Shown in pieces: positions 1-64,000 of a stretch of DNA of 64,000 bases. The position numbers and the translations under genes were made by a program. The stretch comes from Hyalangium minutum. Its GTDB lineage: Bacteria > Myxococcota > Myxococcia > Myxococcales > Myxococcaceae. The notes beneath the pieces were generated by a model. The model saw only the letters and a program-made list of their open reading frames with translations, was not told the DNA's origin and did no database searches. Location of the stretch: contig NZ_JMCB01000001.1 of NCBI RefSeq assembly GCF_000737315.1, positions 434,001 through 498,000 of the forward strand, in the 5' to 3' direction. The number at the start of each line of letters is the position of its first letter. Position 1 is the first letter of the stretch.

Positions 1-2642
1 CCCTCCTTGCACGGCCTCCTGTGGGAACGGGCCGCCGCGAGCGCCGCGGCGAGGGGATCGTCCTCGGCGAGCCGATCACCCTCCTCCACCCAGGCCCAGG
101 CGGGCTCGCGCAGCAGTTCCTGTGCCCTCTTCCGGCTGCCCAGGGCAATCGCCAGCTCCTCCTGGGCCAGCGCGGAGAGGACGTGCCGGGCCCGCTTCGA
201 GGCAAGCAGTCCCATCCACTCCGCATTGTCGCGCATCATCATCCCTACGCAGCGCTGGGTCTGAGGGTCTCCCAGGTCCAGCTCGTCCGAGGGCCCCGGA
301 AGCCGTGCGGGCGCGGGCCGGCCTGTGAAGTACGGGTCCTGCGCGGCACAGCCCTGCACCGAGAGCGAGTGCACCGCGTCGTACACCCCGGCGTAGTAGT
401 CCAGCTCGCGCAGAGGCCGATCCAGGAAGGCCGCGAAGTTGCCGAGCTGTGAACCCGCCAGCGGCGCGAAGCGCGTCGTGACGAAGAGGCGCCGCTCGGG
501 GACCCGGCCCTGCTCGAGCGCCGAGGCATGCTGGGAGATCGTGTCCAACGCCCCCTGCAGTTGCCGCAGCGTGGGCACCAGCCCCACCAACACTTCGATC
601 ACCCGTGCCCGCTGAGCGAGCAACTGGAGATCGCCTGCGCGCTCACTCACCTCGGACGCGGCGTCGAGCAGAGGCTGGACGGTCTTCGGATCGAAGAGGG
701 CTCCCTTGGGCAGCTCTCGCAACTGTCCTCGGGCCTCGCGCGACAGCTCGGAGAACCGGGGCTCCGGCATGGCTTCGATCCACCGGAGCTGCTCGTCCAA
801 CACCGTGTTGGCCAACAGGTGCGTGGCCGCTCCCAGTCCCTGGGCATTGCGCAACGTACTCAGGAAGGCCGCGCGCAGCTGCCACTGCTGCTCCTCGGAG
901 ATCTCGCTGCGCGAGAGCAGATCCAGCTCTCCGGCAAAGAACTCGATGACCGACGAGCTCAGCTCCATGCCACTGCGGAACGCGTCCTGGACGCGCAGCC
1001 CCGGGTCCTCTTCCTGGGTCAGCGGCGCGTCCACATAGCGGCGGAACTGTCCCCGCGCATCGAGCAGCCTCGCCAGCGACGTGCCGAGCGAGACCAGCTC
1101 CTCCACCGACAGCCGCTCGCCCACCTTCGCGGCCTGACCGGCATCCGCCTGGAGCGGATCCTCGCCGGGCTCTCCCCGCAGCACCCGGGCGCAGCTCGTG
1201 AGCAAGCCCGGGTTTGCGGTGGCGCTGCCCTGCGCCGACAACCTCCGCACACAGGAGAGCAGCACTCGTCCGCGCCGCAGCCGCTCGGGCACAGTCATCG
1301 AGCCGCGGGCGGGAAGCTCGGGCAGCCGTGCCTCGGTGACGCGCCCGTGCACCAACGAGGCGAGCACGCCATGAACTCCCGCGTACCGCCGGCCCGCATC
1401 CGCCGCGCTCATGAGCAAGGTGCGCGTAGTCCGGTTCCAGTGCATGGCCCGCGCCGTGCGCCCCAGCTCCGAATTGCGCGCGGTCGCCACCAAGCCGGTG
1501 AAGAACTCCAGGCTGCCCACGAGGCTCGCCCCTGTGGGCCCCCCAGAAGCCGAGACCGAGGCGGCCCGAGACTCGAAGCGGCGAAAGTCGGGATCGACGA
1601 AGACGTAGGAGACCGGGTTCCACAGGCTGGGCCCTCGCCTCGACTCCACGAGCTCGATGGCCAGCCCCACCGGCGCGTTGTCGAAGACGCCACCATCCAC
1701 ATAGGGGCGGCGGCACAGCTTCAGCTCCTGCCCCGGCGTGGAGTGCGCGGCGCAGGAGAGTCCCGTCAGAGGCCGCGACGCATCGGGTCCGGGGCACATT
1801 CCCTGTGTCACTGTCTGCTCGGCCGGACAGGAGGCCGTGCAGTCACACAGCTCGCGAGGGCTGAAGGCCACGGGGAACGCAGCGGAGGCCAGCACCGCCT
1901 GGCTCACCTGATCCGAGTCGACAGAATGCCCGGGAGGCTCGGGATCGGAGCGCTCGCCCAGCATCAACGCGCTGGGGGCCAGCTCGCCATCGCTCGGCAG
2001 CGGCTGGTGATGCAGGAGCACCCGGCCGCCGGGAGAGACCTGGAGCACCAGCGGCACAACGAAACGCTGGGTCATCGCCGGCAGTCCCGCGATGTGGCTC
2101 ACCTCGGGCTTCACCCGCGTCACACTGAAGCCCAGGGGCACGCTGCACCCGGGCTGGAAGTGGCGCGTGTCGCTCGGGCTGAAGACCTGGGTGCGCAGCT
2201 GCGCCAGCACGCCCTCCATCGCGCGCCGGGACAAGAGCCCATCGTCCGGCGTGTAGGCGCTGGCGTTCTCGGGGAGCAACTCGTCCAGCCCCACGGGGAG
2301 CCAGGTGTCCCGCAGCAAGTTGGAGTCCACGCTGTCGTCCGCGCTGGAGTCCGGGGCCTCGCACCAGAGCGCGGCGGCGAGCAGTGCGTTGATGCTGCCC
2401 GCGCTGGCCCCGGTGACGCCCACGAGGTTGGGACGAAACGTGGGCCCCTGAATGGGCTGGGCGCGAGCCAGCCGCAGGAAGCGGACGGTGCCCCACGTCA
2501 GCCCGGCCTCGTACGCGCCAAGGCTCACCCCTCCACTGATGGTGAGGGCAATGTCATGAGGGGGCGGCACCTTCTCGGCGGCCCCCGCCACACACGCCAA
2601 CAGCCCTCCCAGGACGGCCACCCACCGGACCCGATACAGCAA
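1..2642 (-). CDS. Patatin-like phospholipase family protein, secreted; 3' end runs off the window
   Basis: Manual minus-strand translation (absent from ORF track because no stop in window): GGAG then TTG at 2642, signal-like N-terminus, ISGGVSLGAY glycine loop, GASAG nucleophile elbow, later VDGGVFDNAP (DGG motif). Confidence 0.85.
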   Translation of the reverse strand, partial: MLYRVRWVAVLGGLLACVAGAAEKVPPPHDIALTISGGVSLGAYEAGLTWGTVRFLRLARAQPIQGPTFRPNLVGVTGASAGSINALLAAALWCEAPDSSADDSVDSNLLRDTWLPVGLDELLPENASAYTPDDGLLSRRAMEGVLAQLRTQVFSPSDTRHFQPGCSVPLGFSVTRVKPEVSHIAGLPAMTQRFVVPLVLQVSPGGRVLLHHQPLPSDGELAPSALMLGERSDPEPPGHSVDSDQVSQAVLASAAFPVAFSPRELCDCTASCPAEQTVTQGMCPGPDASRPLTGLSCAAHSTPGQELKLCRRPYVDGGVFDNAPVGLAIELVESRRGPSLWNPVSYVFVDPDFRRFESRAASVSASGGPTGASLVGSLEFFTGLVATARNSELGRTARAMHWNRTTRTLLMSAADAGRRYAGVHGVLASLVHGRVTEARLPELPARGSMTVPERLRRGRVLLSCVRRLSAQGSATANPGLLTSCARVLRGEPGEDPLQADAGQAAKVGERLSVEELVSLGTSLARLLDARGQFRRYVDAPLTQEEDPGLRVQDAFRSGMELSSSVIEFFAGELDLLSRSEISEEQQWQLRAAFLSTLRNAQGLGAATHLLANTVLDEQLRWIEAMPEPRFSELSREARGQLRELPKGALFDPKTVQPLLDAASEVSERAGDLQLLAQRARVIEVLVGLVPTLRQLQGALDTISQHASALEQGRVPERRLFVTTRFAPLAGSQLGNFAAFLDRPLRELDYYAGVYDAVHSLSVQGCAAQDPYFTGRPAPARLPGPSDELDLGDPQTQRCVGMMMRDNAEWMGLLASKRARHVLSALAQEELAIALGSRKRAQELLREPAWAWVEEGDRLAEDDPLAAALAAARSHRRPCKE

Positions 2643-2876
2643 GTCACTCCTCCGCTCTTGCAGACGCACGGGAGTCTACACAGGCCTGGGGATCGGGGTC
2701 ATGCTTCCCAGCTGAATTTCGGAGATGTCACTCACCATGGGATCGCCTTTTCGAAATGGATGCATGGATTGCTCAACGTGCGAGGCTTTGGATCGCCCCA
2801 TATTGCTCACAGGGGAGAAGAAGCTCCTTGAGTGCCTCCCCGCACTCAAGGAGCTTCCTGTCACCTCACAGCATTC

Positions 2877-3521
2877 TCAGTCGCAGTTCACGTCGTTGTA
2901 GACGTTGAACGGCTCTCCAGCGGCCACGTTGATGTTGGCGGAGGCCGGGCACGAGGAGGCCATCACCGCGTCGTACGAGCCGATGACCCAGGTGTCCGCT
3001 TTGTCGCTCGCCGGAGCGTTGTCCACGTCGCCGGCGCCATAGGCCAGGAAGCCCCAGGTGGCGTCGTCGCCGTAGATACCGGCGTCGGTCTTGCCGCTCA
3101 TGGCGGCGGGAGCCTCAGGCCCCCAGTTCGCGGAGGGCAGCGCCTGCGCCACGAAGAAGGGCGGGAAGCTGGGACCGAAGCGGAAGACGTCAACGCCGAT
3201 ACAGGTGTCGTTGTTGTTCTGAATCGGCATCTGGTTGGAGCGGTCCTCCATGCTGCTGCAGCCGTTCTCCAGGTGGTAGCTGTAGCGGTTGCCGCGCTCC
3301 GGAGCGAAGCCCGTGGCACGGATCACAGCGGGCGGCCTGCGCTGCTGGGTGCGCAGACCGGTGAACAGGGCCTTCAGGTTGCCGTGGACCTCTGACTGAC
3401 GGGCTCGAGCCTGGAAGCGGATGAAGTTCGGGATCGCGATGGCCGCGAGGATGCCAATGATTGCCACCACAATCATCAGCTCGATGAGGGTAAAGCCTGC
3501 CTGCTGACGGCGCTTCGTCAT
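2877..3521 (-). CDS. pilA: Type IVa pilin (PilA-like), stand-alone paralog
   Basis: Class III signal G|FTLIELMIVVAIIGILAAIAIPNF, GFAPERGNRY motif typical of myxobacterial PilA, Cys residues in C-terminal region; ATG at 3521. Confidence 0.85.
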   Translation of the reverse strand: MTKRRQQAGFTLIELMIVVAIIGILAAIAIPNFIRFQARARQSEVHGNLKALFTGLRTQQRRPPAVIRATGFAPERGNRYSYHLENGCSSMEDRSNQMPIQNNNDTCIGVDVFRFGPSFPPFFVAQALPSANWGPEAPAAMSGKTDAGIYGDDATWGFLAYGAGDVDNAPASDKADTWVIGSYDAVMASSCPASANINVAAGEPFNVYNDVNCD

Positions 3522-3567
3522 GGGACTGCTCCGTGTTGTTTGGGGTTGCACTGCGCAGGAACCCCAG

Positions 3568-3583
3568 AGCAATCAGCAGGCCA
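3568..3583 (-). promoter_or_regulatory. Putative sigma54 (-24/-12) promoter of the pilin gene
   Basis: Minus strand TGGCCTGCTGATTGCT: GG-N10-GC spacing, close to TGGCACG-N4-TTGCW, about 47 nt upstream of the ATG. Confidence 0.65.
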
Positions 3584-3790
3584 TGCGTGGATCAGCGCTG
3601 CGTTCGCGAGATTGCGCGAGCTTGGCGTGCGCACACGGCGCGGCCAGCGACAAAGCAGGGCAACTCGGTGCCGCGTTTGGGCAGGAGACCTGCGCGCTCA
3701 GTCAGGGGACCCACGCATTGGCACTTCCGAGCGTGACTGAGCACCTTCCCGCACCTGCGACGGCAGCCCTGCGTCGCCCACACCGGGTGA

Positions 3791-5476
3791 CTACAGCGCA
3801 GAGCTCGTGAGCCGGATGTCGGCTTTCGCCCACGCCCGCTGGAACTGCTGCTGCACCTGCGCCGCCTCGCGAGCGCGGCCCTGCCCCTGGAGCGCCTGGG
3901 AGAGACCGAAGAGCGCCCAGCCATTGCCCGGGTTGCGGCGCAGGTCCTCGCGATAGACGGCCTCGGCCTCCTTCCATCGCTTCGCCTTCAGCAGCGCCGC
4001 GCCCTGATAGTGACGCACGGGGTAGAACCAGTCGGCGGGCTCGGAGTAGACCAGCCGGTCCGCTGCCCGCACCGCGGCATCCCACGCGGCCAGCGCGTCC
4101 GGACGGCCCTGCCGCTCTGCGATGAAGGCCTCGAGCACCCGGGCCGCCGTACCCAGCACGTCGCGCGCGGTGTTGTTGCCAGCCCTCATGTCCTGGGGCA
4201 CCTCAGCCGCCAGCTTCACCAGCGCAGCCTGGTCCGCGCACGCCTCGTCGAGCCGTCCCCGTGCCGCGAGCGCCATGCCATGCGCGTGCAGCCACAAGCC
4301 CGTGAGCACTGGGTACTTCGGGTCCGGACGCGGCTCGGCGAGCAGCTCGTCATAGCGCCCGAAACGCACCATCGTGAACAGCGGTGCGGCGGCAAAGAAG
4401 TCCATGCCGGGCATCATCGACAGCATCTCCGGCGGGAGGGCGCGCGCCGCCTCGCGCGAGGCGTGCAGCGTCTCCTCGGCCCGGCCCTGCATGGAGGCGG
4501 CGAAGGCAAGGAAACCCCAATTGTGGCCGAGGTACATGGGGTAGTAGCCGTGCGGCTTTGCCTCGCGCACATAGGCCTGGTCAGCGGCTATCGCACGCCG
4601 GTTGGCCTCTGCGGCCTCCTCGTACATCCCGACGCGTTGGTAGATGTGCGCCGGCATGTGCACGAGGTGCCCGGCCCCTGGGAGCAGCCCCGGCAGCCGG
4701 CGCGCGGAGGGCAGCGCCCGCTCGGGATGGGACGAGGCCTCGACCGCATGAATGTAGTAGTGGTTCGCGCCGGGATGGTCCGGCGCCCGCGCGAGCACCG
4801 CCTCCAGCCGGGATACAATCTCCTCAGTGCCCTGCGCCGGCTGGCCATCGATCGTCCACAGCTTCCACGGGTTGAGGTTCATCAGGGACTCGGCGAAGAG
4901 CACCTGGACGTCCACATCGTTGGGGAAGCGACGGGCCACGTCGCGCATGGCAGCGGCGTAGGCTTCCTGGAAAGGCTTCATCGCATCAGGGGGGAGCGGC
5001 GCTGGACCGCCGTAGCGGCGGGCCAGCGCGCCGATGAACGCCTGCTCCACGGGAGTGGCCTTCGGGGCGAGCGCCATGGCCCGCTGCACTCCCTCCCAGG
5101 CGGCCGAGGCGCGGTCCGCCAACATGGGCATGTTGTAGTTGGGTCCAAGCACCAGAGCCGCGCCCCAGAAGCACATGGCACACGAGGGATCGAGCTGGGC
5201 AGCCCGGGCGAAGGAGCGTGCCGCCTCGTCATGGTTGAAGGCGTAGACGAAGCGCAGCCCTTGATCGAAGTACGCCTGGGCCTCCTTCGAGCCCGTTGTC
5301 ACCGGGTAGTGGTAGCTGCCGAGGTTGTCGAAGAGGATGGCGCCCTCTGCGAGTGTGGCCAGTCTGGAGCTCTGCCCCCGGGCTGCGGGCGGTGCATGGT
5401 GGGCTTCGGACTGGGCGAGCGCCCCCTGCCCCAGCAGCAGCAACAAGGCGACGACAGGCAACGTGGGCCAACGCAT
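3791..5476 (-). CDS. Secreted TPR-repeat protein
   Basis: RBS GAGGAGG before ATG 5476, signal peptide, helical repeats (AQAYFDQGLRFVYAFNHDEA; HPGANHYYIH; GHLVHMPAHIY). Confidence 0.8.
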   Translation of the reverse strand: MRWPTLPVVALLLLLGQGALAQSEAHHAPPAARGQSSRLATLAEGAILFDNLGSYHYPVTTGSKEAQAYFDQGLRFVYAFNHDEAARSFARAAQLDPSCAMCFWGAALVLGPNYNMPMLADRASAAWEGVQRAMALAPKATPVEQAFIGALARRYGGPAPLPPDAMKPFQEAYAAAMRDVARRFPNDVDVQVLFAESLMNLNPWKLWTIDGQPAQGTEEIVSRLEAVLARAPDHPGANHYYIHAVEASSHPERALPSARRLPGLLPGAGHLVHMPAHIYQRVGMYEEAAEANRRAIAADQAYVREAKPHGYYPMYLGHNWGFLAFAASMQGRAEETLHASREAARALPPEMLSMMPGMDFFAAAPLFTMVRFGRYDELLAEPRPDPKYPVLTGLWLHAHGMALAARGRLDEACADQAALVKLAAEVPQDMRAGNNTARDVLGTAARVLEAFIAERQGRPDALAAWDAAVRAADRLVYSEPADWFYPVRHYQGAALLKAKRWKEAEAVYREDLRRNPGNGWALFGLSQALQGQGRAREAAQVQQQFQRAWAKADIRLTSSAL

Positions 5477-5710
5477 GGCGATACCTCCTCGATTTGCACG
5501 GGCGGATTTCAAATGTCGCCCCGCGAAGTGCCTACGTCAGCGGCCTCGGAGACAGGGGGTCCCGTAAGCGCCTGTCCTTCTGGGGAAGGCAAGCACTCGC
5601 GAGTGTGCTGTGTGCAATCCCCCTGGGGACCGTGAGGCGATGGAACTCGGGATGGATCGCCTCCCACCTTCCCTCGCGTGGGCCTCTCTCCCACGCGGTT
5701 GGGAGTCCTC

Positions 5711-7153
5711 ATGAATCGTCTGAGCGCACCGTCTCGTCTGCTGTCCTGGCTGTTTCTGCTGTCCGGAGGCGCCGCACTGGCCCAGACGCCGGAGCTCCCT
5801 CCGGTTGTACCTGGCCCTGCCGCCATGCTCCTGGACATACGGCCCGGCCCCGAGGGCTCCGAACCCAACTTCCTCGAGGGAATGGCGCGCGGGCTCTTCT
5901 TCGAGGCCGACGACGGCACGCATGGCCGCGAACCCTGGACGAGTAACGGCACGACCGCGGGCACCCGGCTGCTGAAGGACATCCGCCCGGGGCCGGAGGG
6001 CTCGTTCGGCATCGGGGACCTGGACCTCAACGCCCAGCGCGTGGGCGGCTTCGTCTACTTCCCCGCCAACGCCGGCACCTTGGGGCTGGAGTTGTGGAGA
6101 ACCGACGGCACGCCCGCGGGCACGGTGGCGGTCAAGGACATCAACCCCGGCTCCCAGAGCTCCAACCCCTCCTTCCTCACCGCCTTCGGCAGCCGACTGA
6201 TGTTCCGCGCCACCGATGGGACGAGCGGGGACGAGCTGTGGAGGAGCGACGGGACCGCAGCAAGCACGGTGCGGGTGAAAGACATCAACCCCGGACCGGA
6301 CAGCTCCGGCCCGTTCATGCCGGTGGCCATCGGCTACCGGCTCTTCTTCAACGCGAACGACGGTGTCCACGGTGGCGAGCCCTGGGTGAGCGACGGAACC
6401 GAGGCCGGGACCCGGCTCCTGAAGGACATCAACCCCGGCGAGGAGAGCAGCACGGCGTTCTGGTTCACCGCGCTGCGCGGCAGCGTCCTCTTCGTCGCCG
6501 ATGATGGTGTGCACGGTCAGGAGCTATGGAAGACCGACGGGACGACCGCAGGCACGGTGATGGTCAAGGACATCCGTCCCGGCACAGGCCACTCCCTGCT
6601 CTCGCTGGGCGCGGTGCTCAAAGACCGGCTCTTCTTCTTCGCGGACGACGGCGTCCACGGCCGCGAGCTGTGGATAAGTGACGGGACGGAGGCGGGCACG
6701 GTGATGGTGAAGGACATCAACCCTGCGGGCATGGGCGCCCCAGGCGATGACTTCGCGGTCCTGGGCAGCCGGGTCTTCTTCGTCGGGGATGACGGACCAT
6801 CGGGAGCCGAGCTGTGGATGAGCGACGGCACGGCGGTCGGCACGACGAGGGTGAAGGACATCAACCCCGGAGCGGCCTCTGCATTCCAGAACCCCGCGCA
6901 GTTCCAGGTGGTCGACGGGCGCCTCCTCTTCGTCGCGAACGACGGCACCCACGGCTTCGAGCCGTGGATAAGCAATGGGACGGTGGCGGGCACGAGGCTC
7001 GTCCAGGACATCAACCCTGGGGCTGGCTCCTCGGATCCCTGGCAGTTCACCGCTGTATCAGGGCGCGTGTTCTTCACCGCGGAAGATGGCAGCCATGGCC
7101 GCGAGCTGTGGGCCATGCCGAGCCCCACCTTCGAGGAGAACACGCCGCAATGA
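5711..7153 (+). CDS. ELWxxDGT repeat beta-propeller protein
   Basis: About 9 repeats of (EL/EP)WxSDGTxAGTxxVKDIxPG; signal peptide; GGAG before ATG 5711. Confidence 0.9.
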   Translation: MNRLSAPSRLLSWLFLLSGGAALAQTPELPPVVPGPAAMLLDIRPGPEGSEPNFLEGMARGLFFEADDGTHGREPWTSNGTTAGTRLLKDIRPGPEGSFGIGDLDLNAQRVGGFVYFPANAGTLGLELWRTDGTPAGTVAVKDINPGSQSSNPSFLTAFGSRLMFRATDGTSGDELWRSDGTAASTVRVKDINPGPDSSGPFMPVAIGYRLFFNANDGVHGGEPWVSDGTEAGTRLLKDINPGEESSTAFWFTALRGSVLFVADDGVHGQELWKTDGTTAGTVMVKDIRPGTGHSLLSLGAVLKDRLFFFADDGVHGRELWISDGTEAGTVMVKDINPAGMGAPGDDFAVLGSRVFFVGDDGPSGAELWMSDGTAVGTTRVKDINPGAASAFQNPAQFQVVDGRLLFVANDGTHGFEPWISNGTVAGTRLVQDINPGAGSSDPWQFTAVSGRVFFTAEDGSHGRELWAMPSPTFEENTPQ

Positions 7154-7204
7154 CCATGGGCCCGGGAAGCGCATTGCCGGGTCCCAACTGCCGGAGGGGG
7201 GGCA

Positions 7205-8044
7205 ATGAAAAGCAAGAGAGCAAACATGGCTGTCATGCGCGCGGCGGCCGTTGCCTGCCTCGCTGGCGCGCTTGCGTGGGCGGTGCCCGCGGCGGCATCG
7301 TCAGCTCAAGCGTGTCAGAGGCCGCCAGCGACGGCCCGGAAGCCTCAAGCCGCCGACACCTTGCCGCGCGCCATCGAGCAGACTTCAGCCGTCATCGAGG
7401 GGGTGGTGAGCCGAATTGAGTACGAGTACACGGAGGAGGAAGGGCCCTGGACAGTGGTGACCTTGTCCAATACCCAGACGCACCTGGGCAAGGCACCGAG
7501 CGAGGTAAAGATCCGGCAGTTCGGGGGACCTCTCCCCAACGGGCACAGGCTCGTGGTCGCCGAGCTCACCGAGCTCTTCCATGGCGAGCGCTACCTCATG
7601 TTCCTGCGCAACACGGCGTGGAACCTGTCTCCGATTGTCAGTCAGTACGCGCTACGGGTAGAGATCGTGGGAGGACGCGAGTTCCTTGTCAACGACGAGG
7701 GCCAGGCCATCATCGGTCTGGGAGAGAGCGGTCTGGAGTTCTCAAGCCCCCTCTTTCCGAGGCCGGACGTCTCGGGAATCTCGCCCAGCCAGGAGACCGC
7801 CACCCGTCCCGTGGCCGCTGCGCTGGCACTTGACCGGGCCCAGCTCATTGGCCTGCTCAAGGCGGAGGTGAGCACGCGAGGCGCCCGCGTGGGCGGCGAG
7901 TTTTTCGACTGCCCCGCGGGCGAGTTCCAGTGGCGCCGGGTCGCAACGATGCCTCACGGCGCGAACACGAGCCCAGCGACTCCCGCTGGCCCGGTGCGGA
8001 GTAGCCCTGAGCGGGACATCTCGCGCCCCTCCCCTCATCGCTGA
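7205..8044 (+). CDS. Secreted hypothetical protein, possible protease partner
   Basis: Signal peptide (AAAVACLAGALAWA...A), beta-rich core VIEGVVSRIEY...VKIRQFGG...YLMFL; directly upstream of the metalloprotease. Confidence 0.6.
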   Translation: MKSKRANMAVMRAAAVACLAGALAWAVPAAASSAQACQRPPATARKPQAADTLPRAIEQTSAVIEGVVSRIEYEYTEEEGPWTVVTLSNTQTHLGKAPSEVKIRQFGGPLPNGHRLVVAELTELFHGERYLMFLRNTAWNLSPIVSQYALRVEIVGGREFLVNDEGQAIIGLGESGLEFSSPLFPRPDVSGISPSQETATRPVAAALALDRAQLIGLLKAEVSTRGARVGGEFFDCPAGEFQWRRVATMPHGANTSPATPAGPVRSSPERDISRPSPHR

Positions 8045-8065
8045 CGAGCACACCCTGAGGTATCC

Positions 8066-9100
8066 ATGAAACAAGCCATTCATTCCTGGGCCTCGAGAGC
8101 GGCACTGGTAGCAGTAAGCTGTCTCTTGCTTCCGATGTCCGCGAATGCAGCGGTCTGGAGAACCTGTAATGGAAGCCCCATCCAATGGCGTGGCCGGGTC
8201 GATCTCCACCGTAACCGCTGCAGCATCCCAGACACGGGGATCATCCTGAGAGCCTACTGGAATGGTGTCCTTCAATGGGACAACCTGTCCGGCGTCGTTG
8301 ACGGATTCTGGGTCAACCCCGCGACCGACTGCTCGATTGGACAAAACGATGGCCAGAGCGAGGTGGGCCTCACCAACCGGTCCAGCATCGATGGCGCGAA
8401 TGGTGTCACCATCCTTCAGCTTGGCGCGTGCACCACCGGCCCCAGCAACATCAATGAAGCCGATATCCTGCTGGCCAGTGATCTCACGTTCGACGTGAAG
8501 TGGGGCAACTTCAGGGGCACCGCCGGGCGCAGCACCTTCGTGCACGAGTTCGGCCACTTCTTCGGGTTCCTGCACGAGGATGTGCACGCGGTTCTCCGGA
8601 CGACTCCGCCGCACCTCCTCACCGGCGGCACCGAGTCATCGACTGTCTGGCCCAGCGACACCCTGGGCATGAACGCGCTGTATGGCTTCCGCTCGGGCGT
8701 GAACCTCCTCCCCTCAGCGCTCGGAGTCGTGGGGAGCTCCGTGCAGACGCTCGATCCCGCGCTCACGCTCACCCTGTGCCGAGGCAGCTCGAGGAGGACG
8801 CGCTTCTATCTGGGCAATGACGGGAACGTAGGCTCTGGCACTTATGGCTTGCGCATCCGCCTGAGTACCGTGCCTCCATTCAGCGGGTATACGGGGACGA
8901 CGACGGTGGTGGCTTCGTTTACTCACTCGCTGGGAGGCTTTAGCCAGGGCATTTTTGATTTGAATTTCCGGATCCCTCCCACCCTGCCAAACGGGACGTA
9001 TTACATCTATCTGGACATGGACCCTGCGCGCACGATTCCAGAGAGCCAGGAAGGGGACAACTCCACGGTCAGCGCGATGAGGATCAACGTCAACTGCTGA
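8066..9100 (+). CDS. Secreted zinc metalloprotease (metzincin/matrixin-like) with C-terminal Ig/CARDB-like domain
   Basis: HEFGHFFGFLH (HExxHxxGxxH), signal peptide, C-terminal GTYYIYLDMDP...ESQEGDN CARDB-like end. Confidence 0.75.
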   Translation: MKQAIHSWASRAALVAVSCLLLPMSANAAVWRTCNGSPIQWRGRVDLHRNRCSIPDTGIILRAYWNGVLQWDNLSGVVDGFWVNPATDCSIGQNDGQSEVGLTNRSSIDGANGVTILQLGACTTGPSNINEADILLASDLTFDVKWGNFRGTAGRSTFVHEFGHFFGFLHEDVHAVLRTTPPHLLTGGTESSTVWPSDTLGMNALYGFRSGVNLLPSALGVVGSSVQTLDPALTLTLCRGSSRRTRFYLGNDGNVGSGTYGLRIRLSTVPPFSGYTGTTTVVASFTHSLGGFSQGIFDLNFRIPPTLPNGTYYIYLDMDPARTIPESQEGDNSTVSAMRINVNC

Positions 9101-9113
9101 GAGGAGAATGCAC

Positions 9114-9743
9114 ATGGCACATGAATGGATCCTGGCCGTGATGGCCGCAGCCTCTTTGAGTGGCTGCAGGGACCGCAGTCCAGATGCTGAACAGGTGACA
9201 CCGCCCTCGGAGGAACAGCCGGCACCTCCGGACCGCTTCGTCCTCACAACCCGTGACGGACAGCGGTTCACGGGGGCGGATGCTCGCATCGACATCCGGT
9301 TTACCGAGCGCACGGCACCAGCAGACGTGGAGCTGTCCTTCACGACGAGCGATGCGGCCGGCGGCACTTGGGCAGCACTCGCACGGCCCCCGGTGGATTT
9401 CCTCCGGCTCCGGAGCCTGGGAGTCCCCATTGCGACGGGCGCCCTGGGGCCTGGCCAAGCGGCGGTTGAGCGCAGGTCCGCCGAGGGGACTTCGACCCTG
9501 GCGGACTCCGGCGAGCTTCAGCTGAAGTTGGAGGACAACAAGCTGGTGGGCGAGTTCTCCCGTACGCCAGCGGGATTCGAGGCCCGGTTTGCCGGTCCGT
9601 TCGTGGTGACCTGCTCCGTCCCTCAATCCGCCGGCGGGCCGAATCCGCCGTCACCTGAGGGCGGCGGCTCTCTCGTGCTCGTGGTGGACACGAATTTCGA
9701 GACGGAGCTCTGCCGCCCCTTTGCCGCGCTGGCGGGCCAATAG
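9114..9743 (+). CDS. Lipoprotein of unknown function
   Basis: Lipobox LSGC; GAGGAG upstream; follows the protease by 13 nt. Confidence 0.7.
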   Translation: MAHEWILAVMAAASLSGCRDRSPDAEQVTPPSEEQPAPPDRFVLTTRDGQRFTGADARIDIRFTERTAPADVELSFTTSDAAGGTWAALARPPVDFLRLRSLGVPIATGALGPGQAAVERRSAEGTSTLADSGELQLKLEDNKLVGEFSRTPAGFEARFAGPFVVTCSVPQSAGGPNPPSPEGGGSLVLVVDTNFETELCRPFAALAGQ

Positions 9744-9746
9744 CAG

Positions 9747-10556
9747 CTACCCGTTATCCGCTTGAGCAGGACTTGGGGGCGCTTCCTTGGACGGAGGTCC
9801 CCCCAGTGGAGCGGGCGTAGACTGCATCGCTGGGTCCGCAGCGGAGTCCTTTGCACCGGGTACCGCAGGTGGAGGGCCCGATGCCTCTCGTGGCGAAGGC
9901 GCATCGGCCGCAGCAGGCATGGGCTGCTTCACCGAAGCTGGAGACGGGTCCTCTGCGCCAGGAAGCGGCGAAAGCGCATCGGCCGCAGCGGGCGTGGGCT
10001 GCTTCACGAAAGCTGGAGACGGGCTGGCTGGAAGCGCGGAAGCGCCTGAACCCACTCTTCCTGCGTACTTCCTGGGAGGCCTCGAAGGGTCGCGCCTGAT
10101 ACCAGCCACTTCTGCCTTGCTCTCTTGAACGGCTTCAAAGAGCAGGTCGGCCCTGACGCTCAGCTTGGTCACCCTGTCTGAGAACTGCGCCAGGGTGACG
10201 TTGAGCTCTTCCAGGGAGTGAACCTTTTGTTCAAACGCCTCCAGCTGGCCTCGCAGGACTTTGATCTCGTCCGTCTTGGTCCTTGAATCAAGGATGACGA
10301 GAACGTTGGTTGTCACCACGCCTGCCACCGTTGCAAACAAAGAGAACGACCCCAGGAGCTCCAGGATTCGCCGCGCCACCTTGGACTTCGTTGAGGATGT
10401 TTTTGAGGGAGGATGGCTCGTTGGGGTGGCAGGAGAAGGATAGAGGATGCCGACATGAGGAGGATGGATCTCCGCATGCCGCTGGAGTTCAGCCACTTCA
10501 TCGGAACTTCGGGGCAGGCGCCTGTCTTCAGGCGTCGGGTCACGCCACTTATGCAT
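9747..10556 (-). CDS. Single-TM coiled-coil protein with Pro/Ala-rich tail
   Basis: Hydrophobic segment LLGSFSLFATVAGVVTTNVLVIL, heptad-like region, Pro-rich C-terminus; ATG overlaps the GTPase stop (ATGCATAA). Confidence 0.65.
   Translation of the reverse strand: MHKWRDPTPEDRRLPRSSDEVAELQRHAEIHPPHVGILYPSPATPTSHPPSKTSSTKSKVARRILELLGSFSLFATVAGVVTTNVLVILDSRTKTDEIKVLRGQLEAFEQKVHSLEELNVTLAQFSDRVTKLSVRADLLFEAVQESKAEVAGIRRDPSRPPRKYAGRVGSGASALPASPSPAFVKQPTPAAADALSPLPGAEDPSPASVKQPMPAAADAPSPREASGPPPAVPGAKDSAADPAMQSTPAPLGGPPSKEAPPSPAQADNG
9892..10023. repeat. Two copies of a ~57-bp unit at 75-bp period (VKQPxPAAADA)
   Basis: GCGCATCGGCCGCAGC...GCTGCTTCAC...AAGCTGGAGACGGG at 9892 and 9967. Confidence 0.85.
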
Positions 10557-11664
10557 TGTTTGCTCTCATCATGGCTAGAGTCGACGAGGCGGAGATGGAA
10601 TCGGTGTTCGAGACATCCACAGCAGCCGCCAAAAGATCATCTTCAAGCCGGTTGATCTGCTCCCCCTCCCTGACCGAACCCACATACACTTCGAACTTGA
10701 TGCCTTCGCAGCGCTCCCGCAGCAACCCCTCGAGCTCCTTGAACAGCGCCCTGACAGCCTGTTTCTCGCGCGTCTTCAGGAGATCGGCCTTGTTGATGAA
10801 CAGGCACACATAGTTCAGGGTCTCCGCGGTCAAGAACCCGAAGACAGCATCCAGCGCCGTGCCGCTCCATTGGGCAAGATGGGTCTGCACGCGATTGAAG
10901 TTCGGTTCGTCGATCTGGGACGGCTCATCGTCCATGGGCGACTGCTTGGGTTCCTCGATGTCCACGAGAACGATGAGCGAATTGACATGGCCGTAAGCCA
11001 TGGGCGAGTACTTGATCTTTTGCTGCTTGATAAACGCACGGACGAGGGTTCCGATGTTCTGCCCCCGGTAGTCCGAAATATACAGATAGTGCCGGGACTG
11101 ATCGGTCCTGCGCTCCCCGTGGAAGAGGTGGTACTCTTCAGTCTTCTTGTCAGGATTGGCATCCAGATCTTTCACCAGGCTCCGGATGAGCGTTGTCTTC
11201 CCAGTGCCGCCCAATCCAATCATGATGACAGAGTTGCGCTTGGCTGGCGGAGGCAGCTTGACGGGCTTGACCATGCCTTCGGCCCAGTCCTTGGCGACCT
11301 CCCGAGCCACTTCCTGGGTCTTCTGAGCGACCTTCTGAGCCACTTCCTGAGAGACCTTCTCCCGGGTTTCAGTTGCGACCTGGGTCTTCACGCGACGCTT
11401 GAGGTATTCCTGGATGCACCAGGAAGCGAGTCCGACCACCGAAGTGAGGAGGAAGTAGACGGCTTGCGACCACGATGTCTCCACCGGCAACGGCAACGAT
11501 GGCGCTGTGTCCACCTGGGTGCCCTGCGCACCTGCGGATGTGGCAAGGGTGACGGCAACCAAGACGCCTATGTGAGTGCAGGCAGGCCAATCATGCCGCC
11601 CAGATGACAGTGAGAAGCGATAAGACACGGGCACTCTCCCTTCTGCTCGAGAACAACTGCACAC
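10549..11664 (-). CDS. Membrane-anchored Ras-like small GTPase (start uncertain)
   Basis: G1 GLGGTGKTT, G3 DYRGQ, G4 NKAD; N-terminal hydrophobic helix AVYFLLTSVVGLASWCI followed by a coiled linker. Confidence 0.75.
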   Translation of the reverse strand: MCSCSRAEGRVPVSYRFSLSSGRHDWPACTHIGVLVAVTLATSAGAQGTQVDTAPSLPLPVETSWSQAVYFLLTSVVGLASWCIQEYLKRRVKTQVATETREKVSQEVAQKVAQKTQEVAREVAKDWAEGMVKPVKLPPPAKRNSVIMIGLGGTGKTTLIRSLVKDLDANPDKKTEEYHLFHGERRTDQSRHYLYISDYRGQNIGTLVRAFIKQQKIKYSPMAYGHVNSLIVLVDIEEPKQSPMDDEPSQIDEPNFNRVQTHLAQWSGTALDAVFGFLTAETLNYVCLFINKADLLKTREKQAVRALFKELEGLLRERCEGIKFEVYVGSVREGEQINRLEDDLLAAAVDVSNTDSISASSTLAMMRANNA

Positions 11665-12064
11665 GGAAACGGGGCGGGTGGTGCCTGAGGCGCTGTCACA
11701 TCCTGAAGAACACCGAACCCGGGGCCCTGCTCATGAGCACTTCCCTTCGGAATAGGCTCATGAACGGTTGCGCCTCCTTGATGCGGCGCCAAAGTGCTGT
11801 CCGAGGCTCTCTCTCTCAAGCGTCCCCTTGGGTGTGGCCCTCTGTTCAGCGCCTCACCCCCGTGCTTCAAAAGAAGACTTCGAGGTTATCGATAACGTCC
11901 TCCTCCCCGAGGACCTAGCCGTTCTTGCCGTCCGCTGGTACGGCGCGGCTGTCGTCTCGGTGGCTGTGCCCTGGCACTGGCGCGCATACAGGCACGAGGG
12001 ATGCACGGACCCGACTGGGCGGCTCACGTGGCTGGGCCGCCTGGCTCTCGCGAAGGAGGCTCTC

Positions 12065-13525
12065 TTGAAACCCTGGCACTTACTGCTGCTGCTCTTGGCT
12101 TGTGTGACTTCCGAGCAGGATCCCTCCGCCGATCCTGGCACGCCCTCGGATGCGGAGGCTGTGACACTCGCCGGCTCCTTGGCGCCTCCTGGCAACACCG
12201 CCCAGAGACTGGCGGATATCCGGCCAGGCCCTGAGGGCTCTGATCCGCAGGAACTGGTGCATGGTGACCGCGGCCTCTTCTTCACCGCGGACGATGGCAT
12301 TCATGGACGCGAGCTGTGGGTCAGCACCGGCACGGGCGGCCCGGGTACCTTCCTGGTGAAGGATATTCGGCCCGGAGTGGAGAGCTCGAACCCGAGGGAT
12401 CTCACGCGGATGGGGAACCGTGTCTTCTTCTCGGCCAATGACGGCGCGAGTGGGCAAGAGCTGTGGGTGAGCGACGGGACCCCCACGGGCACCTATCTCG
12501 TGAAGGACATCCTCCCCGGGGCAGGCAACGCCATCGAACCCGTTCCTTTCCGGCACGAGCGCCGCTTCCAGGAGTTCGGTGGGGTGCTCTACTTCGGCGC
12601 GAACGACGGTGTGCATGGAAGCGAGCTGTGGCGCAGCGATGGCACGGCGGTCGGCACTCGCATGGTAGAGGATCTCGCCCCGGGAACCGAGAGTTCCTCC
12701 CCTCGCCGCTTCGCGCGGACGGAGCAAGCCTTCTACTTCGTAGGCAGCCGAGGGACGAGCGTCCACTTGTTGCGCAGCACGGGCAGGCCGGGTGCTGTCT
12801 CCGTGCTGGAGCGCTTCGAGGACAACCTCATCTTCAATCTCACGCCGGTGATGTCGCGCCTCTTCTTCCTCGTGGACAATGACGAAGGCGAGGCCAGCCT
12901 CTGGAAGACGGACGGCACGGCGGCCACCACGCTCCCACTGCGCTTCTTCCATGGCGAGTACCCGCATGACTTCGTTGCGCTTGGAAACCGGCTCGTGTTC
13001 AGCGCGGGCGCGAACTTCAACGGCGGGGACTCCGGCGGCGAGCCCGAGGGAGAGGAGCTGTGGATGAGCGACGGCACCGTGAGGGGGACGTGGCTGCTCA
13101 AGGATATCCGCCCTGGCCCGTTGAGCTCCGCGCCCGGAGCGCTCGCGGTGCTCAACGGGCGCGTCTTCTTCGCGGCGGACAACGGCGGAGGCCTGGGACG
13201 CGAGCTATGGGTGACGGATGGTACCGCCGTGGGAACGCGCCTCTTCAAGGACTTGGAGCATGGGCCGGGTTCGTCTTCACCCGAGGAACTCACCGCCATT
13301 CAGGGCACGCTCTTCTTCAGCGCACAGACACCTGGGAGGGGTCGCGAGCTGTGGGTGAGCCATGGCACGGTGGCTGGCACCGTGCCACTGCCGGAGTTGA
13401 ACCCGGGTCCGGCCTCAAGCTCGCCGAGCGGCTTCGTACACTCAGGCCAGGCCATCTTCTTCACCGCGAAAGACAGTGCGGGCCGGGAGCTGTGGGCCTT
13501 GCCCTTCTGGCGCACGAATCCATGA
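12065..13525 (+). CDS. ELWxxDGT repeat lipoprotein
   Basis: AAGGAGG then TTG at 12065 (MKPWHLLLLLLAC lipobox); multiple ELWxSDGT repeats. The longer ORF-track start is likely spurious. Confidence 0.85.
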   Translation: MKPWHLLLLLLACVTSEQDPSADPGTPSDAEAVTLAGSLAPPGNTAQRLADIRPGPEGSDPQELVHGDRGLFFTADDGIHGRELWVSTGTGGPGTFLVKDIRPGVESSNPRDLTRMGNRVFFSANDGASGQELWVSDGTPTGTYLVKDILPGAGNAIEPVPFRHERRFQEFGGVLYFGANDGVHGSELWRSDGTAVGTRMVEDLAPGTESSSPRRFARTEQAFYFVGSRGTSVHLLRSTGRPGAVSVLERFEDNLIFNLTPVMSRLFFLVDNDEGEASLWKTDGTAATTLPLRFFHGEYPHDFVALGNRLVFSAGANFNGGDSGGEPEGEELWMSDGTVRGTWLLKDIRPGPLSSAPGALAVLNGRVFFAADNGGGLGRELWVTDGTAVGTRLFKDLEHGPGSSSPEELTAIQGTLFFSAQTPGRGRELWVSHGTVAGTVPLPELNPGPASSSPSGFVHSGQAIFFTAKDSAGRELWALPFWRTNP

Positions 13526-13617
13526 GGGCATCGGATGCCCCTCGGCTCCCTTCCCTCCCATGATTGCGGCATCTCTTCTTCATGCGCACCTCATGAGACA
13601 GGAGCAGGAGGCTCACC

Positions 13618-14022
13618 ATGGCTGACGTGCTCACGCGGATGTGGCGGGAGCTCTCCGAGCGCCCCGAAGGACCGCTGGCGTTCCGTTTCTACATCCAACC
13701 GCTGATGGCGATGCTGTTCGCCGTGCGCGACGGCATCAAGGACGCGCGTGCGGGACGGCCCGCCTACTTCTGGGCGCTCTTCACGGACAAGCCGAATCGG
13801 AGGAAGTTGCTGCGCTCTGGATGGAACTCGGTCGACAAGATCTGCATCTTCGCGTTCGTGCTCGACACGCTCTACCAGCTCTTCGTGCTCAAGGGGTTGC
13901 GGCCAATCCAGGGGATGCTCGTCGCCGTGCTCCTGGCCCTCGTGCCGTACGTGCTGTTGCGCGGCCCTGTGAACCGGCTTGCGCGTGCCCTCCAGCATCG
14001 CAGGGCCAGCGAACAGGAATGA
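13618..14022 (+). CDS. Small membrane protein
   Basis: GGAGG RBS, three hydrophobic segments. Confidence 0.75.
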   Translation: MADVLTRMWRELSERPEGPLAFRFYIQPLMAMLFAVRDGIKDARAGRPAYFWALFTDKPNRRKLLRSGWNSVDKICIFAFVLDTLYQLFVLKGLRPIQGMLVAVLLALVPYVLLRGPVNRLARALQHRRASEQE

Positions 14023-14280
14023 AGGAATGTGCCGAGCGGGAGCCACCCCTCCCCTCACCTCCAGTTGCTGGAGTGGCGGCCATGGGAGGCAGCGAGCCAC
14101 CAGACGCGCGCCTCCCCATGGCATCGGGTGAGAGCCCTGAGGACTCGACCGCACCGGGACAACTCATACAGCCTGGTGAGCGGACGCTCCCAGTTCCAAG
14201 GGGGTGGGCTGTGGCTTGCCACGGCTTCGGGGCACTCCCAGGTTCGTGGTGAGACACCCCTGCTTCCAGCGAGGTCCGCC

Positions 14281-14862
14281 ATGGCCATCACCGTCTCCCG
14301 TACCGAATCCACCCCGGGTTCCCGCACCACAGCGAGCATGTGGGGAGGGCCTTTCATCATGGGGTTGCTCTTGACGTTGCTCGGAATCGTGGCGCTGGGA
14401 GCGGTCGCCCTGACCAGTGTCGTCTCCGTCATCTTCTCGGGCACCATGCTGGTGGTGGCAGGCATCCTCGAGTTCGTTCACGCCTTCCGCATCCGCAAGA
14501 CGGGCCCCTTCTGGACGTACCTGCTGGGCAGCCTTTTCTCCATCGTGGTGGGAGCAATGCTGGTGGCACGGCCGGGGGTCGGGCTGGTGACGGTGACGCT
14601 TCTGCTGGCCGGGTACTTCTTCGCCAGTGGACTCTTCCGGGGCATCACCTCTATTGCCGACCGTTACAAGGGCTGGGGCTGGGATCTGGCCTACGGCATC
14701 GTGTCTGTGATGCTGGGCGCCATCATCTTCTCCCAGTTCCCCTTCTCCACGCTGTGGACGCTGGGCCTCGTGGTGGGCGTGGAGATTCTCTCCCGTGGCA
14801 TCTCCATCATGGCGGGCGCGCTGGCGGTGCGGGGAGTGCTGCGCCAGCAGGTTCACGCCTGA
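14281..14862 (+). CDS. HdeD/DUF308 family membrane protein
   Basis: Six TM helices with the repeated pattern typical of HdeD (G..L...G.......AF; WGWDLAYGIVS). Confidence 0.8.
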   Translation: MAITVSRTESTPGSRTTASMWGGPFIMGLLLTLLGIVALGAVALTSVVSVIFSGTMLVVAGILEFVHAFRIRKTGPFWTYLLGSLFSIVVGAMLVARPGVGLVTVTLLLAGYFFASGLFRGITSIADRYKGWGWDLAYGIVSVMLGAIIFSQFPFSTLWTLGLVVGVEILSRGISIMAGALAVRGVLRQQVHA

Positions 14863-14873
14863 GACGGGGGCCG

Positions 14874-16109
14874 CTACCGCGCGCTCTTCGCCCGGACGCC
14901 GTCGATCTCGACGAGGAGATGGAGGGGGCCTCGAAGCACCGGGTTGGGCCGGTAGGGGGGCGGATCGGCGACGAGCCTGGGGTTCTCGAGGCGGCAAGCC
15001 AGCTCGGTCAGGGCAATCTGCGCCTCTAGCCGGGCCAGCGGTGCACCAAAGCAGTAGTGAATGCCGCTGCCGAAACCGAGGTGCTGGTTGTTGGTCCGGT
15101 CGGGGATGAAGCGATCGGGATCGCGGAAGCGGCCGGGGTCGCGGCTGCCCGAGGCGAGCATCAACACGAGCGGCGAGCCCTTGGGGATGGTGGTGCCGGC
15201 GATGTCGATGTCGTCCAGAGTGGCGCGTTGAGCCAGGAACTGCACCGGTGGTTCGTAGCGCAGCAACTCCTCGACGAGCGGGATGATCAGTATGGGTTCG
15301 CGGCGCAGCCGATCAAGCACGTCGGGGTGACGCAGCAGGGTGAGCATGCCATTGGCGATGAGGTTGACGGTGGTCTCATGGCCAGCGATGAGCAGCAACA
15401 CGGCGGTGCTCACCAGGTCGCCCCGCGACATCCTCCCATCGGGACCGTTATCGGTGAGGAGCTGAGAGAGCAGATCGCCGCCGGGCTGGCGGAGGTGGGC
15501 GTCGGCGAGCCCATCGAGGTACTGGTTCAGCTCCGCGCTGATTCGGTCGCGCCGAACCTGCCGCTCCTTGATCGTCCCTGTGCTGGGATCAACGGTCTCG
15601 ACGAGCGCGCGGACCCACGGGTGGAAGCGCGGTTCGTCCTCGCGAGGGACCCCGAGCAGCTCGCAGATCACCGTCACTGGGAGTGGGTAGGCAACATCGT
15701 CGACGACGTCTACCCGGCCCTTGCCCGCAAGCGCGTCGAGCAGGCCCGTGGTGATCTGGAGCAGCCAGGGACGAAGGGCATCAATCCGCGCGGGGCTGTG
15801 GGGCGGCCCGAAGGGCCGCATCGCTAGCCTCCGGAGCCGGTCGTGGCAAGGAGGGTCGCGTCCGATGAAGGGCAGCGGCAGCCCTGGAGGGCCCTCTTGG
15901 AGTGCGGCGGCCAACTGAGGATTGTTGCGGCGATCGGAGCTGACGCGTGGGTCGTGGAGCAACGCGACGATCTCGTCGTAGGTGCTGACGACGTACGTGC
16001 CGTCGGCCTCCCGCGCCACGGGCGTCTTCCGCAGCTCGGCGTAGAGCGGGTACGGGTTGGCCCGGTGGGCGGGGTCGAGGATCTGCTCGTAGATGCTGGC
16101 CTCTGCCAT
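14874..16109 (-). CDS. Cytochrome P450
   Basis: I-helix AGHETT, EELLR (ExxR), heme motif FGSGIHYCFG. Confidence 0.97.
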   Translation of the reverse strand: MAEASIYEQILDPAHRANPYPLYAELRKTPVAREADGTYVVSTYDEIVALLHDPRVSSDRRNNPQLAAALQEGPPGLPLPFIGRDPPCHDRLRRLAMRPFGPPHSPARIDALRPWLLQITTGLLDALAGKGRVDVVDDVAYPLPVTVICELLGVPREDEPRFHPWVRALVETVDPSTGTIKERQVRRDRISAELNQYLDGLADAHLRQPGGDLLSQLLTDNGPDGRMSRGDLVSTAVLLLIAGHETTVNLIANGMLTLLRHPDVLDRLRREPILIIPLVEELLRYEPPVQFLAQRATLDDIDIAGTTIPKGSPLVLMLASGSRDPGRFRDPDRFIPDRTNNQHLGFGSGIHYCFGAPLARLEAQIALTELACRLENPRLVADPPPYRPNPVLRGPLHLLVEIDGVRAKSAR

Positions 16110-16172
16110 GACACAGCCTCCTGGAACACGTGGGACGTGTGCGGTGGGGGTTCCGGCCTGCCGACGCTCGAG

Positions 16173-17810
16173 TCACCGACGCCGGTACAGCCACTGGACC
16201 CGCCGCTCGTATGGCTCGCGGCCGGTAACCACGACGGTGGCCTCTTGGGTAAGCACAGTCCGATCCGGAATCTGGGCCGGAACAGGCAGCATCTCGGCGG
16301 GCGAGTCGACGGTGCGGAAGGCAGGAGGGAACGGCGCGGCCGCGTCGATGAGCCCCTGGTAGAACTCCAGCCATTTCGCCTGGTCGAAAGCGACCGCAGC
16401 GGTGATGCGTCCTCTGTAGCCGTAGACGGCCACGAACCGGCGCTCAGCGAGCGAGCCTTGGGTGATGACGAGCTGGTCAGCGAAGGTCGGCACCCCCACC
16501 GCCTTGATGTGGGTGCCGAACTGCGCGGACCAAAAGGTGGGCATGGCCAGGTGTGGCCAGCGGTCGGTCTCCGCGCTGATCATGTTGTGCCCCGCAATCT
16601 CGCCTTGCGCGAGCGCGTTGCCCCAGTGCTCGAGGGACAGGAACTGGTAGTCGCAGAGTGGGTGGGGGAAGCGGGCCACATCCCCCGCGACAAAGACGTC
16701 ATCGGTCACCAGCCCGTTGATGTCGAACGCCCGGCAGCCCGTATCGCAGGACACTCCCCACCGTGTGGCCGCCAGCCCTGAGCCGCGCAGCCACTCCACG
16801 TTGCGGATCGCCCCCAGTGCGACCACAGCGATGTCCACCTCCAGCGTCGAGCCGTCGGACAGGTGGGCCCGCCGCAACCGCCCGCTCGCATCCCCCTCCA
16901 GCTTCGTGACCGTGACACCGCAGCGCAGGTCGACGCCGTGGTCGCGCTGCAGGTCCGCTGCAACTGCTCCGAGTACCCCGCCAAGTACCCCCACCAGTGG
17001 GGCGGCGCCCCGCTCGACGACGGTGACCGGCAGGCCCAGCTCGCGGCATGCGGAGGCAACCTCCGAGCCGACGAACCCGGCGCCGATGACCAGGACCCGG
17101 CCGGGCTTGGCAGCGAAGCGCCGCTGCAGCTGGGCTGCGTCGCCGAGGGTGCGCAGCACCTCCACCCCTTCCAGCGACGCCTCCGCCTCGTTGGGCCACG
17201 GCCGGGCACGCGTCCCGGTCGCGATCAGCAACCGATCGAACTCGACCGTCTGCCCGTTGGCGAGCAGGACCTGCTTGCCTGCCAGGTCGAGCCCTACGGC
17301 ACGGACACCCAGGCGCCAGTCCGCATCAAGCGTGTCGCGAAGAGGCAGCATCGTGCGCTCGGCCTGCACCCACCCCGTCAGGATTTCTTTGGACAGCGGC
17401 GGCCGGTCATACGGCGCGTACGCCTCGTCCCCGATCAGGGTCAACGACCCGGCAAAGCCCTCGGTGCGGAGCGCGACCGCGGCCCTCAGCCCAGCCAGGG
17501 ACGCGCCGACGATGACGATGCGGCCACCGCGCTTGAACGCCGCCTCCGCGGGGGTGCCATGCACGGGCGCAGCGGGCTTCCGTTCCTTTGCGGCGTCTTT
17601 CTGCACCGCCTCCAAGGTGGCCATCTCGCGAATGTGGATGGCCTGGACCGGGCATGCGGCCGCGGCCCGCAGGACCTGCTCACGAACGGACTCGTCTGGG
17701 CTGGGGTCGTACACCAGCGCGTCCCCGGACTGCATCTTGAACACGCTCGGCGCGAGGAAGGCGCACTGCGCATACCCCTGGCAGCGGGTGAGGTCGACGA
17801 TGACTCTCAT
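16173..17810 (-). CDS. Ferredoxin / FAD-dependent ferredoxin reductase fusion
   Basis: N-terminal CQGYAQC...CP ([3Fe-4S]-type ferredoxin), then GASLAG FAD motif, YDRPPLSK, IGAGFVGSE NADH motif, VFVAGD, FWSAQ. Confidence 0.92.
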   Translation of the reverse strand: MRVIVDLTRCQGYAQCAFLAPSVFKMQSGDALVYDPSPDESVREQVLRAAAACPVQAIHIREMATLEAVQKDAAKERKPAAPVHGTPAEAAFKRGGRIVIVGASLAGLRAAVALRTEGFAGSLTLIGDEAYAPYDRPPLSKEILTGWVQAERTMLPLRDTLDADWRLGVRAVGLDLAGKQVLLANGQTVEFDRLLIATGTRARPWPNEAEASLEGVEVLRTLGDAAQLQRRFAAKPGRVLVIGAGFVGSEVASACRELGLPVTVVERGAAPLVGVLGGVLGAVAADLQRDHGVDLRCGVTVTKLEGDASGRLRRAHLSDGSTLEVDIAVVALGAIRNVEWLRGSGLAATRWGVSCDTGCRAFDINGLVTDDVFVAGDVARFPHPLCDYQFLSLEHWGNALAQGEIAGHNMISAETDRWPHLAMPTFWSAQFGTHIKAVGVPTFADQLVITQGSLAERRFVAVYGYRGRITAAVAFDQAKWLEFYQGLIDAAAPFPPAFRTVDSPAEMLPVPAQIPDRTVLTQEATVVVTGREPYERRVQWLYRRR

Positions 17811-18059
17811 GTGAACATGGCCCCCTTGAGAAAGTGGCGCCTACCCCGGGCGAGCTGCACACCGCTGAAGCTGACGCGGCATCAGCGCAGGCAATCTCGA
17901 CCCGCTCGCAAGCCATGCCCAGGGACGCAAGTCCGTGGAGTCACCCGGTGTACGTTCATCATCCGCTCCACGTTCAATCGTCAGTGGAGCGATCAGACCC
18001 TGGCTCACTGGCGCCACGGCCACGGCACGGCAACGGCGCAAATCCTGCTCGACGCGGTG

Positions 18060-18300
18060 GGGCGCTCAACCGGACGCTGTTCTCGCCAGCCTTCGCCTGG
18101 GACCGCATCGCCGGGCAGCTCGGGCACATCGCCGAGCAGGGAGTCATGGGGCGGCTCATCCGCCCCGCTTCGCGCTACGCAGGTCTCAGGACGGGCTGAG
18201 CATCCACGCAGGAGGCGGCCTGCTGGTGTTGCTCACCGTCACGGTACTCTCAGTCTACAAGCCATGGGGCAGGACTCCGTCCTGCTGGATAGGCAAGCCC
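18060..18300 (+). pseudogene. Frameshifted 3' remnant of a DUF2269-like membrane protein gene
   Basis: GQLGHIAEQGVMG...YAGLRT, frameshift near 18196, then LSIHAGGGLLVLLTVTVLSVYKPWGRTP. The LSVYKPWG ending is recalled from this family; no intact 5' part. Confidence 0.45.
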
Positions 18301-18351
18301 GGCGGGCGCGCTTTCCAGTCTGTCGATTTGAAGACACAGTGCCTGTCACGA

Positions 18352-20553
18352 ATGATTGCGACTCCCGTTCACTCTCAGCGTTCCAGACCTGTCTCCCCTC
18401 CCTCTGCATCCGCGCTGAATCCTCTCGCCTCTGCATGCGGACCCAGGAAGGAGGCACTGCTGTGCGAGTTGTACGCGCTGCTGGCCGCGGCTCCGCCTCA
18501 GGCGCCGCTCGCGGAGGGCGTGGCGTGGTTGGAGCAGCTGGCCAGCTGGCTCCGGACGCGCGGCCCCGCGCCCACGTGGCCTGGGCGGCTGGCACCGGTG
18601 GAGTCCGTGGGCTCGGCGCGGCTGCGGCTGTTGGTGGAGATCCTCAGCGAGGTGCCCTTGTGGTGCGAGGCCGTGCGAGGCGTCTTCGCGTCGGTCCTCG
18701 CGGAGACCTCCGCGCTGCGGCTGCTGGCCGACCCCGGCTTGTCCTCCGGCCGCGGCCTCGTCGGAGACCTCGTGGACCGGCTCGGTCAGAGGCTGGTGCC
18801 ACACGCGCCGGACGAGAGCGATCTGGCGGCGCTGGTGTGGCGGCTGTTCCCAGGCTCGTCAGGAGCGAGCTGGCTGGATGAGCTGGCCAAAGATCAGGTG
18901 GTCGCCTTCTGCGAACTGATGTCTTCCCCCTCCTTCGCACCATTGAGGACCGGGGCGGAGGACGCGGTGGCCGTGCTTGCCGCGCGCGTCAGTGCCCTCG
19001 GACTGGCCAGCGATGTGCTGGCGCGGCTGCCGCAGGTCTCCATGGACCACTCTCCCTTCGTCCGCCTGCCGCTTGCGTGCGAAGCGCTGCGCCAGGCCGT
19101 GCGTACGAGCGCTCAGGGCAGCGAGGTGGAGCACCACCGGGAGGCCTGCGCCGAGCTCCTCGCGGGTTGCCGAACCGCCGCGCAGTCCGTGCTGGGCGAC
19201 ATGCATGAGCAGGCGGTGGATACCGATCTCGTCTACCGGCTCGAGCTGATCGGCCACTCGCTGGACCGGCTGGAGGCGCTGCTGTGGCTCCTGGCCCCGG
19301 ACCAGCCTCACTTGCTGCCGGCTGCCGCGACGCGGCTGCTCTCCTCCCTGGTTCAGGCGCACCAGCGGGAGCAGAGCCTCGCCCACCTCCTCCGCGGCAG
19401 CGTGCGCTCCATCTCGCGGCGCATCTTCGAACACACCGGAGCGGTGGGCCGCCACTACATCACCACCAGTCAAGACGACTACCTTCGCCTGGTGCGCGCG
19501 GCGGCCGGTGGGGGGATGCTCACCGCGAGCACCGCGGCGCTCAAGCTGCTCATCACCTTCGCGGCGCTCCCCCTCTTCTTCGACGGTCTGGCGGCCTCGA
19601 CCAACTACGCCCTCAGCTTCCTGCTCATCCAGCTGCTCGGCTTCACCCTGGCCACCAAGCAGCCCTCCATGACAGGCGCGGCCGTGGCAGCCTCCATGGA
19701 TGTGAAGGTCGGCGACAAAGGCTTGCGCAGCCTGGTGAAGCACTTGGCCTGCGTCACCCGCTCCCAGTTGGCCTCGGTTTTCGGCAACCTCAGCGCCGTG
19801 GTGGCCACGGTCACGCTCGTGAGCATCGTCCTCCAGGGGCTGCTGGGCCGATCGCTGCTGGCAGTAAACGAGGCTGAGTATGTCGTTCATTCGCTGCACC
19901 CGCTGAAGAGCGGAACGCTGGTGTTCGCCGCGCTCACCGGCTTGCTGCTGTGGTGCTCCAGTGTCTTCGGCGGCTGGCTGGAGAACTGGGTGAGCTACCG
20001 GCGGCTCCCGGAGGCGCTGGCGAACCATCGGGGCATCATCCTCCTACTGGGTGAGGAGCGGGCGCGGTGGCTCGGCGCGGCCCTCGCGCGCAATGCCTGT
20101 GGCCTGGGAGCCAACGTCAGCCTGGGCCTGCTGTTGGGGATGACCCCCGCGGTGAGCCGGTTCTTTGGCCTGCCGCTGGATGTGCGGCACGTCACCCTCA
20201 GCGCCGGCACGCTCGCCTTCGCTGGCACGGCGCTCGGGCCCGAGCGGCTGCTGCAGCCGGACTTCCTCTGGGCGGTGGCCGGGCTCGTTCTGGTGGGAGT
20301 GATGAATCTGAGCGTGAGCTTCTCGCTGGGACTCTCCGCGGCGATGCGCTCGCGAGGCCTGGAGCCGGTGGGATTCCTGCGGCTGGGACGCGCGGTCCTG
20401 GCTGGCGGAATCCGCTCGCTGGCCGAGTTCATCATCCCTCCCCCACCACCGCTGCTGCCGGCCCGCCGTCCTACGTCCCGCTACGGAGTGCTCTCGGCGG
20501 AACGCCCACGCGCCTCCACGCGCGGGCAGGAGGGCCACACCGGTCCCCACTGA
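18352..20553 (+). CDS. Gcr/'site-specific recombinase' family (PF10136-like) polytopic membrane protein; start uncertain
   Basis: GRHYIT...AAAGGG, TLATKQPSMT, LPLDVRHVTLSAG motifs with multiple TM helices. Confidence 0.8.
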   Translation: MIATPVHSQRSRPVSPPSASALNPLASACGPRKEALLCELYALLAAAPPQAPLAEGVAWLEQLASWLRTRGPAPTWPGRLAPVESVGSARLRLLVEILSEVPLWCEAVRGVFASVLAETSALRLLADPGLSSGRGLVGDLVDRLGQRLVPHAPDESDLAALVWRLFPGSSGASWLDELAKDQVVAFCELMSSPSFAPLRTGAEDAVAVLAARVSALGLASDVLARLPQVSMDHSPFVRLPLACEALRQAVRTSAQGSEVEHHREACAELLAGCRTAAQSVLGDMHEQAVDTDLVYRLELIGHSLDRLEALLWLLAPDQPHLLPAAATRLLSSLVQAHQREQSLAHLLRGSVRSISRRIFEHTGAVGRHYITTSQDDYLRLVRAAAGGGMLTASTAALKLLITFAALPLFFDGLAASTNYALSFLLIQLLGFTLATKQPSMTGAAVAASMDVKVGDKGLRSLVKHLACVTRSQLASVFGNLSAVVATVTLVSIVLQGLLGRSLLAVNEAEYVVHSLHPLKSGTLVFAALTGLLLWCSSVFGGWLENWVSYRRLPEALANHRGIILLLGEERARWLGAALARNACGLGANVSLGLLLGMTPAVSRFFGLPLDVRHVTLSAGTLAFAGTALGPERLLQPDFLWAVAGLVLVGVMNLSVSFSLGLSAAMRSRGLEPVGFLRLGRAVLAGGIRSLAEFIIPPPPPLLPARRPTSRYGVLSAERPRASTRGQEGHTGPH

Positions 20554-20569
20554 TGCAGAAAAAGCCGCT

Positions 20570-21694
20570 CTAGAGCAGAGTGACGAAGACCGCTTTACTT
20601 CCAAAGCCCACAATATCCTGGCGGCCATCACCGTTGACGTCCGCCATCATGCGAGGGTCCTGACCGACGAGCCACCCGCTCCCCCATCCGTAACTATCCA
20701 CGCGGAATTGCGGCCCCGTGAAGTTGCTGCCTGTTGAGAGGGCGATGTAGACACCGGCATTGCCGAACCCAACGATGTCCTGCCTGCCATCGTCGTTCAC
20801 CTCCGCCGTCATGCGCGGGTGATTTTCGACGCGCCAACCTCCCGCCTCGTAACCAAAGTCCGCGACCCAGAGCTGCGGCGCGGCAAAGCTGCTGCCCGTG
20901 GAGAGGGCGACGAAGACACCGGCATTGCCGAACCCGACGACGTCCTGCCTGCCATCGCCGTTCACGTCCGCCATCATGCGCGGGTGGTTTTCGACGCGCC
21001 AACCTCCCGCCTCGTAACCAAAGTCCGCGACCCAGAGCTGCGACGTGGCGAAGCCGCTGCCTGTCGAGAGGGCAACGTAGACACCGGCATTGCCGAACCC
21101 GACGACATCCTGCATGCCATCACCGTTCACGTCGGCCATCATGCGCGGGTGTTTCTCGACGCGCCAACCTCCCGCCTCATAGCCAAAGTCCGTGACCCAG
21201 AGCTGCGGCGGGGTGAAGCTGCTGCCCGTGGAGAGGGCGACGTAGACACCGGCATTGCCAAACCCGACGACATCTTGCCTGCCATCGCGGTTCACATCCG
21301 CCATCATGCGCGGGTGGTTTTCGACGCGCCAGCCTCCCGCCTCGTAACCAAAGTCCGCGACCCAGAGCTGCGGCGGGGTGAAGCTGCTGCCCGTGGAGAG
21401 CGAGACGGAGACACCGGCATTGCCGAACCCGACGATGTCTTGCCTGCCATCGCGATTCACATCCGCCATCATGCGAGGATGTTTTTCGACGCGCCAACCT
21501 CCCGCCTCGTAACCAAAGCCCGCGACCCAGAGCTGCGGCGGGGTGAAGCTACTGCCCGTGGAGAGAGAGACGTAGACACCGGCATTGCCGAATCCGACGA
21601 TGTCCTGCCTGCCATCGCCGTTCACGTCCGCCATCATGCGCGGGTGGTTTTCGACGCGCCAGCCTCCCGCTTCGTAACCGAAGTCCGAGACCCA
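20570..21694 (-). repeat. Seven intragenic repeats, 165-bp (55-aa) period
   Basis: WVADFGYEAGGWRVE(N/K)HPRMMADVNGDGRQDIVGFGNAGVYVALSTGSSF; six near-identical copies plus a diverged seventh. Confidence 0.95.
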
Positions 21695-22903
21695 GCGTTG
21701 CGGCTCCGAGAAAGCGAAAAGCAAGCGGTTGGGAGAACCCGCACCCGGGTCGGAAACCACGCCAGACGTAGCTCGATCGTTCAGCGCTTGACTGACTGCT
21801 GCCGGAGTGGCGTTTGGATTGATCTCCAAGTAGAGGGCCGCGGCCCCCGTCACATGAGGCGCGGCCATGGAGGTGCCCGTGAGCTCTTTTGTCGCGGTAT
21901 CGCTCGAGAACCAGGCGGAAGTGATGTTGACGCCTGGAGCAAACATGTCGAGACAGGAACCGAAATTGGAGAAATACGGACGGGCATCACTCGAGTCCGT
22001 TGCCCCTACCGTCATCGCTTCAGCGATTCGAGATGGGGTATACTTGCACGCATCATCACCATTGTTGATCGCTGCAACAACATAGAGAATACCCTGACTG
22101 ATTGAGCCGCGGATCGCATCATCAACAGCCGGGTTCGCTGCCCCACCCAGGCTCATGTTTGCCACCGCTGGTTTCACCTGATGGGTTGTCACCCATTCAA
22201 TGGCAGCAATGACTCCAGACCAGGTGCCTGAGCCGTTGCAGTTGAGCACGCGTACCGAGTGCAGTTGGACCCCCTTGGCGAGCCCAAAGCGCTGACCGCC
22301 AATTGTCCCAGCGACATGAGTTCCATGACCATTGCAGTCCTCGGCGCCCCTCCCATCGTTGATGACTGTGAAGTCCGCCGAGGCGCGGCCGCCGAACTCG
22401 ACGTGCGTGGTCCTGATGCCCGTATCGAAGATATACGCGTGAACGGAGACGCCGGTCTGGTTGTACCGATAAACACCATCCAGCGGCCTGTTTCGCTGAT
22501 CGATCCGGTCCAGTCCCCAAGGTGCTTCGAGCTGCGCGTCGGCCAGCCGCACCACCCCGTCCTCTACGACATATTTGACCAGAGGATCGGCTGCGAGGGC
22601 ACGCGCTTGGTTCTCATCGGCGGCTATCGCGAATCCACGGAGAGCGTGCTGGTACTCCTCGAGCACGGTGGCCTGATACCGGAAGGCGAGCGTCGATGCG
22701 ACGGCCAGCACATCCTTCGCGGGCACATCGGCTTCCTTCAGCACGACAATGTATTGCCCTGGAATCGGATCTTCACTTCGAAGGAAACCCTGAGTGCTCT
22801 CTGCGCCAAGCGCGTGAGCAGCCTCGGTTTCTTGATTCATGTCCGGTCCACATGCCACACACATACACAACAACAGGGCTGGGACTGATGCTTTTACACG
22901 CAT
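20570..22903 (-). CDS. S8 subtilisin-like lipoprotein protease with I9 propeptide and C-terminal 7-repeat propeller
   Basis: Lipobox VAC; triad FDTG / HGTHVAG / GTSMAAP; seven FG-GAP-like repeats. Confidence 0.95.
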   Translation of the reverse strand: MRVKASVPALLLCMCVACGPDMNQETEAAHALGAESTQGFLRSEDPIPGQYIVVLKEADVPAKDVLAVASTLAFRYQATVLEEYQHALRGFAIAADENQARALAADPLVKYVVEDGVVRLADAQLEAPWGLDRIDQRNRPLDGVYRYNQTGVSVHAYIFDTGIRTTHVEFGGRASADFTVINDGRGAEDCNGHGTHVAGTIGGQRFGLAKGVQLHSVRVLNCNGSGTWSGVIAAIEWVTTHQVKPAVANMSLGGAANPAVDDAIRGSISQGILYVVAAINNGDDACKYTPSRIAEAMTVGATDSSDARPYFSNFGSCLDMFAPGVNITSAWFSSDTATKELTGTSMAAPHVTGAAALYLEINPNATPAAVSQALNDRATSGVVSDPGAGSPNRLLFAFSEPQRWVSDFGYEAGGWRVENHPRMMADVNGDGRQDIVGFGNAGVYVSLSTGSSFTPPQLWVAGFGYEAGGWRVEKHPRMMADVNRDGRQDIVGFGNAGVSVSLSTGSSFTPPQLWVADFGYEAGGWRVENHPRMMADVNRDGRQDVVGFGNAGVYVALSTGSSFTPPQLWVTDFGYEAGGWRVEKHPRMMADVNGDGMQDVVGFGNAGVYVALSTGSGFATSQLWVADFGYEAGGWRVENHPRMMADVNGDGRQDVVGFGNAGVFVALSTGSSFAAPQLWVADFGYEAGGWRVENHPRMTAEVNDDGRQDIVGFGNAGVYIALSTGSNFTGPQFRVDSYGWGSGWLVGQDPRMMADVNGDGRQDIVGFGSKAVFVTLL

Positions 22904-23113
22904 GTGTTTGCGCCTCCGAGATGTAGGTCAAAATAGGCGCAGGTACGTTTAAGTGAAGTACTGGAAGGGGTGCTCTGGAGTCGCGCTGCAATATCACTCA
23001 CGAAACAGTCAAATCGTAAAAAGCTGTTTACTCGGCAACTGCAACTCGGCCTACGGGTATGAGTCGCCGTCACGCAGCATACGTCTTCCCCCTCATTTCC
23101 CAGGAGCAATGCC

Positions 23114-23447
23114 ATGAAGAGCATCGGGTCTCGGCTGACAAGCTGTCTCGCGGTGTGGGTGTCAGGGTTCCGTCCCGGAAGATGACATCAACGCCGCGCT
23201 CGATCCCGCGCAGGCCCTCCTGCATGTCGAGGAGAAGTCGGTGGGCATCACGCTTGAGCAGTTGAAGGCTGTACGCGTGGACACGGAGCTCTACGAGGCC
23301 ACCGATCGAGTGCCCGTCGGTGCTCACCAGGCGGTAGAGGCCCTGGCCAGGAGGTCCACCGTCCCACGGAGCGCACGGTGGCCCACCGGGGCTCCCGAAA
23401 CTACCTGGAGTGCGGCTTCCGCCAGACACCCACCAAACAGGCCGTGA
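23114..23447 (+). pseudogene. Possible frameshifted remnant of a secreted protein gene
   Basis: GGAG-ATG start with signal-like MKSIGSRLTSCLAVWVS, early stop, then protein-like PEDDINAALDPAQALLHVEEK in another frame. Confidence 0.3.
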
Positions 23448-24336
23448 GCAGCTCTTCATCCGAGTAGTCCGAGAGCTCGCCCTGCGCCTTCAGCTCGTGG
23501 AGATGCGGCAGGAGTTCCTCCTGCCGCTCGTGGATGAAGCGCACGCCGGGCATCGTCTCCTGGAACATCCGCTTCCATGCGTCGAGGCGCACCCCGTTCA
23601 CGTAGCAGTTCGGCCGCACCGTATTCCGGTGACCGGGACGAAGGTGCGGCCAGTACGGAGGAGCCATTCCCTCGCTCGTGAAGGTGCGCGGGTCGTGGCT
23701 TCCACTGTGGCTCGTGTAGAGGTGGATCAGCAGGTAGGCGATGCCTCCGGGGCGCAAGACCCGAGCCACCTCCTCCAGCGCGGTCCTCGGCCTGTCAATG
23801 TGCTCGAACGCCGACCACGAGCAGACGAGATCGAAGGACTCCTTGGGGAAGGTCATCCGCGTGGCGTCCATGCGGAACAGGGGTAGGCGCGGGAACCCCC
23901 GGACGCCGACGCACTGCGCGAGGGTCTTCTCGAAGCGAGTGTCCCAACCGAGGAGCTTCCGAGTGACTGTCTTGGCGGTGCGCAGCATGGGGCTATGGCG
24001 GAGCAGTTCCACGTAGTCGCGCAAGTAGAAGCCCTGGGGGACGATGTCCGTGTTGATACCGGTCACCTGATTCGTGACGGAGAGCGCTCGCATGTACTTG
24101 AGCTGCTGACCAGGCCCGATATCCAGGAGCTCGAGCCCCTCGAGTTTGATTCCGAAGTGCTCTTGGAGGCGCTCCTCGCATTGCCGAAGGGAGGCAAGTG
24201 TGACGTGCACCCGCTCGTCCGCGCCCTGCTGCCACATGCGATAGAGGTGTTGCGCCTCGCGCACCCGGCCGACGAGATCCAGAGGACTCGACGCGTAAGA
24301 GTACCGCTGCTGCTGAGCAGGCTGTGCCTGGACCAT
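23401..24336 (-). CDS. Class I SAM-dependent methyltransferase
   Basis: LLDIGPG (motif I), MDAT, SFDLV...FEHI, RVLRPGG. Confidence 0.9.
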   Translation of the reverse strand: MVQAQPAQQQRYSYASSPLDLVGRVREAQHLYRMWQQGADERVHVTLASLRQCEERLQEHFGIKLEGLELLDIGPGQQLKYMRALSVTNQVTGINTDIVPQGFYLRDYVELLRHSPMLRTAKTVTRKLLGWDTRFEKTLAQCVGVRGFPRLPLFRMDATRMTFPKESFDLVCSWSAFEHIDRPRTALEEVARVLRPGGIAYLLIHLYTSHSGSHDPRTFTSEGMAPPYWPHLRPGHRNTVRPNCYVNGVRLDAWKRMFQETMPGVRFIHERQEELLPHLHELKAQGELSDYSDEELLTACLVGVWRKPHSR

Positions 24337-24459
24337 GTTCGTGCTCCCCCCCAAACCAGGCGAAGGTGCGATCGGCCGGCTGCTCCCAACAGGAGCCCGC
24401 TCGTGCTGCTCCGTGTTGGCAGGTGAACTCCGAGAAGTCTCGATGCTTGGAGACGCGCA

Positions 24460-27400
24460 TCACGACGGACGGCGCAGGGGCTCCGTCGATGCGTCCTCCT
24501 GGACCAGGGGCAGCACCACCTCGAAGGTGGCGCCGTGCCCCTGCTCACTCTGCACACGGATCTCTCCGCCCATGGCTTGGACATAGGTGTGGCAGATGGA
24601 GAGTCCCAGGCCCATCCCCACACCCACCGGCTTGGTGGTGAAGAAGGGCTCGAAGATGCGTGGCAACACCTCGGGAGAGATGCCCGTGCCGGTATCTCGG
24701 ACCGACACGACGACCCGGTCTCGTTCGCCTTGGCGCGTAGTGACACGAACCTCGTGGGCCTGGGGTTGGCCCTCAGGAATGGCCTGGGCCGCGTTCATCA
24801 GCAGGTTGAGGAACACCTGGCCCAGCCGCTTCTCGTCCACGACCACGGACGGCACCTCCCCGTAGTCCTTCACCACCCGGGCGCGGGGGCGTATCTGGGC
24901 GTCTGCGACGGAGAGCACGGAGTCCAGCACCGCGTGGAGATCCACCCGCCCCCGGTGCACGGGGGCCAGGCGCGAGAATGTCCGGAGATCCAGGACGATG
25001 CGGCGGACCCGCTCCGCGCCCTGCACCGATTCGCCGAGCGCCTGCTCCACCTCCGCCCATCGCCCACCCGGCCCTTCTTGCCGCGCGGCTTCGCGCACCT
25101 CCTCGGTGACAAAGTTCAGGTTGGCGATGATGAAGGCCAGCGGGTTGTTGATCTCGTGCCCCACCCCCGCGGCGAGCGTGCCCACCGCCGCCATCTTCTC
25201 CGCAAGGACAAGCCGCTCCCGGGTGGTCTGCAGCTCCTCGATGCGGGCACTCAGGTCGGCGTTGACGGTGGCCAGCTCGACGGTGCGCTCGCTGACGCGG
25301 ACCTGCAGTTCCTGAGCGCGCAGGCGCAGTTGGCGCAGGCGCAGCCACACCGCGCCTGCCACTCCCAGCACGGCCGCCAGCACGCACACCACGCGGAACA
25401 GGATCGTCTGGTGGAAGCGGGGCTGCAGGTAGAACCGCAGCTCCGCCACAGGGGAGCCCAACCCTCCCTCGGTGGACTGCGCCATCACCTGGAACCGGTA
25501 ATGCCCCGGTGGCAGGTGCGTGTAATAGGCCACACGCCGCGGCCCGGCCTCTGCCGGCTCTACATCCATGCCCTCGAGCTGGTAGCGGAAGTGCAGACTC
25601 TGCGGGGCGCGCAGCCCCGGAGACGTGTAGTGAATCTCCACGCTTCCCTCCCCCGGCGAGATGCTGCCCCACGCGGCCGGGGGAATGGCGCGGCCATCCA
25701 CTCGAAGCTGCTCGATGAGCACTCGCGGCGGAGCCGTGCGCTGCTCTTCCTGGGTCAAGTCATAGGCGACGGCGCCACGAATGGTGGGGAACCACAGCCG
25801 GCCATCGCGGGTCCGGGTCCCCGCGGGCCACGTCATCCCATTGCACTCCGCGGAGCGCATCCCATCCTCCGTCCCGTAGACGTAGGACTCCACGCGCTTG
25901 AGGCGCGCGTCCGCCACAGCCTCAAGATCCTCCTGGGGCACGCGGAAGATGCCCTTGTTGCAGCTCATCCACAGGTTGCCGCGCCCATCCGGGAGGATCT
26001 GGAAGATGCGGTTGTCGAAGAGCCCCTCGGTGCGTGTCAGCCGCCTCAGGCGCCCCTCCTTCCAGCGGTAGAGGCCTTCCATGGTGCCGATCCAGAGCGT
26101 GCCCAAGGCATCCTCATGCATCGCCAGGATCTTTCCGCGCAGCGGGCCATTCTCGGGGATCTGCAAGACGGCCTTGCCCGCCTGGAGGTAGGCGAGCCCT
26201 CCGCCGAACGTCGCCACCCAGACGCCCCCCGCGGCGCTCCCGTGCAGGAAGGCGATGATCTCGCCTGGAAGTCCGCCCTCCGGCAGGAACGGCTCGAAGC
26301 GCTCGCCGTTCCATCGGACGAGCCCCTTGTCCGTACCGGCCCAGAGTGTGCCCTGTGAGTCCTCGTGCAGGGCTCGCACGCGCCCCGGCAGGGCCCCCTG
26401 GCTCAGGCTGAAGACGGTGAACTTGCCCGAGTGCCACCGGCTGATGCCCTGCGGCGAGCCAAACCAGAGGCTGCCATCGCTCCCCTCGGCGATGAGACTG
26501 ACCCAATCCTGGAGGAGCCCCGCGCGTGTGGTCCACGTGGTCATCTGCCCGTCCTGGAAGCGGGTAACGCCCCCGCCCCAGGTGGCGAACCAGAGACCTC
26601 CGTCACGCGCCTCGTGGATGGCCGTCACCATCTCGTGCGCCAGGCCCTCCGGAGGGCCGTAGGGGGTGAAGGGCGCATCCTTGAGCCGATGGAGCCCTCG
26701 GCCTTCCGTGCCAATCCACAGGTTGCCCTCGGTGTCCTCGAGCAGATCCATCACCAGGCTGTTGGCCAGCGCATGCGACGCATCCGGCTGCGAGCTTTGG
26801 CCGCGCGCGAGCCGCAGGGGGCCGCGTCCCTGGCTCCCAACCCAGAGGGTGCCCGCCCGATCCACCAGAAGGGAGGAGACAGGTGCGCCCGGCAGGCTCG
26901 CCTCGGGCACCCGCCGCAGAGTGCCCTCCTGGAGCTGGTACACGTCGCCCTCCTCGGTGCCCACCCACAGCGCTCCGTCCGGGCCAAAGGCCACCGAGCG
27001 AACCGCCACCGCCGGCTTGCCCTCGACGGGGAATGGCGGCGTCCACATCTTTCCGTCCCACCGCTGCAGTCCTGCGGCGCTGCCCGCCCAGATGGCCCCC
27101 TGAGAGTCCTCGGCGAGCGCCCTCACGGTCTCGTGGGCAAGCCCGTCACGGGCCGTCCAGCTCCGCAGGTGGTCGCCGGAGAGCTGTAACAGCTCGCGCA
27201 GCTCGGTGGCGATCCAGAGGCTCCCATCGCTGGCGGCCAGCAGGTCGACGAAGCCGCGGAGGGGCGACCCCGGCGCCGGGGAGACGGCGGAGAAGACGCC
27301 CTGCTTCATGCGGGTCAGCCCTCTCTCCGTACCGATCCAGAGCGTCCCGTCCTGGCTGAGCGCGAGGCGGCGGACGGTAGGGTCCGCGAGTTCGGGTGTG

Positions 27401-27672
27401 TTCGTCTCGTCAAAGACGGTGAAGCGCACCCCGTCGAAGCGGACCAGTCCTTCCAGGGTGCCCACCCAGAGGTAGCCGTCGGGCGTCTGCGCAAGCGACA
27501 GGACGCTGTTCTGCGGCAGCCCGTGCTCCGCCTGCCAGGATCGGTGGGGAAACTGGAGCAGCGTCTTGTTCGCATCCAGGGCCCAGGCGCTCCCGCTGCT
27601 TCCCATAAGGGCCACGAGCACGCCCAGCGCCAGCACACGCGCGGAACCTCCGCAGGGTTTTCTTCCTCCCAT
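24460..27672 (-). CDS. Sensor histidine kinase with periplasmic beta-propeller (Reg_prop/Y_Y_Y) domain
   Basis: Many G.LWIGT repeats, YTHLPPGHYRFQV, TM helix, H-box GVGHEINNPL, N/G1/F/G2 boxes (LNLLMNA, DTGTG, FEPFFTTK, GMGLGL). Confidence 0.95.
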   Translation of the reverse strand: MGGRKPCGGSARVLALGVLVALMGSSGSAWALDANKTLLQFPHRSWQAEHGLPQNSVLSLAQTPDGYLWVGTLEGLVRFDGVRFTVFDETNTPELADPTVRRLALSQDGTLWIGTERGLTRMKQGVFSAVSPAPGSPLRGFVDLLAASDGSLWIATELRELLQLSGDHLRSWTARDGLAHETVRALAEDSQGAIWAGSAAGLQRWDGKMWTPPFPVEGKPAVAVRSVAFGPDGALWVGTEEGDVYQLQEGTLRRVPEASLPGAPVSSLLVDRAGTLWVGSQGRGPLRLARGQSSQPDASHALANSLVMDLLEDTEGNLWIGTEGRGLHRLKDAPFTPYGPPEGLAHEMVTAIHEARDGGLWFATWGGGVTRFQDGQMTTWTTRAGLLQDWVSLIAEGSDGSLWFGSPQGISRWHSGKFTVFSLSQGALPGRVRALHEDSQGTLWAGTDKGLVRWNGERFEPFLPEGGLPGEIIAFLHGSAAGGVWVATFGGGLAYLQAGKAVLQIPENGPLRGKILAMHEDALGTLWIGTMEGLYRWKEGRLRRLTRTEGLFDNRIFQILPDGRGNLWMSCNKGIFRVPQEDLEAVADARLKRVESYVYGTEDGMRSAECNGMTWPAGTRTRDGRLWFPTIRGAVAYDLTQEEQRTAPPRVLIEQLRVDGRAIPPAAWGSISPGEGSVEIHYTSPGLRAPQSLHFRYQLEGMDVEPAEAGPRRVAYYTHLPPGHYRFQVMAQSTEGGLGSPVAELRFYLQPRFHQTILFRVVCVLAAVLGVAGAVWLRLRQLRLRAQELQVRVSERTVELATVNADLSARIEELQTTRERLVLAEKMAAVGTLAAGVGHEINNPLAFIIANLNFVTEEVREAARQEGPGGRWAEVEQALGESVQGAERVRRIVLDLRTFSRLAPVHRGRVDLHAVLDSVLSVADAQIRPRARVVKDYGEVPSVVVDEKRLGQVFLNLLMNAAQAIPEGQPQAHEVRVTTRQGERDRVVVSVRDTGTGISPEVLPRIFEPFFTTKPVGVGMGLGLSICHTYVQAMGGEIRVQSEQGHGATFEVVLPLVQEDASTEPLRRPS

Positions 27673-27895
27673 TGGGAGGCGTACCTACCATGGTCAGCCC
27701 TGAAATGAAGAGCCTTTCCCAACCTGCTCGGTTGTCTGACAAGTCATCGTCAGGTGCCCTCGGCGGCTCGGGCTCCACGCTGCGGCTTCATACTTCCTGG
27801 CTCCATGTAGGGAACAAATGCTGCACAACCCACAGCGTAGTGGGGAGCCGCATGGCCGGTGGAGAGGCCGTGCAGCTCCCCGCGCAGTCACGGGC

Positions 27896-28831
27896 TCAGC
27901 CGCAGCGACGGCGGGGCCACAGGAGCAGCAGGGCCGCCAGCGCGCCCCAGGCGAGGCCCATTCCCCCACCCCCCGCCGAGCAACCGATTCCCGCCATCTT
28001 CCCCTGGTCCTGTCCGTTGAGGCTCCAGTGAGCGGTTGAATCGTCGTCACAGTCCGTGGCGCCGTCATACGTCACCACCACGGTGTTCTTGCCCGCCTTG
28101 AGCGTCGTCGAGCCCGAGAGCGACTCGTTCAGACACGCCTCCGTGTCGAGGACCTGATCCACCGTGGAGACCTCCACCTTGCCGATGCTGGCCGAGCCGA
28201 TCCTTCCCTTGCCGTTCCACTTCTGGCCGTCGCCCATCGGCTCGAACGAGCCTTCGTAGTCGATGAGCATCGTGTTGCTCTTGAGAGTGCAGTCATCCTC
28301 GTTGACGCTGCCCAGCTCCATGCGGAAGTTGATGTCGAAGGTCGGCTTGGAGGTGCTCTGGGTGCCCTCTCCTTTGATCTCGCCGTCGACCTTGAGCGAG
28401 CTGGACGCGGTCTGTCCACCCCCACAGGTCTTGGGGCTCCCGTAGCCGAAGCCCTCATAGCGGATCAGCCCCACCGTGGACGTCTCCTGGTTGAACGACT
28501 CGGTGACCGCGGTGCCGAACCACGTCTTGCCGCTCTTGTCGGTGCAGCCACCTTTGTAGGTCTTTTTCGAGCCCTCGGTGATCACCTCGGGACAGTTGAT
28601 CGCGTTCTCTCCCTGCTGCGACAGGTCGGCCGCGATCATGGGCGTCATGGAGAAGAAGAAGATGGTGACCGCACTGGCGCTTCCGGACCACTGCTTGACG
28701 TCATCGCCGCTCTCCAGCTTCGCCTCCTTGTAGCTGTCGAGTTCTTCCGCGGCGCCGCCGTCGCCTCCACAGCCCGTCAGGGACAGAGCAACGAGGGAAG
28801 TGAGAAGGGGTACAAGCCTGCTTGCTGACAT
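27896..28831 (-). CDS. Lipoprotein with MYXO-CTERM-like C-terminal sorting signal
   Basis: AAGGAG before ATG 28831, lipobox LTGC; C-terminus GCSAGGGG-hydrophobic-RRR. Confidence 0.8.
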   Translation of the reverse strand: MSASRLVPLLTSLVALSLTGCGGDGGAAEELDSYKEAKLESGDDVKQWSGSASAVTIFFFSMTPMIAADLSQQGENAINCPEVITEGSKKTYKGGCTDKSGKTWFGTAVTESFNQETSTVGLIRYEGFGYGSPKTCGGGQTASSSLKVDGEIKGEGTQSTSKPTFDINFRMELGSVNEDDCTLKSNTMLIDYEGSFEPMGDGQKWNGKGRIGSASIGKVEVSTVDQVLDTEACLNESLSGSTTLKAGKNTVVVTYDGATDCDDDSTAHWSLNGQDQGKMAGIGCSAGGGGMGLAWGALAALLLLWPRRRCG

Positions 28832-28932
28832 GGGGGCTCCTTGAGCGCACTGGGGGTCCTTCCTGCTCGATTGCGCGGAGCAGGAGCGGTTGGATCGGGA
28901 GCGTGCGCGACGATGGGGAATGAAGCGCATGC

Positions 28933-30435
28933 TCAAGGCTCCTGGGAGGTTGGCGGGCGCAATACCGGCCCCAGAGCGTGGTAGCACTTACCCTGGTAGT
29001 CGTAGAGTGTGTCACCGCATGGAGGGCGCTCATCTTCAAGCGGACCCAACCAACAACCTCCGTTGATCTCCTTCTCGCCGCGCAGGCAAGGTGGCGTGCG
29101 CTGCCCAGGGAGCGGGGTTTTCGGCATCGGTCGGCCGAAAGCAAGAAAAGAGGGGGGTACTGCTCCAGACACGTCCTGCACACTGGCCAGAGCCTCCTCA
29201 GCCACTCCAGCATCCGGTGTCAGCTCGCGCGCTACCTCCTCCGGTGCTGCGAGCCAGGGAGTGGGGGACAGCGCGGGCTGAACCTGGGGCGTCGGAAGGG
29301 TGATGAGCAAGGCGGCAAGGGCCACCACCACCCCAGTTCCCAGCGCGGAAGCAGCGGCCTGCGTGAGCCAGGGGGGCAAGCCTTGCCGACGGCGGCAGTC
29401 CCCGTGCGTCGAGGAACTGCGCGAGGACGGAGGGTGCCGAGAGGGTTCGGTGCCGGAGCTCCCACTGGCAGGCACATCATTCTGTCCATCCGAGGAAGGA
29501 GGACCGCTCTCTGTCTGAAGCGCACTGGCAGTGGAGCGGATGTGTTGGTCCAGCCCCTCCCCATTGGACTCCACCAGCACGGTGCACTCTCGAACGAGCT
29601 GTTCCGCGGTGCCCCTGTCTTTCGGCACATCCGATAGCAGCCTGAGGATAATCTTCTCAAGTTCCACACACACCGTGGCCCGCTGAGTGGGCGGAGGCAC
29701 CTCGCGCTCGATGACGCCAGCTCCATCCGTGCAGGGAGGGGGGTAAGCGCCCGTCACGAGCCGATAGAGGGTGACACCTAGGGCATACAGGTCATCCGAG
29801 GGATGGGACTTCCACCGTGCCTCCGTGTCCATCCGGAAGCGATACACGAAGTCTCGCTGCTCTGGTGGCCGGTACGCGCTGGTTCCCGGGGGCGCTGGTG
29901 AGTCCGTGAGGGCGCGCCCGTCTGCCTTCCAACAGCTCCCCCAGTCGAGGAGCACGGCGCGGCCTTCGGAGGTGACACGAATGTTGTCGCCTTTCACGTC
30001 CCGATGGATGACTCCGCGGGCGTGAGCGGATGCCAGGGCGCCTGCGAGCTGCACCAGCACCCGGAGCACATCCCGGCTGGTGCGCGGCTGCACCTTCAGC
30101 CACTCGTAGAGGCGCAAGCCCTGCACCAGCTCCATCACCACGTAGGGATAGAGGCAGGACTTCGACCCTGTCCACAGTCCTCGGTCCTCGAAGCGAGGCA
30201 TGCTTGGGGGCCCACCCTCCTCCAGCACCTCCGACTCGCGCTCGAAGCGCGCGTCCCATGGGCTCTTGGCCATTTTGAGCGCCACGGGGGGGGATTCCGG
30301 GTGGCCGGCGCGGCAGGCCCGGAACACCACTCCGAAGGTTCCGGAGTCCAGGCGCTCGAGGATCAGCCAGGCTCCCACAATGGAGCCGTGCACGGGGGGA
30401 TGAGGGTCTGCGGCTGTCACGTCATCATCACTCAT
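28933..30435 (-). CDS. Membrane Ser/Thr protein kinase, copy 1
   Basis: LDSGTFG, VALK, HRDVKGDN, DWG, PPE, DLYALG; TM helix; C-terminal 4-Cys domain. Confidence 0.92.
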   Translation of the reverse strand: MSDDDVTAADPHPPVHGSIVGAWLILERLDSGTFGVVFRACRAGHPESPPVALKMAKSPWDARFERESEVLEEGGPPSMPRFEDRGLWTGSKSCLYPYVVMELVQGLRLYEWLKVQPRTSRDVLRVLVQLAGALASAHARGVIHRDVKGDNIRVTSEGRAVLLDWGSCWKADGRALTDSPAPPGTSAYRPPEQRDFVYRFRMDTEARWKSHPSDDLYALGVTLYRLVTGAYPPPCTDGAGVIEREVPPPTQRATVCVELEKIILRLLSDVPKDRGTAEQLVRECTVLVESNGEGLDQHIRSTASALQTESGPPSSDGQNDVPASGSSGTEPSRHPPSSRSSSTHGDCRRRQGLPPWLTQAAASALGTGVVVALAALLITLPTPQVQPALSPTPWLAAPEEVARELTPDAGVAEEALASVQDVSGAVPPSFLAFGRPMPKTPLPGQRTPPCLRGEKEINGGCWLGPLEDERPPCGDTLYDYQGKCYHALGPVLRPPTSQEP

Positions 30436-30708
30436 GAAGTTCTCTCCGAAGAAGGTAGGGAGCCGGGGAGCACCCTACCTCATCGGTAGCCAGCCAGGCA
30501 CCCGCCCCCTTGGGTAGCGGACAGGACAAGCCCCGAGGCAAGCACGCCCAGGGCCAGCTTTGGCTTGCTTAGGATCAACTGAGGGCTGGCAGGGTTGCAG
30601 AGGGTGTCGCGGCTCCGCGCACGGTCAGGGGTGCCAGCCCCCCTCGAGTTGCGGTAGTTCTCGTGAAGCTGTTCCAACGAGGTCGCACCTGAGCTGGGAG
30701 AACATCAC

Positions 30709-31902
30709 GTGACGTTTCAACGGGAAGAGGTGGCATCGAGCAAGGGCTGGCGGTGGGGAGTGGTCCTGCTGGCGGCGGTGGCCGGGTGTGCTGGGGAGAA
30801 GAAGGAGGTTCCGTCCCCCGAGCAGGAGGCGCTGCGGGCCGCCGAGCAGGCCTCTCTGCAGCTGTCGCCGCCTGCCGGGTGTACAGAGATCACTCTGGGC
30901 GAGCTTCAGAATGGCACCGAGCTGACGCCGGTGCTGTATGGGTCACAGCCGACGTATCGCGGAGAGTTCTCGAGCTTCGGAGACCCTGCGGTCGCGGACG
31001 CCGCGCGCATCCGGCTCGACGTGAACACGGCTCCCGGGCTCCATGAGCTGGCGGCGGGCGGCACCAACCTGTTCCAGTGCGAGCAGTGCGTGTGGGGCTA
31101 CCAGGATCTGGGTTCACCGGCGCAGAAGATGTTCGTCGCCGAGTCGGGACAGCTCCTGCTGGCGCGCAAGGTCTCGCCACAGCAGACCCTCGGTGCGCTC
31201 TCCAACGTGGTCCTGCGCGAGTCGGTGAACGCGCCGCCGACCGGTGTTCCGTACGCCGGAAGCGCTCCGGTGCCGGGCGGTGAGTGCCGTTGGATCCGCT
31301 TCGCGACGTGGAACACGATTCGCCCGGGTGGCTGTGATCCCCGCGACAGCTCGGTGACCGCGAACTTCCTGCGCCGCACCTGCGTCGCCGACGATGCTGC
31401 GGCCACCGATGGCACGATGGAGTGGTCGCTGGGTGCGAAGAAGCAGGGTGAGGCATGCCAGTACACGCCAGCGGCGAGCACGAGCGAGCTCGCGTCGACG
31501 GACTGCGCGCAGGGCTACGCCTGCTCCGGCGCCTACACCGACGAGCGCCAGTGCCTCGTCACGTGTGACTTCATGGCGGCGGATCCGGGCTGCCCGACCG
31601 GCACCGTGTGCGGCGTCTACGGCCTGTGCATCGAGCAGGCGGTCATGGAGCCCATCGGCTACCTCTTCGAGCCAGCGCTCATCGGCGAGTCCTGCAGTGT
31701 TGGCTTCGCCGAGTTCTGCGGAGTCGAAGGCGCGCGAGGCCTGTGTGCCGACGTGACAAGGTCGGGCACTGGTACCTGCTATCCCTACAAGCGCGCGCGC
31801 TCGGAGTGCGGTGCGGGCGAGGAGCTTGGCTACATCTCCTACCCGCTCCCCGGCGGGGGGAGCGATCGGACCTACGGGTTCTGCTATCCCGACGGCCGCT
31901 GA
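30709..31902 (+). CDS. Cys-rich lipoprotein, intact copy
   Basis: Lipobox-like VAGC; many Cys pairs in the C-terminal half; divergent from kinase copy 1. Confidence 0.8.
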   Translation: MTFQREEVASSKGWRWGVVLLAAVAGCAGEKKEVPSPEQEALRAAEQASLQLSPPAGCTEITLGELQNGTELTPVLYGSQPTYRGEFSSFGDPAVADAARIRLDVNTAPGLHELAAGGTNLFQCEQCVWGYQDLGSPAQKMFVAESGQLLLARKVSPQQTLGALSNVVLRESVNAPPTGVPYAGSAPVPGGECRWIRFATWNTIRPGGCDPRDSSVTANFLRRTCVADDAAATDGTMEWSLGAKKQGEACQYTPAASTSELASTDCAQGYACSGAYTDERQCLVTCDFMAADPGCPTGTVCGVYGLCIEQAVMEPIGYLFEPALIGESCSVGFAEFCGVEGARGLCADVTRSGTGTCYPYKRARSECGAGEELGYISYPLPGGGSDRTYGFCYPDGR

Positions 31903-32220
31903 AGCGGCAGCACGCGGTGCATCCTCCGCATTCCTCACCTTCACGGCGGCGGTGCGGCCCGGATAACCGGGCCTACGTCATCGCGTTCGGCTGCGTAGCT
32001 ACCCAAGGCAAGGCCTGATACAGGGACGCGAGCCCATCGGCTCGGAGCCGCGTGCCTCGCGGCCTACTTGGGAGGGACTCTCGCCGTCACCGAGCTGGGG
32101 AACTTCCCAGTCCCGGTGTTGGGAGCCGGCGCGGGGCCTGTGCTTGGCTGGTATTCCTCGCTCTGCATCCTCCAAGTCTTCGCTCGAACGGAGTGAGGAT
32201 TGCAAAGGGGGCACGCATGA

Positions 32221-33723
32221 TCAGGGCTCCCCCGAAGTGGGCGTCTTGGGACCGGTGAAGGAAGCGAAGTAGCAGCCGCCTTCGTATTCGAACATCTTGT
32301 CGCCACAGGGCGGCACTTCTTCCCGGAGAGGGCCAACCCAGCAGGCCCCGTTGATCTCCTTTTCACCGCGCTCACAGGGCGGGCGGCGCTGATCCGGGTA
32401 GGGCTTCGAGGGCATCGGCCGCCCGAGGGACAGGAGCCACGGCCCCACTCGTCGCTCCACTTCCTGCACGCGGGCCAGAGCCTCCTCACCCACCCCTGCA
32501 TCCGGCGTCAGCTCGCGCGCTACCTCCTCCGGTGTGGCGAGCCAGGGCGTGGGGGACAGCGCGGGCTGAACCTGGGGCGTGGGGAGGGTGATGAGCAGGG
32601 CAGCAAGGGCCACCACCACCCCAGCGCCCAGCGCGGAAGCGCCGGCCTGCATGAGCCAAGGGGGCAAGCCTTGCCGACGGCTGCAGTCACTCAGCGTCGA
32701 GGAGCTGCGCGAAGACGGAGGGGGCCGAGAGGATTCGGTGTCGGAGCTCTCACTGGCAGGCGCATCATTCTGTCCATCCGAGGAAGGCGGGCCGCTCTCC
32801 GTCGGAAGCGCACTGACAGTGGAGCGGATGTGTTGGTCCAGCCCCTCTCCATCAGACTGCACCAGCACGGTGCACTCTCGAACGAGCTGTTCCGCGGTGC
32901 CCCTGTCTTTCGGCACATCCGATATCAGCCTGAGGATGATCGTCTCGAATTCCACGCACACCGTGGCCCGCTGAGTGGGCGGCGGCACCTCGCGCTCGAT
33001 GAGGCCAGCTCCATCCGTGCAGGGAGGAAGGTAAGCGCCCGTCACGAGTCGATAGAGGGTGACACCTAGGGCATACAGGTCATCCGAGGGACGGGACTTC
33101 CACCGCGCCTCCGTGTCCATACGGAAGCGATACACGAAGTCTCGCTGCTCTGGTGGCCGGTACGCGCTGGTTCCCGGGGGCGCCGGTGAGTCCGTGAGGG
33201 CGCGCCCGTCTGCCTTCCAACAGCTTCCCCAATCGAGCAGCACAGCACGGCCTTCGGGGGTGACGCGAATGTTGTCGCCTTTCACGTCCCGGTGGATGAC
33301 TCCGCGGGCGTGGGCGGATGCCAGGGCGCCTGCGAGCTGTACCAGCACCCGGAGCACATCCCGGCTGGTGCGCGGCCGCGCCTGCAGCCACTCGTAGAGG
33401 CGCAGGCCCTGCACCAGTTCCATCACCACGTAGGGATAGCGGCGGGACTTCGGCCCTGTCCACAGTCCGCGGTCCTCGAAGCGGGGCATGCTTGGGGGCC
33501 CACCCTCCTCCAGCACCTCCGACTCGCGCTCGAAGCGCGCGTCCCATGGGCTCTTGGCCATCTTGAGCGCCACGGGGGGCGAGTCCGGGTGGCCGGCGCG
33601 GCAGGCCCGGAACACCACTCCGAAACTTCCCGAGTCCAGGCGCTCGAGGATGAGCCAAGGCCCCACGATGGAGCCATGCACGGGGGGATGAGGGTCTGCG
33701 GCTGTCACGTCATCATCACTCAT
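32221..33723 (-). CDS. Membrane Ser/Thr protein kinase, copy 2
   Basis: Same motifs and length (500 aa) as copy 1. Confidence 0.92.
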   Translation of the reverse strand: MSDDDVTAADPHPPVHGSIVGPWLILERLDSGSFGVVFRACRAGHPDSPPVALKMAKSPWDARFERESEVLEEGGPPSMPRFEDRGLWTGPKSRRYPYVVMELVQGLRLYEWLQARPRTSRDVLRVLVQLAGALASAHARGVIHRDVKGDNIRVTPEGRAVLLDWGSCWKADGRALTDSPAPPGTSAYRPPEQRDFVYRFRMDTEARWKSRPSDDLYALGVTLYRLVTGAYLPPCTDGAGLIEREVPPPTQRATVCVEFETIILRLISDVPKDRGTAEQLVRECTVLVQSDGEGLDQHIRSTVSALPTESGPPSSDGQNDAPASESSDTESSRPPPSSRSSSTLSDCSRRQGLPPWLMQAGASALGAGVVVALAALLITLPTPQVQPALSPTPWLATPEEVARELTPDAGVGEEALARVQEVERRVGPWLLSLGRPMPSKPYPDQRRPPCERGEKEINGACWVGPLREEVPPCGDKMFEYEGGCYFASFTGPKTPTSGEP

Positions 33724-33996
33724 GAAGTTCTCTCCGAAGAAGGTGGGGAGCCGGGGAGCACCCTACCTCATCGGTAGCCAGCCAGGCACCCGCCCCCCTG
33801 GGTAGCCGACAGAACAAGCCCCGAGGCAGGCACGCCCAGGGCCAGCTTTGGCTTGCTTAGGATCAACTGAGGGCTGGCAGGGTTGCAGAGGGTGTCGCGG
33901 CTCCGCGCACGGTCAGGGGTGCCAGCCCCCCTCGAGTTGCGGTAGTTCTCGTGAAGCTGTTCCAACGAGGTCGCACCTGAGCTGGGAGAACATCAC

Positions 33997-34474
33997 GTGA
34001 CGTTTCAACGGGAAGAGGTGGCATCGAGCAAGGGCTGGCGGTGGGGAGTGGTCCTGCTGGCGGCGGTGGCCGGGTGTGCTGGGGAGAAGAAGGAGGTTCC
34101 GTCCCCCGAGCAGGAGGCGCTGCGGGCCGCCGAGCAGGCCTCTCTGCAGCTGTCGCCGCCTGCCGGGTGTACAGAGATCACTCTGGGCGAGCTTCAGAAT
34201 GGCACCGAGCTGACGCCGGTGCTGTATGGGTCACAGCCGACGTATCGCGGAGAGTTCTCGAGCTTCGGAGACCCTGCGGTCGCGGACGCCGCGCGCATCC
34301 GGCTCGACGTGAACACGGCTCCCGGGCTCCATGTCGGGCACTGGCACCTGCTATCCCTACAAGCGCGCGCGCTCGGAGTGCGATGCGGGCGAGGAGCTTG
34401 GCTACATCTCCTACCCGCTCCTCGGCGGGGGGAGCGATCGGACCTACGGGTTCTGCTATCCCGACGGCCGCTAA
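33997..34474 (+). pseudogene. Internally deleted, frameshifted copy of the Cys-rich lipoprotein
   Basis: Matches 30709-31045, then jumps to the 31762-equivalent position (junction CCATG|TCGGGCACTGG at ~34333); 716 bp missing; ends TAA 34474. Confidence 0.9.
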
Positions 34475-34626
34475 AGCGGCGGCACATGGGCGCGCAGTCC
34501 CACTCCGCGCCCCCCGCAGGCATCGCCACTCTCGGCCACCTGGAGGGTGTGTCCGGCCCGAACAGACGCAGGTACGTGTCACCCGAGAACGCTGTGCCCG
34601 CCAGGACCCATCCCAGAGTTCCTTCG

Positions 34627-34770
34627 CGCAGACTTCCGACCGAGTCGGAACTGGCCAACGGCGTGCCGCCCCTGCCCGCAGAGCGGCGAGCGCAGACTTC
34701 CGACCGAGTCGGAACTGGCCATCAGGCCCTGGAGCCGGAGCACCGTCCGCGTTCGCGGACTGCACCTGTC
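34627..34770 (+). repeat. 144-bp triple-dyad module, copy A
   Basis: Two GCAGAC-TTCCGAC-CGA-GTCGGAA-CTGGCCA units 64 bp apart plus GTCCGCG-TT-CGCGGAC; direct repeat of 40046-40189. Confidence 0.9.
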
Positions 34771-34957
34771 AACGATCCGGGCTGGCAGGCCCAGGCCGTG
34801 CGGCTGCGCTACACATTCGACGCTCAAGAAGCACCGTGTGAGGAGGACGTGCACTTCACCTCGCTTACGCCTCGCCCGCCGATGGCGTGGCCATGTGGAA
34901 CGTGCAGCGCGCCTTCACCTGCCGAGGCCCCCGCTGCGAGCATCAGATGAGGCAGCG

Positions 34958-34981
34958 GTGGGTTCGATTCCCGCTGCCTCC
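34958..34981 (+). mobile_element. att-like site resembling the tmRNA 3' end (T-arm plus acceptor strand), copy 1
   Basis: GTGGGTTCGATTCCCGCTGCCTCC; one mismatch to the copy at 39831. Confidence 0.65.
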
Positions 34982-35046
34982 GCGCGGCTGGGGGATGGGC
35001 CGATCCAACTCCTGCACCGCGCTCTCCCGCGCCTCGGGCGACAGGT
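34982..35046 (-). pseudogene. C-terminal remnant of a tyrosine integrase
   Basis: Minus strand HLSPEARESAVQELDRP resembles the (YA)HLSP...AV..LD tail after the catalytic Tyr of phage integrases, and abuts the att-like site. Short match only. Confidence 0.55.
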
Positions 35047-35050
35047 GCCA

Positions 35051-35241
35051 GAATCGCTCTCACCCCTCCTGCTCCCTTCACGGACGCCAACACCCTGAAG
35101 CCTGCCTCCACACCTCAAGCACGCCCTTAACACATCCAGGGCGAACGTCTTCAGCAGCCCGGCCCAGTCCAAACGGGGTGGGCCCTCCTTCCAAAGGCTC
35201 CTCCACCCTCGCGGCAAAGGCGGGGCTCTCCTCCGTAAGCC
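35051..35241 (-). mobile_element. IS91-like (Y2 HUH) transposase C-terminal remnant, copy 1
   Basis: PRLDWAGLLKTFALDV..CLRCGGR...RVLA.VKGAGGVRAI zinc-ribbon-like tail with frameshifts; near-identical to 38028-38217. Confidence 0.6.
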
Positions 35242-35306
35242 CCGGCTCCGCCCCTGCTTGAGGGAGCGCTCGTCTGGCGAGCGCGCCCGACGGCGGACTT
35301 CGTGTT

Positions 35307-35435
35307 GCTCGTGCCCACACCATCGAAGAGGCCATCTTGTGGCACGGAGGGCAGGGCCGCGCGAACCGGGACCGCTTCAAGGCCATGTCAAAGGAAGAGC
35401 GCGGCGAGCTGATCGACTTCGTGAACTCGCTCTGA
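35307..35435 (+). pseudogene. 3' remnant of a di-heme oxidoreductase (DHOR/DUF1111-like) gene
   Basis: ARAHTIEEAILWHGGQGRANRDRFKAMSKEERGELIDFVNSL* matches the family C-terminus as recalled; no 5' portion present. Confidence 0.6.
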
Positions 35436-35484
35436 TCCCTGGTGCTTTCCGGGGTGGAATGAGTCGAATTGCGTGGAATGAAGT

Positions 35485-35522
35485 CCGGCGGCCGGAATCC
35501 TCCAAGGGGTTCCGGCCGCTGG
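35485..35522. terminator. GC-rich hairpin between convergent gene ends
   Basis: CCGGCGGCCGGAATCCT-CCAA-GGGGTTCCGGCCGCTGG, 17-bp stem with G-T pairs. Confidence 0.55.
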
Positions 35523-35562
35523 CATTTCAGGCTTCCCTTCAAGGACTCTCGAAACCCAGGGA

Positions 35563-37620
35563 CTATGGCACGGTGGCACCCCTGGCCTCGGCGCGCTCCC
35601 ACACCTGGATGTAGCCCTCGGCCGAGTTCATCAGCGGGTCCAGATCTTGGCTGCGGAGGCCCTGGCGGTGCAGGTCCGAGATGAAGTCCGGGAGCATGCC
35701 GACGTGCGCCAGGCCATCCTCGTTGATGTCGAAGACCTTGCTGCCCACCACGATGCGCTCCAGCTTCGTGGGGCTGTTCTCCACCGCGATGCTCAGGGGG
35801 TAGCGCGTGCGGGCCACCTGTTGGGCGGAGCTGCCGCCGTGGCACGCCTCGCCGCCAAAGCGCGGGCCCGGCAAGCCGGCCAGGCCGTTGAAGTCCGTGC
35901 CCAGGCCCACCGCCATCCCGCTCTGCTGCTGCGTGAGAGAGAGGTACGCCTGTGCCCAGCTCTGCGAGGTGTTGCCGCACTGGTGCTCCACCACCGGCTG
36001 GCCCGCGCCGCGCCAGGTGGGCACCTCGTCTCGCGAGCCCTGCTCCACGATGAGCGACACCATGCCTCCCACGTTGCGGATGCGCTGGAGCTGCGTGGCC
36101 TTGAGGCTGCCCTCGTGACGCTTGCCGCCGCGAGCCGTGTCGAACAGCGTGGTGTGGCCGCTCACCACCGGGTAGCTGTAGGGCTCCACCATCCCCAGCG
36201 TGTCGTCGAAGGCCCGCTTCGACATGTGGTCGATGTCGATGATCATCCTCCGGCGCATCATTCCGCGCACCAGCGTGCGGCCCAGGCTCGTGAGCCCCTG
36301 TGCGCCGCAGATGGGAGCCCGGGTGATGTCCCGCTTGTACTCGTAGCCCTCCTGGGAGCAGTCGCGCGAGTCGCCCTCGGTGATGATGTTGGTGAGCGCC
36401 GAGCCGCCGAAAGCGTTCTGCTTGAAGTGGATGGGGATCAGGTGACGCAGGCCCTGCGCCTGGTAGGAGTCCAGTCGCTCCTCCACGTAGGCGGCCGTGC
36501 ACGAACTGTCGCGGCGACAGTCGAAGAGGTAGTCCACCTCCGCGCCCAGGACCACCGCCAGCTTGCCCTGAGCGATGACGGCGCGAGCCTCCGAAGGTGA
36601 CCTCACGATGCGGTACCAGCCCCGCCCCGCGCCGCCGGCCTTGGAGTCGATGTAGCTCTGCATGGCATAGGCCTCGGCGATCTGCAGATCCACCGCCTCC
36701 ATGTCCGCGCCCGTGCGGCCCGGTGCCTTCTCCGCGTAGATGGGGAAGCCGAGCAGGTCCTGGTTGTTGACGGCCAGCATCACCATCAACCGCAGGCCGC
36801 CCTGCACGGCGCGGTAGAGCCAGTCCTCGTACATGGACTGGTGGGTGTAGCTGTTCCAGCGCGGCCAGCCATCGAACTGCGGATGGCCGCCCACCAGGTG
36901 GCCCGCGCCGCCGGTGCCGTAGCCCAGGGTCGCCATGATGCTGCCGAAGGAGTCTCGAGTCCCTCCAGGCCCGTGGACGCTGTTGCACCAGGGCAGCGCG
37001 GTGGACAAGGGGCCGTACGCCTTGCCGAAGAAGGCCTTGCCCCCAAAGGCGAGGTTGGCGAACTGGTGCGAGTGAAGATCCGCGAAGCCCTTCGCGGGAG
37101 CCTTGCAGTAGCAGGTGACGGCGGTGTCTCCCTGCTCGGCCGCCACGTCATCGCAGGACAGACAGGAGCCCGTGTGGGGGCCGCTCGTGACCTGGCCCTT
37201 CACGCACGCGCCGCGCTGGCCCCAGTTGGCGTCGCGGTTGGCGCAGAAGGCATCGCAGCTCACCGCGCCGTTGTTGCCTGGCTTCGAGAAGGTGCCCGCC
37301 GGTGGCGTGGAGCTGCACTCCGTCACCGGACTGCAGGTGGTGTCGGCCACCTCGAACTCGCCCCACATGCCGGAGGTGCCCTTGTTCACGCAGCGGGTAG
37401 GGCGCAGGAAGGCATAGCCGGACACGGTGGCGCCTGTGGCCTGGCACGCGCTCTCCCACGAGGTGTTGGCCGACACGCTCAGCAACTGCGCCGAGTACTG
37501 GCGCCGGCCCGAGTCCGTGCACCGGTCCTGCCGGAACGTACCCCAGTAGGGAGCGGCGATCGCCGAGGAAGAAATACACAGCACCCACCCCAGCACGGTG
37601 AAGCGAAGCATGCTCGTCAT
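35563..37620 (-). CDS. Secreted membrane-dipeptidase-family (M19 amidohydrolase) protein with Cys-rich N-terminal domains
   Basis: Signal peptide; FADLHSH (HxH), LGAEVD, IIDIDHMS, VVSGH, GLGTDFNG. Confidence 0.8.
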   Translation of the reverse strand: MTSMLRFTVLGWVLCISSSAIAAPYWGTFRQDRCTDSGRRQYSAQLLSVSANTSWESACQATGATVSGYAFLRPTRCVNKGTSGMWGEFEVADTTCSPVTECSSTPPAGTFSKPGNNGAVSCDAFCANRDANWGQRGACVKGQVTSGPHTGSCLSCDDVAAEQGDTAVTCYCKAPAKGFADLHSHQFANLAFGGKAFFGKAYGPLSTALPWCNSVHGPGGTRDSFGSIMATLGYGTGGAGHLVGGHPQFDGWPRWNSYTHQSMYEDWLYRAVQGGLRLMVMLAVNNQDLLGFPIYAEKAPGRTGADMEAVDLQIAEAYAMQSYIDSKAGGAGRGWYRIVRSPSEARAVIAQGKLAVVLGAEVDYLFDCRRDSSCTAAYVEERLDSYQAQGLRHLIPIHFKQNAFGGSALTNIITEGDSRDCSQEGYEYKRDITRAPICGAQGLTSLGRTLVRGMMRRRMIIDIDHMSKRAFDDTLGMVEPYSYPVVSGHTTLFDTARGGKRHEGSLKATQLQRIRNVGGMVSLIVEQGSRDEVPTWRGAGQPVVEHQCGNTSQSWAQAYLSLTQQQSGMAVGLGTDFNGLAGLPGPRFGGEACHGGSSAQQVARTRYPLSIAVENSPTKLERIVVGSKVFDINEDGLAHVGMLPDFISDLHRQGLRSQDLDPLMNSAEGYIQVWERAEARGATVP

Positions 37621-37809
37621 GTGACGACTCCGAGGTCGTTCCTGCCAGTCAGGCCGGTAGCTTCGGCTGGATTCAACACAGTGTCACCGCTTTGGTGGCC
37701 GGTGAGGGCGCGTGCCGGGGACTACCCGATCGTGGGCGGGGGCGGGAGGATGGGGAACTGCATTGGGCGTAGCGGGCGGGAGCAGAGCGGGAGGTGAGGG
37801 ACGCTAACG

Positions 37810-38217
37810 GGGAGCCCATGAGCCGCACGCCGAGCCGGCGCAGAAGCCATTCATCTCCAGCAAACACACGCCTGCCCAGCCCAGCCGCATTCCCAGCAGG
37901 GGCGCGGCAGGGGCCTGGCTCTCTTGGCGGGCTGGGGCGGCTTGAGTTTCAACACCCCGCGCTCTGGGGCGGCCCTCGCGCATCGGCCAGGTGCGCACTC
38001 GCCGGGGGCAACCCCCCACTGCTCCACAATCGCTCTCACCCCTCCTGCTCCCTTCACGCACGCCAACACCCTGAAGCCTGCCTCCACACCTCAAGCACGC
38101 CAACACATCCAGGGCGAACGTCCTTTTCAGCAGCCCGGCCCAGTCCAAACGGGGTGGGCCCTCCTTCCAAAGGCTCCTCCACCCTCGCGGCAAAGGCGGG
38201 GCTCTCCTCCGTAAGCC
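37810..38217 (-). mobile_element. IS91-like transposase C-terminal remnant with downstream non-coding tail, copy 2
   Basis: PRLDWAGLLKRTFALDVLACLRCGGR..RVLACVKGAGGVRAIVEQ, frameshifted; left boundary approximate. Confidence 0.6.
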
Positions 38218-38357
38218 GAGGGAGAGTGATGCTCCCTGCCTGTGGACAGGCCACGCAGCCCCCTTGGGGTACACTCCTGCCCAGGCTGCGCTCCCAGGTG
38301 GCGTAGCCGGCGCGTGGACGCTTGCTGAGGGAGTACGCACCGTGGCAGCGTCAGGCG

Positions 38358-39017
38358 ATGCTCCGCCGCCCGCCCTCTTCCGCGCGTGCCACATGGACGC
38401 TTCAGAGGCTCATAGCGATGAGCCTTATCATCCTCCTCGTCTCATGTAGCACTCCCTCGCATGTAGGGACTGGCCCGTCAGTCCCACAAGATCTGTCCAG
38501 GTACGCTCTGGTCATCGAAGAGACGGCAGATGGGCAGGTGATCCATTCCTGGGTCCCCGCCAGCAACTTCGACCTGTCGCGGTATGCGTACCACCCTCGT
38601 GCTGGAGGTGCCGAGCGAAGGATCGTCCACGCATCCTTCAGCCGAGACTGCGAGGAAGAGCGCGCTCAATGTGAAGAGATGTGCAAGGCGAGTCTCAAAG
38701 GCCGCAATTGGTCTCATGCAAGCGCGGGCTCAAAGGCAGAGATATGCCGCAGGCGGTGCAGGCCTGCCTATCTGGATTGCAGCCGGCTTCGTGAGCAAGC
38801 CGATGCTGTGAAGTTCCCAGTCACTGCCAAAGCAGTGGATTGGCTCAAGCGGCATCGCGAGGAGATCTTGCTGGGGACGGTTATCGTCATCGCAGGGGTA
38901 GCCTTCACCGTGGTCATCGTTGGCAGCGCAGGCACTGCCCTGGTTCTTATGCCGGCCGTGCTTCTCGTCTCCTCCGAGGTTCCTCCCATGCCCTACGCCG
39001 TAGAGGAAGAGCCGTGA
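38358..39017 (+). CDS. Lipoprotein with Cys-rich core and hydrophobic C-terminal helices; candidate toxin
   Basis: Lipobox LVSC; CEEERAQCEEMC...C...C...C; C-terminal hydrophobic stretch ILLGTVIVIAGVAFTVVIVGSAGTALVLMPAVLLV. Confidence 0.7.
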   Translation: MLRRPPSSARATWTLQRLIAMSLIILLVSCSTPSHVGTGPSVPQDLSRYALVIEETADGQVIHSWVPASNFDLSRYAYHPRAGGAERRIVHASFSRDCEEERAQCEEMCKASLKGRNWSHASAGSKAEICRRRCRPAYLDCSRLREQADAVKFPVTAKAVDWLKRHREEILLGTVIVIAGVAFTVVIVGSAGTALVLMPAVLLVSSEVPPMPYAVEEEP

Positions 39018-39787
39018 CGACACTCTCTGATCTGGCGGATGCTCATGAATTCATCGGAATCCGGTGGAGCAGCGGCCCTTCACCCGATGAAAAGCGGACC
39101 CTCGAGCTGGCGCGAGACATCCTGGACTTCATTTTTGCCACTGGGCAGAGCTACCGCTTCGAGGATTTTTCGCATCATCTCCAGGAGGGCGTTGAATCTC
39201 CCCCGCAGGGCCTGACAGGATTGAGTCTCCGCTTGAAGAGCGCAGAGCGTTTTTTCGAGAGACTCCTCCAGCCACCACCAACCGCTGGCGAGGCCGCTCG
39301 AATCCATGCCATCCTTGAAGCCATCCGCTTCGTTGCTACAACCAACCAGTACGAAGCCTTGGATGTGTACTTGAAGCATGTGGAGTCCCATGGCCCCCCT
39401 TTCGTAGTGGCCTCTTTCGAGACGCCAGGTGAGGCAGAGTCCTGGCTCCAAAACCACCCGCATCCACCCGATCCCGCCAGGATTTTGATTGGGGATCGCT
39501 CTCACGACGTGGTTCATGATCGGGAGACGAACATCCGCCGTCTGCCACGGAACCGCGACATCCATGACTATCTCGCGGAGCTCAAGCAGGTGGAGCCGCC
39601 CGTGGCCATCGCATCCTTCGCCACACGTGAGGAGGCAACAGCCTGGCTCTGGGAGCAGCCTGAGCCCGCCACGCACGCGTGGGTGGCCATCGCAGGCGAC
39701 CTCTATCTCGCGGCGTATTACCCCAACATCGGCCATCGAGCCCTCTACCCACTCTCCATGATCGCGGACGCTGACGCCTCGGCGTAA
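39014..39787 (+). CDS. Cytoplasmic partner protein with internal repeats; candidate immunity protein
   Basis: GTG start overlaps the upstream TGA (GTGA); duplicated motifs PxVVASFxTxxEAxxWLxxxPxP and L..A.....FI..TxQ...F/L. Confidence 0.7.
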   Translation: MTTLSDLADAHEFIGIRWSSGPSPDEKRTLELARDILDFIFATGQSYRFEDFSHHLQEGVESPPQGLTGLSLRLKSAERFFERLLQPPPTAGEAARIHAILEAIRFVATTNQYEALDVYLKHVESHGPPFVVASFETPGEAESWLQNHPHPPDPARILIGDRSHDVVHDRETNIRRLPRNRDIHDYLAELKQVEPPVAIASFATREEATAWLWEQPEPATHAWVAIAGDLYLAAYYPNIGHRALYPLSMIADADASA

Positions 39788-39830
39788 GAGCCAGAGGCTT
39801 CAGCTCTTAGGGTTTTGCTTCCGCCTTGCT

Positions 39831-39855
39831 GTGGGTTCGATTCCCGCCGCCTCCA
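39831..39855 (+). mobile_element. att-like site resembling the tmRNA 3' end, copy 2
   Basis: GTGGGTTCGATTCCCGCCGCCTCCA: T-stem GTGGG/CCCGC, TTCGATT loop, acceptor strand CGCCTCC with U70 and A73 as in Ala-charged tmRNA; no tmRNA body upstream. Confidence 0.7.
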
Positions 39856-39867
39856 AAAGCTCCATGG

Positions 39868-39945
39868 CTACAAGACGAGGAAGGGATCGCTGATCTTGAC
39901 CACCGTGTTGGAACCCGTCAGCACGTAGCGAAACTCGTAGGTACC
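39868..39945 (-). pseudogene. Orphan gene 3' tail (Ig-like beta-strand ending)
   Basis: GTYEFRYVLTGSNTVVKISDPFLVL* ends 12 nt from the att-like site; no intact 5' part. Confidence 0.4.
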
Positions 39946-40045
39946 GCGACATCCTGGACCGGATGTTCCGAGCCCATCGCCTCATCGACTGACCGGCTGG
40001 CATCGCCGCTGGCCCGGGCATGAGCCAGTCACAGCGCGACCTGCT

Positions 40046-40189
40046 GCAGACTTCCGAATGATTCGGAACTGGCCAACGGCGTGTCGCCCCTGCCCGTAGG
40101 GCCGAGAGCGCAGACTTCCGAATGATTCGGAACTGGCCATCAGGCCCGAGAACCGGGGGCACCGTCCGCGTTCGCGGAATGCGCCTGTC
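40046..40189 (+). repeat. 144-bp triple-dyad module, copy B
   Basis: Two GCAGAC-TTCCGAA-TGA-TTCGGAA-CTGGCCA units 64 bp apart plus TCCGCG-TT-CGCGGA. Confidence 0.9.
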
Positions 40190-40249
40190 GGGTGTGAGAG
40201 GCCCCACCCTCGTCGATTCAATGCTTTACACAGCCTGAATCCGTGAGTC

Positions 40250-40287
40250 ACAGCCCCGCGTTCCTCAAGACAGGGACGCGGGGCTGT
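40250..40287 (-). terminator. Hairpin downstream of the GH19 lysin gene
   Basis: ACAGCCCCGCGTTCCT-CAAGAC-AGGGACGCGGGGCTGT, 16-bp stem. Confidence 0.6.
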
Positions 40288-40334
40288 TGTTCTCCAGGGT
40301 GGCAGCCCCTCACGGGGCAGCAACACAACGAGGA

Positions 40335-42332
40335 CTACGCGCCGAGCACCCCGAGGGCCCGCTGGTAGTACGCGTCACGCGACGCCTTGCCGTTGTACCC
40401 GCCGTTCACCCGGTAGGTGATGGCGTCGAAGTTCCCCTGGTCCGCGTACGAGTTCAGGTTGCGGCTGTTCCAGAACCACGCCGCCGTCCGGAAGCCCACG
40501 TCCGGATCCGCCGCGCGCGTCGGGTTGTTCTCCAAATCAATACCCAGCGCCTGGCCCGCCGCACGGTAGTTGGAGCGGCCCGTCAGCTGGATCGGCCCGC
40601 GGCCCTTGAAGCGCACGCCGTCGCCCGGCTGCGTGTTGCCCAGGTCCGTGCGGCCCTCGTAGGCCGCGCCCGAGGCGATCTCCTCCATGTACCGGAACTC
40701 GCCGCTCTCGTGCGCCAGCTGCGCCAGGAACGCCGCCTGCCGCTTCGGCGTGTTGATGCCCGCCTCCGCCATCGCCGCGTTCAGGTGCGGCAACATCTGC
40801 TGCGCCCGCGCCTCGCTCAGGTTCGGCATGATCTGCCGCAGCTGCTGCATGCTCACCCCGCCCGTCGTGGGCGCCGGGGTGCTCGGCCCCGTCACAGGGC
40901 CCGGGCCCGTGGGAGCCGGGCTGCCGCCCCCACCCGCCCGCTTCGTCAGCGCCTCGCGCGTCATCGGCCCGTAGTAGCCGGTGCTCGGCACGCCGCTGTC
41001 CGCCTGGAAGCGCTTGAGCGACGCCTCCGTCTGCGGCCCGAAGATGCCCGGGCCCGTGTCCATCTGGGCCTGCGTCATGTACCCCATGTTCACCAACGCC
41101 GACTGGAGCTGACGCACCTCCTCGCCCTGGGTGCCCCGCTGCAGGTCGCTCTGCGGGACGCTGAAGCTCGGGGCCGCCGCCCGCTTCGTCAGCGCCTCGC
41201 GCGTCATCGGCCCGTAGTAGCCGGTGCTCGGCACGCCGCTGTCCGTCTGGAAGCGCTTGAGCGACGCCTCCGTCTGCGGCCCGAAGGTGCCCGGCCCGGT
41301 GTCCATCTGCGCCTGCGTCATGTACCCCATGTTCACCAGCGCCGACTGGAGCTGACGCACTCCCTCGCCCTGGTTGCCCCGCTGCAGATCGCTCTGCGGA
41401 ACCGGGAACCGCGACCCCCTGGACGGAGCAGGCTGGCTCGGGGTCGGAGTGGACGGCGCCGGCTGGCTCGGGGCCGGCTGCGAGGGGCTCTGCGTCGCCG
41501 TGCCACGATCGTTCACGAAGTACTGCACGTTCGCGTTCCCGAACGAGTCGCGCACGTGGCCATCATTGAAGTTGCGCGCACCCGCCTGGGCGATCGCCGG
41601 GCCATTGCCGTTGGCCTCACCGGGGCGCACCACCGCGATGTGGCCGATGCCACCCGGATTGTTCCAGCTCGCCACCGTGGGGTGGCCCGAGTTGGCCAGC
41701 CGCTGAGCCTCCTCGGCGCTCACCTGGCGCCAGCCGTTCGCCGGGCCATGGGTGTTCAGCCACCGGTTCACGCCGTTGGCGTCCAGCTCGCGACCCTGGC
41801 CCACGCCCGTGGGGTTGCCCGCGCCGTCCACCCAGTGCGGGATCTCCGCGCCCATCGCCTTCGTCACGTCCCACGCGAAGATGTTGCAGTAGGTGTTGCC
41901 CTCGCGCGGCGCATAGCGCGGGTTGTTCCCCACCGCGAACTGATCAATCACGTCCGCGTAGGTGGCCGCGTTGCGGTTGGACGGGCTGCCCTGCAGCGGC
42001 GCGTTCGCGGGGATCCACGCCCGCGTATCCGTGGTGCCCGGCGCCGCGCGCGTGCCGTCATATTGCCCGCTGGCCGGAGACGGAACGGCCCCCTGCACCG
42101 CCGCCGCCGACGCCTGGGCCGGCTGCGCCTGGAAGCCATCGCCCGCCTGCGGACCCGACCCGGGCCTCGGCTGCGCGTCGAACCCGTCCGGGATCGTCAG
42201 CTGACGCCCCGTGACAATCAGGTTCGGGTTCTGGATGTTGTTCGCCTTGGCGATCGCGTCGACCGTCGAGTTGTAGCGACGCGCAATGCTGCTCAGGGAC
42301 TCGCCCGAGCTGATCGTGTGGATGGAGGACAT
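40335..42332 (-). CDS. Multidomain peptidoglycan hydrolase: LysM, CHAP/NlpC-like, 2x PG-binding, GH19
   Basis: N-terminal HTISSGESLSSIARRYNSTVDAIAKANNIQNPNLI (LysM); TYCN...GHIAVV; two LQRG.QGE.VRQLQSAL...FGPQTEASLKRFQ repeats at 243-bp period; AFLAQLAHESG and FKGRGPIQLTGRSNY (GH19). Confidence 0.9.
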   Translation of the reverse strand: MSSIHTISSGESLSSIARRYNSTVDAIAKANNIQNPNLIVTGRQLTIPDGFDAQPRPGSGPQAGDGFQAQPAQASAAAVQGAVPSPASGQYDGTRAAPGTTDTRAWIPANAPLQGSPSNRNAATYADVIDQFAVGNNPRYAPREGNTYCNIFAWDVTKAMGAEIPHWVDGAGNPTGVGQGRELDANGVNRWLNTHGPANGWRQVSAEEAQRLANSGHPTVASWNNPGGIGHIAVVRPGEANGNGPAIAQAGARNFNDGHVRDSFGNANVQYFVNDRGTATQSPSQPAPSQPAPSTPTPSQPAPSRGSRFPVPQSDLQRGNQGEGVRQLQSALVNMGYMTQAQMDTGPGTFGPQTEASLKRFQTDSGVPSTGYYGPMTREALTKRAAAPSFSVPQSDLQRGTQGEEVRQLQSALVNMGYMTQAQMDTGPGIFGPQTEASLKRFQADSGVPSTGYYGPMTREALTKRAGGGGSPAPTGPGPVTGPSTPAPTTGGVSMQQLRQIMPNLSEARAQQMLPHLNAAMAEAGINTPKRQAAFLAQLAHESGEFRYMEEIASGAAYEGRTDLGNTQPGDGVRFKGRGPIQLTGRSNYRAAGQALGIDLENNPTRAADPDVGFRTAAWFWNSRNLNSYADQGNFDAITYRVNGGYNGKASRDAYYQRALGVLGA

Positions 42333-42419
42333 GGGGGGGCTCCGCAATAACCAATCCGTTCGAAGGTTATTGTCGTACACACCCGCACAAAGTTTCGTCC
42401 GCTGAGAATTCGCAGGAAA

Positions 42420-42875
42420 TCAGGGCGCTTTCGGGCTCTCAGGCGGCGAGAGCGTCCCCTCGGGCGCCGGGGCCTCCAGGCCCATCCATAGCCGGGCCTC
42501 TGCGAGCACCTTGTTCGCCTCCTCGAGCGTGCCGACGTTCACCGTCACGTCTTCGCCCTGGGAGTGCTCGCGGGCCAGCCGCGCCATCTGCATCTTCACC
42601 ACCGTGGCCGAAGTGAGGTGGGCACAGCACGTCACCCCCCGCTTGCGTCCCTCGCCGATGGCATCGCCCAGCAGCTTCGACACATCGAGGCTGGAGATCT
42701 GCAGCTCGCGCAGGTCCGCCAGCACCACGTGGGGCTTGCCGCCATAGCTCGCCGTCGCCTCGAGGTAGAGCCGGATGAAGTCCTTCATCTCGCTCTCTTC
42801 GAAGAACCCCGCCATGCGCAGATAGAGGGTCCGCTCCGAAGGTTCGTTCTTCACGCTGTACTGAGCGGAGCCCAT
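42420..42875 (-). CDS. Small hypothetical protein (STAS/SEC14-like alpha/beta fold possible)
   Basis: Protein-like ORF with VVLADLREL segment; ATG 42875. Confidence 0.6.
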   Translation of the reverse strand: MGSAQYSVKNEPSERTLYLRMAGFFEESEMKDFIRLYLEATASYGGKPHVVLADLRELQISSLDVSKLLGDAIGEGRKRGVTCCAHLTSATVVKMQMARLAREHSQGEDVTVNVGTLEEANKVLAEARLWMGLEAPAPEGTLSPPESPKAP

Positions 42876-43044
42876 GGCTCTCCCTCTGAAACTCGATGTC
42901 ACACTGCTGGAGATCCCGACAATCCCAGCGCTCAGCATACCGGGGAGGCCCCTCTCTGAGTCATGGAGAGAAGCTGTTTCAGAGGGGTGCTCAGTTTCAC
43001 GCTTCTACAATGTTGCACTGGTGTCATATCCCGAGCCGCGCCGT

Positions 43045-45186
43045 TCACCTGCGACAAGTGGGTGTGTACCGGCACGCAACCACGGAGGGCTGCTCGACGG
43101 GAAAACCTGCCTGGATGGACCAGGCCAGCCGGATGAACTGGGCATGGGACCACGTCAGCGGCGTGGCCGAGAGGGTCCCCTCCCCTGTCTCGAAGCCGGG
43201 CTGACCCGAGGGAGGCCGCCCGTCCCAGACCTGTTCCGGCAGCAGGTATCCGTCATTGCCCGAGCGCGCCATCGCCGCGAGCCACGGCTCCGCAGGCTGC
43301 CCTACGGTGAGTGCGTACTCGCCCCGCTCGCCCGCGAAGATCGGCCAGGCCCTCCCCAGCGTCCGCCCCGTGTCCGGCTCGCTGATGTCCCAGGGTTCAC
43401 CCTCGGGCGTCTCGCCGTAGCCGTCGGAGTCGTAGCGGCGCCAGTAGGTGCCGTTCGGCGTATCCACCCGGAGCTGGGCATCGACGACCGCCAGGGACTG
43501 GGCGATGAGCGGCTCCCCCGCAGGCTTCACCCCCAGGCGCACGAGCTCCAGGAAGCTCGAGTCCACCACCCGGCGCTGGTCCATGGCGGACGGGCCTCCA
43601 TCGCCCAGCGAGTAGGCCGTCCCCGCGTTGGGGTTCCCGTCCTTCGTGAGCCGCAGGTAATACGGGTGCGATGCCAGTGGCCCATGGGTGGTGACGGTCC
43701 ACGCCTCCACCTGCCGCTGCCACGCGTCCGCGGTGGCCTCGTAGCGCTCCGCGGAGGCCGTGTCCCCATTGCGACGCGCGAGGTCCGCGGCGCAGATGAG
43801 CCCGGCGATCTCGGCCGCGATCGTGCCCGGCGAGTACCCGCTCTGGTTCTCCCAGCGGTCCTGTGGCGTCACCGGGCCATGAGCAAGGAGGAAGTCCGCC
43901 GCCTTCTGGACATGGCCGGTGTACGTCTCCCGGTCGGCTCGGCCGAGCTGCCATGCCAGGACGATGGGCAGCGCCACCTCATCGAGCTGGAGGTTGCTCC
44001 AGTGCGGCGTGCCGTCCACCGTGGCGTTCTGTGGGAACGAGCCATCTGACCGCTGCTGAACCTGGAAGAGGTGGTCCAGCGCCCGCTCCGCCGCGGCCCG
44101 ATCGCCCAGGGCCAGCAGCGCGGTGGCGATCTGGTACAGGTCTCTCGACCACACGAGGTGGTAGGCCCCCGAGGGCTTCTCCAGCTCGCCGAGCCCCCAG
44201 GCCCACGGCATGCTCGGCGAGGCGATGAACGCGCCCGGGTTCGCCTTGTCCTCCGAGGCAGCCAGGACCATGGCCGAGACGTCATAGGTGACCTGCCACG
44301 GCTGGGCGCTCGCCGGAGCAGGAGGCAAGGAGTCCAGCCACCCATGCCAGCCCTCCATGTAGCGCTGCGCAACCTGCTCGAAGCCGGGCCGCAGTGAGCC
44401 GCGAGCCGCTCCGAGGGCCTCCGTGAGCGTGGCGCCAAAGCCGAGCGCGATCGTCACGTGCCCCATGGTGCCGGGCGCCCCCACCGGCAGCTTCGCCGTC
44501 TGCACCACGTTGCCATCCGGCGCCGAGCGGTAGGTCCAGTCCATGGCGTGGTCCTGGTGCAGGTCGGCCCAGCCATCGCTCGCGCCCAGGTAGCCGTTGG
44601 AGGTCCTCTCGAACGGCGGCTGCGAGATCAGCGCGCTGGCGGTGGCTCCATCCCACGCGAGCAGCACATCCCCTTCGGTGCGGCCCGAGTCATCCATCCC
44701 GTTGTTGGAGAGGGACGGGTCGTACACGGCATAGACCTCGTAAGGTCTGCGATCGAGTGACTCAAACTGGATGTCCACGAGCAGCGTGTTGCGCTCAGGA
44801 TCGATCGCGTAGGTCTTGGTGAGGCGGTAGCCCCCGGACCGGGCGGTGTTCACCTGCCGGTAGACCAGACTCCGTGGGTCGACGAGCTCGACGTGGTGCT
44901 CGGTGGCCTCGGACTCGAACTCGGTGACGGAGTGGCCAGAGACGACGATGAAGCGCAGCCCTCGCACGCTGGGGGTGCCCAGGTCCGGGTAATAAACCTC
45001 GGTCAGGTCCCCCGAGCCGAGCGTGTACCAGACCCAGCTCTCCGCACTGCGCGCGGTGCCAAAGCCGTCCTTGTTCGCAGGCGTCCACAGCGCGGGGGCG
45101 CCGGGCTGCCCGGGAGCACGCCCTCCCGCACAGCCGCACAGCCCGAGGACCACGCCCCAGAGCGCAAGCCGAATGGAGAACGTCAT
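43045..45186 (-). CDS. Glucodextranase/glucoamylase GH15 lipoprotein
   Basis: Lipobox LCGC; KDGFGTA..VWYT..EVYYP glucodextranase N-domain; YHLVWSRDLY, QLDEVA, WENQSG, LPEQVWD, ATPLTWSHAQF. Confidence 0.92.
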   Translation of the reverse strand: MTFSIRLALWGVVLGLCGCAGGRAPGQPGAPALWTPANKDGFGTARSAESWVWYTLGSGDLTEVYYPDLGTPSVRGLRFIVVSGHSVTEFESEATEHHVELVDPRSLVYRQVNTARSGGYRLTKTYAIDPERNTLLVDIQFESLDRRPYEVYAVYDPSLSNNGMDDSGRTEGDVLLAWDGATASALISQPPFERTSNGYLGASDGWADLHQDHAMDWTYRSAPDGNVVQTAKLPVGAPGTMGHVTIALGFGATLTEALGAARGSLRPGFEQVAQRYMEGWHGWLDSLPPAPASAQPWQVTYDVSAMVLAASEDKANPGAFIASPSMPWAWGLGELEKPSGAYHLVWSRDLYQIATALLALGDRAAAERALDHLFQVQQRSDGSFPQNATVDGTPHWSNLQLDEVALPIVLAWQLGRADRETYTGHVQKAADFLLAHGPVTPQDRWENQSGYSPGTIAAEIAGLICAADLARRNGDTASAERYEATADAWQRQVEAWTVTTHGPLASHPYYLRLTKDGNPNAGTAYSLGDGGPSAMDQRRVVDSSFLELVRLGVKPAGEPLIAQSLAVVDAQLRVDTPNGTYWRRYDSDGYGETPEGEPWDISEPDTGRTLGRAWPIFAGERGEYALTVGQPAEPWLAAMARSGNDGYLLPEQVWDGRPPSGQPGFETGEGTLSATPLTWSHAQFIRLAWSIQAGFPVEQPSVVACRYTPTCRR

Positions 45187-45338
45187 ACGCGGTTACCCCC
45201 AGTCACCAAGAAGCCCCATAGAGAAGCCTGGGTGGCTGGGTGGCAAGACGCCCGCGAGCCCTTCTGCAGGTAATGGACAGAGACTGGGTTCCGCGTCGAA
45301 CGTTCGGCGCGACACCTGAGGGCTGACCTCCAGCCCGC

Positions 45339-46682
45339 TCACTCGGGGGCGATCGGCTCCGTCTCCCCGCGCAGCGAGCGGAGCTTGAGCCGGTTGGCGT
45401 AGACGCCCGGGGCATGCCCCACGGTGTTCCACCCGCGCCCCAGCGAGGTGCTCGCGAGCGTGAAGATCAGCTGCGCGGGCGCAGAGTCCTCCTTGCCCGT
45501 CCGGTGGAACTCGATGGCGTTCTGGGGCAGCCCCCAGCCAGCCGTGGGAGACAGCTCCGTGCTGGCCTGGGCGACCCAGTCCGTCACCTCCAGGCTGCAT
45601 GCCGGGCCCTTCGCGTCATGGAGCGTGACCACGAGCGGGCCCTCCACCTTCCCCTCCAAGAGAGATGTGAAGGGCCCCTTCTCACCCGTGCTCGCCTCCA
45701 CGACGCGCAGCGTGTTGTCTCCGGTCAGGTAGGCCGCCCGCTCGGGCAACCCCGTTGGGTATTCCGAGGGGAGGATCTCCACCGCCTTGCCCGGCACCGC
45801 CGAGAACTCCAGCTTCAGCCCCGGCTGCCCCTCGAGCTCCACCCGCAGGTACGTGTTGAGGTGCGAGAAGACGGAGTTCTTGAGCAACGTGAAGGCGTCG
45901 ATGTCGAGGGACTCTCCCGTATCGAAGACGCCGAGCACGGAGGTGCCGTCATCCCGGTACACCAGCTCGATGCTCCGCTGCGCCCCCTTGAGCCCGATGA
46001 GCCGGCGCTGCACCGCGTTCGTCTGCGCGGGCGCCAGGCTGCTCCAAGAGCGATCCGGTGAGCGGCTGATGAAGGTCAGCAGCGGCTCCAGGCGCAGCTT
46101 CAGCCCGCCACACTCCATCGAGACAGCGGCCTCGTTGGAAGAGACGCTCACCCGCCCATCCGGGCTCTGCCAGTGGACGGCGCCAGCTCCCCAGCCACTC
46201 TCCACGCGGGGCAGCTCCACATTGCTCGGGCGCGTGGATGCCAGCGGCGCGCGCTGCTCCAGCACCCCCACCGCCCCGAGCACGGCCCCCGAGAGCACCA
46301 GCCCTCCCACCGGGAACCACGCGCGGCGCCAGTCCGGCCACGCCAGGGCTCCAAGCCCCCCCGCCACCACCCCCCCGCCCACCCACGCCAGCGGCAGGCT
46401 CCTCGGAAAGAAGAGGCTCGCCACCACCCCGCCCGCCGCCCAGCACCCGGCCAGTCCCCAGACCAGGGCCGAGGCCTCTCGGGGCCGCCGCAGCAACAGC
46501 CCCACTCCCGCGACGCAGCCCGCCGCGATCAGCGCTGGCACCCCGAGATTGGACCAGAAGCGCAGCTGCCCGGCAGAGAAGCCATGGGGCAACCCCCACA
46601 GCATCATCACGGCGACGAGGCCGTGAAGCACCAGGGCCACCAGCATCAACAAGGAGCGAGGACGCAGTCCGGCAAGAGCCAT
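45339..46682 (-). CDS. Membrane protein with extracytoplasmic beta-rich domain
   Basis: Five or six N-terminal TM helices followed by a soluble domain. Confidence 0.7.
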   Translation of the reverse strand: MALAGLRPRSLLMLVALVLHGLVAVMMLWGLPHGFSAGQLRFWSNLGVPALIAAGCVAGVGLLLRRPREASALVWGLAGCWAAGGVVASLFFPRSLPLAWVGGGVVAGGLGALAWPDWRRAWFPVGGLVLSGAVLGAVGVLEQRAPLASTRPSNVELPRVESGWGAGAVHWQSPDGRVSVSSNEAAVSMECGGLKLRLEPLLTFISRSPDRSWSSLAPAQTNAVQRRLIGLKGAQRSIELVYRDDGTSVLGVFDTGESLDIDAFTLLKNSVFSHLNTYLRVELEGQPGLKLEFSAVPGKAVEILPSEYPTGLPERAAYLTGDNTLRVVEASTGEKGPFTSLLEGKVEGPLVVTLHDAKGPACSLEVTDWVAQASTELSPTAGWGLPQNAIEFHRTGKEDSAPAQLIFTLASTSLGRGWNTVGHAPGVYANRLKLRSLRGETEPIAPE

Positions 46683-46892
46683 CGGGGCAATACTCCGCGA
46701 GGGGCCCATCCCGGTCCAGGAGTCCCCCCCGCCCGGCGCCCTCGGCGGGGGCCGCTTCTCACGGCCCGTGGCGAGACGGGAGCGAAAAAAGATCGATATG
46801 TCTGGGCGGGTACGGCGTTCACAGTCCTCTTGGAGCTCTGAACGCGGGAATCTGGCCGGAGATCCTCACCCCCACGGGAGAATTTTCCTCCT

Positions 46893-48539
46893 ATGACGAA
46901 CCTGACGCGCTGCGCACTCGCTGTCCTGGCGATGACGACCCTGGTGCTGGGCTGCAATGACGATCCCCCGGGCGGTCCGGATGGCGGCACCCCGGACAGT
47001 GGCACCCCGGACTCGGGCCCCGAATGGGACGGCACCTACACTCCCCTGCCAGAGCAGGGCGACAACATCGATGAGGGCCCCTTTGCGGACTGCTCCAGCT
47101 TCACCGTGAATGACGCGGGCGTGCCCCTGCCCTGCGGCAGTCCGGAGACGTTCAACCTGTCCGCCTGCGACCGGAGCACGCTGTCGCGGCTGTCGCCCAG
47201 TGGCATCTACTCCCTGCGCACACGCTCCAGCAGCGGCACGTTCTTCTTCTATGGCTCCGGTGACTTCCAGATCTCCGCGGTGGGAGGCACCGAGGAGGTC
47301 AACAGCTATCCGGTCGTCGAGAAGCATGTCGATGGCCAGAACTTCTATGTCGCCGGCAAGCGCACGCTGACCGACGGCGGCACCACACTCTGGGCCTACG
47401 CGGGCTGCCAGGCCCAGGACGCGCAGAACCTCACCGGGTGCTACCAGACGTGCACCAACGGCGGCGCGCGGCGCAGCGCGGGCACCTTCGACGGCGTTCG
47501 CCTGCAGCGCGTCCTGGAGCCGGAGACCTCGGGCATCAACCTCGTCAGCGAGGCCAAGGTGGACCTGGGCGTCCCCGTGGACGTCTACGTCGCCAAGAAC
47601 CACGCCTATGTGGTGTCCATCAGCTTGGGCCGGCTGTCACCTCCCACGGGAGGGCTCACGGTCTACGACGTCACCGACAAGGCCCACCCGGTGCTCCGCA
47701 AGGTCGTCACCATGGCCGGCGACACCTACTGGAACTCCGTCTGGTCCAAGGGCGACGCGCTCTACGTGGGCAGCGGTAACCACGGCGTGCTCGTCTACGA
47801 CATCTCTGACCCGGGGGATCCGAAGCTGGTGCGCGGCGTGCCGGGCGACACCTTCGACGTGCACACCATTTACGTCGACGGGGACCGCATGTACGCCCAG
47901 GCGGCGGGCGCCAACCAGGTGCTTATCTTCGACGTGAGCCGGCCCTTGGATCCCGTGCTGCTCAACCGCTACACGGTGCCCCAGGACGACAACGGCCTGG
48001 GCTACCCGCACGACTCGTTCGCGTACCAGAACCGGCTCTACATCAACCAGATGGGCCAGGGGTACTACGTGGTGGACGTGACGGATGCCTCCAACCCCAA
48101 GTCCCTGGGCGCGTACACGTATGACGCCAACCTCTACAACCCCACCCACGCCAATGCGGTGGGCACCTTCGCCGGCCGCACCATCGCCTTCGAGGGCGGA
48201 GAGAGCGTCAACGCCCACCTGCGCGTGCTGGACGTCACCGACCCGGCCCACATCATGAAGATTGGCGAGCACGCCATGCGCCCGCAGACCTCCATCCACA
48301 ACATGGTGCTGTCCGGCAAGCGACTGTACGTGGCGTGGTACGCGGAAGGCTTGCGCGTGCTGGACGTGTCCAACCCCACCCAGCCGCGGGAGATTGCGTA
48401 CGCCAACACGTTCCGGGACTCGGACCCGGGCCGTCTGAGCGGTCTCTTCTCGGGCGCCATCGGCATCCGCGTGCCGGGAGACGGCCACGTGTATGTCGTG
48501 GACATGACGCGCGGCCTGCTCATCTACCGCGAGCCGTAG
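46893..48539 (+). CDS. LVIVD-repeat lipoprotein
   Basis: Lipobox VLGC; GLTVYDVTDKAHP, GVLVYDISDPGDP, LRVLDVSNPTQP repeats. Confidence 0.88.
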   Translation: MTNLTRCALAVLAMTTLVLGCNDDPPGGPDGGTPDSGTPDSGPEWDGTYTPLPEQGDNIDEGPFADCSSFTVNDAGVPLPCGSPETFNLSACDRSTLSRLSPSGIYSLRTRSSSGTFFFYGSGDFQISAVGGTEEVNSYPVVEKHVDGQNFYVAGKRTLTDGGTTLWAYAGCQAQDAQNLTGCYQTCTNGGARRSAGTFDGVRLQRVLEPETSGINLVSEAKVDLGVPVDVYVAKNHAYVVSISLGRLSPPTGGLTVYDVTDKAHPVLRKVVTMAGDTYWNSVWSKGDALYVGSGNHGVLVYDISDPGDPKLVRGVPGDTFDVHTIYVDGDRMYAQAAGANQVLIFDVSRPLDPVLLNRYTVPQDDNGLGYPHDSFAYQNRLYINQMGQGYYVVDVTDASNPKSLGAYTYDANLYNPTHANAVGTFAGRTIAFEGGESVNAHLRVLDVTDPAHIMKIGEHAMRPQTSIHNMVLSGKRLYVAWYAEGLRVLDVSNPTQPREIAYANTFRDSDPGRLSGLFSGAIGIRVPGDGHVYVVDMTRGLLIYREP

Positions 48540-48723
48540 CCGCCCCCACGGGGGGCCATTTGCCCCCCTCTGGCTCACTCCAGAGGAGCGCCGCCGAGAG
48601 GTGCCGCTCCCCTGCCGGGCGGATTGCCCCTGAGTCCAGGCTCCTTCCCGGTGGATTGCGCGGGGAGTGCCTCGTAGATTGGCGCCCCGCCGCGGCCTCT
48701 CCCGCGGCCACAAGGGGGAGCAG

Positions 48724-50313
48724 GTGCCAACCGTCGGCAGCCCATCCATCCTGTCCATCGATCTGGGGACATCCGCCGTCAAACTGGCGCTCATCACCAC
48801 ACGGGGCGCCATTCTGGGCAGCGAGGTGGAGCCCATTCCCCTCTCGTTGCTGCCCGAGGGCGGCGCCGAGCAGGAGCCCGAGCACTGGTGGTCCGCCATC
48901 GTCCGGGCCACGCGGCGGATGCTCGAGCGAGGCGTGGCCGCTCCGGCGGACATCATCGGCGTCAACGTGGGCTCGCAGTGGTCCGGCACCGTCGCCGTGG
49001 ACGAGCAGGGCAAGCCCCTGCGGCCCGCCATCCTCTGGATGGACTCGCGCGGGGCCTCCCACGTCCGGCGCATCACCCAGGGGCTCGTCTCCATTGAGGG
49101 TTACGGACTGGGCAAGCTGTACACCTGGGTGAAGCTGACGGGCGGGGCGCCGAGCAGCTCCGGCAAGGATCCGCTGGGGCACATCCTCTACCTCCAGCAC
49201 GAGCACCCCGAAGTCTACCGGCGGACCTACAAGTTCCTGGAGCCGAAGGACTGGCTCAACCTGCGGCTGTCGGGCCGGTTCACCGCCTCGTACGACTCCA
49301 TCGCCCTGCACTGGGTGACGGACAACCGGAACCTGTCGCGGCTGACCTATGACGACCGCCTGCTGAAGATGACGGGGCTGCACCGCGAGAAGCTCCCCGA
49401 GCTGGTGCCCGCCGCCTCGGTGCTCGGTCCGCTGAGCTCCGAGGCCGCCCAGGCACTGGGCCTGGGCGAGCACACCCAGGTGGTCTCCGGCACGCCAGAC
49501 ATCCTCGCGGCCGCGGTGGGCTCGGGGGCCGTGCGCGACTTCGAGCCCCACCTGTGCGTGGGTACCTCCTCGTGGCTCAGCTGCCACGTGCCTTTCAAAA
49601 AGGCAGACCTGCTGCACCAGATGGGCACCCTGCCCTCCGCGCTCCCGGGCCGCTACCTGCTCGTCAACGAACAGGAGTCCGCGGGCATCTGCCTCGTCTC
49701 CCTCAAGAACCTGCTCTACGAGGAGTCGGGCTCCACTCCCCCGATGGACTCCCAGGAGATCTACGCGGCCTTCGAGCGGGCCGCCGAGCGCGTGCCCGCC
49801 GGCAGCGATCGCCTCCTGTTCCTGCCGTGGCTCAACGGCGAGCGATCGCCCGTGGAGGACCGGCTGGTGCGCGGCGGGTTCATCAACCAGTCGCTGCAGA
49901 CGACGCGCGGCCACCTGGTGCGGGCGGTGATGGAGGGCGTGGCCTACAACTCGCGGTGGCTGTTCACCTACGTGGAGCAGTTCGTGGACCGGAAGCTGGA
50001 GTCCATCCGAATGATTGGCGGCGGCGCCCGCTCGAAGCTGTGGTGCCAGATCTACGCGGACGTCCTCGGCCGGCGCATCCAGCAGGTGGCCGAGCCCGTG
50101 CTAGCCAACGCCCGGGGAGCGGCGTTCCAGGCGGCGCTGGCACTGGGGCACCTCACGGTGGACGAGATTCCCGAGCTGGTGCCCGTAGCCCGCACGTTCG
50201 AGCCGGACACAAAGAACCAGGGGCTCTACGACTCGCTGTTCCGGGAGTTCCTCACCCTCTACAAGACCAACAAATCCCTCTTCGCGCGGCTCAACCGGGC
50301 CCGGAGTGCCTGA
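48724..50313 (+). CDS. FGGY-family carbohydrate kinase (xylulokinase-like)
   Basis: SIDLGTSAVK, ILWMDSR, FLPWLNGERSP, RAVMEGV, IGGGARS; GTG start after GGGGGAG. Confidence 0.92.
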   Translation: MPTVGSPSILSIDLGTSAVKLALITTRGAILGSEVEPIPLSLLPEGGAEQEPEHWWSAIVRATRRMLERGVAAPADIIGVNVGSQWSGTVAVDEQGKPLRPAILWMDSRGASHVRRITQGLVSIEGYGLGKLYTWVKLTGGAPSSSGKDPLGHILYLQHEHPEVYRRTYKFLEPKDWLNLRLSGRFTASYDSIALHWVTDNRNLSRLTYDDRLLKMTGLHREKLPELVPAASVLGPLSSEAAQALGLGEHTQVVSGTPDILAAAVGSGAVRDFEPHLCVGTSSWLSCHVPFKKADLLHQMGTLPSALPGRYLLVNEQESAGICLVSLKNLLYEESGSTPPMDSQEIYAAFERAAERVPAGSDRLLFLPWLNGERSPVEDRLVRGGFINQSLQTTRGHLVRAVMEGVAYNSRWLFTYVEQFVDRKLESIRMIGGGARSKLWCQIYADVLGRRIQQVAEPVLANARGAAFQAALALGHLTVDEIPELVPVARTFEPDTKNQGLYDSLFREFLTLYKTNKSLFARLNRARSA

Positions 50314-50349
50314 GGCGCGCGAGGCGGCCAGCAGTCAGGAAGGAAGCCC

Positions 50350-51870
50350 ATGGCGCTACCCGATCTCAATCTGCTGTCCCACGTGCCCCCGCGGCTGCTC
50401 GCGGTGGCGGAGCGGTACCTCAAGGCCATCCCCCTGGTGCGCAACCGGCTCGATAAAGAGACCGGCTCGATGCTCGCCGACCTGGAGGGCAGCCTCAAAC
50501 CCTACAAGGGCCAGCTGCCCACCTTCGACACACTGCCCACCCAGGGACGCCCCCAGGAGGAGGTGCTCCAGGAACTGGAGCAGATGGAGGCGAAAGAGCA
50601 CGAGCGCTGGAAGGACGGGCTCGTGTCCGGCGCGGTGTACCACGGGGCGGACGAGCACATCGCCTTCGTGAACCGCGTGTACGCGCTGCACTCGCAGAGC
50701 AACCCGCTGCATGCGGACCTGTGGCCCAGCGCCACCAAGTTCGAGGCCGAGGTGGTGGCGATGACGGCCAGCATGCTCGGGGCCCAGGAGGCCAACGCGG
50801 GCAAGGACGCAGAGGAGCACATCTGCGGCTCGCTCTCCTCCGGCGGCACCGAGAGCATCATGCTGGCCATGAAGACGTACCGGGACTGGGCCCACGCCAC
50901 CCGGCGCATCACCCGGCCGGAGATGGTAGCCCCCTCCAGCGCGCACCCGGCGTTCGACAAGGCCGCCCACTACTTCGGCATCAAGATGGTGCGAGTACCC
51001 GTGGCCGCCGACTACCGCGCGGACGTGGCCGCCACGCGCAAGGCGCTCAACCGCAACACCATCGTGGTCATCGGCTCGGCGCCAGGGTTCCCCCACGGCG
51101 TCATCGATCCCATCGAGGAGCTGTCGGAGCTGGCGCGCCAGCGGGGCATCGGCTTCCACACGGACGCGTGCCTGGGCGGCTTCGTGCTGCCGTGGGCGAA
51201 GAAGCTGGGCTACCCAGTGCCGCCGTTCGACTTCCGGCTGCCCGGCGTGACGAGCATGTCCGCGGACACCCACAAGTTCGGCTACGCGGCCAAGGGCACC
51301 TCCGTGGTCCTGTACCGAGGCACAGAGCTGCGCTCGCACCAGTACTTCACCGCCACCGAGTGGCCCGGCGGCATCTACTTCTCTCCCACCTTCTCCGGCA
51401 GCCGGCCCGGGGGCCTCATCGCCGCCGCCTGGGCCACCCTGGTGACGATGGGCGAGCAGGGCTACCTGGACGCCACCCGCCGCATCCTGGAGACGGCCGA
51501 CACCCTCAAGCGAGGCATCCGCGCCATCCCCGGGCTGCACGTGCTGGGCGATCCCCTCTTCGTCATCGCCTTCGGCTCGGACTCGCTGGACATCTATAAG
51601 GTGATGGATCGCATGGGCTCCAAAGGCTGGAGCCTGAACGGCCTGCACAAGCCCGCGGCGGTCCACCTGTGTGTCACACTGCGACATGCCCAGGAGGGGG
51701 TGGCGGACCGGTTCTTGGCGGACCTGCGGGAGGCCGTGGAGCACGTCCGGTCAAATCCGGAGGAAAAAGGTACGATGGCCCCTGTCTACGGGATGGCCGC
51801 CACTGTTCCCTTCCGTGGGCTGCTGAGTGATCTGCTGAAGAAGTACATGGACCTGCTCTACAAGGTCTGA
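50350..51870 (+). CDS. Sphingosine-1-phosphate lyase-like PLP enzyme (group II fold)
   Basis: [42 protein letters not shown] (PLP Lys), GSRPGG. Confidence 0.85.
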
Positions 51871-51888
51871 TGCTCCCCCTCTCGGTCC

Positions 51889-53721
51889 ATGAGCCCTACT
51901 GGCGTCCCAGCCCCTGACCTCCCCACCCTGGCCAAGGCCGTCCGAGCGATCAACCAGGAGTTCTCGCTCCCCGAGCTCCAGCGCACGGTGCTCCGAGTCA
52001 TTCAGGAGCACACTCCGGCCCCGTACGCGGCGCTGCTGGGGTTTCATGAGGCCCGGGGCTGGGTCATCCAGTGCCAGACCGAGGGGGAGCACCGCGCCCT
52101 GCACGAGCTGCCCACCACGGTCATCCACGGCGCGCGCCGCACCCTGGAGCCGGTGGTGCTCAGCGAGGCCTCTCAGCAGGCCCCCTACTGCGATGACGTG
52201 GTGGTGCGCGCCAAGGGACTGCGCTCGGTCATCTGCTGGCCGCTCACCCACCGGGGGGTTCAGCACGGGTTGCTCTACCTGGAACATGCCCACGCCTCCC
52301 ACGCCTTCGACGGAGTGCTGAGCGTCATCGAGCTGCTGGCGGCGCAGGCCGCGGTGGCGCTGGACAACGCCCGCGTGCACCAGCACCTGGCCGAGCAGAG
52401 CCACGCCCACGAGGTCTCCCGTCGCGAGGTCTCCGCCACCCGTCAATACCTGCAGGACTTCATCGACCACTCGCCCGCCGCCATCTACTTGAAGGATCGC
52501 GAGGGCCGCTACCTCATGGTCAACGGACGGTTCGAGACCTTCTATGGACTGTCGCGCCACCAGATCCTCGGCAAGAAGGACTCGGACCTGCTGCCCCTGG
52601 AGAACGCGCGCCCGCTGATGGAGAACGACCAGCAGGTGATGCGCAGCGGCACCACGCACCAGTTCGAGGAGCAGCTGCCTTTCCACGATGGGGTGCACAC
52701 CTTCATCTCCGCGAAGTTTCCCCTGCGCTCGGCGATGGGGGGCATCGAGGGGCTGTGCGGCGTCTCCACGGACATTACCGACCGCAAGCGCGCCGAGGCG
52801 GCGCTCCAGCGGGCCAACGAGGAGCTGGAGCAGCGCGTCGCCGAGCGCACCGAGCAGCTCCATGCCGCCCAGCAGGAGCTGCTGGATCGCGCCCGGCACG
52901 CGGGCATGGCGGAGATCGCCAACAGCATCCTCCACAACATGGGCAACGCGCTCACCGGCATCACGGTGAGCAGCACGGTGCTGCGCGAGCGCATCCTGGG
53001 AGTGCCCATCGCCTCGCTGGGGCGGGCCGCGGCGCTGATGACCGAGCGATCCCCCGAGGAGCTGGTCACCTTCCTCACGCAGGACGAGCGGGGCAAGCAG
53101 CTTCCCGAGTACATGAGCAAGCTGCACACGCGCTTGGAGGAAGAGCGCCAGCTGCTGCTGGAAGAGTGCAATGTGCTGGCCACGAAGATCGAGCACGCCA
53201 CCAGCGTGATCGCCACACAGCAGAACTATGCCCGCGCGCGCATCCGCCTGAGCGAGAAGGCGCGGCTGAGGGACTTGCTGGAGGATGCGGTCCGCCTGTG
53301 CGCCGTGGGGGACCACATCGATAAGATCCTCCAGCGCGAGTACTGCGACGAGGAGCCCGAGTTCTACGATCGGCACGTCATCGTGCAGATCCTGGTCAAC
53401 TTCATCTCCAACGCGAAGAACGCGGTGCGCGAGCGGCCGGACAACACGCAGCCGCGCATCACCCTCTCCGTGCGGCAGGATCCGACACAGACGGCGGTGG
53501 CCGTGAGCGACAACGGCGTGGGGTTCGACGCGAGCGTGAAGCCTCGGCTGTTCACCCACGGGTTCACCACGCGCGCCAAGGGCCACGGCTTCGGGTTGCA
53601 CAGCTCCGCGCTCAGCGCGCAGGCGCTCGGAGGCCGCATCGAGGCGAACAGCGACGGCCTGGGGCTGGGCGCCCGGTTCGAGCTCATCCTCCCTCGGGGG
53701 AGCCAGAACGCAGACCAGTGA
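51889..53721 (+). CDS. GAF-PAS sensor histidine kinase
   Basis: GAF (LLYLEH...QAAVALDNA), PAS (IYLKDREGRY), H-box SILHNMGN, DNGVG, FTT, GHGFGL. Confidence 0.92.
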   Translation: MSPTGVPAPDLPTLAKAVRAINQEFSLPELQRTVLRVIQEHTPAPYAALLGFHEARGWVIQCQTEGEHRALHELPTTVIHGARRTLEPVVLSEASQQAPYCDDVVVRAKGLRSVICWPLTHRGVQHGLLYLEHAHASHAFDGVLSVIELLAAQAAVALDNARVHQHLAEQSHAHEVSRREVSATRQYLQDFIDHSPAAIYLKDREGRYLMVNGRFETFYGLSRHQILGKKDSDLLPLENARPLMENDQQVMRSGTTHQFEEQLPFHDGVHTFISAKFPLRSAMGGIEGLCGVSTDITDRKRAEAALQRANEELEQRVAERTEQLHAAQQELLDRARHAGMAEIANSILHNMGNALTGITVSSTVLRERILGVPIASLGRAAALMTERSPEELVTFLTQDERGKQLPEYMSKLHTRLEEERQLLLEECNVLATKIEHATSVIATQQNYARARIRLSEKARLRDLLEDAVRLCAVGDHIDKILQREYCDEEPEFYDRHVIVQILVNFISNAKNAVRERPDNTQPRITLSVRQDPTQTAVAVSDNGVGFDASVKPRLFTHGFTTRAKGHGFGLHSSALSAQALGGRIEANSDGLGLGARFELILPRGSQNADQ

Positions 53722-53742
53722 GCCGCCCGGCGGCCGGCGTGC

Positions 53743-54234
53743 TCAGCGCTCCTCGGGCCCCGGAAGCTCGCGCGTCATCTCCACCATGGTGGAGCGCCAG
53801 CCGAGCTTCGCGAAGAACCGATGCGCGCCCTCGTTCTTCGTCGCGCTCATGAGGATGACCCGGGGCACACCCAGCTCGGCGAAGCGCCGCACCAGGGCCT
53901 CGGCCAGCAGCCGGCCGGCTCCCAAGCCGCGCGCGGACTCTTCCACCCAAATGTCGTGGAACCCGCCGCAGCGGTCCCTCAGCGTGGCCCAGTCGCGCTC
54001 CTCGATGCGGCCGTAGACGTAGCCGATGAGCTCGCCGTCCCGCTCGGCGACGAGCACCACCGCCTCCTTCGCTCTCAGCTCCTTGCCCAGCCACCAGCGG
54101 TAGCCGGACTCGACATCGTCCGGGAGCATGAAGCGCTCGGGATCGAAGGCGTGGTGCTGACGGACGAGCGCGCCCCCCATCCGGCCCAGCGCCTCCGCAT
54201 CCGCAGGCTTGGCGGGACGAACCGTGATGGCCAT
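53743..54234 (-). CDS. GNAT N-acetyltransferase
   Basis: WVEESARGLGAGRLL acetyl-CoA motif; N..A..FF.KLGW. Confidence 0.88.
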   Translation of the reverse strand: MAITVRPAKPADAEALGRMGGALVRQHHAFDPERFMLPDDVESGYRWWLGKELRAKEAVVLVAERDGELIGYVYGRIEERDWATLRDRCGGFHDIWVEESARGLGAGRLLAEALVRRFAELGVPRVILMSATKNEGAHRFFAKLGWRSTMVEMTRELPGPEER

Positions 54235-54243
54235 GGCGCCTGC

Positions 54244-55881
<1,638 letters not shown>

Positions 55882-56049
55882 GAGGCCGGATGATACGTAC
55901 CCGGAGCCGTCCGTCAGGTGGGAAGTGCATTCCCTGTGCGCCAGGATGCACTTTCAGGGACTTCCTGAGTTCTGCAATGGATCTCCGTTTCCGTCGTAAG
56001 GTGGGAAACAGACCCGGTTCTCGAGCCCGGGTCTCAAGGAGCCGTTGCC

Positions 56050-57636
56050 ATGAAGAAGCTGCTGGTGTTCGTCGTGCTGCTGGCCGCGGGGGCTGGGGCG
56101 GCGTATCACTTCGGCTACCTCGACCGCTGGATTCCCAAGCTCGGGGGTGAGCGGCTCATTCCCAAGGACGAGAAGCTGCTGGCCTACTTCCGGCCCGACA
56201 CGCGCGAGTTGCTCGTCGCTCAGTTGACGGAGCTGGACCTGCGCCTCTCCGCGGACGCGCAGGCCAAGCTGGAGCAGAACGGGCGCGAGCTCTACGAGAA
56301 GACAGGCATCAACCTGTCCAAGGACCTGGACGCGTTCGTTGGGGCGGACGGGCTCGCGGTGGTCCGCGGCCGGTTCGACTGGAACAAGCTGGGGGCCTAC
56401 CTCCAGTCGCAGGGCTACACCCTGACCGAGCTGGCGGGAGTGCCCGGGGCGGTGAAGGCCCGAGCGATGGACGTGGCGCTCGATGGGAACTACCTGCTCG
56501 TCGGCCCGCGCGCCGAGGTGGAGCTGGCGATCGCCCGCAGGCGGGATGGCCAGGGGCTCGAGGCGAACAGCCCGATCGTGAAGGCGATGGATGAGATCGG
56601 CTGGCGGCACGGGCTGGTGGGCGGAGTGGTGTCCGGGTCGCGCCTGTCGTCGCAGGGCCCAGGAGACCTCAAGTTGCAGACCGCGCTGGGGGCGCTCGAC
56701 TCGACCCGCGAGGGATACGAGCTGCGAGCGATGGCCCTGACTGGCAGCAAGGCGGAGGGCGAGGCGCTCCACGCCATTCTGGAGACGCTTCGCAAGACGG
56801 CCCTGCTGCAGATGGCGCTGACGTCCCAGCCCGAGCTGCGCACGCTGCGGGACTCGCTCGAGAAGGCCACGCTGGAGGTGGATGCGAACGGCCGTGTGAC
56901 AGGCGCCATCCGCTTCCCGTACGCCCTGGTGGACCAGGCCTCGGCAAATGTCTCCCAGGCGCAGCTCCCTTCGGCGCTTCAGACGCTGGAGCTCTCCGAC
57001 GAGGGCGACGACTCCGTGCCCACGCGCCCGCCGCCGTCCGCCACGGCGCCGAAGCCCTCCTCGAAGGAGGAGGCCTCCACGCCTGTGGCGAGCGCCACCG
57101 TGTCCCAGCGCCTGGACTGGAAGCCGCCCGTGTTCGGGGTGATCCTGTTAGTGCTCGCGCTGGTGACCATGGGTGCCGCGTCGCGCCCGGGCATGTTCAA
57201 CGTGCTGTTCCACCCGCTCTTCCTGCTGCCCTTCCTGGTCGCGACGCTGGGCGTGTTCGTGTTCCGGTTCACGGGGCAGTCCGGCGGCGCGTTCGACGTG
57301 CTCACCCTGCCCATGCCCGAGTGGCACCGCTTCGTCTCCATTCCCGTGGCGCAGACCGTGGCCTTGAGCGCCACCATCCCCATGCTCCTGGCCATCATCT
57401 CCGGCCCGGTGGCGCTGCTGCGGCGGTTCGCGGCGGGGCTTGCGGTGGGCTTCAGCGCCTACCTCGTGACGAAGGCGATCGCCGGCACTGCCGTCCCATT
57501 GATTCCTCCGGCATACACGGTGTTCTGGTTCGCCGGGAACGCGCTGGCCGCGCTGCTGCTGGCCCGGCTCACGATCCCTCCGCGCCGCGCCCGGCAGTCG
57601 TCGCCTGCGGCGGGGGCACCGCGCGGACGCGCCTGA
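56050..57636 (+). CDS. Membrane protein with a large soluble domain and C-terminal TM bundle
   Basis: N-terminal anchor, Pro/Ser linker, several C-terminal TM helices. Confidence 0.75.
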   Translation: MKKLLVFVVLLAAGAGAAYHFGYLDRWIPKLGGERLIPKDEKLLAYFRPDTRELLVAQLTELDLRLSADAQAKLEQNGRELYEKTGINLSKDLDAFVGADGLAVVRGRFDWNKLGAYLQSQGYTLTELAGVPGAVKARAMDVALDGNYLLVGPRAEVELAIARRRDGQGLEANSPIVKAMDEIGWRHGLVGGVVSGSRLSSQGPGDLKLQTALGALDSTREGYELRAMALTGSKAEGEALHAILETLRKTALLQMALTSQPELRTLRDSLEKATLEVDANGRVTGAIRFPYALVDQASANVSQAQLPSALQTLELSDEGDDSVPTRPPPSATAPKPSSKEEASTPVASATVSQRLDWKPPVFGVILLVLALVTMGAASRPGMFNVLFHPLFLLPFLVATLGVFVFRFTGQSGGAFDVLTLPMPEWHRFVSIPVAQTVALSATIPMLLAIISGPVALLRRFAAGLAVGFSAYLVTKAIAGTAVPLIPPAYTVFWFAGNALAALLLARLTIPPRRARQSSPAAGAPRGRA

Positions 57637-57642
57637 GCCCAC

Positions 57643-57688
57643 AAAAAAGCACTGCCCTCGTTGCCGGTCGGGGAGCAACGGGGGCAGT
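57643..57688 (-). terminator. Rho-independent terminator
   Basis: 15-bp stem CACTGCCCTCGTTGC/GCAACGGGGGCAGTG preceded on + by an A6 run (U-tract on the minus strand). Confidence 0.8.
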
Positions 57689-57793
57689 GAATGAGGTTGA
57701 TGCGACTCTCTTGGGTTTTCGAGCGGGCTTGGCGGGAAGTTGCTTCACCAAGAGAACCTGAGGAACTCCGGGGCATTAGAGACCTCGCAGGTC

Positions 57794-58954
57794 CTATGGG
57801 TCGACGCGCCAGGCCTGCTCCACCAGAGCCTCCAGGCTGGAGGACTGCTCCGTCCAGCCGCGCATGCCGGCGTTTCCCATGCCGCGCTTCCAGATAAAGG
57901 TCCGCAGCACATTGCGGACCCTCTCGGCGTCCGGGCCTTGGCTCTGGAGATCGGCCCTGCGGGCGCGCTCACGCAACCGCTCCCAAGCCTCATCCGGCAG
58001 GTGCGGAGGATCCTCGGTGTTCTCCGTCAGCCGGTGGACGCGGAGCTCGTGGGCCAACTCGATCAAGCCCGCGCGGGCCTCGCTCGCCACCTCCGAGGCG
58101 GAAAGACGGGCCTCAGGGGAGAGCTCGTAGGCCCAAAGCCACCACGCCAGCTTCACGCACTCGGGGGGCGTGGGCTCGACGGGGCGGATACGGACTCGGA
58201 CGAGCACCTCCAGTTGCTTGCGCGCCTGGGTGCGCCAGAACTCAGCGCAGAGCAGGTGCTCGGGGCCGTTCCTCGGCGGGAGGAGGAGAGGCCGCTCGGC
58301 CCGCTTGCGCAGATCCGCCACCAGCCCGCTCGTGCGATCGACTCCCGAGAGCCGGGACCAGGCCTGTGCAAGGGCCACCTCTCCGCCAGACCACTGGCGG
58401 CGCAATGTGTCCACCTGGTCGACATGGAAGGGCAGACGCTCCTCGGGATCGAACGGATGAGCGAAGACGGTCGCCAGGATGCGTCCAAACGAGGTGAGCT
58501 CGCGGACGCAGGGCAGTTCCTGCGGGAGCAGCAACAGGGCGGTGGCCCAGCGCTGCTCGGGAGGCACCTCGCGAGGAACTGTGAGCACCCACTGCTCCAA
58601 TTCCTGGAGCAACTCCGGGAGGGGCTCCTTTGGGCTGCGGACGAGGCGCTGGGCCACGGCCTGCACCAGCTTTTCCCGAAGCGCCTGCACGTCGCGAAGA
58701 AGCCGGACGGTAGGGCTGGACGAGGGCCACGCCTCGGCCTGGGCGCGGCGCAGTGCGGAAGTGAGCGTCTCCTCCACGCGCGTCTGCGCTTCCCTGGCTT
58801 CGCGGAGCGGCGTCAGGTCGTCGCGCAGCCGCTCTTCCCAGAGCTTTGCTCCCAGCGCTTCCAGCAAGGTCCGGTAGCGGAGCCGAGCGGACTCCAGTAG
58901 CTCCGCCCGGCCCTCCAAGCGCAGCCGATACTCGTCCGCGACGGGCCGTCCCAT
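57794..58954 (-). CDS. Hypothetical helical protein
   Basis: 386-aa protein-like ORF ending before the terminator; no recognised motif. Confidence 0.6.
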   Translation of the reverse strand: MGRPVADEYRLRLEGRAELLESARLRYRTLLEALGAKLWEERLRDDLTPLREAREAQTRVEETLTSALRRAQAEAWPSSSPTVRLLRDVQALREKLVQAVAQRLVRSPKEPLPELLQELEQWVLTVPREVPPEQRWATALLLLPQELPCVRELTSFGRILATVFAHPFDPEERLPFHVDQVDTLRRQWSGGEVALAQAWSRLSGVDRTSGLVADLRKRAERPLLLPPRNGPEHLLCAEFWRTQARKQLEVLVRVRIRPVEPTPPECVKLAWWLWAYELSPEARLSASEVASEARAGLIELAHELRVHRLTENTEDPPHLPDEAWERLRERARRADLQSQGPDAERVRNVLRTFIWKRGMGNAGMRGWTEQSSSLEALVEQAWRVDP

Positions 58955-59009
58955 GTCCCAGGACTATAATCCGTGCGCGGCGAGAGAAGGCGTTCCGCGC
59001 TATGCCGGG

Positions 59010-59246
59010 CTACCAGACTTCCGAGAGGCGAGTAGCGGTTGCGGCGCGGCGGAACCAGCGATCCAAGGTGTCCAGATCCGAGCAAGCCAACACGCGCTGG
59101 CGGGCCTTCGCGGTCACGGCGATGCCACGTACTTCCAGAATCCGCAGCACTCCCTCGGCCCGCTCCAAAGCCCGCCCCTTGAGCAGCCCCTCTTCCAGCC
59201 CGATCGCCCGGCCTTCCTCACGGAGTATCTGCCCCATGGTCTTCAT
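59010..59246 (-). CDS. Putative in-frame intragenic small protein (RpnS-like antitoxin), 78 aa
   Basis: GGAGG (59256-59252) five nt before an in-frame ATG (MKTMGQILREEG...). Confidence 0.5.
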   Translation of the reverse strand: MKTMGQILREEGRAIGLEEGLLKGRALERAEGVLRILEVRGIAVTAKARQRVLACSDLDTLDRWFRRAATATRLSEVW

Positions 59247-60008
59247 CCACGCCTCCGTTTGCTTCTCGCCTGCTACCGAATCTAGCACCCGCCGGACCTC
59301 GTGGCTTGCACCTGGACCTCCAACTTCCAGCAGGTAGTGCACCACCGCACGCAGTTCCTTCGGTCCCTCGGGAGTCGCATACACCTCAGCGAACAATCCC
59401 TTCCAAGCCAGCAGTCGCTGCGCCAGCTCTTGGCTTCGTCCCCCTCGCAGAAGCACCAGCACCAGCCTCACCAGCGGGGGCCCCCACCGCGCCCGCAGCG
59501 CCTCTTCCCGCTCACGCGTCAGGTCATCCACCAGATACTCAAAGCGCGGAACCACACCCCGCCACCACTCCGTTGCTTCGCCCTCCGGCAGCGGAAACAG
59601 CGACTCCAACTGCCTCGCCGCTGTCCACCCTCCGTTGGCCCCGTGGAACATCACTACCGGAATGATGACGGGCAGTACCTCGCTCTTCGGATGCTTCTGA
59701 CGCCAGTGCACCAGCTGGCGCACCACGTACTGCAGCATCCTCAGCGCCATCCATCGATCCACAGTCGATTGGTGCTCTAGCAACAGGTAGAGCAGCAACG
59801 GCTCCCCGCCATGAAGTCGGGCCGAGAACAACAAGTCGCTCTGGCTCTCCCGGAGTTCCTCGTCCACCACGCTGCCGGACTCGCGCCGCAGGCTGCTCCA
59901 ATCGATCTGCGCCACCACCTGGGGCGGCAAGACCGCGCGGAGCTCCGCCGCTGCTCGCTCGGGGTGCTCAAACGTGAAGCGCACCAGTTGATCGTGAGGA
60001 CCCGGCAT
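59010..60008 (-). CDS. Rpn family (YhgA-like) PD-(D/E)xK nuclease
   Basis: HDQL..F.HPE, ESQSDLLFSA, YLLLEHQST.DRWMALRMLQY, IIPVVMFHG. Confidence 0.92.
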   Translation of the reverse strand: MPGPHDQLVRFTFEHPERAAAELRAVLPPQVVAQIDWSSLRRESGSVVDEELRESQSDLLFSARLHGGEPLLLYLLLEHQSTVDRWMALRMLQYVVRQLVHWRQKHPKSEVLPVIIPVVMFHGANGGWTAARQLESLFPLPEGEATEWWRGVVPRFEYLVDDLTREREEALRARWGPPLVRLVLVLLRGGRSQELAQRLLAWKGLFAEVYATPEGPKELRAVVHYLLEVGGPGASHEVRRVLDSVAGEKQTEAWMKTMGQILREEGRAIGLEEGLLKGRALERAEGVLRILEVRGIAVTAKARQRVLACSDLDTLDRWFRRAATATRLSEVW

Positions 60009-60185
60009 CGAGGCCCGGTGCCCAGCACGAGGCGTGCCAACCTCGCGACACAACGGCAAGGCAGGCACGCCCCGAGCGGTCAGTGCGCAGCTCTCCCTCT
60101 CTCTGAGCCGAGCGCCGCCGCGAACCGTCTCTCCCCGTGGACGGGGGGTCCATCCCGCGGGACGGTCCCCCTCCCCTACGACTCG

Positions 60186-60617
60186 TCAGTGCAGCGTCCG
60201 CTTCAGGCGGCTCATCCGCTCGTGCGTGCGCTTCTGCTTGGGCAGCAACTCCATGCGGACGAAGCGGCGTGCATCCCCGTGCACCTGATCCGCGTCCCGC
60301 TGGTAGTCCGCCAGGCCGTGGTCCTCGCCCTCCTCCAGCACCTGGATGGCGGCCTTGTCACCGATCAGATCCGCGCCGCCCTGCACCACCTTCGCGAAGA
60401 TCCCCCAGGGCCCCGAGCCCTCGGCCGGCTTGCCGCCCAGCCTCTCGATACGCTCCCGGATCGCCGCTACGCGCTCCTCGTGATCCTTCTGGCAGTCTTC
60501 CAACTGAGAGCGCAGCCGTTCGTCCGAGATGCGTCCGATCGCTTGGCGATACGTCTCCACCGCGGAGATCTCCCCCCGCAGGAACGAGTTGAGCGTCTCG
60601 ACTTCATTTTGAGCCAT
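60186..60617 (-). CDS. DUF2383/PA2169-like four-helix ferritin-like protein
   Basis: LNSFLRGEISAVETY..A, H..R...I.ERI..LGG.P, EEGEDHG..DY. Confidence 0.8.
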   Translation of the reverse strand: MAQNEVETLNSFLRGEISAVETYRQAIGRISDERLRSQLEDCQKDHEERVAAIRERIERLGGKPAEGSGPWGIFAKVVQGGADLIGDKAAIQVLEEGEDHGLADYQRDADQVHGDARRFVRMELLPKQKRTHERMSRLKRTLH

Positions 60618-60735
60618 GCGTTTCCTCCTCGTGGAGTTGTCCGCGAAAAGGTGCGGCATTCCCCACGAGCGGCAACAGCCGCCCCCCCCCACGCTCCTCA
60701 AGAGGGCAACAAGGAGCCCGTCCGCCCGTCCGCCC

Positions 60736-62058
60736 TCAAGGCTTGCCCAGCAGCTCCAGCGCACCCGTCACCAGCGTGGTGACGCCCGTGCGCAGCGTCC
60801 GCTCCCGATCCGGAGCAAACAGCCCCGAGTGCAACGACGGCAGTACCTCCCCCGCCTTCTGTGCCGCCTGGTGCTTGGACGGCTCCACCGTGCCGATCCA
60901 CAGCATCACCGCCGGTACTCCCGCGCGGCCGTACTCGGAGAAGTCCTCGCCTCCCATCGTCGGGGTGCCCTCGCGCACGTTCTGCGCCCCCAGCGCCCGG
61001 CCCACCACCGGCACCAGCCGCTTCATCAGCTCCGGATCGTTGTACGTGGCCGACGTGCCCTCGGTGATGGCGATGGAGGGCGGACGCGGCGAGCCGGCCG
61101 CCATGGATTCGCCCTTGGCGATGCGCTCGATGGCCTCGAGGATCTGCTTGCGCACCTCCGGCTTGTACGTGCGCACCGTGAGCTGGAGCTTCACCTCATC
61201 CGGGATGATGTTGTGCTTCGTCCCTCCGTGGATGGAGCCCACCGTCACCACCGCAGGCTCCAGCGGGCTCTTCTCGCGGCTGACAATCGTCTGCAGCGCC
61301 AGCACCGTCCGAGCCGCCAGCAGCACCGGATCCACCGTGGTGTGCGGGTACGCCCCGTGCCCACCCTTGCCATAGAGCGTGACGTCCACCGAGTCCACGC
61401 TCGCCAGCGCGTAGCCCGGCACGTACTCCACCGTCCCAGCCGCCGCGCTGGCCGAGTTGTGCACCGCCAGCGCGAAGTCCGGCTTGGGGAAGCGCTGGAA
61501 GAGCCCAGCCGCCAGCATCGTCCGCGCCCCCGCGCCCGCCTCCTCGGCAGGCTGCCCCACCATCATCACCGTCCCCCGCCACCGATCCTTGGAGCGAGCC
61601 AGCAGCGTCGCGGCCCCCACCCACGCCGTCATGTGCACGTCATGCCCGCAGGCGTGCATCACCGGCACGCTCTGCCCCGACGGATCCTTCGCCTTCACCT
61701 TGCTCGCGTGCGGCAGCCCCGTCTTCTCCTCCACCGGCAGCGCGTCCAGGTCCGTGCGCAGCATCACCGTGGGGCCCTTGCCGTTGCGCAGAATGCCCAC
61801 CACACCGTGCCCACCCACCTTCTGCGTCACCTCGAAGCCCAGGGCGCGCAGCCGCTCGGCCATCTTCGCGGCCGTCTTCTCCTCCTGCGTGGACAACTCC
61901 GGGGACTGGTGAAGGTTCAGGTAGAGCGCGTCGAGTTCCGGGTACAGCGCGTCCAGCCCCTGCAGCGCCGCCGGAGCGGAAGGAACCGGCTCCGCGGCAA
62001 GCGCGCTCCCTGCCAGCGCGAGAAGAGCGAACACCCACCGAGCAGACCGTCGCAGCAC
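60736..62058 (-). CDS. Secreted M20D amidohydrolase
   Basis: GGGAGG before GTG 62058, signal peptide, LRTDLDALPV, MHACGHD, QPAEE, GGHGAYPH, GGEDFS. Confidence 0.92.
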   Translation of the reverse strand: MLRRSARWVFALLALAGSALAAEPVPSAPAALQGLDALYPELDALYLNLHQSPELSTQEEKTAAKMAERLRALGFEVTQKVGGHGVVGILRNGKGPTVMLRTDLDALPVEEKTGLPHASKVKAKDPSGQSVPVMHACGHDVHMTAWVGAATLLARSKDRWRGTVMMVGQPAEEAGAGARTMLAAGLFQRFPKPDFALAVHNSASAAAGTVEYVPGYALASVDSVDVTLYGKGGHGAYPHTTVDPVLLAARTVLALQTIVSREKSPLEPAVVTVGSIHGGTKHNIIPDEVKLQLTVRTYKPEVRKQILEAIERIAKGESMAAGSPRPPSIAITEGTSATYNDPELMKRLVPVVGRALGAQNVREGTPTMGGEDFSEYGRAGVPAVMLWIGTVEPSKHQAAQKAGEVLPSLHSGLFAPDRERTLRTGVTTLVTGALELLGKP

Positions 62059-62183
62059 GTTTCCTCCCAGTTCCGAGATGGACCCGGTGATTACCACAGC
62101 CGCGCTCCCGGGTCGGGCCCCAAGCTCCACCCAGGAGGTCCCCCCTTTCTCGGCCTCATGGGGATGCAGTACGTTCCCCGCCC

Positions 62184-63158
62184 ATGCGCCATTGGTGGTG
62201 GTTGTGCCTCCTGCCTGCGCTGTGCTGGGCCGAGCCCTTGAAGCTCGCCGTCCCGGGTCTGTCCGTCGTCGACGTGGACTCCCAGCGCACCACCTTCCTG
62301 GCCGAGCACCTCGCCCAGGAGCTCTCCGACGAGGGCGCGCAGGTGGTGAGCTCCCAGGACCTCGCGGTGATGCTGGGCCTGGACCGCCAGCGCCAGCTGA
62401 TGGGCTGCTCCGGGGGCAAGTGCATCACCGAGCTGACCAGCACCTTGGGCGTGGATGCGCTGGTGACCGGAGAAGTGGCCCGCCTGTCAGGCGAGCGCTT
62501 CCAGCTCAACCTGCGCATGCTCGACGCCACCACGGGCCAGCGCGTGAAGACGTACACGAAGCGCGTGGTCGGCTTCGAGAAGATCCTCGACGAGATGTCC
62601 AAGGCGGCGCGGATCTTTGTCATCGCGGGCAACAAGAAGTTTGGCCGGAACTCGTCGCGCCAGAATCCCGTCACAAGCCCCCGTGTGGAGCCTCGCACGC
62701 CCTCGCCCACCCAGGCGCCCGTGGCGGAAGCATCCCCTCTCGAGACATCTCCTGAACCACAGCCGGACGCCACCGAGCCCCCGCCCGCCCCCGCGCCCAC
62801 GGCCACTGTGCCCCGCCAGCCGGTTCAGCCCACCAGCTCGGTGCGCCAGTGGGCCTGGTTGCCCATGGCCGCGGGCGGCGTCGCCCTGGGCACGGGGGTC
62901 TTCTTCTTCCTCGGCGCCGATGCCAAATACAAGGAGCTGACGGACGGAGAGGATCGCTCCATTCAAGCCGCCCGTGCCATCAAGGACTCCGGAAAGAACC
63001 AGCAGAACCTGGCGCGGATCGGCCTCAGCGTGGGCGTCACGCTGCTCGTCACAGGCGGGGCCATGGCGCTGGTCGGCGGGCCGACCTCGCTGGAGCCACA
63101 GGTGTCGGTGGGGCAGAACCGGGTCTCTCTGGGCTTCGCGGGGGAACTGCCATGGTGA
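62184..63158 (+). CDS. Secreted protein with Pro-rich linker and C-terminal hydrophobic segments
   Basis: Signal peptide, N-terminal domain with CSGGKCITEL Cys pair, PAP-rich linker. Confidence 0.75.
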   Translation: MRHWWWLCLLPALCWAEPLKLAVPGLSVVDVDSQRTTFLAEHLAQELSDEGAQVVSSQDLAVMLGLDRQRQLMGCSGGKCITELTSTLGVDALVTGEVARLSGERFQLNLRMLDATTGQRVKTYTKRVVGFEKILDEMSKAARIFVIAGNKKFGRNSSRQNPVTSPRVEPRTPSPTQAPVAEASPLETSPEPQPDATEPPPAPAPTATVPRQPVQPTSSVRQWAWLPMAAGGVALGTGVFFFLGADAKYKELTDGEDRSIQAARAIKDSGKNQQNLARIGLSVGVTLLVTGGAMALVGGPTSLEPQVSVGQNRVSLGFAGELPW

Positions 63159-64000
63159 ATTCGAGACTCCTGAGGTGGGGAGGACTGCTCGCCTTCGTGG
63201 GCTGTCTTGTGGCGGTCACCAATTGTCATGACTTCGAGGAGGCCTTCGAGGCCTGCAAGGCCAACGGCGACTGCTTCCCCGATGAAGACAATGACGGCGT
63301 GGCCGATGCGTTCGACGGCTGCCCCAGCGACAAGAAAGCGCCCCTCGCGGGAGATCTGCGGGCGGGCAAGTGCGACCCGTCTTCCCAGCTGTGTCTGAGG
63401 CACGAGTGCCCCATCGAAGGGGATTACGAGTTCTCCGGGCTCTGGGGGAGCAGTGCCACGGACGTGATCCTGGCGGCACGCTCGCTGTCCTTGAGCCCGG
63501 CTTGGTTCGTCCGCTTCGGCGGCACCACCTTCACCTCGGAGGAGGTCGCGGACACGGGCTTCCAGCCGTGGCGGCTCCACGGCTCCAGCGCCACCAACCT
63601 GTGGGCCATCAATGAGTCCGCCGGCGCCTGCAGCGTCCGCAAGCTCGCCGTGGCACTCCCAGACGGGGGGCCAGACGATGGCGGCGTGGTCACAGCCCCG
63701 GATCCAGAGGATGGCGGCGTGGTCACAGCCCCAGATGTCGATGCAGGCACCGATGCAGGCACGGGTGGCTCCCCGGATTCGGGGACGGGTGGACCGGCAG
63801 ACTCGGGGACCGTGGTGACTCCAGATGCAGGCCCCATCGACAACACGGACGCGGGCCCCATCGACAACACGGACGCGGGCCCCATCGACAACACGGACGC
63901 GGGCGTGGACGGAGGAACGGGGAGCCCAGATGCTGGCACTGGCACGGTGAATTGCCCGTCGCCCGTCTACCGCTTCACGGACGGCACTTGGACGCAGGTC
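63152..64000 (+). CDS. Probable lipoprotein with DAG/DGG low-complexity repeats; 3' end beyond the window
   Basis: Manual translation MVNSRLLRWGGLLAFVGCLVAVTNC...LWGSSATDV...; start overlaps the upstream stop; open to the window end. Confidence 0.75.
   Translation, partial: MVNSRLLRWGGLLAFVGCLVAVTNCHDFEEAFEACKANGDCFPDEDNDGVADAFDGCPSDKKAPLAGDLRAGKCDPSSQLCLRHECPIEGDYEFSGLWGSSATDVILAARSLSLSPAWFVRFGGTTFTSEEVADTGFQPWRLHGSSATNLWAINESAGACSVRKLAVALPDGGPDDGGVVTAPDPEDGGVVTAPDVDAGTDAGTGGSPDSGTGGPADSGTVVTPDAGPIDNTDAGPIDNTDAGPIDNTDAGVDGGTGSPDAGTGTVNCPSPVYRFTDGTWTQV
63824..63904 (+). repeat. 24-bp tandem repeat, about 3.3 copies (DAGPIDNT)
   Basis: GCGGGCCCCATCGACAACACGGAC repeated. Confidence 0.9.

Follow-up and report, generated by a model that had tools for sequence, protein, structure and literature searches.

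The window analysed here was a 64-kb stretch of Hyalangium minutum DNA (positions 434001-498000 of the 997,508-bp contig JMCB01000001.1), and the features described below lie in an unstranded variable segment at 34486-40328 of this window. The edges of the segment were placed from breaks in homology and synteny: on the left, the homology of an upstream tandem duplication ends at 34485, and on the right, synteny with the closest relative (L004, ~87% nucleotide identity) resumes at 40329, the 3' end of a GH19 gene. The whole segment appears to be missing from L004, as seen at the right junction (40329). All three pairs of direct repeats named in the original prediction are present at the coordinates it gave, each pair in the same orientation.

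The middle pair is formed by the 24-mer GTGGGTTCGATTCCCGCYGCCTCC, found on the plus strand at 34958-34981 (core C1) and 39831-39854 (core C2). These are its two matches in the window, compared with about 0.01 expected, and none of 100 shuffles reached two. C1 corresponds to the T-arm and acceptor 3' strand of a tmRNA (GTGGGTTCGATTCCCGCTGCCTCC) and occupies an attL-type position. In a genome scan, nearly all of 120 loci with the 24-mer carried it as the end of a tmRNA gene called by ARAGORN (including H. versicolor L062, Stigmatella aurantiaca L130, and H. minutum L131); where it fell inside a called gene it was nearly always at the tmRNA 3' end, and it was found as such an end across phyla. 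The acceptor pairing of the cores, of the G3:U70 type, is consistent with tmRNA. The 24-mers are tmRNA 3' ends, as had been proposed for these att-like sites.

The ssrA gene of H. minutum itself was called by ARAGORN at 1893-2252 of L131, on a contig other than that of the window (JMCB01000032.1), with the 3' end GCGGGTTCGATTCCCGCCGCCTCC-ACA followed by a terminator. Compared with this true ssrA end, C2 agrees at 23/24 positions and C1 at 22/24. Both cores carry a GTGGG variant where the host ssrA has GCGGG, and the T-stem and T-loop sequences are identical in C1 and C2. No tmRNA body lies upstream of C1, and neither ARAGORN nor Rfam located a tRNA or tmRNA gene in the 64-kb window, so that both cores are true orphans. 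Similar orphan cores away from ssrA, also anticipated by the prediction, occur in Stigmatella (L163, core at ~9.41 Mb versus ssrA at ~7.58 Mb), H. versicolor (L165), and a MAG (L006). Orphans made up 7/8 of the 24-mer matches in named Archangiaceae/Myxococcaceae versus ~7/109 in other taxa.

C1 adjoins the 3'-end remnant of a tyrosine integrase gene on the minus strand (34943-35047). Twenty-two codons from 35047 to 34982 encode HLSPEARESAVQELDRPIPQPR, and past 34982 the frame stays open across the antisense 24-mer until the stop at 34945-34943, so that the last codons come from the att core. The 22 residues are identical (22/22) to the C-terminus of P0165, a full-length integrase of 395 aa, which establishes both the suspected integrase-like tail at the first site and the existence of an intact integrase with the same tail. 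Judged from the sequence, the tyrosine integrase gene adjoining att would be represented here only by these last 22 codons, in the same geometry as at L051, L105, L130, and L167. The tail is also 11/18 identical to an Archangium integrase (E=4e-6) and shares 77% nucleotide identity with provirus L167; the 35-aa tail had no tblastn match in 50,697 phage records. P0165 ends in ...PQPRAALG with no read-through into a tmRNA core, and its own att core may therefore differ. Of the int-side arm, only 66 nt are left before an ISCR fragment begins.

The integrase family is carried by 20 IMG/VR proviral contigs of 27-43 kb, with DNA polymerase and Ser/Thr kinase genes near int. At the S. aurantiaca locus L130, the tmRNA 3' end adjoins the C-terminus of a family integrase, behind which lie HTH_17 and VapE genes. 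Integrases with the exact tail form a cluster that shares 90% identity or more between Stigmatella, Hyalangium, and Corallococcus. A minimum of two distinct members belong to S. aurantiaca DW4/3-1, and UniRef labels one of them n=3; should they represent separate copies in the genome, sites besides the single ssrA are in use. Across 78 kb of H. minutum sequence, no full-length integrase of the family was found. The loci L051 and L105, where an orphan core stands beside int, fit attP-type junctions of tandem prophages.

At the opposite end, a 1.59-kb accessory module on the plus strand (38218-39806, GC 58-60%) holds a lipoprotein gene (38412-39017) and a 257-aa gene (39014-39787) whose start and stop overlap in GTGA. 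Nucleotide identity of the module is 96.7% to S. aurantiaca DW4/3-1 and 95.1% to H. versicolor. It is followed on the same strand by a phage-arm sequence (TTAGGGTTTTGCTTCCGCCTTGCT) and C2, which together form an attR-type end (39807-39854); an ssrA-type terminator is absent downstream of C2. The same 24-nt arm family was found at C2, Stigmatella L163 (two copies), Pyxidicoccus L021 and L166, and provirus L167. In this IMG/VR provirus the order is a 257-aa homolog beside attP (53% aa identity, E=3e-80), ~470 nt, arm, core, and then int on the opposite strand. Further right, a 29-nt plus-strand relic (40017-40045) matches Stigmatella L163 at 9464-9492, directly before arm and core, with an alignment score of 38 versus a shuffle maximum of 28.

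The gene pair (~1.5 kb) occurs at three unrelated loci, with a core downstream in each. The Stigmatella copy has arm-plus-core on either side and no integrase within 8 kb, an arrangement more cassette-like than a simple remnant. The pair had been described as toxin-like, a description that was not upheld: no toxin or immunity domain was detected by Pfam, NCBIfam, or PADLOC, and the two proteins had no match of any kind in Pfam (E<=10), NCBIfam, PADLOC, or PDB sequences, nor any similarity to the DUF6310/DUF5953 pair of L006.

The inner repeats (35048-35241 and 38024-38217) are 96% identical in an alignment of 197 nt that contains two 3-nt indels. Both come from one ISCR/IS91-type transposase gene, of which they are overlapping pieces with an equal frameshift. 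The first, on the minus strand at 35048-35265, consists of T1 (35048-35241), from the C-terminal region, and 24 nt (35242-35265) whose homolog lies at the ssrA locus of H. versicolor (L062). The second, also on the minus strand (37774-38217), consists of X (37774-38023), homologous to L004, L067, and L166, and T2 (38024-38217), from the same 3' region. Homologous flanks continue rightwards from T1 and leftwards from T2. Both copies share the same +1 frameshift with ~65 codons left, and the frameshift-corrected tail matches positions 444-487 of 509 of the NCBIfam model ISCR_clade_Ia (E=2.3e-7); an N-terminal fragment at L006 matches the same model at E=1.5e-27. No complete HUH-Y2 transposase ORF is present, only the C-terminal region without the catalytic domain. 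The earlier description as IS91-like tails thus holds for the gene of origin; it does not hold for two separate insertions, given the overlap and the single frameshift. ISCR/IS91 fragments adjoin cores at five other loci (L006, L067, L166, L163, and L062). At L006 the N-terminal fragment is 170 nt from the core, at L166 the tail precedes arm plus core by 75 nt, and at L163 the fragment follows by ~200 nt. The L062 fragment lies at the true ssrA locus of H. versicolor.

Between the inner repeats lie a C-terminal fragment of a di-haem oxidoreductase (DHOR) gene (35261-35437, plus strand, ~58 codons, PF06537 on the called gene) and a minus-strand gene (35563-37620) whose secreted 685-aa product has a peptidase M19 domain. 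Between the M19 gene and Pyxidicoccus sp. MSG2, nucleotide identity is 93.8% and is confined to the ORF (35556-37631). For the flanking GH15 protein, identity to the genera that hold copies of the cargo is no more than 73-76%; the M19 gene and the gene pair, at 94-97% identity to copies in other genera, are therefore recent imports.

The outermost repeats, M1 (34627-34770) and M2 (40046-40189), both on the plus strand, are 87.5% identical over 144 nt (34628-34770 aligned with 40046-40189, self-BLAST E=4e-44) and are the only two such modules in the window. Each module contains two 100%-identical 30-mers 64 nt apart (at 34628-34657 and 34692-34721 in M1), giving four matches in the window and none in 100 shuffles. 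A 17-bp palindrome is included in each 30-mer (TTCCGACCGAGTCGGAA in M1 and a perfect TTCCGAATGATTCGGAA in M2), and M1 has an additional 3' hairpin, GTCCGCGTTCGCGGAC. Between modules, the 30-mers differ by a compensatory change (TTCCGAC-CGA-GTCGGAA versus TTCCGAA-TGA-TTCGGAA), and the paired palindromes suggest putative binding sites of a dimeric protein. Relatives of the module were absent from the other 13.8 kb of H. minutum sequence covered, from 186 loci, and from IMG/VR, and JGI metagenomes returned nothing beyond chance matches. Read directly, the module ends have neither the terminal inverted repeat nor the flanking duplication of a MITE/REP-type dispersed repeat, and the searches made found no tie to any mobile element. 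The modules are a local duplication separate from the proposed prophage shell described next.

From the directly observed core identity, integrase tail, phage-end homology, ISCR identity, and cross-genus cargo identity, we infer a single-phage origin: 34958-39854 is probably the gutted shell of one temperate ssrA-inserting phage, stranded off-site with ISCR debris and imported cargo. The phage would be one of a family, common among Archangiaceae and Myxococcaceae, whose target is the ssrA (tmRNA) gene at its 3' end. C1 and the integrase tail would be its int-side end (attL type), and the lipoprotein and 257-aa pair, the 24-nt arm, and C2 its opposite end (attR type). Of the 27-43 kb seen in intact relatives, all except 4.9 kb would have been lost here, and the interior would have been overwritten by the ISCR/IS91-type transposase pseudogene, the DHOR gene fragment, and the horizontally acquired M19 peptidase gene. 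Since both ends match the normal ends of the prophage family, decay of one prophage explains the anatomy. The ectopic position may have been reached by entry of the phage into an earlier phage-derived copy of the tmRNA site, or a rearrangement or rolling-circle mobilisation of the ISCR type may have relocated the array. Most likely, the remnant cannot move. The 144-bp modules fall outside the prophage-remnant model.

Because C1 lacks a tmRNA body and C2 an ssrA-type terminator, the cores do not form a textbook attL/attR pair at ssrA, and each could come from a different element of a tandem array that once existed. The fuller version of this idea, which we consider unlikely though the strongest of the alternatives, is that C1 and C2 are junction fragments of two elements from a tandem ssrA-island array, brought here by one-ended ISCR/IS91 rolling-circle mobilisation or chromosomal rearrangement, with no integration at this site. 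ISCR elements mobilise neighbouring DNA, and their fragments lie beside cores at five further loci; the flanks after the ectopic cores L163, L165, L021, and L166 resemble the ssrA-downstream/terminator region by eye (unscored), in which case host flank would have travelled along. However, the flank downstream of C2 is unlike the ssrA terminator, neither an intact ISCR copy nor an oriIS or terIS was found, and the association of ISCR with cores may be plain accumulation of IS in prophage junk.

Ranked below this, and doubtful, is the proposal that in Archangiaceae and Myxococcaceae a tmRNA 3' end with a short phage arm would constitute a portable off-ssrA site, at which a very recently spreading integrase lineage shuffles integrase-less cargo such as the lipoprotein and 257-aa pair, the window holding one pair of sites that is perhaps recombinable. 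Less probable again is the original prediction itself, a non-autonomous C1-C2 cassette moved among portable tmRNA-derived att sites by an integrase encoded elsewhere. Such a cassette would account for the orphan cores off ssrA in several genomes (the window, L163, L165, and L006), for the recurrence of the 1.5-kb pair with a downstream core, for the integrase-free Stigmatella pair between two arm-plus-core copies, for the closely related exact-tail integrases of several genera with more than one distinct member in DW4/3-1, and for the conserved T-stem and T-loop. Movement in trans is nevertheless not supported: the two ends of the prophage family account for both ends of the C1-C2 interval, and decay of one prophage explains it; the truncated int-side arm, the pseudogene debris in the interior, the lack of a full-length family integrase in the 78 kb examined, and the better fit of L051 and L105 to tandem prophages also weigh against it.

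That the 24-mers are chance T-arm-like sequences or ordinary tRNA fragments unconnected with tmRNA or integration is effectively refuted: the T-loop GGTTCGATTCC is generic and the Rfam partial matches in the window are weak, but the copy number exceeds expectation, the genome scan and the acceptor pairing point to tmRNA, and the neighbours of the two copies, an integrase tail in one case and a phage arm in the other, match family integrases and proviruses. An integron-type gene cassette array was also rejected; instead of attC sites, the repeats consist of T-arm/acceptor sequence from tmRNA, accompanied by phage arms, and no integron integrase was found among the window proteins scanned with Pfam.

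What looked like a nested island breaks down into well-known components, namely the shell of a prophage, a pseudogene of ISCR type, and imported genes, and apart from the 144-bp repeat the locus is ordinary mobile-DNA debris. A widespread myxobacterial integrase/prophage family is now linked to ssrA. Less ordinary is that tmRNA-end remnants are orphaned far more often in these myxobacteria than elsewhere and that the same accessory gene pair moves with them between genera. If the ectopic sites are real targets, prophage-borne genes could spread past the single ssrA in very large, plastic genomes.

Among known systems, CP4-57 at E. coli ssrA is an example of the tRNA/tmRNA islands. As in these, the direct repeats here are the 3' part of tmRNA, the integrase end lies at one repeat and phage accessory genes at the other, and relatives occupy a true ssrA (S. 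aurantiaca L130). The Islander/TIGER definition covers prophages and genomic islands in tRNA/tmRNA genes via tyrosine integrases (PMC4383910). In contrast to such islands, neither end here includes an intact tmRNA gene, only 22 codons of the integrase are left, and the element is cut down from ~30-40 kb to 4.9 kb.

The myxophage Mx8 has its attP inside the int coding region, so that integration rewrites the integrase C-terminus; its targets are tRNA-Asp genes, not tmRNA. As a possible parallel, it would share with the present case a myxobacterial host and an integrase frame that enters the att core, and tandem integration would explain attP-type junctions such as L051 and L105. The rolling-circle transposases of the IS91/ISCR family, which are of the HUH Y2 type, pick up the DNA beside them. 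What the inner repeats code for is the C-terminal CxxC region of a transposase of this family, and, as in ISCR-associated structures, a partial duplication flanks captured genes; here, though, there are two frameshifted fragments of ~65 codons with no recognisable ori/ter ends, and mobilisation by them would be conjectural. Finally, prophages integrate into prophages where mobile DNA carries secondary attB sites, as demonstrated for E. coli lambdoid phages (PMC8112680). Whereas integration was demonstrated there, the window case would be argued from two base variants only; the shared idea is a phage-derived att copy serving as an off-site target, and the presence of GTGGG on both cores fits it.

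Three pairs of repeats, all in direct orientation, were confirmed in the window: the 144-bp modules M1 (34627-34770) and M2 (40046-40189) at 87.5% identity, the 24-nt cores C1 (34958-34981) and C2 (39831-39854) at 23 of 24 positions, and the 194-bp inner repeats T1 (35048-35241) and T2 (38024-38217) at 96%. The original prediction had read them as a non-autonomous cassette between portable tmRNA-derived att sites, an interpretation that was partly supported.

The window corresponds to positions 434001-498000 of the 997,508-bp contig JMCB01000001.1 (assembly GCA_000737315.1). Synteny with Hyalangium relatives was found from 40335 rightwards, where GC3 is approximately 0.9 and the genes encode GH19/LysM, a 172-aa protein, GH15, LVIVD, FGGY and others. 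In the closest relative (locus L004, 86.6% nucleotide identity), homology ended at 40329, the exact 3' end of the GH19 gene. The left flank consists of accessory DNA, part of which is a 3.29-kb tandem duplication (29039-31045 versus 32327-34333 and 31761-31913 versus 34333-34485; 93-97% identity) whose unit comprises a Ser/Thr kinase (500 aa) and a 397-aa lipoprotein. Given that the duplication homology ends at 34485 and the L004 homology stops at 40329, the repeats sit within a 5.8-kb variable segment, 34486-40328.

Several further features were recorded in these flanks. The second lipoprotein copy of the duplication is a pseudogene, with a 715-bp internal deletion and a frameshift, and Ser/Thr kinases also lie near the integrase in IMG/VR proviruses carrying the integrase family of the window tail. 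An ORF at 20570-22903 (minus strand) encodes a secreted protease, judged from its translation to be subtilisin-like, with approximately seven tandem 165-bp repeats at 20577-21704 (79-88% identity), each encoding FGYEAGGWRVE.HPRMMADVNGDGRQD.VGFGNAGV. Also to the left of the repeats, 17935-20553 in the accessory DNA encodes an 872-aa protein with a full-length match to Pfam SpecificRecomb (PF10136, E=5e-177). The GH19/LysM gene contains an internal 243-bp tandem duplication (40934-41170 versus 41177-41413, 93-95%) encoding two PG_binding_1 domains.

In order to trace the cores, the 24-mer GYGGGTTCGATTCCCGCYGCCTCC was scanned against one genome per species. At least 120 loci matched, and in almost all of the matches listed the 24-mer lay at the very 3' end of an ARAGORN-called tmRNA gene, which ruled out a tRNA origin. 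The host ssrA was located by using its conserved neighbor, an M16 peptidase gene, on contig JMCB01000032.1; its 3' end reads GCGGGTTCGATTCCCGCCGCCTCC-ACA and is followed by a terminator. C2 differs from this end by one base and C1 by two, and both carry GTGGG where the host ssrA has GCGGG. The proposed tmRNA origin was therefore correct, as was the description of both sites as orphan, given that no tRNA or tmRNA gene was detected anywhere in the 64-kb window (ARAGORN, Rfam) and the host ssrA is on another contig. The window cannot be the distal part of an ssrA tandem array, since ssrA is on that other contig and the window is at least 434 kb from either end of its own. A candidate third, degenerate core near 37670 was rejected because local alignments were not above shuffles.

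Similar sequences were noted at other sites. Approximately 970 nt downstream of the true H. minutum ssrA (locus L131, 898-921) is a degenerate second core, GAGGGTTCGATTCCTGCCGACTCC, followed by a C-terminal SDR gene fragment. The arrangement has the appearance of an old, small islet at the genuine site; the contig stops 1.9 kb beyond ssrA. In an uncultured bacterium (CAZLXP010000029.1, locus L081, 1858-3452), two extra tmRNA 3'-end copies follow the tmRNA gene at approximately 780-nt spacing, so that ssrA carries very small islets in tandem. In Archangium violaceum (L087, 7860-7900), the stop codon of purC is directly followed by an 11-nt arm-like prefix and a tmRNA-type core; nothing of the kind is present at H. 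minutum purC (L131, 13680-13700). A motif of approximately 40 nt (…CACGCAGCCCCCTTGGGGTACACTCCTGCCCAGGC…) recurs in three genera at 50-190 nt on the downstream side of att-like cores (L163 7262-7300, 9666-9709 and 13642-13667; L165 9038-9078; L067 3847-3905 and 6209-6248) and flanks T2 on both sides in the window (37866-37913 and 38265-38303).

An integrase tail, HLSPEARESAVQELDRPIPQPR, abuts C1 on the minus strand (35047 to 34982), and its frame continues directly into the antisense core. Two Archangium loci (L051 and L105) encode full integrases that end in ERYAHLSPDxRREAVGVLDRP and adjoin a core in the same position and orientation; pairwise, the window tail matched the Archangium integrase at 11 of 18 residues (E=4e-6). 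The upstream gene in L051 has a translation that looks like a beta-helix, tailspike-like protein. More than 400 relatives of the Archangium integrase were found in Myxococcus, Corallococcus, Stigmatella, Hyalangium and others, and the C-terminus of one full-length tyrosine integrase (P0165, 395 aa) is identical to the window tail (22/22 residues). In S. aurantiaca DW4/3-1, the C-terminus of a family integrase converges on the true tmRNA gene 3' end, the canonical place; behind this integrase lie two genes, one HTH_17 excisionase-like and one VapE-like. In M. xanthus, a close relative adjoins tRNA-Arg instead. The tail had no match among GenBank phages.

The opposite end was interpreted by using a provirus. 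The integrase family is encoded in 20 IMG/VR proviral contigs of 27-43 kb, with a DNA polymerase and a Ser/Thr kinase nearby. In one of these (L167), a homolog of the 257-aa protein encoded at 39014-39787 (53% amino acid identity, E=3e-80) is followed by approximately 470 nt, an arm sequence, the core and then the integrase on the other strand, so that, at the end of the phage opposite the integrase, the 257-aa gene comes last. The family of this arm includes the 24 nt immediately 5' of C2, along with sequences in Stigmatella (L163, two copies) and Pyxidicoccus (L021 and L166). Exact-pattern searches of IMG/VR for the phage arm or P' arm gave no match, tblastx of the flanks returned GC-rich noise only, and a conserved chromosomal position of the Pyxidicoccus core was ruled out, its flanking proteins not being orthologous. 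Because the C1/integrase-tail end and the gene-pair/arm/C2 end match in this way, the main explanation is that they would be the two ends of one prophage type.

After correction of a +1 frameshift, the inner repeat matched positions 444-487 of 509 in the NCBIfam ISCR clade Ia transposase model (E=2.3e-7), and more than 500 plasmids gave weak matches through their annotated IS91-family transposases. To the right of T1 (35242-35265) the sequence continues with homology to H. versicolor L062, and to the left of T2 (37774-38023) with homology to L004, L067 and L166. These opposite extensions, together with one frameshift common to both copies, mark them as fragments that overlap and stem from a single dead gene region (order T-Y ... 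X-T, spacing 2,976 bp) rather than two IS91-like insertions. At the true ssrA locus of H. versicolor, as in L006, L067, L163 and L166, related ISCR/IS91 fragments adjoin tmRNA-type cores; the association is real, and no causality is claimed.

Of the cargo genes, that for a secreted 685-aa M19-domain protein (35563-37620, minus strand) is 93.8% identical in nucleotides to Pyxidicoccus sp. MSG2, with homology limited to the ORF. The gene pair, a lipoprotein gene (38412-39017) and the 257-aa gene, both on the plus strand, forms a 1.59-kb unit of 58-60% GC. It shares 96.7% identity with its counterpart in S. aurantiaca DW4/3-1 and 95.1% with that in H. versicolor, and it occupies a different locus in each of the three genomes. 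For the flanking GH15 protein, identity to those genera is only 73-76%, so the greater identity of the cargo points to recent transfers. No family, defense-system or structure database gave a match that would indicate a function, leaving the label "toxin-like" unsupported. Identity with DUF6310/DUF5953 was ruled out for want of similarity; DUF6310/DUF5953 pairs, with a 4-nt overlap like that of the window pair, occur repeatedly within these variable regions and beside family integrases (L163 15394-16137, L006 8001-9667, P0209).

Each 144-bp module contains two identical 30-mers around a 17-bp palindrome. The two modules are distinguished by a compensatory change, C:G to A:T, that both 30-mer copies of each module carry. 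Weak similarity continues for approximately 35 nt upstream, and the 29 nt before M2 match sequence 5' of the arm-plus-core in Stigmatella. No module relatives were found in IMG/VR, JGI metagenomes or the 186 fetched loci, and a relaxed pattern gave 31 matches, all chance-like and in unrelated sequence. Ends of an IS91-like element were ruled out, as no module-like sequence lies beside the IS91/ISCR fragments in L004, L006, L062, L067, L163 or L166, and a structured RNA was rejected on folding z-scores of only -1.6 to -2.4 and no Rfam match. Our best guesses are paired operator-like, putative protein-binding sites or insertion scars of homologous recombination.

That the C1-C2 DNA is a live mobile cassette was judged improbable, despite several observations in its favor. 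In Stigmatella, the gene pair lies between two arm-plus-core modules 2.46 kb apart, approximately 1.8 Mb from ssrA and with no integrase within 8 kb, and in H. versicolor a degenerate core lies 170 nt past the pair. Among the matches listed, cores were orphan in 7 of 8 cases in named Archangiaceae/Myxococcaceae versus approximately 7 of 109 elsewhere after removal of block-edge cases. Members of the P0165 integrase cluster share 90% identity or more between Stigmatella, Hyalangium and Corallococcus, and at least two different ones, ADO69783 and ADO69118, occur in DW4/3-1, one member being labelled n=3 in UniRef; should these be distinct copies in the genome, several integration sites or tandem copies would be required alongside the single ssrA. 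Against a live cassette, both ends in the window are those of an ordinary prophage, the integrase-side arm is down to 66 nt, and the interior is debris. Some cases of an orphan core plus integrase also fit tandem prophages with attP-type junctions, among them L051 with its apparently tailspike-like upstream gene.

For the prophage reading, the position away from ssrA may be explained in two ways. If crossover took place in the T-loop, the target would have supplied the left half of the attL T-stem; the GTGGG of C1, which is also that of C2 and the Pyxidicoccus L166 core, would fit a phage that integrated into a phage-derived copy of the site already present. The other possibility is that rearrangement or ISCR-type mobilization relocated fragments of an array. 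The ectopic-site pattern is modestly interesting; the locus itself is probably a prophage of the ssrA type, now decayed and holding IS and imported genes, a kind already known.
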